Positions 1 to 64,000 of a DNA stretch of 64,000 bases are shown here, one piece after another. Position 1 is the first letter of the stretch. The number at the start of each line of letters is the position of its first letter. The notes under the pieces were generated by a model, which was not told the origin of the DNA, made no database searches, and worked only from the letters and a program-made list of their open reading frames with translations. The stretch is from Euglena gracilis. Taxonomy: Eukaryota. Position numbers and translations under genes: made by a program. Location of the stretch: assembly GCA_039621445.1 (NCBI GenBank), contig CP154954.1:43999847-44063846 (forward strand). Direction: 5' to 3'.

Positions 1-189
1 TTTGTGTGTGTTGTGTGTGGTTGTGTCTGTGGGTGGGTGGGTGGGTGGGTGGGTGGTCGGGGTGTATGGTCTGCATGTGTGTGGATGCGCGGTTTGAAAA
101 TACCTTAGCACTGCTGAGCGTGCAAAACAAAAACATTGGCGCGGAAAAAAATATATGAGGATGCGGTGGAGATCAGCGGGAGGTTTGCT

Positions 190-853
190 GTGGGAGGTTG
201 GATTGCGTTTGGTTGGTCGGCCACGACCAACCGCGTTCAAAGAAAAATTATCTGGTTGGAATTTGGCACCCGCGGCGGTCAGCCGCCACCAGCCAGAAAT
301 CCAACCATGGACGTTGCTGGCAATGCAATGGTTGGAAATGAGCAGGCCGCGGCCAGCTGCGGCTGGACATGAGTCCAACCAGAGAGCTCCCTCAGATTGC
401 AATGTGTGGTCATATTTGCGTGATGAATTGGCCCCTGCTGGGCACCAGTTGCCCCAGACAGCCGCCCAAACAGGGGTGATACACATGGAGAACCCTCACT
501 CGGTGCCTTTGGCGCCTTGATTGGGTCCACCCATGTTGCCCTAGTTGGGTGGCTCTTTGCGTTTGCTGTGCACCTTGTGGAGACCAATGTAATAATGGAC
601 AGGTTCAACTGTTTTATTAGAATCCTAACCCTAACCCTATTCTCATCAATTGCGTAATTGCTCAACGATTGGTCGGCTGGGCTGGCTGCGGCTGGCCGCA
701 GCCGAAGGTGATCCAAACGCAGAAAAATGTATCTCCCCGTTGGTTGGAAAAGCAGCCGGCAGCGGCTGGCCACAGTCCAAACACCAGTCAGTTGAGATGA
801 AGAAGCTTGGGTGGCCCTGCCGCAGTCAAACAAATGTGAGCCAACCTCCCATG
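190..853. mobile_element. MITE-like element with GGGAGGTTGG...CCAACCTCCC ends, in a PPase intron, shared by both paralogues
   Basis: Inverted ends gtgggaggttgg / ccaacctcccat, internal ggccgcggcc and ccaacc repeats, and an internal cctaaccctaaccct tract. Homologous to about 38245-38923; its core recurs at 53105-53360. Confidence 0.55.
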
Positions 854-934
854 GCAACCCCCCCCCCGGAGATCAACCACAGTTGATTGTCTGTGATGTG
901 GTCCGGGGAGGAGGGTCACCCCCCTGGCTGGACA

Positions 935-3900
935 GCACCAGGATGTCGAGGGGGTCGCCGTCGCCGCACAGGGTGCGTGGGATGAAGCCGTAGTCGTACG
1001 GGTAGAACACCGCGGAGTGCAGCACACGGTCCAGCCGCACGCAGCCCGTCTCCTCGTCGAACTCGTACTTGTTGTTGGCCCCCTTCGGGCACTCGATGTA
1101 CGCCTGCACGATGTCTCGGGCACGGCGAGGCCCTCCTGGGACGTTACAGTCATGAGCAGGAGGAGCAGGTTTATCCGATGCGAGTGCTTAAAAAGAAAAC
1201 GACAGAAAGGACTTTCCAGATGAGGCAAAGGGCCTGGGGTCGAGGCAGAAAGCCGCTGCGAGGGAGCTACCCAAACGACATGGCTTGCCCAGCCGTGGGC
1301 CGGGAACATGTCGTATCGGGGGGCCTGCCCGGCGCGGGTCACGCCGAACAGGTCGCGGGGCGCGTGGTGGAAGTCCACTGGCGGCTGTTCGCAACGCTTT
1401 TGGACGCCTTCCTCCCCCTCCGTGGCGGCCTCCGACTTCTTGTGTTCGAGGTCGCCGCGCTGAGCACAGGTGCATTCATGCAAGGAACACCCCCCAAAAA
1501 CGAGGCTGGAGGAAACTGGCTTTACGCTGCCCTTACTCACCCACCAAAAACTATTGCATTATATGAAACGCACACAAGAACCAACGGCAGCACAATCTTC
1601 ATTGCGCCTTGGCAAAGTTGTCAGCTGAAAGTCTTCAGCTGACAAGCAACTGGCACAAGCCCACAACTTAGGCCTTTTGAGGACTTACCAGCAAGACAGC
1701 AATCATCAACGTTGAAGAAAATACTTTGGATTTTCTGTTTTTTGGGGGGCGATTTTTGTTACTTGGCCACCCGATGAGGCCCTTTGGGCGGTTGTTAACG
1801 AAAGGCGGGGAAAATCCTGACCTGATGCTTCCAATACAGACCCTCGCGGCAACTTCCAAAGGGCAGATTATAGCCTCGCGAGGATGACAACCACTTCCGG
1901 GGGGGGGGGGACAAACCACCCCTTCAGGAAGGCTGTCAGGGGCGGCGGGCGAGGTACATCTGGCGGGAGTCGCGGAGGTCCTGCAGGGCTCGCTCGCGGC
2001 CGTGGAAACCGCTCACCTTGGCCCACTTCACGTGGCCGGGCTTGGACTCCAGCCGCTTGTAGTTGGCAAAGAAGTGCTGGATCTCCCGCATGCAGTGCGA
2101 CGGCGGCAGGGCAGGATGGGTGGGCGGGGGGGGGGGGTTGGAGCAGGCTGAATTCGACCAACACTGGGGGGGGGGGTCAGAGAGCCAGCGGGCCGGCAAG
2201 CACTTCCCCCTGGCTGCCTGGGGGGATCGGTAGCTGCCTGGTCGTGGGCCAAAATATTTCAAAATGGGCCTTTTCTGGGCTTTCGGCGCCTTCCGCTTCA
2301 GAGTGCCAGGCACTTTGGGTGGCGGCTCTACCCGTCCCCAGGCGTCGGATCTGGGTGCCTTGGAGTGCCTGTCCAAGCAGACACATTGGATGTACCGATT
2401 TTTGAAGATTTTTGTGGTAAAATATTACCACCCTTGCAAGAAATCATTTTTCGCGTATGTTTCTTCGATGCATTCGGAATGACCGAATTCGCGGTGCCGA
2501 GGAAGCTCGTAGCCCATTGGAGGACCCACAGTCGGTTGCAAATGGTCCCACTTCTTCCTCTGGTGGTAGAAGCAGGTGCAGGACCAAGCGAGGGGAAAGC
2601 CGGTGCTTCCGCCTGCGGCGGCGGGGGTCCGGACCCTGGGCGGGAGATCGGGCAGGTCCCGGATCGTGTCAGAGCGGGGGTCCTTGTGGACCACCGCCAG
2701 CAGCTTCTGGTCCTGGGCAGGCAAGGTCCTGGCCACCCACCGGGCTACACACCGCTGAATGTTAGGGTTGTTGTTGGGGGTTGTTGGGGACAGTGGGTGA
2801 GGGGGGCACGAGGGCTGAACGGGGACCCATCACGTCGCAGAGAAGTGGCACGGGTGTGGACGGAGGGGAGGGGAGTCTCCCGTTAAAAAGGGAGGGGCTC
2901 CTGCACAGGGCCCAGGGGCCTGGCCCTGCCCCTTCTCGTCCTCCATGTCCATCACTCCGATGATGCGGGCATCCGCCACGACGCCCGGCGTCAGGGGGTA
3001 GTTGGACAGGATGAGCACGTCGATTGGTGCCGAGGGCACCGCTCAACGGAGACGCTGGCCGGGAGTGCATAGCAGACAGTCTTTCACTGGCAGTATGTGT
3101 GTGTGTGTATGCGTGTGTTTAAGACATTAAATAAAGCTAACGTTTGGGGATCATTCAGTTTGCAAAATGGCATTAAATGAGGTAAATCAAGACGGTTTTG
3201 AGACATAATCTTTTGTCTTTTGTCCCTCCAGTTTCCAGAAATGAAAACGCTTTTGAGCCTTCATACAAATAATGCAGAGGATTCAACCTGCAGCGCCTTC
3301 AAAAAACATAAAGAATGAGAATTATGAATTACAGGAAAAAAAGAAAAAGAAAAGGCACCAACAAGAATAAAATGCCCAGCAAACGAGGTATTCTTTGGCG
3401 GCACATCTCGCACTTAAGCTTTTTCTCTTTGTTAATGTGCACTAACGCATACATGGACATCTTTTTTAACAAAAATGACAAGATATGGCCCCAAAAACCC
3501 AAAAATGTAGGCAGGATGTGCTGTGCCAGGACGAGGAGATGGAAGCTGGGGCTTTGGCAAATAGTAGTGCATAAGAGCAGGTGTAACCGCAGCATATGAT
3601 ACACACAACGTCCAGCAGGTGTGTTTTGAACAATGGCTGTCTCGTTAACAGGATATTGACTGAATGATTTGGTGAGCTGTGCCTAAGCCTGAAGCGATAC
3701 CCTGCAACTTAGCTGTTTGAGAAATTGGCGGTCGGTGTGGGCAAATGCGCAAATGGGCGGTGTGCGCAAATGCGCACACCAACCGTTTGTGTAAGTGTGA
3801 AAAGGACCATGTGTGCCAGCTGCAATTGATATCTTTGCAAAATTGTACAAGCGTCTGGCTTGTGCAAATGCGAAAAACAGTCTGTTTGGTGGGTTGGCTC

Positions 3901-5920
3901 ATCTGCACACAACACCCACTTGTGCAACTTAACACACGTACCATTTGGAGGGTGTGGCACCACTGCACTTTGGAAATCCTTACGTGCGAGGTATTCTGCA
4001 AAATTTACAAATTTACACAATAGGACGGCCAGCCTGCGGGCCCGAATTTGGGCATCAGCAATTGAAGCTGTGAAAAACCATTCTTGGACCCTGAAACATC
4101 AAAACAAACGACATTTTCAGGTTTTATCCTGAAAAAAACTAATATTAGAAGTGCCCTTCACCCCCAGCATTTTAGTCCAAAAATGAGGTACAGTACATTG
4201 GCTGAAAATGGATGTGTATGCTGACTTGAAAACCCCTGTGTTCAGGGTGCGACATAATGCAATACACTGACACGCTTCATTTGACCTCCTCAAGTACACC
4301 TACAACACCCTGTTTCGATCCTTCGTCTCAGAAGTCACGGTTGCCAAGGCTTCAAAATGAATAGGAATTCTGGTTGGTGCCCACAATTGTGAAAAGCAAC
4401 CATTTTAATGGTTGATGCGCGCATTTGCGCACACCAAGCCCAAACATACCAGCAATTCAACAAAGGGGGTCCAGCACCACAGGAATACAAGGGAGGTAAA
4501 ATGTGTGTCACATTCATTTTCCAACTCCAAACACACTGCCATTGGAGGCTCTCAGTTGGTTTGAAAATGGTTGGTCTGTGCAAATGCGCACATCGTCCAT
4601 GTGTGCATTTGAGCACAGCCACGGAGCCTTAAACAGCAGCAGGGCATTGATGGGCAACTTGCCACTGAATTCAACAGAAAACTGGTGGCAATCCTCCTGT
4701 GTTCTTTATCCCCCTCATGAGACCCCTGTGGCAGAATTCTCGAACAGTCCATTGTTTATGTTGCATGTGCACTTCCACTCCTTTCGTGGCTAACTTCAAA
4801 ACCCCCACAATGTGCCGCAAAACTTCAGAAAGCAAGCAAAGAGGTGGGTGGACCTGCCACCCCACCTCCAGAGCACCACCTGGCGCTGGCAGTTGTCACA
4901 CAGGGAATGGGGGGAGGTGGCACCGGGATTTTGGTGTTTTTGTCGGTGTTTTTTTCCACTTTGAGGGGGGGTAGGTCCGGGGGTTTTCGTGTCATTCTGA
5001 CCTCAAAAAAAACAGCAAAAAAACACGTAATTCCCAGGAAAGCCAGTACCCAAAATGAGAAATCGCTCATATTTGTCCAATGCTTCTGCCTCTCACCCTC
5101 ACCACTTGCAACGCCGGTGGTGTGCGAAAATGCGCACATCGACCTAAAAAAGCTTAAGTGCGAGATGCGCCACCTAAGGTATTTATCCCAAATGGCCAGC
5201 GAGTTGGCCAGCAGTGACCTCGAAGGGTCGCCATCGCCGCACAGGGTGTTGGGGACGAAGCCGTAGTCCCCGGGGTAGAACACGGAGCTGTGCAGGACGC
5301 GGTCCAGGGTCAGCAGGCCCCAGTCCTTCTCCAGCTCGTACTTGTTGGGGGTCACCGGGGGGGCCGGCGGTGCAAAGGGGAGGAGGGTCCCCCAACCCTC
5401 GGGCTTCTGGTCTGAAGAGCTCTTATTGCAGTGCTTGCTGTGTTTGGCCCAAGGGTGGCCAAGGGTGGCGCCACCGCAATACATTCCTCAATTTTGAAGA
5501 TCAATTCCCCTCTTTGGGCTTGGCTGTTCTGTGCTCTTTCCAACCCCCCAAAAATGGGCAAGCTCAATCCCATGAATGGGGAGGGCACACCCCGGAAAGC
5601 ATGGGAAGGGAACCTACTTGGAGAAAAGGGATGCCGAAAAAAGCCTCCATTCACAAGCACCACGAACCAAATATGATCCAACCACCCGGGACCCGGGGGA
5701 CCACTCCATGCCACTCAACGTTGGTCCATCCTCCAAAGACAACCGGCCTGCTCTCGGTGGCACGGCCGCCCCCCGCCCCGAATGGCACCTCCACGAACAC
5801 GGGCACGATGTCCTCCTGCGGGTTCTGCGGCAGCGCCTCCAGTACCGCGCTGTCGATGAGCATGTGGCCGTGGCTGGTGGACCGGTCGGAGCCCGTGTAG
5901 CTGGGGTGGTGGGTCGGCAT
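935..5920 (-). CDS. ppa: Multi-domain soluble inorganic pyrophosphatase (family I), paralogue 1; spliced, 3' part continues beyond the left window edge
   Basis: ATG at 5920. Approximate exons: 5920-5777 (MPTHHPSY...VFVEVPFG), 5352-5225 ([43 protein letters not shown]), 3024-2925 ([33 protein letters not shown]), 2712-2642 ([13 protein letters not shown]), 2095-1942 ([14 protein letters not shown]), 1470-1295 (linker), 1125-935 ([28 protein letters not shown]...DGDPLDILV). The NKYE, YPxxYGF and DGDPxD motifs are those of family I PPases. Confidence 0.9.
3394..5176. mobile_element. Non-autonomous hAT-like DNA transposon in a PPase-1 intron
   Basis: About 28-bp TIR (ggcggcacatctcgcacttaagcttttt / aaaaaagcttaagtgcgagatgcgccacc). 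8-bp TSD aggtattc/aggtattt. Absent from paralogue 2. No transposase motif seen. Confidence 0.8.
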
Positions 5921-6233
5921 GGCAGGGGTGGGACCAGGGAGGTCTGGGGGTCGGAAGGGGGGGCCCATGCCGGCAGCCACCTACACCACACCCACGGATG
6001 CGGTGCGCAAGGGGGGGTTGAGAGTTACTGAGTTAGAGTTCACCATTCTGGGGTGATAATTCCAACCCACGTACATCAGAAAAAGTGAAATTGTCTCCAC
6101 TCCGCCGGACGGCAAATACCTGTGCATAGATGTGGTGCCCGCCATTCAAATCTGCATGCTGGGGTTCCCAGTGAAGGAGAAGCACCACATCACAGCAATG
6201 GGTGTAGGCCATCACACCACATTCATGAATGTA

Positions 6234-6606
6234 ACCCCCCCAAAAAAATAAGCCCCCCCCCATAAATAAGACCCTTCCTGGCTGGTCCGAGCAAAAATCC
6301 ATGAAATGAACCCCCCCATAAATAGACCCCCCCCCTGCCGGCGCGAAGCGCTGGATTTTTGAAAAAATGGGGCATTTTTGGGGATATATCTGCCATTTTT
6401 GAACAATTTTCACACAACTCAGCATATTTTCTCCTATTGTCTGGCACGAAGCGCCGAATTCTTCGACAATTGGTATTTTGGGGGGCATTTTTTTGGACAT
6501 TTTGGGGTGTCCAAAAACTTTTCCAGCAAAAATCAATAAAATAGACCCCCCCCATGAATAAGACCCCCCTCGGGCTTTCCAGCAACCGACCCATAAATTC
6601 CTATTA

Positions 6607-6650
<44 letters not shown>

Positions 6651-6723
6651 TATATATGTATATACATATATATATATATATATGTGTATATATATATATA
6701 CATATATCCTATTATGGGGGGTT
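6234..6723. mobile_element. TA-flanked MITE (ACCCCCC...GGGGGGTT ends) containing a (TA)n microsatellite
   Basis: Absent at the paralogous site (attcatgaatgcaggtgtagtc, about 54450-54471). TA on both sides. Internal ccccataaataagaccc repeats. (TA)n at 6609-6706. Confidence 0.7.
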
Positions 6724-7759
6724 TAGGTGTAGTCATCCCACCCCCAATCCCACACCACAAACAGACGCATTCCACCCAACAAATAGACCCAAGCCCATTG
6801 CTTATCAATCTGCGGGTGGACACGCACCGTACTGGGCCTCACTGGGCAAACAATACCAATATTTCCGTCCAAATATCAGGAACCTCTAACACAATATGCA
6901 ACCCAGCCCATGATGCAACCGTCAATAGGGCCAAACGGAATGCCGGCACCCCACTCAACAACCAGGGTGCTAACCAGGAAGTTTCATTTTCTGACAAGGA
7001 AAAAAATGCCAGGACAGTGCCACCAGCTATGGCACTTGATCCTTCTAAAATGAAGATCTGTAACCAAATGCGGATTAACTGTTGGCCACAGTTAATCCGC
7101 ATTAATCTGTTAATCCGCCACAGTTTATTCGCATCCGCCACGAGAGGCACAGCCCTCTCGTGGTGGGAACTTCAAATCCTTCAGGATTCTGGCACTTCCA
7201 ATGGTGCGCACCCCTGGCAAACTCACAAGTTCACGCATTGGGGGAAGGATATGAAAATCCAATGTGGTCCAAAAGGCTGCCCCTGGACTCGCTGGCACTG
7301 GTTCAGTTGGATTTACCTCAAAACCGAAGGGCTTTTCAACCCTGCAGGAATCCAGCTCGTAAATTCGAAAATTTGGGCCGGCTGGAAAAAGCTGGGCTGA
7401 CCCCATAGTTGGGTTCGAAGAGGGTAAAAAAAAATTGTGTTTCTTGTTTGTTTTGTGTTCAGTTTCGAAAAAAATGCCCCCAAAAACTGCCAGTTATACA
7501 AAAAAAAAACCCGAAAATTGCCTGGGTGGCCTTTCACAAGCCACTTTTTGCCCATTTGGCAAACTTTTTGCACCTCGAAAGCAAGCAATGTGTTGCCGTC
7601 CATCCAGACATCCTTGGAAAATAAATAAAACTTGTCAATGGGGGGAGGGGTGTCCGAGGCTGGAAAAAAGGCTGCACTTAAGCAACGGCCCACCATCCAA
7701 AATGCCAAAAAAAGGGGTGAACTTGACCTTACAATTTTCGCCCTTGGACAGCCTTTTCA

Positions 7760-10130
7760 CCTGAGGGAGGTCCTTGAGGAGCTGGGTCCTGGGCAAAAAA
7801 AATGCAGTTCCAGGGTTTCCGGTCAGCCCTGGGCCTCCCCGAAGACTTTCTTCGCCTTCAGGCTGCCCTTCTTCTCCATCCCCTCCAAGAACTTGGGGAG
7901 AGGGCCCCCGCCTCGGAAGGCTGGCCAGCCCCCCCCCACCCCCCCCCACCTATCCGCAGCTGCAGGCAAGAACGTGAGGGCCTCCCCCTGAAAAAGGCGA
8001 CCTGACCCCGTCCCCCCCCCCACCACCACTGGGTTGGCTGATGGGGGGGGGGGGATGTCCATAGCGGTCCGCGGCCCCGCCTTCGGGACCCACAGCCATT
8101 TCAAAGTGTCCGCCGGGGTCCAACCCAAACCCCACCTCCAGCGGGAGGGGGCCCTCCGCGGAGCCCATCAGCGCGGTGCAGAATGCCGGGACGGTCAGCG
8201 CGTCCCCGGCGGCCAGCGGGTGCAGCGCCTCCAGCAGCTTCTTGTCCCAGTCGGCAGGGGTGTCGAGGCCGGTGTGCTCATACAGGTCGACTGTCGGCCC
8301 GCTGGTGCCCAGGGGTTCCCCACGTCCCCGGCCCCACAGGTGTGTGTACCCACACCGCTGCATGAAAGCCTTGTGTCATGTGCCATAAGTGGGGGTTGGG
8401 CCTGTATGGCCGGGCACCGAGGTTGTCTTTCACTTGTAAACAGGGGGCAGCCCAGACGCACCACACCACACCGCACCGCACTGCACTGCATCGCACCCAG
8501 GGATGGATGGGAAGCCTTGAGGGGGGGGTCGGACCCCCCCCCTCCTACATCGAAACTGAGGAGGGGCCGAAAATTTTTCGATTTCATGGACGGGGAAAGG
8601 GCCGGAAATCGGGTCGAAATCGGTCAAAAATCCGTGATTTTTCTTTGAACATCGATCCAAAAATGCTCATTTTTTGAAATTTTTTGAACATTTTTGGGGG
8701 AAAAACACCAACACATCAAAAAATGGGCAATATGTCCAATATGTCCAAAAGTCAGCAAAAGGGGTATTTTTTGCTCATTTTCCGGCGCACAGCACCGGAA
8801 GAAAAATTTCTGCTATTTTTGGCACCTGTCAAGGAGGGGGGGTGGGGGGTCTGGACCCCCCTCCCAACATCTAGGGGGTGGGGGTCCGGACCCCCCCCCC
8901 TACCACCTTACCCCCCCCTAGGGGGGGGGGGTTGGGACCTCCCTACCACCTACCTCAATACCGAAGGGCTTCCCATCCATCCCTGATCGCACCATACTTG
9001 TGGTCAATCACGGGAGGTTTGTCGGCCAGAGGTCAGGTGGTTGGTTGGGTGTCTGACCCTGGCCCAACCCAAAAAAAAACTATTTTGGCCCACGGCCCAA
9101 ACATTTTTCATCTTGTGGCCCCCTGCACATCGTTTTGATGGCCTTGGCTGACCCAGCAGCAACTACCTTCTGGCGTTGCATTGCGCGCTTTGCATTCCTG
9201 GATCTGCATTTTGTGGTGTGGTGTGGTGTCTGGTGTGTGGTAGTGTGTGTGTGTGTGTGTGTGTGTCTGTGTCTGTGTGTGTATGTGTGTGTGTGTGTGT
9301 CTGTGCGTGTGTGTGTGTGTGTGTGCGTTGCGTGCGTGTGTGTGTGTGTGCGTTGTGTGTGTGTGTGTGTGTGTGTGCGTTGTGTGTGTGTGTGTGTGTG
9401 TGCGTGTGTGCGTGCGTGCATGCGTGCGTGCGTGCGTGCGTGTGTGCGCGCGTGTGCGTGCGTGTGCGCGTGCGCGTGCGCGTGCACGTGCGCGTGCGCG
9501 TGCGTGTGCGTGTGCGTGTGCGTGTGCCTGTGTGCGTGTGCGTGGCGTGGCGTGGCTTAGCGTGGCGTGGCGTGGCGTGGCATGGCGTGGTGTGGCGTGG
9601 CGTGGCGCGATGTGGTGTGGTGCAGTGCAGCGCGATGAGGTGCAGTGCAGTTAGGAAATCATTTAGGGGCCCAGTTGTCACGGAACAAAGGCGGCCCAAG
9701 CCTTCCACGATGGCCACAGCCTCCTTCACGGACATCTCCTTTCGCTTCTCCACACCATACTTCTCAAACGACTTCTGCAGGTACTTGCTGATGGATGAGC
9801 CGCTGTGCAAGTCGGCCCCAGGGCAGAATGTGGGGACTCAAAGCACTCTGCCCAAAGCCGAGGCCACACAACATGGAGTAACACGCCATGTTGGGAGGAG
9901 GTGTTTTTTTAAGACCGGGGGGCGGTGGGATATACTTTTCGGCACCGAAAATTTTGAAAGAAGTGCTATTTTTAGCATTTCTCGTAATTTTTGGGCACTT
10001 TCAGGGAAATTTGAGTGGATCCTCCAGGACCCCCCGGGTCCAAGGATAAAAAAAAACCCCTGGTTGGGAGGAGGGAGACCATTGATGCAGCCCTGCCTCA
10101 AGTCAGCCAGCGACATCGTGCGCAACAGAG
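7760..10130 (-). CDS. Exons of an unidentified spliced host gene, possibly with a degenerate EF-hand-like segment
   Basis: GC3-rich exon-like blocks: ~10130-10085, 9820-9690 (SKYLQKSFEKYGVEKRKEMSVKEAVAIVEGLG), 8310-8135 (DLYEHTGLDTPADWDKKLLEALHPL..., GT donor), 7925-7830 (PKFLEGMEKKGSLKAKKVFGE), 7785-7762 (TQLLKDLPQ, GT donor). Start and stop not located. Confidence 0.5.
8498..8985. mobile_element. hAT-like MITE
   Basis: 19-bp perfect TIR cagggatggatgggaagcc / ggcttcccatccatccctg. Perfect 8-bp TSD atcgcacc (8490-8497, 8986-8993). Confidence 0.9.
9212..9650. repeat. Compound microsatellite (TG)n/(TGCG)n/(GGCGT)n
   Basis: Directly visible tandem repeats. Confidence 0.95.
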
Positions 10131-12221
10131 GGCGGCCCAAACGAAGCCGGGTTTAACGTCGATGTCTGAGAAGAGGAAGGCGGGATGGATGGGGGGTGGG
10201 GAGGGAGGGTTTTGAACTGGCTCCCAGGCAACAGCGTAGCACAGGATGCAAAACTGACGGTGTTGCATTTCTTTAATGTCCGGTTCCCCAGAGCCAAATC
10301 TCTCTGATTCCCAGAACGTGGAGAGGCAGGACCAAAGTGGTTCAAAAGCACCCCCCCCCCCACAGAGGGTGGGAGGCATGGATACTTGCTGAGGACCCCA
10401 GCAATGATTACATTGATTTGCGGACGACAACATTTCTGCATTCCTGGGATTGTTTCACTCTGAGAATGCTGGATTTCCAGGCTGACTCTCCGGCTGGGTG
10501 TTGTGGAAACAAGGCAGAAACAAAGGGGAATGGCCCCACAAAAACGAAGCAGGAAATTGTCGCACAGAGGCCTAACTTAGGAGGCATAAACTGCCCATGA
10601 TAAAATTGACTGAAGTGCCACCCAAAACGCCAGAAAAATACCGCAAAAAAGAGCCAAAATTCTCGAGTAACGCATCAGATTGAAAAATTTACACCCATTT
10701 TGGCTGCAGAACTAATGAAGCGGAAAACCGCTTCATTGATTTCCGAAATTTAATTTTTACCAGAATTACAGGTAAACGGGATCCAGCAGAAAAATGATGA
10801 AAAAGATACTAAAATCACAACCAACGAACGATGACCCACGTCCGTAAGACACAGAGGTGGGGAAACTGAATATATACGTAGCAATAACTGCATGTAAGGA
10901 AGACAGCCGCATACGAAAGAAAAAAACGGAAAATCTATAATGAAGCGTAATAACGCTTCATCGACACCCACAGCCGTGATATTCCGCGGCGTGTAACCGT
11001 TTCAGATGCAGCAGTATCGCATGCACTTTTAGGACACGCCTGATAAAAAGGAGGAGAGACCACGTGATCCACTCTGCCTTGGTGTCGGTTCTTCCTGTGG
11101 GCTGCCGGGGCCGCAAGCGGCGGAAGCAGGCACCCGGCAGCCCCGTGGCTCCCCGCCTTGCACTGACTGAGACAGAACGTTTTTCGGCTTAAACTGCATA
11201 CGGAGCGAACATATGACATTCGCGGTGCAGGTTACGGTTAAGTGGTTGTATTATACGCGCAACACATGCGTAGGTCCAGTTAAAAGCAGTAACTGAACAC
11301 GAAGGAAGCGGTTTTACGCTTTCTTTGCACATAATTGACAAAATTTCACAAAAAGGGGAGAGACTGGACCGGGTCCAATTCACCTCCCCGGACCCCTGAA
11401 CGGTGCCCGGCCGTCAGGGGTTCGGTTACGGCTTTTGCTGGACCAGGCAGGCGATCGTACAGCCCAGGCTCCCCACCCAAGGCGGCACACAAAAGTTACC
11501 TAGCATACGATGTGTCTTGTGAAATGAACTTCATGGTTCAATCAGACGTTAAACGGTTAACAGCATCGCGCACCGCATTGAAACCTTTTGTGGCGGGCCT
11601 CAGAATGAAGTGGTTGATTACACAGGAAGCGGTTTTACGCTTCATTTTAAGAATGTTCAATGTCACTCGCGAGGTACTTAACTGTTTACCGGTTGCATGT
11701 ACCATCAACAGCATAACAGTACTACAGTTAGTATCCACCTTGAAGAATGCGGTTAATGCGGTGGACTGAAGCCAAGACTGGTTCGCTGCTACTCGTTGTG
11801 CGAATACCTCATCGATCAGTACGTCACTTGAGCTGCGTTCATCGAGTCCGTGAGAAGTCCTCTGCAGACATGACCTTGACGGAGTTTTTATGTGGAGAGT
11901 CTGCAACAGGACGATTTTATTTCCCCAACAAATGAAAATGAAGCGGAAAACCGCTTCGCCTACAACTGGAATCGCGATGATGTCTGGTCATACCGAGTTT
12001 GTGACCACAAACTACTGAACAGTCCAATCCTCACGCATTTAGGTGTTTTAACTGAACGTGGTCTGTGGGCTGCCGCTGGCAATGGCCAGCAAAGGCCGTA
12101 TGTGGCGGGGACTGCCCACCCCCTCCACGTACTGTCTGTGGTTCCCTACCAGTGACAGCCTCCTTTTTGCTATCTCTGGAGTGAGCGGAAATCCGCTTCC
12201 TTCACACGTACCGCGACGTGT

Positions 12222-12508
12222 GGGTAGCGACTGTGATCACGCAGGCAGTCGTCTTCGTCAGCACAGAACATGTCTTTACTTTGGTGATCGACATTACTTT
12301 GGTGTTTGTTCTCTGGGGAGCTGCGGAGTAACATTGGCGTGGACAACTGCAGAAACACAGAAGACGCTTCTATACCGAGATCAAGATACTACATACAACC
12401 GCGACTGTTTGCGTTTCATTGCTGAGTCCGCAGGGTTGAGTAGTGACTGTGATCACCGCAGGCAGTCAAGCATACGTGGGTAGTGACTGTGATCACGCAG
12501 GCAGTCGT
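12222..12508 (+). repeat. Three ~30-bp direct repeats GGGTAG(C/T)GACTGTGATCACGCAGGCAGTC upstream of the transposase gene
   Basis: Copies at about 12222, 12439 and 12478. Homologous copies in element B at about 26272, 26430 and 26468. Confidence 0.8.
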
Positions 12509-12990
12509 ACTGAAAAAAACACGCAGTTATTTCAAATTGCGCCAGACTGGGAAGCGTTTTTGCGCTTCATAACAGAAAAGCCAGAAAAAATGCTAAAATC
12601 CAACCCTACATTTCTAAATCGCGAGGTTTCTAACCGACGTAAACTGGCAGTTGTACCACCAACCACATCAATTCATCACAAGTTCCCAGGTAATCGTGTT
12701 TTGGGAAGGATTTTACCTGACATCGCGCTCTGGATGCGCCCAATTTGAGTGAACAACGTCCTGTTGCACCCCCCGTTTCAAAATCAAAATACCCTTACGA
12801 AATAGCACCAGAAAAATACCACTACAGTACGTATGAAGCGTAAAACCGCTTCATATGTAACATTAAACGTAAATTTACGAAACATATTGTATTTGATGTT
12901 ATATAAACATGAGATCATACAAGGAAGCGGTTTTCCGCTTCCTGTCGTATCAGAATACAAACAGTATCTGTCCATTGAAACAGAGAACAC

Positions 12991-15894
12991 ATGCCTGCTA
13001 CTGCACAGCCAGTGGAACTGGTCCTGAACATTCGGGGCCTGCGTACGTATTTGGAACGTGGCAGGCCTCGTTCGGGATGGGACCTGTTTTACGATGCCTT
13101 CGTGGCTCTCCAGGCTGGTGCCCAAGCAATAGTGGCACTGTGCTGCATGGTGCGGCTAAACCGCCGTACGCGTCGCACAGTGGAAGCGGTACGGGAGGCC
13201 TACATGCGGTCTTCATCTCACCGTCCACGGTGGCTGGGACAGCTTGCCGCTGGTGCGTATGCTGTGTGGCGTACGCTGCATCGACAGGCCCAACCCCTCG
13301 AGGACCCCAGTGCGGCGGCCGAGAACACCCCCAGCTTGCGGGCGCTGCAGCAGCTTCCACGTGCAATGCGGCGAACGCTACGGCACACCGGCATCGTCGG
13401 CCGTACTGAGGTGCCGGTTGCAGCCCGTGCAGCAGTGGCGGCGCGGGACATCCTGGCCTCCCTGCGGAACCACCAGGTTGTCCTCTGGCTGGACAATTTC
13501 TGCTGGCTACGCTGGGGAACGGACCCAGCCACACCGAACCTGAGCCAGAACCTCACCGCCTTTGGAACAGTGCAGATTACAAGTTGTACAGAGAGTCGTT
13601 CTCTTCAATTACAAACGTTAATGAGGGTACACCTGGCGGTGCTGTGAATAACCGAAATGTACTCATTTTTGCAATGAAAACGCCAAGGAAGCGTAAAACC
13701 GCTTGCTAACGCGAGGATATGCATTTTTTGATTACATCTAACTACAGTAACACATCTGAATCATTACAAAGAACACACATGTGTGTAGCTTGCACTGACG
13801 TCGCTTCCTGCAGCTGGAGAACCTGATGCACCGCCAAGGCACGAGGACACGGTCCGTGACGTTCCCGGTGTCTCCAGGACATCCAGAGCTGAGTGACCTC
13901 ATCGGCAACGTAGAAGTGGTGGCGTCCTCGTGTTGTACCGCGTCGCCGCTGCTGCACCAAGCCGTGGGTCGCATACGCCGGATGCAGCTCACCGAGACCA
14001 GCATTCGGGTGCCGCTGGATGTGGCGCGGACCGACATGCGGTCACTGCAGTGGCGTCCTCTGTCGCTGACCGAGCAGGTGGTGTCAGCCAACCTGGACCT
14101 GCTGCTGGTGTTGCAGACGGCACGGTCACTGCAGCACCTCACGCGCCGCCAGACACCACTGCTGGTGGACGAGAACATCCACTACCGGTGCCTGCGGCTG
14201 CTGTACTCTGCATCAGCATCGCGGTACTACGTGTCCCGCTACCTGGCCGAGGTTCCACTGCTGTACGGCAGGCACGCGTCAGCAACCTGACTGTGCGGGC
14301 GTTCTTGTGCTGGACTGGAGGTCACTGGTGACCACACTGACGTCCGCCTGCGGAGCCACAGGACTGTACATGGAGAGTCCAGCCGCTGCCTGCGGTCATG
14401 TCCCATTCTGAGTCGCATGCACATGTGAAGCGGTACGCTTCCTTTGCCCCTCTCGTTCCTGCCCGACGGTCTGTCCTCACCGCGTGACATAGTAGTGACC
14501 AGCCTCTGACATTGTGACATGGGGTCGTGGTGGCCCCGGGTCCCTACCCCACCTGACGTCCAGCCTGCGCCGGGGCGACAGTCCAGTGCTGGCAGGCCAG
14601 AAGTGAGGATTTGTTCGTCCAGCCTTCGCGTCCGGGACCATTTGGTCCCTCATGTCCTGAATTTTACGCTTCCTTAATAAATTAACAGAAGTGTATCGGT
14701 TGCTACTTGCGCCTCAGCAGTCAGTTGACGACCAGAATGGATGACTGGACTCGCTCTGCAACAACAAGAGCTGAGCAACAGCAGCAACTCCGATCGTACC
14801 CGTACCAGCTGCTGCAGGGGCTGTTGAACATCCTGGTGTTCTATGCCCCTGCCTTGCTGCACCTGGGCCACGAGGTCCGTCAGTGTACCTGGAGGGGGAG
14901 ACCGGAGGACGAGGTGAAGGGTACCACGGCTCGGCTGGTGTTGCAGAAGTGCCTCCTGCTGATGATGCACCTGGAGCGCCTCATCAGCCCCGGAAGGCCG
15001 CCGTCGGAGTACCAGCGGACCATCTCCCTGTCCCTTCTGGGGTGGCAGGACTGGATGTCCCGGCTGCCTGGCTGCGTGTTCGTGGAGGAGGCCGGAGAGG
15101 CCATGCTGTCGAGGCTGTCCTCTGCCTGCAAGCGGAACCCCCACGTGACCAGCTTCGAGGGTACGCTGCACCTGTTCCTGAACCTCGGCGCCCCCTCCGG
15201 CGAGGCCCACCACAGCCGTGGCAGCCTCCGGAAGCAGCTGGTGCAGGAGATGGGCAGACGTCTGCGTGGCCTGGTGGGAAGCCCTGGTGACCGTCCGTTT
15301 CCGAAGAGGGTGGACAGCACCACCGTGCGGTGGCTGGTGGACCCGGAGACCTACCCCAACTGGATGGCACCAGATGTGTTGCCTATGCGGATCAGCACTG
15401 AGCAGCTGCTGCCCGTCTTGCGGCATTCCCTGCAGACGCTGGTCCGAGGACAACGTCTGGCAGCAGATGTCGAGGACTGGCTCAGGAGCAACGTGGGCTG
15501 TGTCGATCCGGATCTGCTGCAGGAAAGAGAAGAGGCCATGGCCCCGTTCTTGGCACGCAGACGGACCAGAGCCAACGCAGCGGACAGTGTTCTTCATCAA
15601 GCAGATGAAGCGGAAAACCGCCTCCTTGAGCCAGATGAAGCGGAAGACCGCTTCAAGGACAACGAAACTGCGCTGGAGGAGGTGGAGGCCTCAGGCGTGG
15701 CGGGTGACATGGAGGAGGGTAGCAGCTTGTACGAGCCGCCGGAGTCCCTCTACGAGCCGCCCGGCGACTTGTCGGACGGCTACGTGTCCGTGGGGGCCTC
15801 CGACGGATTGGACTGGCTGGGATCACTGCAAGGCAGTGATGAATCCGACGCTTCGTCGGATGTATCCGTGGCAGTGGTGTGTATCCAGCTTTAA
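12991..15894 (+). CDS. Putative DDE transposase (Academ/DUF6589-like motifs) of element A; spliced, with an indel-damaged middle
   Basis: Exons 12991-13564 (VVLWLDNFCWLRWG), 13803-~14400 (PLLVDENIHYRCLRLLY...VPLLYG, then many small deletions relative to element C) and ~14707-15894 (FVEEAGEAMLSRL, acidic tail). Lies inside a TIR/TSD element and is colinear with the copy at 58597-61866. Confidence 0.65.
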
Positions 15895-16253
15895 ATTGTT
15901 CCTATACATAAGAATCAGGTTTCCTGATGTCATTGGGACACGATGGGTTGTCACGGCGGAAAACAAATCCATAAAACATAAACAAAAATAACAGAACCGC
16001 TGCTAGCAGAAAGCATGTAACAGACAAAAAAGCATATTTTTATTACCATAGTGCTATTTCGTTTGAATAAATAACTAAAAGCCTGGAGTGATTTGGAACT
16101 CAAGTCAAATGCATATAATTTGTGTGCCTTTTTTTTTGTTTGCTTGTTCAATTTCGGAAATAAATGATGACATTCCATTCATTTGTGTCTCATTTCCAGC
16201 ATTTGTACACAAATGCGGCATATTTTACGCTTCTTCCGCACAGACCAGTTCCA

Positions 16254-19200
16254 ATGGCTCCCAAGAAGCTGGCGAAGGCGGACACCACGGGACAGTCGAT
16301 CCCGAAGCTGCTGGAAGATGAGGAGATGTGGCTGCAGAGGGAACAGGGTTACATTTGTGGAGTGTTTTGGTGAATAAACAATTGGAAACCTTATCTGTGG
16401 CACAATTACGTTGAATCCTTCTTCATTTGCAGGCATTTTCCATTTAACATGCAGGTCTGTTGATCAGTCAAATACAAAATAATGTTAATTTCATATTGAA
16501 GCGTAAAACGCTTCATTGATGGGCATTGCAGATTTTTTATGGAATTATGGAATTACTTTCATCTAACCCTGCAGCCGGGCAGCTGGTCCTGGACGTTGAC
16601 CTGAGCCGAGGGCAAGTCCGGCGACCCCGGCAGGAGCACGTCAACGACCTCATCACCGAACTGAATAACAATCCACCGCAGGAGCTGGTGCTGACGGTGT
16701 GGCCGGAGAGAGGTGTCCACCAGCCCCCTCCATTCATATCGTGTTTGTCTATCCCGTGGTGCAAACCCCCTACTTTCAAATGGTTGCCAGATGGGAGTTG
16801 GTTTGCATTTTGAACACTGCAGAGTTGTTCATCTGTTTCATCATATGGCATTTCCCTATTGTGTCGTATGGGACAATGGACGTTTTCTGAATGTGTTCCC
16901 CTCTTTGCAGCTACCGGCAAGTGGGTGATACTGAGTGGTCAACATCGATACCTGGCCGCGTCGGCCATCGCCGATGCAGCCATCTCGCGGATTGCGCCGG
17001 GCCACCGCCAGCCTTTCACAGAGAGGGTTCCGGTGCAAGGTGGTTTGAAGGCCCCCAGTACACCAGCATCGTTCCAGCGCCAGCAGTGGCCGGCAGGCTG
17101 CAGGCCATGGACGGCAACGTCATGGACATGACTCTGGCGGACCGCCTGCACTGGCTGCTGAAGGAGGACCAACACGACCGGGATCTCGCAGAAGCCGAAG
17201 GAGTGGACTACAACCCCACCAAGACGGAGCTGTTGAAGAACGTGTACAGCAAGACGGGTTGCCGGGAGACGGTGGACGGTGCCGTGGTGTGTTTTGTGAT
17301 GGTGATGTTAATCAGCGATGCATGAATGCATATCTGATGCATGTGATGACATATGTAACACCTCTGTTTCAAATAAACTGTTCACAAAGGAAGCGTTTTT
17401 CCGCTTCGTTGTGTTTTCTCTCGCCTTTTTTCTTCACAGCTGCAGTGGGTGAAGGCCATGATCCCGGTGACGGAGTGGGTGCTGCAGAGTGGACCGGAGG
17501 CTGTCGAGGTGGTGAAGAGGATGGAGGTGCGAGGTGGGGACCGGGTGGCCCCGGGTACATTCAAGTGCCTGGAGGCCATCTACCACCCGGACGACTTCGC
17601 GGAGCTGGCCCAGGTGATGTTGGACGACAAGGCCAAGCCCACCAGCCAGAGGCTGACCCAGGCTACTTTTTTATCCTGTTGTTCAAAATAGATTTGGATT
17701 GACAATCTGTGCTATGAACCATAAAAATTGTGTTTTTGAAATACGAAGCGTAATGCCGCTTCATTCTTACATTCTTTGATTTTTTATGTTTGTTTGCTTT
17801 CTATTCAATAACAAAAAGTTGTCTGTAGTCAAGCAGGAGGCCTTCAGGCTGGTACGCCGAAGGACCTGGACATGGCTGCTGCAGCACCCGGAGCTGGATG
17901 CCGACGTTCTTCACCCATCAAGAAGTATGTGTTGTTTTGCCCTATGCAATCTCATTGCTTGACTGTGATGAATGCACTTTTCTCTGGGGCTGTCTACCTT
18001 TACATATGTATAGATTCAAATGAAACAAATTATTGCTATCTGATGACCAGATGAAGCGGAAAAACGCTTCACTCACTCACATTCCCTTTTCTTTTTTACA
18101 GAGAACCTGGCCCAGGTGGCTGCGCTGGAGACCGCCCTGCAGCCGGAGCACATCAAGGTGCCGATGACCGGGGTGAAGTGGAGGTGGTCGCCGGAGGCCC
18201 CCTGTGCGGGGCCTAACTGCTTGACATAAACAAACAATGTGAATGTTTCACTTGTTTATCCCTCCCTGTATGTGATGCATGACTGTGGAATGCACACCCC
18301 TCTCCCATCCTGTGTCACTGAATGATAGCTGAGCCCCGGCATTGGCCCCCTGTCGAGGTGGTGCGCCGCGCGCCGCTGTGGGCCGACCCCCAGTACGAGG
18401 GCCTCAGGCAGCGGCTGCTGGGCCCGGTGATGGAGCCCGCCGTCAAGGTGGGGGGCATCTTCGGCACGCTGGACCTGCACGGGATGTCCCTGACCGGCCG
18501 TGTACCGTCGACCCCCGGGAAGCCCAAGAGGCCGGAGGAGGAGGTCAGCAGCACGCAGGAGATCTCCACACCCGGCAAGTCCACGGCCAAGCGCGCTGCC
18601 CAGCCGGAGGCCCCGAAGACCGGCCTCATCCACGTGGTGCCCATGCAGTCCACGGACAACGCCTGGCCCAACGACCTCCGCCTGCTGGAGCTGGGGGCAG
18701 TGGTGGTGGAGGTGGAGCCCCAGCAGTTCGCCCTGGATGGCAGCCTGCACGCCGAGGTGGGCAGGACCATGATGCTGCGGGGTACGCCGATGATCGCCGT
18801 GGGTGCGGAGATCGACCTGCGGGACCTCCATGGGCGGCTGTCGGCGATGATGGGGAGCGAGCGGACGGTCTTCCGCAAGGACATCCTGATGTGCTTCAAT
18901 CCACCAACGCCGGACCTGGACTGGAACTTCGGGCGGCGAACTTTGGCGGTGTTCACCACGGACAACAAGCATAGAAAGGTAAATTTTATGTTTCAGTTGT
19001 TTTGAAGCGGAAAAGCGCTTCCCAATGATTTCGGATCTCGTTTTTTCATGTGTAATTTGTGGCATGCATATGAAAAGGTGCAACTGAGATTCCCTGTCTC
19101 TTCCGTTTGTGCCCCTCTCACGTAGGACCCCGTAACGATCACCCTGCAGGGGATGCACCAGGGCCCGGGTGACACTTTCAGTACAACGTTGTTGGTGCTA

Positions 19201-20600
19201 CTGCAAACAATGATTCAATCCGGTGTTTTTGGAATACGTGAAGGATCGCTTGTCGAGTTAAACACAGATGTTATGTTCCATCATTTTGGTTTTGTTAATT
19301 TGCTTTTACTTTCAATGTTTCTGTCATTTCATTGAGTGTCCCCCGGTGCAACCGATGTTGCCCATCTCGTCCCTGTGGAGGTGGTCTGGTGGTTCCTGCG
19401 GCGGCTGGAGGTGGCCACCGCCGACTGGGTGATGGTGATCAGCTCCCGGGCGGTGCTGACCGCCCAGCTGGCGGTGCGGGCGGGCAGCGCCATCAACCTG
19501 CTGTGGGGTGTGCCGACCCTGCAGGCGGGAGCCGCCGAGGCGCAGCAGCGCTGCCTGGACGACGTCAGCCGTGAGGTGAGGGTGGCCGACGGGCTGCCGC
19601 CCGTGGTCTGGATTCAGGGTCGTCAGTGCTTCGTGTGCTGTCACCACAGAACTGTTTCGGTCATTCCATTTCAATGCCACTAATTGCTGAGGCTGTCGTT
19701 TCATTCCTAGTTGTCCTTATTTTTTGACAATTCGAAAAAGGAAGCGTAAAAGCGCTTCATATGAGTTTTAACATTTTTTCTTGTGCTTTCTGGATTTCAT
19801 TTTGCCTCTGTCCTTTGCATTGATTGCCCTGTTGACAAGGACATCCACAGCAAGATCATGCACCAGCACGTCCTGAACGTCTCCGGCTTCATCCCGGAGG
19901 GGACAGAGGCGGCCACCGCAGCGCCGACGCAGGGGGAGCCCCCGGCCAAGCCGGCCGGGCGGGACCAGAAGGAGTCCAAGTCCAAGGAGACCAAGGAGTC
20001 CCAGGACAAGCCCAAGGAGAAGGAGGCCAAGGACAAACCGGAGAAGAAGACCAAGGACACGCCCAAGAAGGGCGCCCGCGGGAAGCAGTCCGCCTCCTCG
20101 CAGCAGCCGGCCAGGCACTCTACGAGTCTCCCCGAGCCGCGGAGGCCTCGACATCCAGGGAGCGGTCTCATGTGTCCACGTTATGTTTCTGCTTCTTAAT
20201 TTGCACTTGTTCTAATTTATTAATGTTGTTCATGAAGCGTTTTTCCGCTTCCTTTAGTCAAATGAACTAGATTTTTTTCTCTGATGAAACATTCCTTTCT
20301 GTTAATGGATGTTCCACTGTTATTCAAACACAATGTTATTTGACAACGCGTCTCTGTGTTCCCTCCCTCCGTTTGCGCGATCCCTGTTGTCGAGGAGGGA
20401 GGGAACGGTCGGCGCTCGAGAACATCGAGGATGCTCGTGATGATGATGACGAGTGCGGGGCGGAATGCGGCGGCCGCGGAGGCAGGCAGCGGGAGGCTGG
20501 TTCCACAGCGAGGAGGGAGAAGCGACCCAGGGACAGCATCACACTGGACCAGACCGTGCCCACACCCAGACCCAATCCACAACCCATGCGCAGACTTTCG
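16254..20600 (+). CDS. Multi-exon ParB/Sulfiredoxin-like domain protein of element A, with a long C-terminal region and a Lys/Glu-rich tail
   Basis: ATG at 16254 after a pyrimidine tract and AG. Approximate exons: 16254-16340, 16577-16712 (RGQVRRPRQEHVNDLITELNNNPPQELVLTVWPE), 16911-17286 (GKWVILSGQHRYLAA), 17441-17661, ~17830-17925, ~18102-18200, ~18330-18978, ~19340-19575, ~19840-20110, ~20400-20600. The Q-x-R and GxHR pattern fits the ParB/Srx fold. Indels occur near 17000-17100. Confidence 0.65.
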
Positions 20601-23199
20601 CCAAGCCACAGGAGACCCATTTCGCGCTGTTCTTCCTTTGTGTTTGTCTTTGGCATGGCTGCGGATCTGGGGGCTATGGGGTTTGTTTCAGCTGTGACTC
20701 TGGTTTTGAGAATCAAAGATACAGATCAGTTTCTGGATACTGTTTTACTGCTATGTGTCAGATGCATCTTCTCAGTTGTGTTTGATGATGCATTCAAGTT
20801 TGTTGTTGAGTTCAAATTAGGCTATATCTTTGAGCATGAAGGGCTTTCACTTTCGTTGGTGACATTCCTCTCAGTTTTGGATCACTGCACTATTACATGA
20901 ATCGGAGAAATTTAGTCTTCTCATTTGAGGAAGCGTAAAACCGCTTCATTGCCTTGTTGTCTGTTTTTTGCAGGTTTTCCCTCCTACCTCTCATGACGGC
21001 GGTGAACCTCAAGCGGGAACCTCAAGGGGGTTACAGGTCTGTATCGTTCTGTTTGTTCTTATTGTTGTCATTTGGTTCTGAGTTCTATCTTTTATGGAAC
21101 ACATTTGTTAAACTGATTGTCAAATCTGACTGCTTAATGCGTAAGGTTTCTCTTACCCCTTCTGAATAGAAGCACAATTGTTTGCGCGCTTTGATTTGCA
21201 CCATCTGTGTTGACTTCATTTTCATTTGATTTATAACATATTTTTTTCAAATTGTTATTGAAGCGTTATTACGCTTCCTTTTCGTATTTTGTAAATTTTC
21301 TATACTTTTGACTGCGAATGAGTAGGTCCTGCTTTTCTTTTCATTTCAGTGACTTGTGATGGATTTTGAAGCGGAATGTCTCTGTTTCCGCTTCATGTTT
21401 TTTTTGTGTTTATTTTTTCCCCCTTTTCAGGGGGATTCGCCGCCAACCTCCTGTGCCGGCAGCCGTCACCAGGTGTGTTTTTCAACTTTCTTGCTTTATT
21501 CAAAAAATATGGAGGGTTTTCGTTACTTTCCACTTATTTTTAAAATTTTCATGCCCTTTTGACTGGTTTTTGGACTTTCTAAAAGTTCGTTACTGCAAGC
21601 CAAACGCCCAGTCAGAAATGGCCTAAATTGGAACCTCTCCTAAAACTGTCAAAAAAACAGGCCTTTTTTGGAAGCGTTTTTACGCTTCCTTTTTCGTTTC
21701 CAGGTGCTTAAATTTTGTGGGCAGTTTATGCCTCCTAAGCCTAACACAATTGAATCTTACTGTCTTCAACACCTACGACGTCAACAGAAAATACCCGCAG
21801 CCACTTACACCAAACTTCACCTCCGACGGAAGCGGCAGAGCAAGGAAGAGTGCGACGGACATCCATGCGCAACAGTACACTACACCGTACAGCAGAACTG
21901 TTCACTGTCCCCCTCCCTGCCCCTCTCATTTTCCCTTTCCTCCCTCTGGTGAAGGGAGCCGATGGCAAGAGGGGTTGGGGACATGGCTGGACGGGAAGGT
22001 TTGGTGTCGGACCCCCCCCCACCAACCAACACACTGCGAGGGAACTTTCCTTTGGCGCCGAAAGCTTTGAAGAAAAAAGTTTTGACATGGAATTCGCTGC
22101 CCCTGGGGAGAAAAAAAAAACGGGACGGGGGGCCCACCAACCACGATGACAGGATGATGGCAGGGAGGGGGGTGCCTACCCTCCACGGGGTTTCTGGGTT
22201 TCTCGTCCAACTCTGGCTGGGGCACGGGTGGCACGGGATGCGCCGCGGGAGGGGCAACAACACCCCACCGGGATGGGTCTGGGTCTGGGAAGGCCACACA
22301 GTGCCGGCTACGGACGCAGGCCAATCATGCCCCCAGCTGCCAGCGCACGCCTGCCTAGATCGGTGGCACAGGGCGAGGAGGCTCCCAACCCCATCCTATC
22401 CCCACAACCCTCATGGTTCCACATTGCACAACAATGGCAGCGAAGAAAAGGAACAGTGCCGGGAATAAATCCGGAACTTCAAAATATCCGTCTTTTTTGA
22501 CAAGCAGCCAACAATGAAGACCACTCAGACCCTGTGATGCCTGGCCTCTTAGGGTGGGTGGGTGGGCCGGGTTGATTCTCAAAATGCATGGCTGGGGTCA
22601 GGCCTTCATCCCTTTAGATGCACTTCATCCCCCTGGGGGTGCGACAAAATCAGTCCAGAGCCAGAGGCAACTGTTTTCAAACCAACAGTTGCAAGGTTTC
22701 CAGCAGCAGGCAGGGGTACCAGCTTGGCCTGGTCATATCTGCGGCCACGCAATGGCGGTGGCGCTATGGCTGGGGCTGTGGGCTGTGTGTTTGTGTGTTG
22801 TGCAATGGAGGCGGGCCCCACATGGGTCGAGGAAGAGCCCCCCCCCACCCAACCTGCGGCACACACCGGTGCCTGGGGGAGAGGAGCAGACCCCCCACAG
22901 TGGTGCCCACGTCGGACGTCCTGGGGACAGAGGCAGGGGCTAAGCAAGCCAAACGCCGGTGGCCAGAGGTGGCCAGGAAGGATATAACTTGCCCAGGTCG
23001 GAAGACGGCGGTCCTGTTGGTGCCAGGGCACGGCGCGGGCTGGGGCCACGGCCGCGAGATGCCACCTGCGTGTTGCCTTGGCGAGGACTCCGGGCTGGTG
23101 CGAAATTGTTGCAACGGTCTGTGGACACAGGCAAGGGATTCCGGACAAGGTTGACAGGGTGTTCTGCCTGTAAAGTCAGCTGTTAGGTCAAACACCCCC

Positions 23200-23392
23200 A
23201 CCCACCCACACCCACACCCACACCCACACCCACACCCACACCCACACCCACACCCACACCCACACCCACACCCACACCCACACCCACACCCACACCCACA
23301 CCCACACCCACACCCACCCACACCCACACCCACATACCCACACACACACACACACACACACGTGGACAAATACACACACAAAACACACACAC
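23200..23392. repeat. (CACACC)n/(CA)n microsatellite
   Basis: Directly visible. Confidence 0.95.
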
Positions 23393-23752
23393 ATGACCCA
23401 TCGTCAACAACAAAGAGAGATGGGAGGCTCTCTTCCCTGACTGGGACTGAAAAGGGGGTGGGCCCAGGTTGCCGGGCGGACCGCAGCGCGTGTGGCAAAG
23501 GGCCAGAGGCCAAAGCGGCATGGTTGCAGCCAAAGGGAGGGAAGCGGAGGCGGCCAGGAGTGACACTGGGGTGTGACATATGCGTGGTGGCATATGCAGG
23601 GGCTGCCGTGCTGGGTGAACAACCGAGCGACGTGGCTCTGCAGTCAGTTGGGATTGTTTCCTGCCATCTTCCTACCTGTGCAGAGTGCCGTCCACCTGTG
23701 AGGGGTGGTCAGGGGCTGATTTCACCGGTCCAAGCAGAACCCAACCTTGCAT

Positions 23753-23753
<1 letters not shown>

Positions 23754-23818
<65 letters not shown>

Positions 23819-23828
23819 TGTGCGTGTG

Positions 23829-23864
<36 letters not shown>

Positions 23865-23941
23865 TGTGCGTGTGTGCGTGTGTGCGTGCGTGCGTGCGTG
23901 CGTGCGTGCGTGTGTGCGTGCGTGCGCGCGGGCGGGCGGGC

Positions 23942-23990
<49 letters not shown>

Positions 23991-23994
23991 TGTG

Positions 23995-24050
<56 letters not shown>

Positions 24051-24121
24051 TGTGTGTGTGTGTGTGTGGGTGGGTGGGTGGGTGGGTGGGTGGGTGGTGG
24101 GTGGGTGGGTGGGTGGGTGTG
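23754..24121. repeat. (TG)n/(TGCG)n/(GGGT)n microsatellite
   Basis: Directly visible. Confidence 0.95.
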
Positions 24122-24519
24122 TTGAATGGTATTTATGGCACATGTCTGGAGTTTGGTGAGGGCAGTCCGCAGCCTGCATGGGCAGGACTGTCTGTCATGA
24201 GGTTGGGTTGCCTGCTACGTCCTCCATTGCACAAAGTGCCAAACCCCTGCAGAGATATCAGTTAATGCACAGCCCCCTTCTTTATGCCCAAAGACTTAGG
24301 CGGCGTAAAATTGCCCATGAAAAAAATTGACTGAAATGTCACCCAGAACCCCGTAAAAATGTTCTGAAAAACAACCAAAATTTTCGAATTGCACTACACT
24401 TCAAAAAGTTTTCACGTTTATGATGACAGAATAGATGAAGCAGAAAACCGCTTCGATGATTTTGAATTTTATTAATTTATTTTAATTTAATTTTATTTTT
24501 AGAAGAAACATAAAACAAA

Positions 24520-24694
24520 TACCCCCCTATTTGAAGCGCAGGTGCGCTTATAGCGGACCTTCATCTCCAAAACAGGGAGGTGCGCTTCTATTTGGACCCT
24601 CCCTTTCTGATTTTTATTTATTTTATTCAGAATCACCATCAAAATGACCCCGCGCTTGTAGGGGCTCCGTGCTTCTATTACGGGGGGGGGGGTT
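24520..24694. mobile_element. Short MITE nested in element B
   Basis: Imperfect inverted ends (acccccctatttgaag / cttctattacgggggggggggtt). Not present in the homologous part of element A. Confidence 0.5.
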
Positions 24695-25342
24695 ACGCAA
24701 CAGCAAAATGTTGCAGAAAATATAGATTTATGGACAACCAACGACCTACAACAACTGTCTTGGAAACAAACAGATACATAATGGGAATATATATGTGCAA
24801 ATGCTTGTATACACCAAACACGCAAGTATAAGAACAAAAATAAAGTCACATGCACAATGGAGCGGAATACCGCTTCAGCGATGCAGATAGTTGTGATATT
24901 ACATAAACCACAGCACAGCCAGAACTAGCAGAAACACAGGTACAATTTACGCTTTACAGAATTAAGCTGTCCATTATACTTAATGTCACTCGCGAGCTAC
25001 ATAACTGTTTACCGGTAGCATGTACTATGAACAGAACAACAATCATATTGTTGTTATCTAAATGCAGGAATGAGGAAACAGTGGTGGACCGAAGGCGAAA
25101 ATCGTCCACCACAACTCATGCACGTATCTCAGCCTTCAGTACGATACATCCGCTGAGTTCATCGAGTCCATGAGAAGTCCTCTGCAAACATGACCTTGGC
25201 GGAGTTCTTATCACCAAATGTTGTGGTGGAAGAAATAATTTTATGTTGCAAAAAGAATAAAATGAAGTGGAAAACCGCTTCAGCTACGACTTGAATCTCA
25301 ATGATCTTTGTTCATACCGAGTGATGTGACCACAAAATACTA

Positions 25343-26066
25343 CACTGCATCTCAAGGTTTATTCACGTGGCACCGTTTCAAGGTTTTCACGTGGGTTTAA
25401 AAATAAAAAACTCTGTTTCTGTGGGATGACGTCCAAATGGCAGGCAAAGCAGCACATGGGGTGACAAATATCGCTTGGCACACTCCCCTGGTGCCTCTTA
25501 TGTTGTTTAATCGCGGGTGTGCAGGCCCTTGGCCACCTGCACAGCCGTCAAACGACGGACCATGCTGCCATACAGATTTGGGACCAGGTAGGAGGGGCCT
25601 GGAACCACTCCCCTTGGAGAGCTGTCCACAGCTCATCACAGGACGAAAAGCGCTTCCCAACAAGGCGGGAAGCAAGCCAAGCCCAGCAGTGTTCCACCGG
25701 ATTTAAACCGGGGGACTGCGGAGGCCAGGGGGTCAGCAAAATTACACAGTTCCTACTCAAAAAGTTCATGGTGGAATGGCTGGTGTGGGGAGCCCTGGCT
25801 ATTGCTGTGGCAAACGGTCGTGGGACAAGTGCGGCATACGCCAGCACCTCTGCCCGGACACGCCGCCTAAGCTCACCGAAAGCGTGAGATCTGGTCATTG
25901 TGTGACTGGGGAAGGAACAGGAACCACAAGGCACGAAATATAAGTATTTTGGGACTGCAGGTTCAGCTTCCTGCCAACAGAAAGTGACCGCCACAAATTT
26001 TTTCGGTTTTTCATTTTTTTCAAACCTCAAAACGGTGCCACGTGAATAACCTTGAGAGACGTAGTG
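25343..26066 (-). mobile_element. Deleted Tc1/mariner (IS630-like) element nested in element B
   Basis: About 40-bp TIR (cactgcatctcaaggtttattcacgtggcaccgttt / aaacggtgccacgtgaataaccttgagagacgtagtg). TA on both sides. Empty site visible in element A near 12010. Confidence 0.88.
25548..25880 (-). pseudogene. C-terminal fragment of a Tc1/IS630-type DDE transposase
   Basis: WPPQSPGLNPVEHCWAWL...ELWTALQGEW matches the WPPxSPDLNPIE motif of Tc1/IS630 transposases. The N-terminal part is missing. Confidence 0.85.
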
Positions 26067-27867
26067 TAAACGGTCCAAACCACACGCATTCACGTAGTTT
26101 ACCTGCATGGCCTTAGTGGGCTGCCGCTGGCTATGGTCAGCAAAAGCCGCATGTGGCGGGGACTGCCCACCCCCTCCACATACGTCCTGTGGTTCCCTAC
26201 TGGCGACAGCCAACTTTTTGCTTTTACTAGAGGCAGCGGGAATTCGCTTCGATATGAAGCCGCACATATGTGGGTAGCGACTGTGATCACCCAGGCAGTC
26301 GGGATCATCAGTATGGATTGTACGCAGTTTCTTGGCAGATGATAGCTTTCGGGTGTACTGCTGAGTCACATTGTACTGGGCAGCTAAAGAAAGATGGGAG
26401 GAGAGTGTATATACCGAGATCAAGATACTGGGTAGTGCCAGTGATCACCTGGTCAGTCCACAGGGTAGGGTAGTGACTGTGATCACGGCAGGCAGTCATG
26501 CCCCTCCGAGTAATGTCAGTGATCACCCACGCGGTTGTACCAAAAAGAACAGACAATAATTTCAAAATGAGAACACGTGGCATGGATTCAGGGTGGTGCA
26601 TGGTTATGCCACTTGTTGGCCCCGGATGTTCAGTTTCATCAGGGGTTTCACATCCTTGCGATTTTTAATGAGGGCCATTAGAGTCCCTTTGGGTCTTTCC
26701 TTATGCTTTTTTCTGGTTTTTCAAAAAGTGCAGCGTAAAACTGCTTCCAATGACATTTCGTATTTTTTGCGGGTGTGTTTGTCGTCTGTTAATCCGTTCT
26801 TCATCCTTACATGGCAGTTGCATTGCCCTGGGGCCAAGGAAGTCCACAGCAGGATCATCCGCCACGTAGCCCTGAACGTCTCCAGGTTCATCCCGGAAGG
26901 GACGGAGACCGCCCCCGCACCGCCGACGGAGGGGCGGCTGGGACCCGAAGGAGTCCAAGTCCAAGGAGGCCAAAGAGTCCCAGGACAAGCCCAAGGAGAA
27001 AGAGTCTAAGGACAAACCTGACAAGAAGAACAAGGACACGCCCAAGAAGGGCGCCCGGGGAAGCAGTTCCGCCGGGCGGCCGGCATACAGGGAGAGGCGC
27101 AGTAGCCTTTTGATCATGGTGTTTGCTTTATTATGTTCTGTTTCATTGTATTCAGTAATTGTTCTTCATTTCTGAGGAAGCGTTTTTCCGCTTCGTTAAT
27201 ACAATCTGAGAAATCCATCCACCTTTTGCACACTGTCTTTCATGGACAACGTCTGTGTTCATATTAACCTATAACCTCCCTTCAAGAATGAGCAAGACAA
27301 AGGCGTCTCAACGAAACTCCGGTTTCTGTCTGCTCTGTTTCCAGTCTGCGCCACTCCCTGATGCCGAGGAAGCGGTCCGCCCTGGAGAACATCAGGAGAT
27401 GGTGGTTGACAATGAGTGAGCGGGCGGCTGCGGCGGCCGTGGTGGCAGCGGGCGGCTGGTGTCGCCGGCGAGGGAGGGACAAGCGAGGCCCAGACCCAGA
27501 CCCAGACCCAGACCCAGACCCAGACCCAGACCCAGCCCTCAAACACCCACACTGCTTCGCGCACTTCACATGCCTATTTCGCTGTGTCTTTTCATTTGTG
27601 TGTGTCTTTGGCATGGCTGCGGAACTCGGGGCCTCGGGGGGTTGTCGGATCTGTCACATGAGTGCCTTGGCAGGAGTAGAAATAGATCATACACTCTGTT
27701 TTATGACTCTGCTGTGGAATACATCACAGCTTTTCAATTATGTTCGCTGAGACTTTTATGTACGTTGTGTGTTTGATGCTTCAGTGTATGTGGTGAGTTT
27801 CTCTATTCAAATGGTTCAGCGTTGTTCTTAGTTCGATGTGTGCAGTTTGGGACCCTGATATGTTTAA

Positions 27868-28155
27868 ATGGCAGCCTGAAACTACTGGGCCCCCCCGGGA
27901 GGGGGGGGGCAGTAGTTAATCCGGGGGGTCAAAAAAAAATTTTTGCGTTAGTGATGGAATAGGGTTAGGTGCGCGACTTAGGCTTAGGGTTAGGCCTAAC
28001 TTGTACACCGAACACCCGTCTATAAATTAGGCCTAACCCTAAGCCTAAGTCGCGCACCTAACCCTATTCCATCATTAACGCAAAAAAAAACTATTCTGAC
28101 CCCCCGGATTAACTACTGGCCCCCCCCGGGGGGCCCAGTAGTTTCGGGCTGCCGT
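27868..28155. mobile_element. Foldback MITE with TTAA flanks nested in element B
   Basis: About 130-bp inverted arms around a ~27-bp loop. TTAA at 27864-27867 and 28156-28159. The arms contain ttaggg/ttaggc repeats. Confidence 0.85.
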
Positions 28156-30196
28156 TTAAATTTCTTACCTTCAGTTTAAGGAAGCGGAAGACCGCTTCTT
28201 CGTTATCATGTTTTTATTTCGCAGGTTATTCCCCATCGCCTCCTTATGACTGAGCAGTTCAGTCGCCAACAGAAGCAGTAAAGGTGTGTACTGTTTTGTG
28301 TCTTACGATTTGTAGTGCATAGATGTTATTCGCAATTTCTATTGTGCATTTTGTCCGTTTGCTTGTGCGAAATATTCACTTCTCAGTTTCTATGGTTCAT
28401 TATATCCTTTGAAATGAGGAACAATGTTTTGTCTGAAAGGACTGCTGATTGGTTGGACATCACACACTTGCATCCGATTTTGCACTTCAGTTTTTCCGTT
28501 TCTTATCAAAGCGGTTTTCCGCTTCCTTATTGTTTCTGAAAATTTTCAAGCATGTTCTGTTTGCTTTTCATCGCATATGATTCTGCGTGTTTTTTTTTCA
28601 GTTTCCGGTGATCTACATCTGATTTTGAAGCGGAATGCCATTTTTACCGCTTCCTGTTTTTGTGATTTTCTTTTTTCCCCCTTTGCAGGGGGATTCGAGT
28701 TCTTTCCTCGCCGGCGGCAGCAGGAACCAGGTGTGAATCTGCACGTTCCTCCTGTTTTTGCAATTTTTGTGTTGGTTTCGTTCATTTGCATACAATTTGA
28801 AAATAAAAGTGGTGCTTCGGGTCTGTTTTGGACTTTATAGGACTCTGTTACTACAAGCCAAACGTCCATCAGAATTGGCCGAAATCGGGACCTCTTCTGA
28901 AACCTCAAAAAATGGGCCTTTTTGGAAGCAGGTTTCCGCTTCCTCTTCCGTTTCGGACGGGTCAGAAATTTTGGGCAGTTTACGCCGCCTAAGAAAGATG
29001 GACGCCGGTACCATTGGAGTGAATGACTCAGCTTCTCAAAATAAACTCGAGTTTGTTCATGAGGGCATGTAATATGAGACGAACATGACAGCTGGGCTTC
29101 GGGGCTTCGGGGGGGGGGGGGTAGCTCTATAGCAAAAGACCACAATTTATTCATGGGGCGAAAAATTTTGGCCAATCGTTTGTATTTTCGAGGCTGACCA
29201 TAAAAGCGGGGGGTCGGGATACTTCAGAAATGCGGCAGGCCAAATTTGCCACGTTCTTCCCTTGCTCCCACTTGTGGTCCAGCACTGCACCCAGCGGAGT
29301 GGTTTACCTGGCTGTCTCGGGAGGGGAATCGGTCGGGGGGAACACAGAGCCGGGGCAGGCCAAGCAGCTCACAAACCCATCCTTGTGACCAAGGGCAGGG
29401 TCCGGCGATGGGGAAATGCTGAGGGGGGGATGGTAGCACGCGCGCGCACACCCACCCACCCACCCACAGCAATCCACAAAACACTCATACACACACAACG
29501 CACACAGACAATGGCCACCCTTAACAAAAAAGTTGGGCCCACTGAACCCCACCGTCCTAACTGTAACACACCCTAATAAATACACATCCCTAGGGTCTGC
29601 ATCCCCTGAAACTCCCTCCCTGATAAGTGCGCACCCCCCCCCTCCAACTGGATTGTGCCCGCTGCAATTTCGACTATTTTGAATGATTTTGAGCCACTTT
29701 GGGCCTCCAAATAACGTCCAAAAAGGTGTCCTCCGACCGGGGGGAGGGTGGTCATCGGACATTGGGGGGGGGGGGTGGCTACTGGTGAAGTGGCGGGCGC
29801 CAACGGCGAGCCACCCGTCAACGTCGGCAGGGGAGGAAAGTGGGGGACCTGCGCTTCCCCACCGGCCCCTGGACACGGCTGCCCTCCGGTGTGGCCCTCC
29901 CTCGGCCCGGGGACGGGGTCTGTCCCCGGCGCATCCAAGCCGCGTTGGCCGCGGCGCCACACGCGCTGCGGCCGGCGGCCGGGCGGGGGAAGGCACGGAC
30001 CGACAAGATGTGCTTCAACTGGGGGGGGGGGCTTAGACATAGGGGGGTCAGTTAGGCTTCAAGTGCTTCATTCCAGGAAGTTTCACTGGCACTGCGGCGA
30101 TGCTTTTGCGGCAGAGCGGCTTTCCTTCGGGGAAACCTGCCCCGGGACAACCCGGTCCGTGTCAGACAGCCGGCCGTGCCGCCGGGCGGGAAAGGG

Positions 30197-54184
<23,988 letters not shown>

Positions 54185-56069
54185 GGCGGGGGCCTGGTTA
54201 GCCTGAGGGGGAGGGAGGACTGAGGGTCAGAAGGGGGGGGGGGGCAAGCCGGCAGCCACCCACACCACACCCCCGGATGCGGTGCAGGGGCGGGGGGAGA
54301 CTCACTGAGTGCGCATGCAACCGTCTCCACGCCACCAGACGGCAAGTGCCTGTGTGCGAATGTGGTGCCCGCTATTCATATCTGCTTTCTGGGTTTCCGG
54401 TGAAAAAGAAACACCACATCACAGCAATGGGTGTAGGCCAGCACACCACATTCATGAATGCAGGTGTAGTCCTCCCACCCCCAATCCCGCACCACAAACA
54501 GACGCATTTCCCCCAACAAATAGACCCATTGCTGTATCTAGCAACAAAAAGGCCTATTGCTTATAAATCTGCGGGTGGGCACAAGCCATACTGGGCCACG
54601 CTGGGCAAACAGAAAAAGTGGCGGCCAGAACCTCGCCTCGTGCTCGCCCACGCACCTTGCACACACAAACTTGCACCCACACACGCCCATATATTCATAT
54701 CTTCCTGTTGCACCTGCATTGCAGTTAGAGAAGCAAGTCCGAAGCACAACCCCAACTGGTTCATCCACGGGTGACACTTCATTGGGACTTCATTGGCAAA
54801 AAAAAGGCAAAGCAACACACAAGAACGTTTGGTGGTTCAGTTTCTGGGTTAGTGCACCAGAGCGACAGAGTGAGGGCTGTTCAAAGCATAAATACACCAG
54901 GAGAGGCCCACAGACCTGGCAAGGTTTGGAGAAATTCACCGTGTACTCCACCAGTGGAGCACACCATTTGGGGGGGGGGGGCAAATGTGATCACTGATGC
55001 ATGAAGTTTTGGCCCCTTATCCCAAAATGGCAATTTTGGTGCCGAAGGGCTGTTTTTTCCCAAAAAGGAGCAAAAGAGTGATAATTCCCATCTACCTGCA
55101 TCAGAAAAAGTGAAATCCACCACTGACGTTCATCATATAGAAAGAGGGAGGAAGTTGCAAAATGACTCAGCAATCTCTGAGAATATCCCCCCCCTTGCGG
55201 AACTGTCCGGGAGGTTGCTGACAGACAGCCAGAAATGCTTTTCTGAGTGATCACTGGGGAGGAGGCAAGCTCAAAGGCTTGCTGAAAAGAAATGCTGTGT
55301 TCCCCTTCATAAATCCCTGTGAATGGAAGCCCCCCCCATTTTTGACCATTGGACAAATGGAAGCCCCCCCCATTTGGGACACAGGAAAATGAAGGGGGGA
55401 AACCTCCAAACAGAAGCCCCGCCCCTCCGTTTTCGACCAAGGGTTCAAATAGAAGCCCAGGGGGGAAGGAACTGGGTCAGGCACCCCCCAAATCGAAGCA
55501 ACGTCAAAATTAGTGCAAAAAAAAGCCCCAGAAGGGGCAGGACAGCGCGATTTCCCAAAGCGATCTGGAAACAGCAAACTCATATCCGGTCAAAGGGGAT
55601 TCTTCGACTGTTCTTTTCCCAAAATGAAAATAATGACGACTCAACATGCTATTTGGCGAATTTGGCCCTGTGGGAGAGGCAACGGTGGTTCCTTCAAAAC
55701 ACACCCATGCTTATAAACCCCGTCCCAAACATGGGACCCCTCTGGCTTAGGCGGCGCGAATTGCCCAAGCAATTTTTGCGTTTTTTTTGACGTTTTTTGG
55801 CTGTTTTAAAAACACCCAAAAGGGCACGAAATTTTAGGTTGAGAGGGGTGTGTGGCAGCTTTGAGCAAAAATTTAATGAAAGTGGTTTTGCGCGGTATTC
55901 CACACAACGTACACTACATGATGCAGAGGTACGTAAAAACAGGGGTGTTGACACCCCTGTTACAGGTACCAGAAAAGTACTGTATTGTAACGTGTGTAAT
56001 ACGTGGGTGTATATTGGTGGTACGTCTGTTTCCACACAGTGTGTGAGGTGAGGTGAACAACGCAGGTGT

Positions 56070-59000
56070 GTGCGGATTACCGCACACAACAAACACAACG
56101 ACGTGTGATACAGGGGGGTGTTGTGTGTTTGGTGTGACGTGAAGGAAAACTGTGAAGTGTGGTTTAGGCGGATAACCGCGTAAAGAGAGCGTAGTTGTAT
56201 TTGTGCAGTCCAGGCGGAAACCCGTGTAACCTCCGAAGGACAGACCGAAGGCATTTGATGTTAGGCGGGAATCCGCACAACCTAACAGAACGTTGTGGTG
56301 GGTGTGTGGGCCCGATTACGTGAGAGGACGGATGCGTTTGCTTAAGGTGTAGATAAAATGGTGGGGAGGCCGGGGGGGACTGGGGGCAGCGTTCGTCTGT
56401 CGCACCACACCCCGACACATCCCGTGCCCTGGCCGTCACCGGGACGGTGGCCCAGCCGGGGCCGGTGACGGGGGGATCTGGTGCGTGTGTGTGTGTATCC
56501 GCCGGGGGTGGTGGTGGGCCAACGTTGGCTGCCCCATCCCCCTGAAAGAGGGGGCGGTCCTCTCCCCGGCGAGCCTGCCTGTGTAACTCCCCGGCCTGAA
56601 CGGAACGAAACGGCACGTGAATGACGTTACGGTACGTCTCTCCGCGACTGCAGTGATGACTGGTCGCGAAACGCGACGCAGTGTTGTTGTTAGTGGGGGC
56701 AGAGGGGTGTGGGTTACCAAACAGATGCACAACGGTCTGTGTGATATTGAAAAGCCAACAGGATGTCTTGTGCGGGAATCCGTGCAACACATTCCGAGTG
56801 TACCAGCTGCGTGGATAAAAAGACAGTGAGGAGCCCGGGTGGTCCTTTGACCTCTCCGCACCGCCGGGGCAGGTTGCCCAGACCTCCCCAACGGCGGTGC
56901 GGTTGCGGCGTTTGCGGACCAACGCAGCCGGGGCGACGACGCCCGTCCCGGACTCCCCCGACCGACTGGGTAGGAAAATGGAACCTGGGTGTTTGCGTTT
57001 CACGTTTGGGACGTTTGGTGGTACTCAACTGCGTAGGGGACCGGTTTTCCTCGCGATCGGAATGCGTAGGGCACCGGTTGGTTTTCTCGGTTGTGCGCGT
57101 TGAGGTCTGGTGAGGGAGAGAGGCTGTGCGGTGTGGTCACACGTCGACGGCGACGGTATGTGCGGTTTTCCGCGTACAAGAACAGACCAGTGTGTAAGGC
57201 GTAAGGCTCATTGCGTTGCACGCACGTCCGCCCCTTCCCTACGCTTTTGCCCAAGATCTGGATCGCGAGGCCTTCATTTGGTGTAACCGCCGGCGTGACC
57301 ACCAACAGTGGTTTCGCGAAAGTTATACAGTCCAAGTGCGATCTCCAGAGACAGATGCTGGGCAAGTGGCTGTAACGGCCTCTTGTGGCCGAGCTCCCTG
57401 GGACCGCCCACCCCAGCGGGCAACGCCACTGGTTCCCCGGCCGGTGCGGTCACTTGCCTACTTTTTATCCCCGCGTGCACGGATATCCGCTCAGGGGCCG
57501 TGTATGTATGTACACGGCGCGTGTCCGTTTTGTATTGTTTCTTTTCTTCTCTTCTGTGGTTGGTGTGAGGGAGGCTAAACGAAGCGGAAGCTGACAGCAG
57601 TTCGGTACACCCCCGGGGGGGTTGGTCCGGGCCAGCGAGGGGACTCAGTGCACACGCTCAACTGGGCCCCACGATTGCGTGCTGTACACCTCCCCCGGAC
57701 ACGACTACCTGGGACCCTTTCGCGACTGAGGGTGGTTGGTGGTACACGACTGGTTTACGGTTCCTGTTTCGTTCGCGAGACAAATCCGTAGGGTGGACTG
57801 ATGCTCCCTCAACACCACCCAAAACAGGCCACTTTCTACGACGTGAAGTTCCGGTTTGTGCGGGAAACCGCGCAAACCGGAACTTCAGCTCCCAGACCAC
57901 GGTGTTTTCCCAGGGGTTACGTCGCAGTGGTACATCCCGTTCGCGAGGGGGTATAAATCGCGAGAATTCCAACATCCGCTTGTACCACTAAACACCCTGA
58001 ATCGCGACAAGGTCCCAGGTCCTTCGGTTTTGGAGGGCCGTCTTACCTGGAATCGCGCTCTAAATTGCGCCGTACGGACCGAACCGGGAACTGTTGCCCC
58101 CGCCGGCTTCAAATTTGAGCACTCTGCACAGCAGCCTTCCATGATTTACACGGGAACCCGCACACCAGCGCAGAATCAAACACAAACAGTTCTGTGGTGA
58201 GGCACTAACGAAGGAAGGACAAGTCATTGTGATGTTCCCACCAGTTGTGCGGAAACCCGCGTAGAAGCGGTCTACAATGGCTGCGGTGTGTGGTATAACA
58301 CGGTGCGCTACGATGACAGATTTGAATCAAACACAGTGCAGCGTTGTGCGGATTCCCGTGTAAAGGACTGAGCCCTTGTCAGCACGATGACACTGCTTCA
58401 GTGCATTCATACGTGTGAATCACGGTCAAATCTGTGCATACGTGAGTGGTCTTTGTCCATTCACTGAAAACACTGCTCAGCATGTAAAGTAGGTCTGTGT
58501 ACATTGTGTCCTCACTGAAATACACGCATCCTCTGTTGCGCGGTAATCCGTACACCCTCATCTCCGTTGTCTCAGACTGTGCAAAAATAAAAAAAAATGA
58601 CCTCCACGTCTGAGACGCTGGTGTTGCAGCTGGACCAGCTGCGGGGGTACCTTGCCGGCGCCCCCCCGGCCGATGGTTGGGCGATCCTGGACGACGCCCT
58701 CCGAAGAGGCCACCTGGGAGCCCTCAACCTGGTGGAGACGGGCCTGGCCGTCAGGGCCAACCGCCGGTCCCGTCGCAGCCTGCGGGAGGTGCGGCGGGAG
58801 TACACCCAGCCCCCGTCCGAACGGCCGATGTGGATGGCCCGCTTCACCGACGGGCTGCTGGCGCTGTGGAGGACGCTGCGACGGCTGGCCGTGCCCTTCG
58901 GTGAGGTGGTCACGCCCGCGGCCGCCCTGGCCCCCGCCCCGGCGCAGCAGACGCTGCAGGACCTGCCCCGCGCTACCCGTCGGCTGCTGCGGCCCGCCGG

Positions 59001-62000
59001 TCTGGTGGGCCCCACGGAGGAGCTGGTGCGGGAGCGGGCGCGAAGGGCCCGGGACGCGGTGCTGCGGGCGTTGGACGGCCACCAGTGTGTGCTGTGGCTG
59101 GACAACTTCTGCTGGCTGCGGTGGGGCACGGACCCCGCCCAGCCCAGCTACAGCCGCAACGTCACCGCCCTGGGTTCAGGGTGCCTACTCTGCCTTTCGG
59201 GTCAAGTGGACGTGACCCGCTGTGCACGACAGGACCAACGTGTGTGGTTTTCCGTCTGAGAATGTAGCGTCTTCCAAAATGAAATCACTGATCACCCAAG
59301 TGAACCCCGCAAGTCGGGTTGAGACAATCAGTGACGATGGATTACTGCTCGGACGTTATCCCTTGGGATACAAAAATCTGATGTCCTCTAAGTAGTACAC
59401 GGGGCGAAGAACAACAGGTTTGTGCGGGTTTCCGTGTAAACACGACCCTGTTGGTTTGCACGGAAACCCGCACACTTTGGGATGATGTCTGCGTCCACTG
59501 GTTGACTTAATGAGCAGGCCCTCTGTGTGGTGACTGCTGCAGATCGACCCCCTGCGGACTCGTCAGGGCACTTTGACGCGGTCCGTGACGTTCCCCGTGT
59601 CCACGGGCCACCCGGAGTTCGGCACGGTGGTGCAGCACCTCCGCTGGGCGGCAGACCTGTGTCTGCAGTCGGCGAAGAAGCTGCACCAGACGGTGCGCGG
59701 CCTCCACCGGGCGGAGCTCTCGGTGGACAACGTCCGCGTCCCGCTGGACATGCAGCGGGACGCGATGCGGTCGCTGCGGTGGAGGCCCTTCTCCCTGACC
59801 GAGCAGACGGTCAGCTCGAACCGGGACCTCCTCCAGCTCCTGGAGACCGTGCTGCAGCTGCAGGCGCGGTCGGGCCGCCAGCTGCCCCTCCTCGTGGATG
59901 AGAACATCCACTACCGCATCCTCCGCCTCCTCTACTCGGCCCCGGCGCTGCGCTTCCGGATGGGGCAGCACCTCGCCAACGTCCCCCTGCTGTACGGCAT
60001 CTGGCATGCCTACAAGCACACGGTGACGGTGGTGTACCGGGCGTTCTTCCCGGTGCTGGCCCACCTGGAGGTGCCGGTTGGCGCCGGGGGGCAGCCGGCA
60101 GCTGACGACGTCCCTGCGGTCGCACCGGAAGGTGCTGTACATGGAGAAGCTGTTCGCCAGCCTCCTGTTGACCCGGGCCGACGTGCTGCCACAGCCAGGG
60201 TGACCACTGCTCTTGACCAGGGCTTCCAGGCTTCCCCTGGTACTTCGGGCCAATGTTTGTGCGGTTATCCGCACAATCATCTCGTGTGTCAGTCGGTGTC
60301 TTCTCTCTTCTCTCTCATCTCTTCCATATGTCCGACGCAATATGTCCGCTTTGTGCGGAAACCCGCGTGAATGGCTCTGGTGAACGATCACGCAGTCCAA
60401 CGTGTATCACGTTTCCCGCAGTGGTGCACGTTACAGCCTCTCTTTTCTTCTAGTGGGTGAAGACGCTTCAGAAGCCCATTTGTCACTCTGGCGCTAACTG
60501 GAGGATCGTCTCCGGGAGGAGAGCCAGCGCGTGCACGTCTCCGCCCCCACTGCGGCCGACGCGTACGGCCCGCAGCTGCTCCTGGGGCTGCACCGCCTCC
60601 TCACCTTCTTCCTGCCGGCCCTCCTCCACCTCGGCTTCAAGGTGCGGCAGTGCACCTGGCGCGGCCGCCCCGACGACGAGGTGAAGGGGGAGACGGCGCG
60701 GCAGGTGCTGGAGCGCTGCCTGGTCCTGCAGGCCCACCTCGAGCGGGCCATGAGTCCGCATGGCCTCCCCTCGGAGTACATGCGGACCATCTCCCTGGCC
60801 CTGCTGACCTGGCAGCCGTGGATGTCCCGCCTGCCCGGGTGCGTCTTCGTGGAGGAGGCCGGCGAGGCGATGCTGTCGCGCCTGTCGGGTGCCTGCCGTC
60901 GGTCGCCGTACGTCACGGACTTCCGGGGCACCCTGCAGCTGTTCCTCAGCCTGCCGCCGCCGTCGGGGGCGCCACACGCCAGCCGGGGTTCCCTGCGGCT
61001 GGGGCTGGTCGCCGAGATGGCCCGTCGGGTGCGCCAGCTGGCGGACCACCCCGAGGGCCGCCCCTTCCCCCGCCGGGTGGACGCCACGCGGGTCGCCTGG
61101 GTGGACGCCTCCGAGGTGGAGTTCCCCCGGTGGGGGTCCCCGCCCATCCTGCCGGAGATCGTGGACGTCCGGGCGCTGGAGGCCCTGATGCGGACCTCCC
61201 TCCTGACGCTGGTGAGCGGCCGGGCGCTGACCCCCGACATCCTGGTCTGGATGCGGGAGAACGTCGGGCCGGTGGACCCCCAGGAGTTCGTCCGTCGCCA
61301 GCGGGCGATGGACAACTTCCTCCAACAGCGACAGCGGCGGCGCCGCAGCCCCACGCCCCCAGGCGGAAACCCGCGCAGGGGCGGCGGCCCGTGCGGAAAC
61401 CCGCGCAGCAGCGGAACCTGCAGCGCCGGGGGTGATGACGGCTGCCGAGGAGTCCCCGGCGGAAAGTCGCGTGCGGTTCACCCCGGAGGAGCCCAGTTCC
61501 TCCACGGCCGTGGCGGTGGTGCAGCCGCCGGTTCAACCGGGATGGCCGGCGCTGGAGCTGCCCGAGGCGGAGAGCCTGTACGAGCCGCCCAGTGCAGCGG
61601 AGTCGCTGTACGAGCCGCCGGGCACGCTGTCCGAGGGGTACGTCTCCCCGGCGGCCTCGGACGGCCTCGGCAGTCTGGGGGAGCTGCTGAGCAGCCGCCC
61701 GACCTCGTCCAGGTCCTCCTCCTCAGATGAGGACCTCAGTCTGTCCCCAGCGGCGGTGTGTCCCTGCCGGACCCTGGTCTTTGTACGTGGTCATGAACCT
61801 TCCTGTACATCAGGGAGTCAGCTGGAGGCCTTCAGAGGGAGGGTGAAGGATCGTTTCAGAACATGACGGGGGTGGCGGGCGGGTTTCCGTGCAAAAGCAT
61901 TCCCCTCCCAGGCAAAAGGGGGTGCTCTGCGGAGGTTGTTGGTGAGTGGTTACTGTTGTGTTTCCTTGAATGACAATTATTTTTTGATTGAACTCACTGC

Positions 62001-63856
62001 CCCAGATTTTCTTCTTATTCATACAGACAAAAGTGCTTCAGTGAGGACTGTTTCTGACCTCAATTTCCTTCATTTTGGGTGTTTTCATGCCGTCTTTTTT
62101 TTTAGACCTCTGATGGCAGCCCGGAAGCCCTTGGCGCCCACCCGCTCGGCGACGGAGCTGGTGTCGAAGACCCCGACCCCGCTGGCCCGTGTCCGGAGGG
62201 GGTCTGGCGCTGGCTTACATGATTGCCGTCTGTGGAGGCAGTCTTTTTTTTTTACCGTACAACCGTACAAGCGAGGGTGCTTGACGGTTTCTCATTCCTG
62301 GGTTGTTTTGGAAAGTGCAGGGGAAGTCACTCCTTTTTGGACGACACTCACTGAGTTTGTTTCAGTGTCATTCACGTCCTTTGGTTTCTACAGCTGTGCG
62401 GGTTTCTGTGCAAACCGCTGAGGGTTGTGTTTGGCATACGCGTGGACCAGACATCCTGTGGTCCTGTCTGTTCAGAAGTTTCAGCTGAAACCCTGGAGAG
62501 CCAGACAGCCTCCGCGCCTCGACGTGCTGGTGCTGGACGAGACCCTCACGCGAGGGCAGGTGCGGCGGGTCGAAAAGGCCCATGTCGACTCCCTCGTCAA
62601 GGCGTTCACGGAGAACCCGCCGGTGGGGGCCCTGAGCTTCGTGGTGTGGCCGGAGCAGGGTGTGTGTTTTTTGTTTGCGTGTCTGTGCCTATCAGCATGT
62701 GGGCCAGTCTGTCTGTATCCATGAATGTTGCAAATGGCGGATGCTTCCCAAACGACTGAATAATGAAATGTACCCCGTTTGTAGTGTTTTTTTTTTGGAA
62801 GGGGGGGATGGTGGGGATCCAGGCGGGAATCTGTGCACCTGAAAAAATCTCAATTGCACTGTTCTTCTCTGTTGTCACAGCGACGGGGAAGTTCGTCATC
62901 CTGAGCGGGCAGCACCGCTTCCTGGCGGCCACCCAGGTGGCAGACGCGGCGGTGGCCGACACGCGGCCGGCGCCGCAGTGGACCGAGTGGTTCAACTGCC
63001 ACACGGTGCTGGGGTCGGCCAGCCTCGAGGAGAGGCAGCGCGTGGCCGGGAGCATGCAAGCCCGGGACGGGACGGTGAGGGAGATGTCCCTCAGCCAGCG
63101 GGTGGAGTGGCTGGAGCGGGAGGTGGAGCGGGAGCGGCCGGGGGCGGTGCCGGACGGTGAGGCGGGGACCGCCGCCCGCCTGATGGTGAACCGGACGGAG
63201 CTGCTGAAGCGGGTGTACGTGAAGACGGGGTGCACGGAGGCGTCCCACGGCAAGATGGTGTGTGCGCGGATTTCCGTGTGCGTCGTTTTCTATTTGATAC
63301 AATGCACGGATTCCCGCCGAGACGGCCTGCCTCCTTTCTTTTTTCTTTTCAGAAGGAGAGTGCGCGCACGCTGTCCTTTGAAATTCCAGCCATCACATAC
63401 ACATCACTCACTCCCCCCCCCTTAATTCCCCCCCCCCTCCCCTCTCCCTCACCCGCTCTGTGCAGGACAACTGGGTGAAGGCGATGCAGCCGCTGGCGGA
63501 GTGGCTGCTGCACAGCGGGCGGCCGGTGGTGGAGGCGGTGCGGGCGCTGGAGGCGCGCCCCGCGACGGGGGTGGCGGCGGCGCTGTCCCCGTACGCGTTC
63601 AAGGCGATCGAGCAGCTGTACGACCCGCAGGACTACGTCGCCCTGACGAGGGAGATGCTGGACGAGGCGGCGAAGGCGACAACGGTGCGGCTGGGTCGGA
63701 TGTCCATTTCACTGTGTCTGTTGGAACTCTGCCTGCACTTTCACACAGACAGACGCACACACGCGCACGCACGCAAGGAAAGTATGATCATACGTGGACA
63801 GTTGAACCAGTTTTACTGTTCGAGTGGATACAGAGACAGTACGCGGTAAACCGCAC
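56070..63856. promoter_or_regulatory. Dispersed ~14-bp palindromes YGCGG-N4-CCGYR (about 20 copies) throughout element C
   Basis: Copies at about 56071, 56168, 56214, 56265, 56771, 57160, 57859, 58149, 58248, 58346, 58540, 59423, 59459, 60260, 60354, 61363, 61393, 61880, 63266, 63306 and 63842. Confidence 0.65.
58597..61866 (+). CDS. Putative DDE transposase (Academ/DUF6589-like) of element C; spliced, with apparent frameshifts
   Basis: Exons 58597-59173 (CVLWLDNFCWLRWG), 59532-~60195 (PLLVDENIHYRILRLLY...VPLLYGIWHAYKH) and ~60460-61866 (FVEEAGEAMLSRL...SLYEPP...GYVS). Frame changes near 60110 and 61345, inferred from homology to A. Confidence 0.68.
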
Positions 63857-64000
63857 ACTACACAATGCGCGGTCAGGTGGAATGGGACGGGGGAGGAATG
63901 GCACTCCGCTGTCAAGGCGGTGGTGGGGACGCTGATCCGCCGCCGCACGTGGACGTGGCTGCTGATGCACCCGGACCTTCACCACGTCCACCCGACCCGC
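62113..64000 (+). CDS. ParB/Srx-like domain protein of element C (5' part)
   Basis: ATG at 62113 after a T-tract and AG. Approximate exons: 62113-62200, ~62515-62659 (RGQVRRVEKAHVDSLVKAFTENPPVGALSFVVWPE), 62881-63257 (GKFVILSGQHRFLAA...EERQRVAGSMQARDGTVREMSLSQRVEWL), 63466-63695, ~63915-end. Intron positions match those in A. Confidence 0.7.

Follow-up and report, generated by a model that had tools for sequence, protein, structure and literature searches.

The window analysed here, a stretch of 64,000 nucleotides of Euglena gracilis DNA, very probably carries two genes for DDE-type transposases with an RNase H fold, one nearly whole (copy C) and one decayed (copy A), that belong to a multi-copy family of cut-and-paste DNA transposons in a Euglena-type genome. 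The label 'transposase' is well supported as a description of a predicted fold together with a copy-number pattern.

Two paralogous copies in the window

Copy C (58597-61866, forward strand) is bounded exactly by an ATG (58597) and a stop codon (61864-61866), and copy A (12991-15894, forward strand) is its paralog at 55% protein identity. The copies lie 45 kb apart in identical orientation and are collinear in tblastx, where matching segments reach identities of 68% (181 aa), 56% (154 aa) and 57% (88 aa). With a profile made from 26 relatives, pieces of both were matched at E values of 2.4e-86 to 2.2e-7, while every other reading frame of the window gave an E value of at least 0.44. Such resemblance is well above chance level, and A and C are the only copies in the window.

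All motifs that a sequence-only reading had quoted as conserved between the two copies were recovered from the sequence, and the paralogy was confirmed. In copy C these are VLWLDNF (Asp codon 59101-59103), PLLVDENIHYR (Asp codon 59897-59899), VPLLYGIWH (Trp-His at 60002-60007) and FVEEAGE (Glu-Glu at 60852-60857); copy A has VLWLDNF, PLLVDENIHYR, VPLLYG (without the following IWH) and FVEEAGE. The acidic tail with a duplicated SLYEPP motif was likewise found, as two occurrences of AESLYEPP in copy C (~61570-61620) and as SLYEPPESLYEPP in copy A, and L-Y-E-P-P is invariant in 6/6 close relatives. In an alignment of 26 diverse full-length members (23-56% identity to its first member), 22 columns are invariant in 26/26, including D162, N163, D257, D307, G340, W342, H343, E517 and E518. 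The acidic residues proposed earlier as catalytic are among them, so their conservation extends to all 26 relatives. Copy C keeps all 22 invariant residues and copy A 19, with W342, H343 and E385 lost through deletions.

Gene structure of copies C and A

The features of copy C, with introns as predicted, are as follows:
58597..59173, +, exon 1 (ORF; tblastn to P0001 aa 7-186; junction from sequence and relatives)
59174..59531, +, nonconventional intron 1 (GTT-CAG ... CTG-TGTGGT, then G)
59532..60192, +, exon 2 (tblastn; RVPLD, LLVDEN and YGIWHAYKH encoded)
60193..60495, +, nonconventional intron 2 (AGC-CAG ... CTG-GCGCT, then A)
60496..61328, +, exon 3 (tblastn to P0001 aa 402-669; profile E 1.2e-85)
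61329..61449, +, frame-change zone (frame differs on either side; inferred reading)
61450..61866, +, last exon (ORF; tblastn to P0001 aa 722-760)

Exon 1 covers the helical domain at the N terminus together with the first strand of the catalytic core, which bears W-L-D-N. Exon 3 accounts for the helical insertion domain, FVEEAGEA and the C-terminal domain, and the last exon supplies the acidic tail, where ESLYEPP (twice) and GYVSP are found ahead of the stop codon. The apparent frame breaks between them seem to be mostly Euglena nonconventional introns, two well supported and a third possible. The code for such introns, as given in the available part of PMC12501133, is N3-CDG..CH'G-N5-6|R. Intron 1 fits this code and contains private palindromes (described below) at 59424 and 59460; without it copy C reads ...NVTALGLLQIDPL..., the counterpart in relatives being ...NVTALAILDLDAL..., and its position and phase are common to copies A and C. 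Intron 2, which contains palindromes at 60261 and 60355, is a strict-code pair with a length that is a multiple of three. Its removal yields ...ADVLPQLEDRL..., equal in length to ...GAVIGHLEARL... in P0001, and position 60497 is C in all contigs, which makes the junction codon His, as in P0001. For the zone 61329..61449 there are two candidate readings, another nonconventional intron (CGA-CAG ... CTG-CCGAG, then G), which would be the third, or a real frameshift: the code-fitting pair reopens the frame, although such pairs often arise by chance in DNA as G+C-rich as this. This zone carries two palindromes (61363 and 61393) spaced 30 bp apart. Since no spliced RNA was seen in four public runs (0 of the contig joints listed, 15 of 17, at a predicted intron), the intron model and expression rest on protein homology and the published splicing code.

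Within exon 2, the G run at 60086-60091 holds one G too many, causing a frameshift, and the tblastn frame switches between 60070 and 60099. Contigs without one letter at 60086 account for depths of 2746/2746, 179/179, 524/531 and 26/26 in the four public runs. Copy C is read as a nearly whole gene, though one damaged by the extra G and the frame change at 61329-61449.

Copy A is divided as follows:
12991..13564, +, exon 1 (ORF; tblastn)
13565..13802, +, predicted nonconventional intron 1 (GAA-CAG ... CTG-ACGTC, then G; fits the code in the available part of PMC12501133)
13803..14269, +, exon 2, ending at VPLLYG (tblastn to P0001 aa 187-340)
14270..14721, +, decayed stretch (A-C DNA alignment)
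14722..15894, +, last exon, start approximate (ORF; profile E 2.4e-86)

Its GAA-CAG donor has the same codon phase as the donor in copy C. The decayed stretch shows several deletions across the region IWHAYKHT...HLE...RKVLYMEKLF and a stop at 14288-14290, the remainder being intron-like, and tblastn found no counterpart of P0001 aa 341-423 in copy A. In the last exon lie the insertion domain and FVEEAGEA, followed by the C-terminal domain and then the acidic tail; palindromes at 15610 and 15640 are translated in frame within this exon. Copy A is taken to be a decayed gene.

Predicted fold and catalytic core

An AlphaFold2 model of the relative P0002, based on a 100-sequence alignment (pLDDT 86.8, pTM 0.79), shows an RNase H-like core. 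The protein of ~750-830 aa begins with a helical domain of ~130 aa without a recognisable fold (all-helical; best structural match Z 4.6, no clear match), and ends with a C-terminal domain followed by a disordered acidic tail carrying L-Y-E-P-P. In the core, D160 lies within strand 155-164 (strand 1), D306 directly after strand 303-305 (strand 4), G339-x-W-H342 directly after strand 336-338 (strand 5), and E511/E512 at the start of helix 512-527, after a helical insertion domain of ~170 aa. The order D-N ... hhD ... GxxH ... E, read earlier as a DDE core, is thus placed accordingly in the model. The G-x-W-H site falls where P, hAT and other superfamilies have [C/D]-x-x-H; for the P superfamily, the available part of PMC8230255 places [C/D](2)H directly after strand 5 and an insertion domain between strand 5 and helix 4.

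In a Foldseek search of the PDB, ranks 1-14 were all Hermes or P element transposase, with probabilities up to 1.00 and a best E value of 2e-3. Structural alignment against representatives gave Z scores of 10.0 for the P element (290 residues aligned), 8.2 for Tn5, 8.1 for Hermes (281 aligned), 7.1 for Sleeping Beauty and 6-7.7 for retroviral integrases, and rows 1-35 were transposases or integrases throughout. Even the best scores for the fold are moderate (Foldseek E 2e-3; Z 10), and identity to solved transposases is 8-10%. The RNase H-like fold that had been anticipated from the motifs is therefore present in the prediction, with cut-and-paste transposases and integrases as its best solved matches. 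By analogy with the P element and Hermes, the three acidic residues would hold two metal ions, which would cut the element ends and then join them to a new site.

Family size

Six full-length public relatives (754-811 aa) were matched at E values of 1.4e-76 to 1.2e-36, and a search of cluster representatives returned 370 clusters at E <= 1e-3, 37 of these at E <= 1e-30. None of the 370 is assigned to a Pfam family or named informatively, and curated libraries (Pfam on exon translations, full-length relatives and family members) leave the family unnamed. A PDB sequence search gave chance-level rows only (NSUN4, SMC1A; E 0.33-2).

Contigs matching a 3.35-kb stretch at identities of at least 90% numbered 781, 243, 499 and 67 in four public runs, whose labels ('DNA?') are guesses and whose contig depth does not equal copy number. 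In the run X1, 286 contigs were at >= 99%, 222 at 95-99% and 273 at 90-95% identity, and 14 runs from 14 studies contained a fraction of 0.47-0.50 of the words of this stretch. The family is thus multi-copy, as these hundreds of variant contigs demonstrate. A search for terminal inverted repeats, boundaries of the element and target-site duplications found none, so it is copy number alone that suggests mobility.

Palindromes and downstream neighbour gene

Each copy is accompanied by its own palindrome, and copy C by a downstream gene:
10720..15651, copy A unit private palindrome GAAGCGG-wwww-CCGCTTC (sites 10720, 11943, 12185, 12927, 15610, 15640)
56072..63854, copy C unit private palindrome TTGTGCGG-N4-CCGYRYAA (~21 sites, all outside predicted exons)
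62425..63849, +, copy C downstream neighbour gene (exon pieces 62425-62724, 62763-63250, 63460-63849; ORFs)

The palindromes share one build (7-nt arms, 4-nt spacer), and units A and C each have a sequence of their own. Across the window the generic form GCGG-N4-CCGY is present 52 times, vs a mean of 5.3 and a maximum of 12 in 30 shuffles. The same build was seen beside relatives on three metagenome contigs (L001, L002 and L004), where in 200 shuffles per contig the same arm never occurred more than once. The neighbour gene of copy C has paralogous pieces at 16520-17691, downstream of copy A, and tblastx and blastn show the two units to be collinear through this gene. It contains VILSGQHRFLAA and looks ParB-like by eye; neither Pfam nor a protein search gave a match. 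The palindromes are putative binding sites of the element's own protein, which could be the transposase, through its N-terminal domain, or the neighbour protein.

Mobile element or host gene family

It is conceivable, though unlikely, that the family is domesticated, i.e., descended from a transposase and now serving the cell, for example as a DNA-binding factor or for programmed DNA cutting, with copies made by ordinary segmental duplication instead of transposition. Copies A and C, 45 kb apart in one orientation with a common downstream gene and intron site, do resemble tandem or segmental duplicates, and pyrophosphatase pieces are also repeated in the window. Catalytic residues kept across very diverged members imply long-lasting selection, and the failure to find element ends fits as well. 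However, each of four runs has hundreds of variant contigs (90-100% identity), pointing to a copy number well above that usual in a host gene family, and both window copies carry disabling damage. The palindromes, moreover, are unit-specific and turn up again next to relatives on unrelated contigs, as expected of self-recognising mobile elements.

A much smaller chance is given to another kind of RNase H-fold nuclease or integrase, e.g., a remnant of an integrated virus or self-synthesising element. The core is matched at Z 6-7.7 by integrases of retroviruses and retrotransposons, and the available part of PMC12455990 describes giant endogenous viral elements of Euglena gracilis with many recombinase genes at their edges. 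These integrases nevertheless align over the ~130-residue core only, whereas the P element and Hermes give the best and longest matches (281-290 residues), in which the helical insertion that follows strand 5 is covered as well. No relative was found among 2.9 million viral contigs, nor a viral hallmark gene by Pfam in 132 of the 185 long reading frames of the window, and two old paralogs have host-type nonconventional introns in common. That the motifs are non-catalytic, in an RNase H-like scaffold that has no activity and serves only for structure or DNA binding, is most improbable, for although the catalytic reading of the acidic residues comes from prediction, D, D and E-E are canonically placed and invariant in 26/26, and inactive scaffolds usually lose such residues. 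A cut-and-paste transposon family thus remains the preferred explanation for copies A and C.

Comparison with known systems

The copies had been described from sequence as Academ/DUF6589-like. The DDE RNase H-like core is supported, whereas Pfam gives no support for membership of DUF6589: its model (PF20231) matched 0/4 exon translations, 0/6 full-length relatives and 0/100 family members. Only protein-language-model features connect the family to DUF6589/Academ. In that search 30/30 nearest clusters carry DUF6589 (score 0.93), the first sharing 196/256 features with the query, at a query recognition value (1519) below the level where hits are reliable; with DUF6589 clusters excluded, no other named cluster was close. 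In 132/185 long window reading frames and the downstream neighbour, Pfam revealed neither a helicase nor an XPG nuclease gene beside the copies.

Red-algal Plavaka, as described in the available part of bioRxiv 10.1101/2025.02.11.637652, is a DDE transposon with an accessory gene, PAG3, that has a ParB-like N-terminal domain, and with adjoining inverted-repeat arrays; its authors suggest that the PAG3 protein binds the element that carries its gene. The A and C units each similarly have a conserved neighbour gene (with what by eye may be a ParB-like motif) and private palindromes. They differ in that the transposase goes unmatched by the Pfam family for Plavaka, a 2OG-oxygenase domain was not seen, and the palindromes are scattered in introns and intergenic DNA rather than in tandem arrays.

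Hermes and other hAT structures (PDB 4D1Q, 6DWW, 8EDG) form the top Foldseek rows (E 2e-3, probability 0.99) and have the helical insertion domain after strand 5 in common with the family. Sequences are 9-10% identical, the Foldseek rows have a large rmsd (15-16 Å), and by Pfam the Euglenid family has neither a BED finger nor the hAT C-terminal dimerisation domain.

The Drosophila P element transposase (PDB 6P5A; P/THAP9 superfamily) is the best structural match to the P0002 model, over model residues 138-545 (rmsd 5.8 over 290 residues; Foldseek probability 1.00; sequence identity 9%). The Euglenid family lacks a THAP domain by Pfam, carries Gly rather than Cys or Asp in its x-x-H motif, and in the model has an extra long helix between strands 2 and 3, which lengthens the distance from first to second Asp to 146 residues vs 73. 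In both, a helical insertion separates strand 5 of the RNase H-like core from the Glu helix, and an x-x-H motif directly follows strand 5. Spacing is similar as well: the second Asp lies 36 residues from the His and 205 from the Glu in the model, vs 39 and 228 in the P element, as counted from D303, D339(2)H and E531 in the available part of PMC8230255.

Two copies of a probable transposase gene

Copy C reads from ATG to stop codon and is split into four reading-frame pieces. Self-comparison of the window, a stretch of microsatellites and split genes with a eukaryotic look, returned copy A as its sole paralog. The pieces follow the same order in both copies, with best blocks 56-68% identical, and the two proteins share 55% identity over 682 aligned residues. 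A profile of 26 relatives matched seven pieces of A and C (E 2.4e-86 to 2.2e-7) and detected no further copy in the window, as all other frames had E values of at least 0.44. The main features of the two copies and of their downstream neighbours are as follows.

Transposase copies, introns fitting the published nonconventional code, and neighbour genes
58597-61866, + strand: copy C
59174-59531, + strand: intron 1 of copy C, GTT-CAG ... CTG-TGTGGT, then G
60193-60495, + strand: intron 2 of copy C, AGC-CAG ... CTG-GCGCT, then A
62425-63849: neighbour gene of the C unit
12991-15894, + strand: copy A
13565-13802, + strand: intron 1 of copy A, GAA-CAG ... CTG-ACGTC, then G
16520-17691: neighbour gene of the A unit

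All motifs quoted in the sequence-only reading of this DNA were located in copies C and A where it had placed them; in copy A the frame can be followed up to VPLLYG, and is unreadable directly after it. Both copies are damaged, and old transposon copies usually are. With the proposed introns removed and the frame corrected, the protein of copy C has 829 residues and carries all 22 family-invariant ones. Copy A retains 19 of the 22, having lost W-H and one Glu because of several deletions and a stop codon, while the D, D and E acidic residues are present in both copies. In exon 2 of copy C, one surplus G in the run 60086-60091 shifts the frame. Nearly all contigs across this place in four public sequencing runs have one letter fewer here (depth 2746/2746, 179/179, 524/531, and 26/26), so the extra G is either private to copy C or an assembly error.

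Several other features were observed in the window. Exon pieces of an inorganic pyrophosphatase (PF00719, best E 3.9e-14) lie on the - strand at 1939-2424, 4828-5487, 33910-34710, 36303-36734, and 43081-43485; this repetition, at least threefold, suggests either a repeated gene or segmental duplicates. A reading frame at 25551-26444 (- strand) that weakly matches DDE_3, a Tc1/mariner-type endonuclease (E 6.2e-6, just under the Pfam cut-off), is probably the remnant of another transposon. A DNA repeat unrelated to the transposase units (54001-54620 and 5743-6864, 84-94% identity) lies upstream of both copies, and short telomere-type arrays (ACCCTA / CCCTAA-like) are found at 52778-52871 and 43807-43849.

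Predicted nonconventional introns in both copies

According to PMC12501133, nonconventional introns of Euglena follow the code 5'-N3-C-D-G ... C-H'-G-N5-6, then a purine, with no GT-AG. Three predicted introns fit this code, namely, introns 1 and 2 of copy C and intron 1 of copy A, and their junctions give back the protein sequence of the relatives. Intron 1 has the same codon phase and an exact fit in both copies, and its excision yields NVTALGLLQIDPL, matching NVTALAILDLDAL in intronless relatives; removal of intron 2 of copy C makes the length at that site equal to that of the relatives. At the predicted introns, no contig joint was found among the 15 of 17 joints listed, for runs represented by contigs and of guessed kinds. 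Introns 1 and 2 of copy C both start with CAGGGTG and finish with C(T/C)CTG, and by eye, in each of them, some 9 of the 12 leading bases can pair with the last 12 (59177-59188 with 59514-59525, and 60196-60207 with 60479-60490). An intron at one shared place in two old paralogs would provide dated examples for the origin and change of this intron class.

The frame change at 61329-61449 of copy C, which encloses two palindromes, could be a third nonconventional intron, although code-fitting pairs are frequent by chance in the DNA of the window. Conventional GT-AG splicing was rejected: no in-frame GT donor suits both copies at the first junction, and a strong-looking acceptor at 60452-60453 runs into a stop codon. 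The reading of copy C as a pseudogene with three frame breaks was mostly rejected, as two of the breaks are nonconventional introns and another is the single extra G missing from public contigs.

A large unnamed family with a predicted RNase H-like fold

Six relatives of 754-811 aa, all of them full-length and intronless, were retrieved (E 1.4e-76 to 1.2e-36). Among 1.84 billion cluster representatives searched (clusters at 50% identity), 370 matched at E <= 1e-3; of these, 180 reached E <= 1e-10 and 37 reached E <= 1e-30. These 370 clusters form a large protein family in public data that is unnamed and has no Pfam family; all annotated relatives listed lack both a Pfam family and an informative name. 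A profile search of a 5.8-billion-protein set gave 23 proteins, again all family members without Pfam family or informative name, and did not reach DUF6589. Intronless relatives also occur at five short loci on metagenome contigs, where too little flanking sequence is present to show neighbours or ends, and no relative was found in the viral contigs searched. In the literature searched, there was no account of the family or of a comparable Euglena transposase. In an alignment of 26 full-length members, which share 23-56% identity with the first one, 22 columns are invariant, including the D-N of W-x-D-N, R-x-P-x-D, the D of L-L-V-D, G-x-W-H, and E-E-x-x-E-A.

The full-length intronless relative P0002 was modelled from a 100-sequence alignment (mean pLDDT 86.8, pTM 0.79). 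The model shows the RNase H-like order b1-b2-b3-a1-b4-a2-b5 ... a4, with strands at residues 155-164, 178-187, and 268-273, a helix at 280-297, a strand at 303-305, a helix at 307-318, a strand at 336-338, and then helices. D160 lies within strand 1, D306 is the residue directly after strand 4, G339-I-W-H342 follows strand 5, and E511/E512 open a helix that comes after some 170 residues of purely helical structure. As modelled, the D, D and E sit at the canonical places of a DDE triad with an insertion domain, and the positions of D160, D306, and E511/E512 do not vary in any of the 26 members.

Structure comparisons returned transposases and integrases. In a Foldseek search of P0002 against the PDB, the top 14 rows were all Hermes or P element transposases, with a best E of 2e-3 and probabilities of up to 1.00; no row reached E 0.001. 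When P0002 was aligned by an independent method with 48,161 representative chains, the P element transposase scored Z 10.0 (290 residues aligned), followed by Tn5 (Z 8.2), Hermes (Z 8.1, with 281 aligned residues), and then integrases, Sleeping Beauty, ISCth4, Mos1, Transib, and RAG1. Transposases or integrases made up all of the top 35 rows, over model residues 133-555. A sequence profile searched against PDB chains found only NSUN4 and SMC1A (E 0.33-2), which were taken as chance matches. The N-terminal domain spans about 130 residues; modelled from exon 1 of copy C (pLDDT 79.9), it is predicted to be a helical bundle and had no clear match (best Z 4.6, for Cmr5; Foldseek E 0.94).

The D ... 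D ... GxxH ... E order had been likened, from the sequence, to an RNase H-fold core, and both the P0002 model and the structure matches agree with this; the model has the expected fold, and the acidic residues are conserved, as expected, over more copies. A confident model together with invariant catalytic residues would now place the family, with its 370 unnamed clusters, among the DDE cut-and-paste transposases.

Unit-specific palindromes and the downstream gene

The A and C units have different short palindromes, each built of 7-nt arms around a 4-nt spacer, and relatives on three unrelated metagenome contigs (L001, L002, and L004) carry palindromes as well.

Palindromes of the two units, and palindrome-bearing relatives
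10720-15651: unit A palindrome, GAAGCGG-wwww-CCGCTTC, six sites
56072-63854: unit C palindrome, TTGTGCGG-N4-CCGYRYAA, about 21 sites, none in predicted exons
L001, 79-2553: relative with CGGCGA-GGCC-TCGCCG, four times
L002, 247-3214: relative with GGTGTT-TYTC-AACACC, four times
L004, 263-1292: relative with three near-copies of a palindrome

In the window, 52 sites of the generic form were counted, whereas shuffles gave a mean of 5.3. Towards the 3' end of the transposase gene, both copies have, at the same spot, a pair of palindromes 30 bp apart, each in its own unit's version (15610/15640 in A, 61363/61393 in C); the pair in A (15610-15651) is read in frame, and that in C (61363-61404) lies in the frame-change zone. 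On the three metagenome contigs, the palindromes have 6-nt arms and a 4-nt spacer and are located before the start codon, past the stop codon, and sometimes inside the frame. No arm was seen twice in 200 shuffles per contig. That each unit or relative has its own palindrome of the same build (arms of 6-7 nt, 4-nt spacer) suggests a self-recognition system.

Palindromes were also observed elsewhere. Three further A-type sites (GAAGCGG..CCGCTTC) lie at 24862, 28184, and 28511, i.e., 9-13 kb past copy A with no transposase piece close. Upstream of copy C there is a foldback (57707-58020; 40-nt arms, 85% complementary) with the unit palindrome at its centre (57845-57886), and copy A has one foldback arm only (12652-12709). 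A third class, GGCCGCGG-CATG/CCGG-CCGCGGCC, occurs in G+C-rich tandem arrays at 38329-38769, 43532-43763, and 53515-53778.

The neighbour gene lies about 0.6 kb past the transposase stop codon. In both units it has the conserved motif VILSGQHR[FY]LAA, which looks ParB-like by eye; Pfam gave no family for it, and a protein search with its main exon returned nothing at E <= 0.01. For red-algal Plavaka, bioRxiv 10.1101/2025.02.11.637652 describes PAG3 with a ParB-like domain and adjoining inverted-repeat arrays. Since the palindromes flank relatives on contigs without a visible second gene, the N-terminal domain of the transposase is a candidate palindrome reader, and would be at least as good a one as the neighbour protein.

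Copy number and mobility

About half of the sampled words of the copy C stretch were found in fourteen public runs from fourteen studies. In four runs, contigs matching at >= 90% identity numbered 781, 243, 499, and 67; they fall in every identity band and carry no positions. One of these runs had 286 contigs at >= 99% identity. Exon parts were 10-40 times deeper than intron parts in the contigs of the four runs, where contig depth does not represent copy number and the kinds of run are guesses. The many sequence variants among the contigs indicate that the family is multi-copy.

The best reading of the gene, which we consider probable, is that it encodes the DDE transposase of a euglenid DNA transposon present in many copies. 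On this reading the transposase lineage is one that curated libraries have missed, with host-specific introns and unit-specific palindromes. The A and C units are collinear over more than 5 kb, the downstream gene included. Such collinearity could also result from segmental duplication, as the main rival explanation, a domesticated and duplicated host gene family, would have it, and neither element ends nor target duplications were found around the A and C units. Inverted-repeat scans round both units, in which microsatellites dominate, gave no clear ends, with the copy C unit running past the end of the window; a search with the conserved upstream block (57980-58114 / 12651-12784) gave no partner. 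Given the variants among the contigs, the host-gene explanation is considered improbable.

The predicted fold is nearest to the P element and hAT types, the two types of solved transposase with target duplications of 8 bp. If the transposon reading holds, the family might also drive the small inverted-repeat elements with 8-bp duplications that act as nonconventional introns in Euglena, the palindromes being the address of each sub-family. This is a very long shot; if true, the family would be the autonomous enzyme, i.e., the engine that seeds this intron class. Euglena genomes consist mostly of repeats and are poorly annotated, and thus naming one abundant element helps annotation.

Relation to known transposase superfamilies

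The initial description of the gene as Academ/DUF6589-like holds for the fold and the order of the catalytic motifs; the label itself is unproven, and the Pfam DUF6589 model (PF20231) found no match at E <= 10 in four exon translations or six relatives, nor at E <= 1 in 100 members. No Pfam family was assigned to exon translations, relatives, the 100 members, or neighbour exons. Stray rows such as Stealth_CR1 (E 0.18) and Pro-rich (E 0.0018) appeared in 1-2 members each and were taken as chance. In a protein-language-model search of P0002, where recognition was below the reliable level, DUF6589 clusters made up 30 of 30 hits (score 0.93), and 196 of 256 features were common to P0002 and the first of them; with these clusters removed, no usable match was left.

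Academ elements also encode a companion, which is a helicase in AcademH and an XPG nuclease in AcademX, and their target duplications measure 3-4 or 9-10 bp. Neither a helicase nor an XPG nuclease was found in 132 of the window's 185 frames of >= 130 aa, a search that short exons can escape, or in seven exon pieces of the neighbour genes. Because Pfam is silent, the language model alone makes the link, and no Academ companion was seen, DUF6589/Academ is treated as a lead and not as membership. The chance of a true remote homology may be put at roughly even. If the link is true, a fungal family of 'unknown function' and the present family would belong to one wide, old transposase lineage.

The structural matches point to the P element and Hermes enzymes, and their accessory domains were also searched for. 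Pfam gave no match to the BED finger or C-terminal dimerisation domain of hAT in six relatives or 100 members. As for the THAP zinc finger of the P element, Pfam gave no family, and the exon 1 model is all-helical with no clear match. Enzymes of the P superfamily carry [C/D](2)H directly after strand 5, according to PMC8230255. The x-x-H of the present family sits at this same place with an invariant H, whereas the first residue of its motif, unlike the Cys or Asp of the P element superfamily, is an invariant Gly (G-[IV]-W-H).
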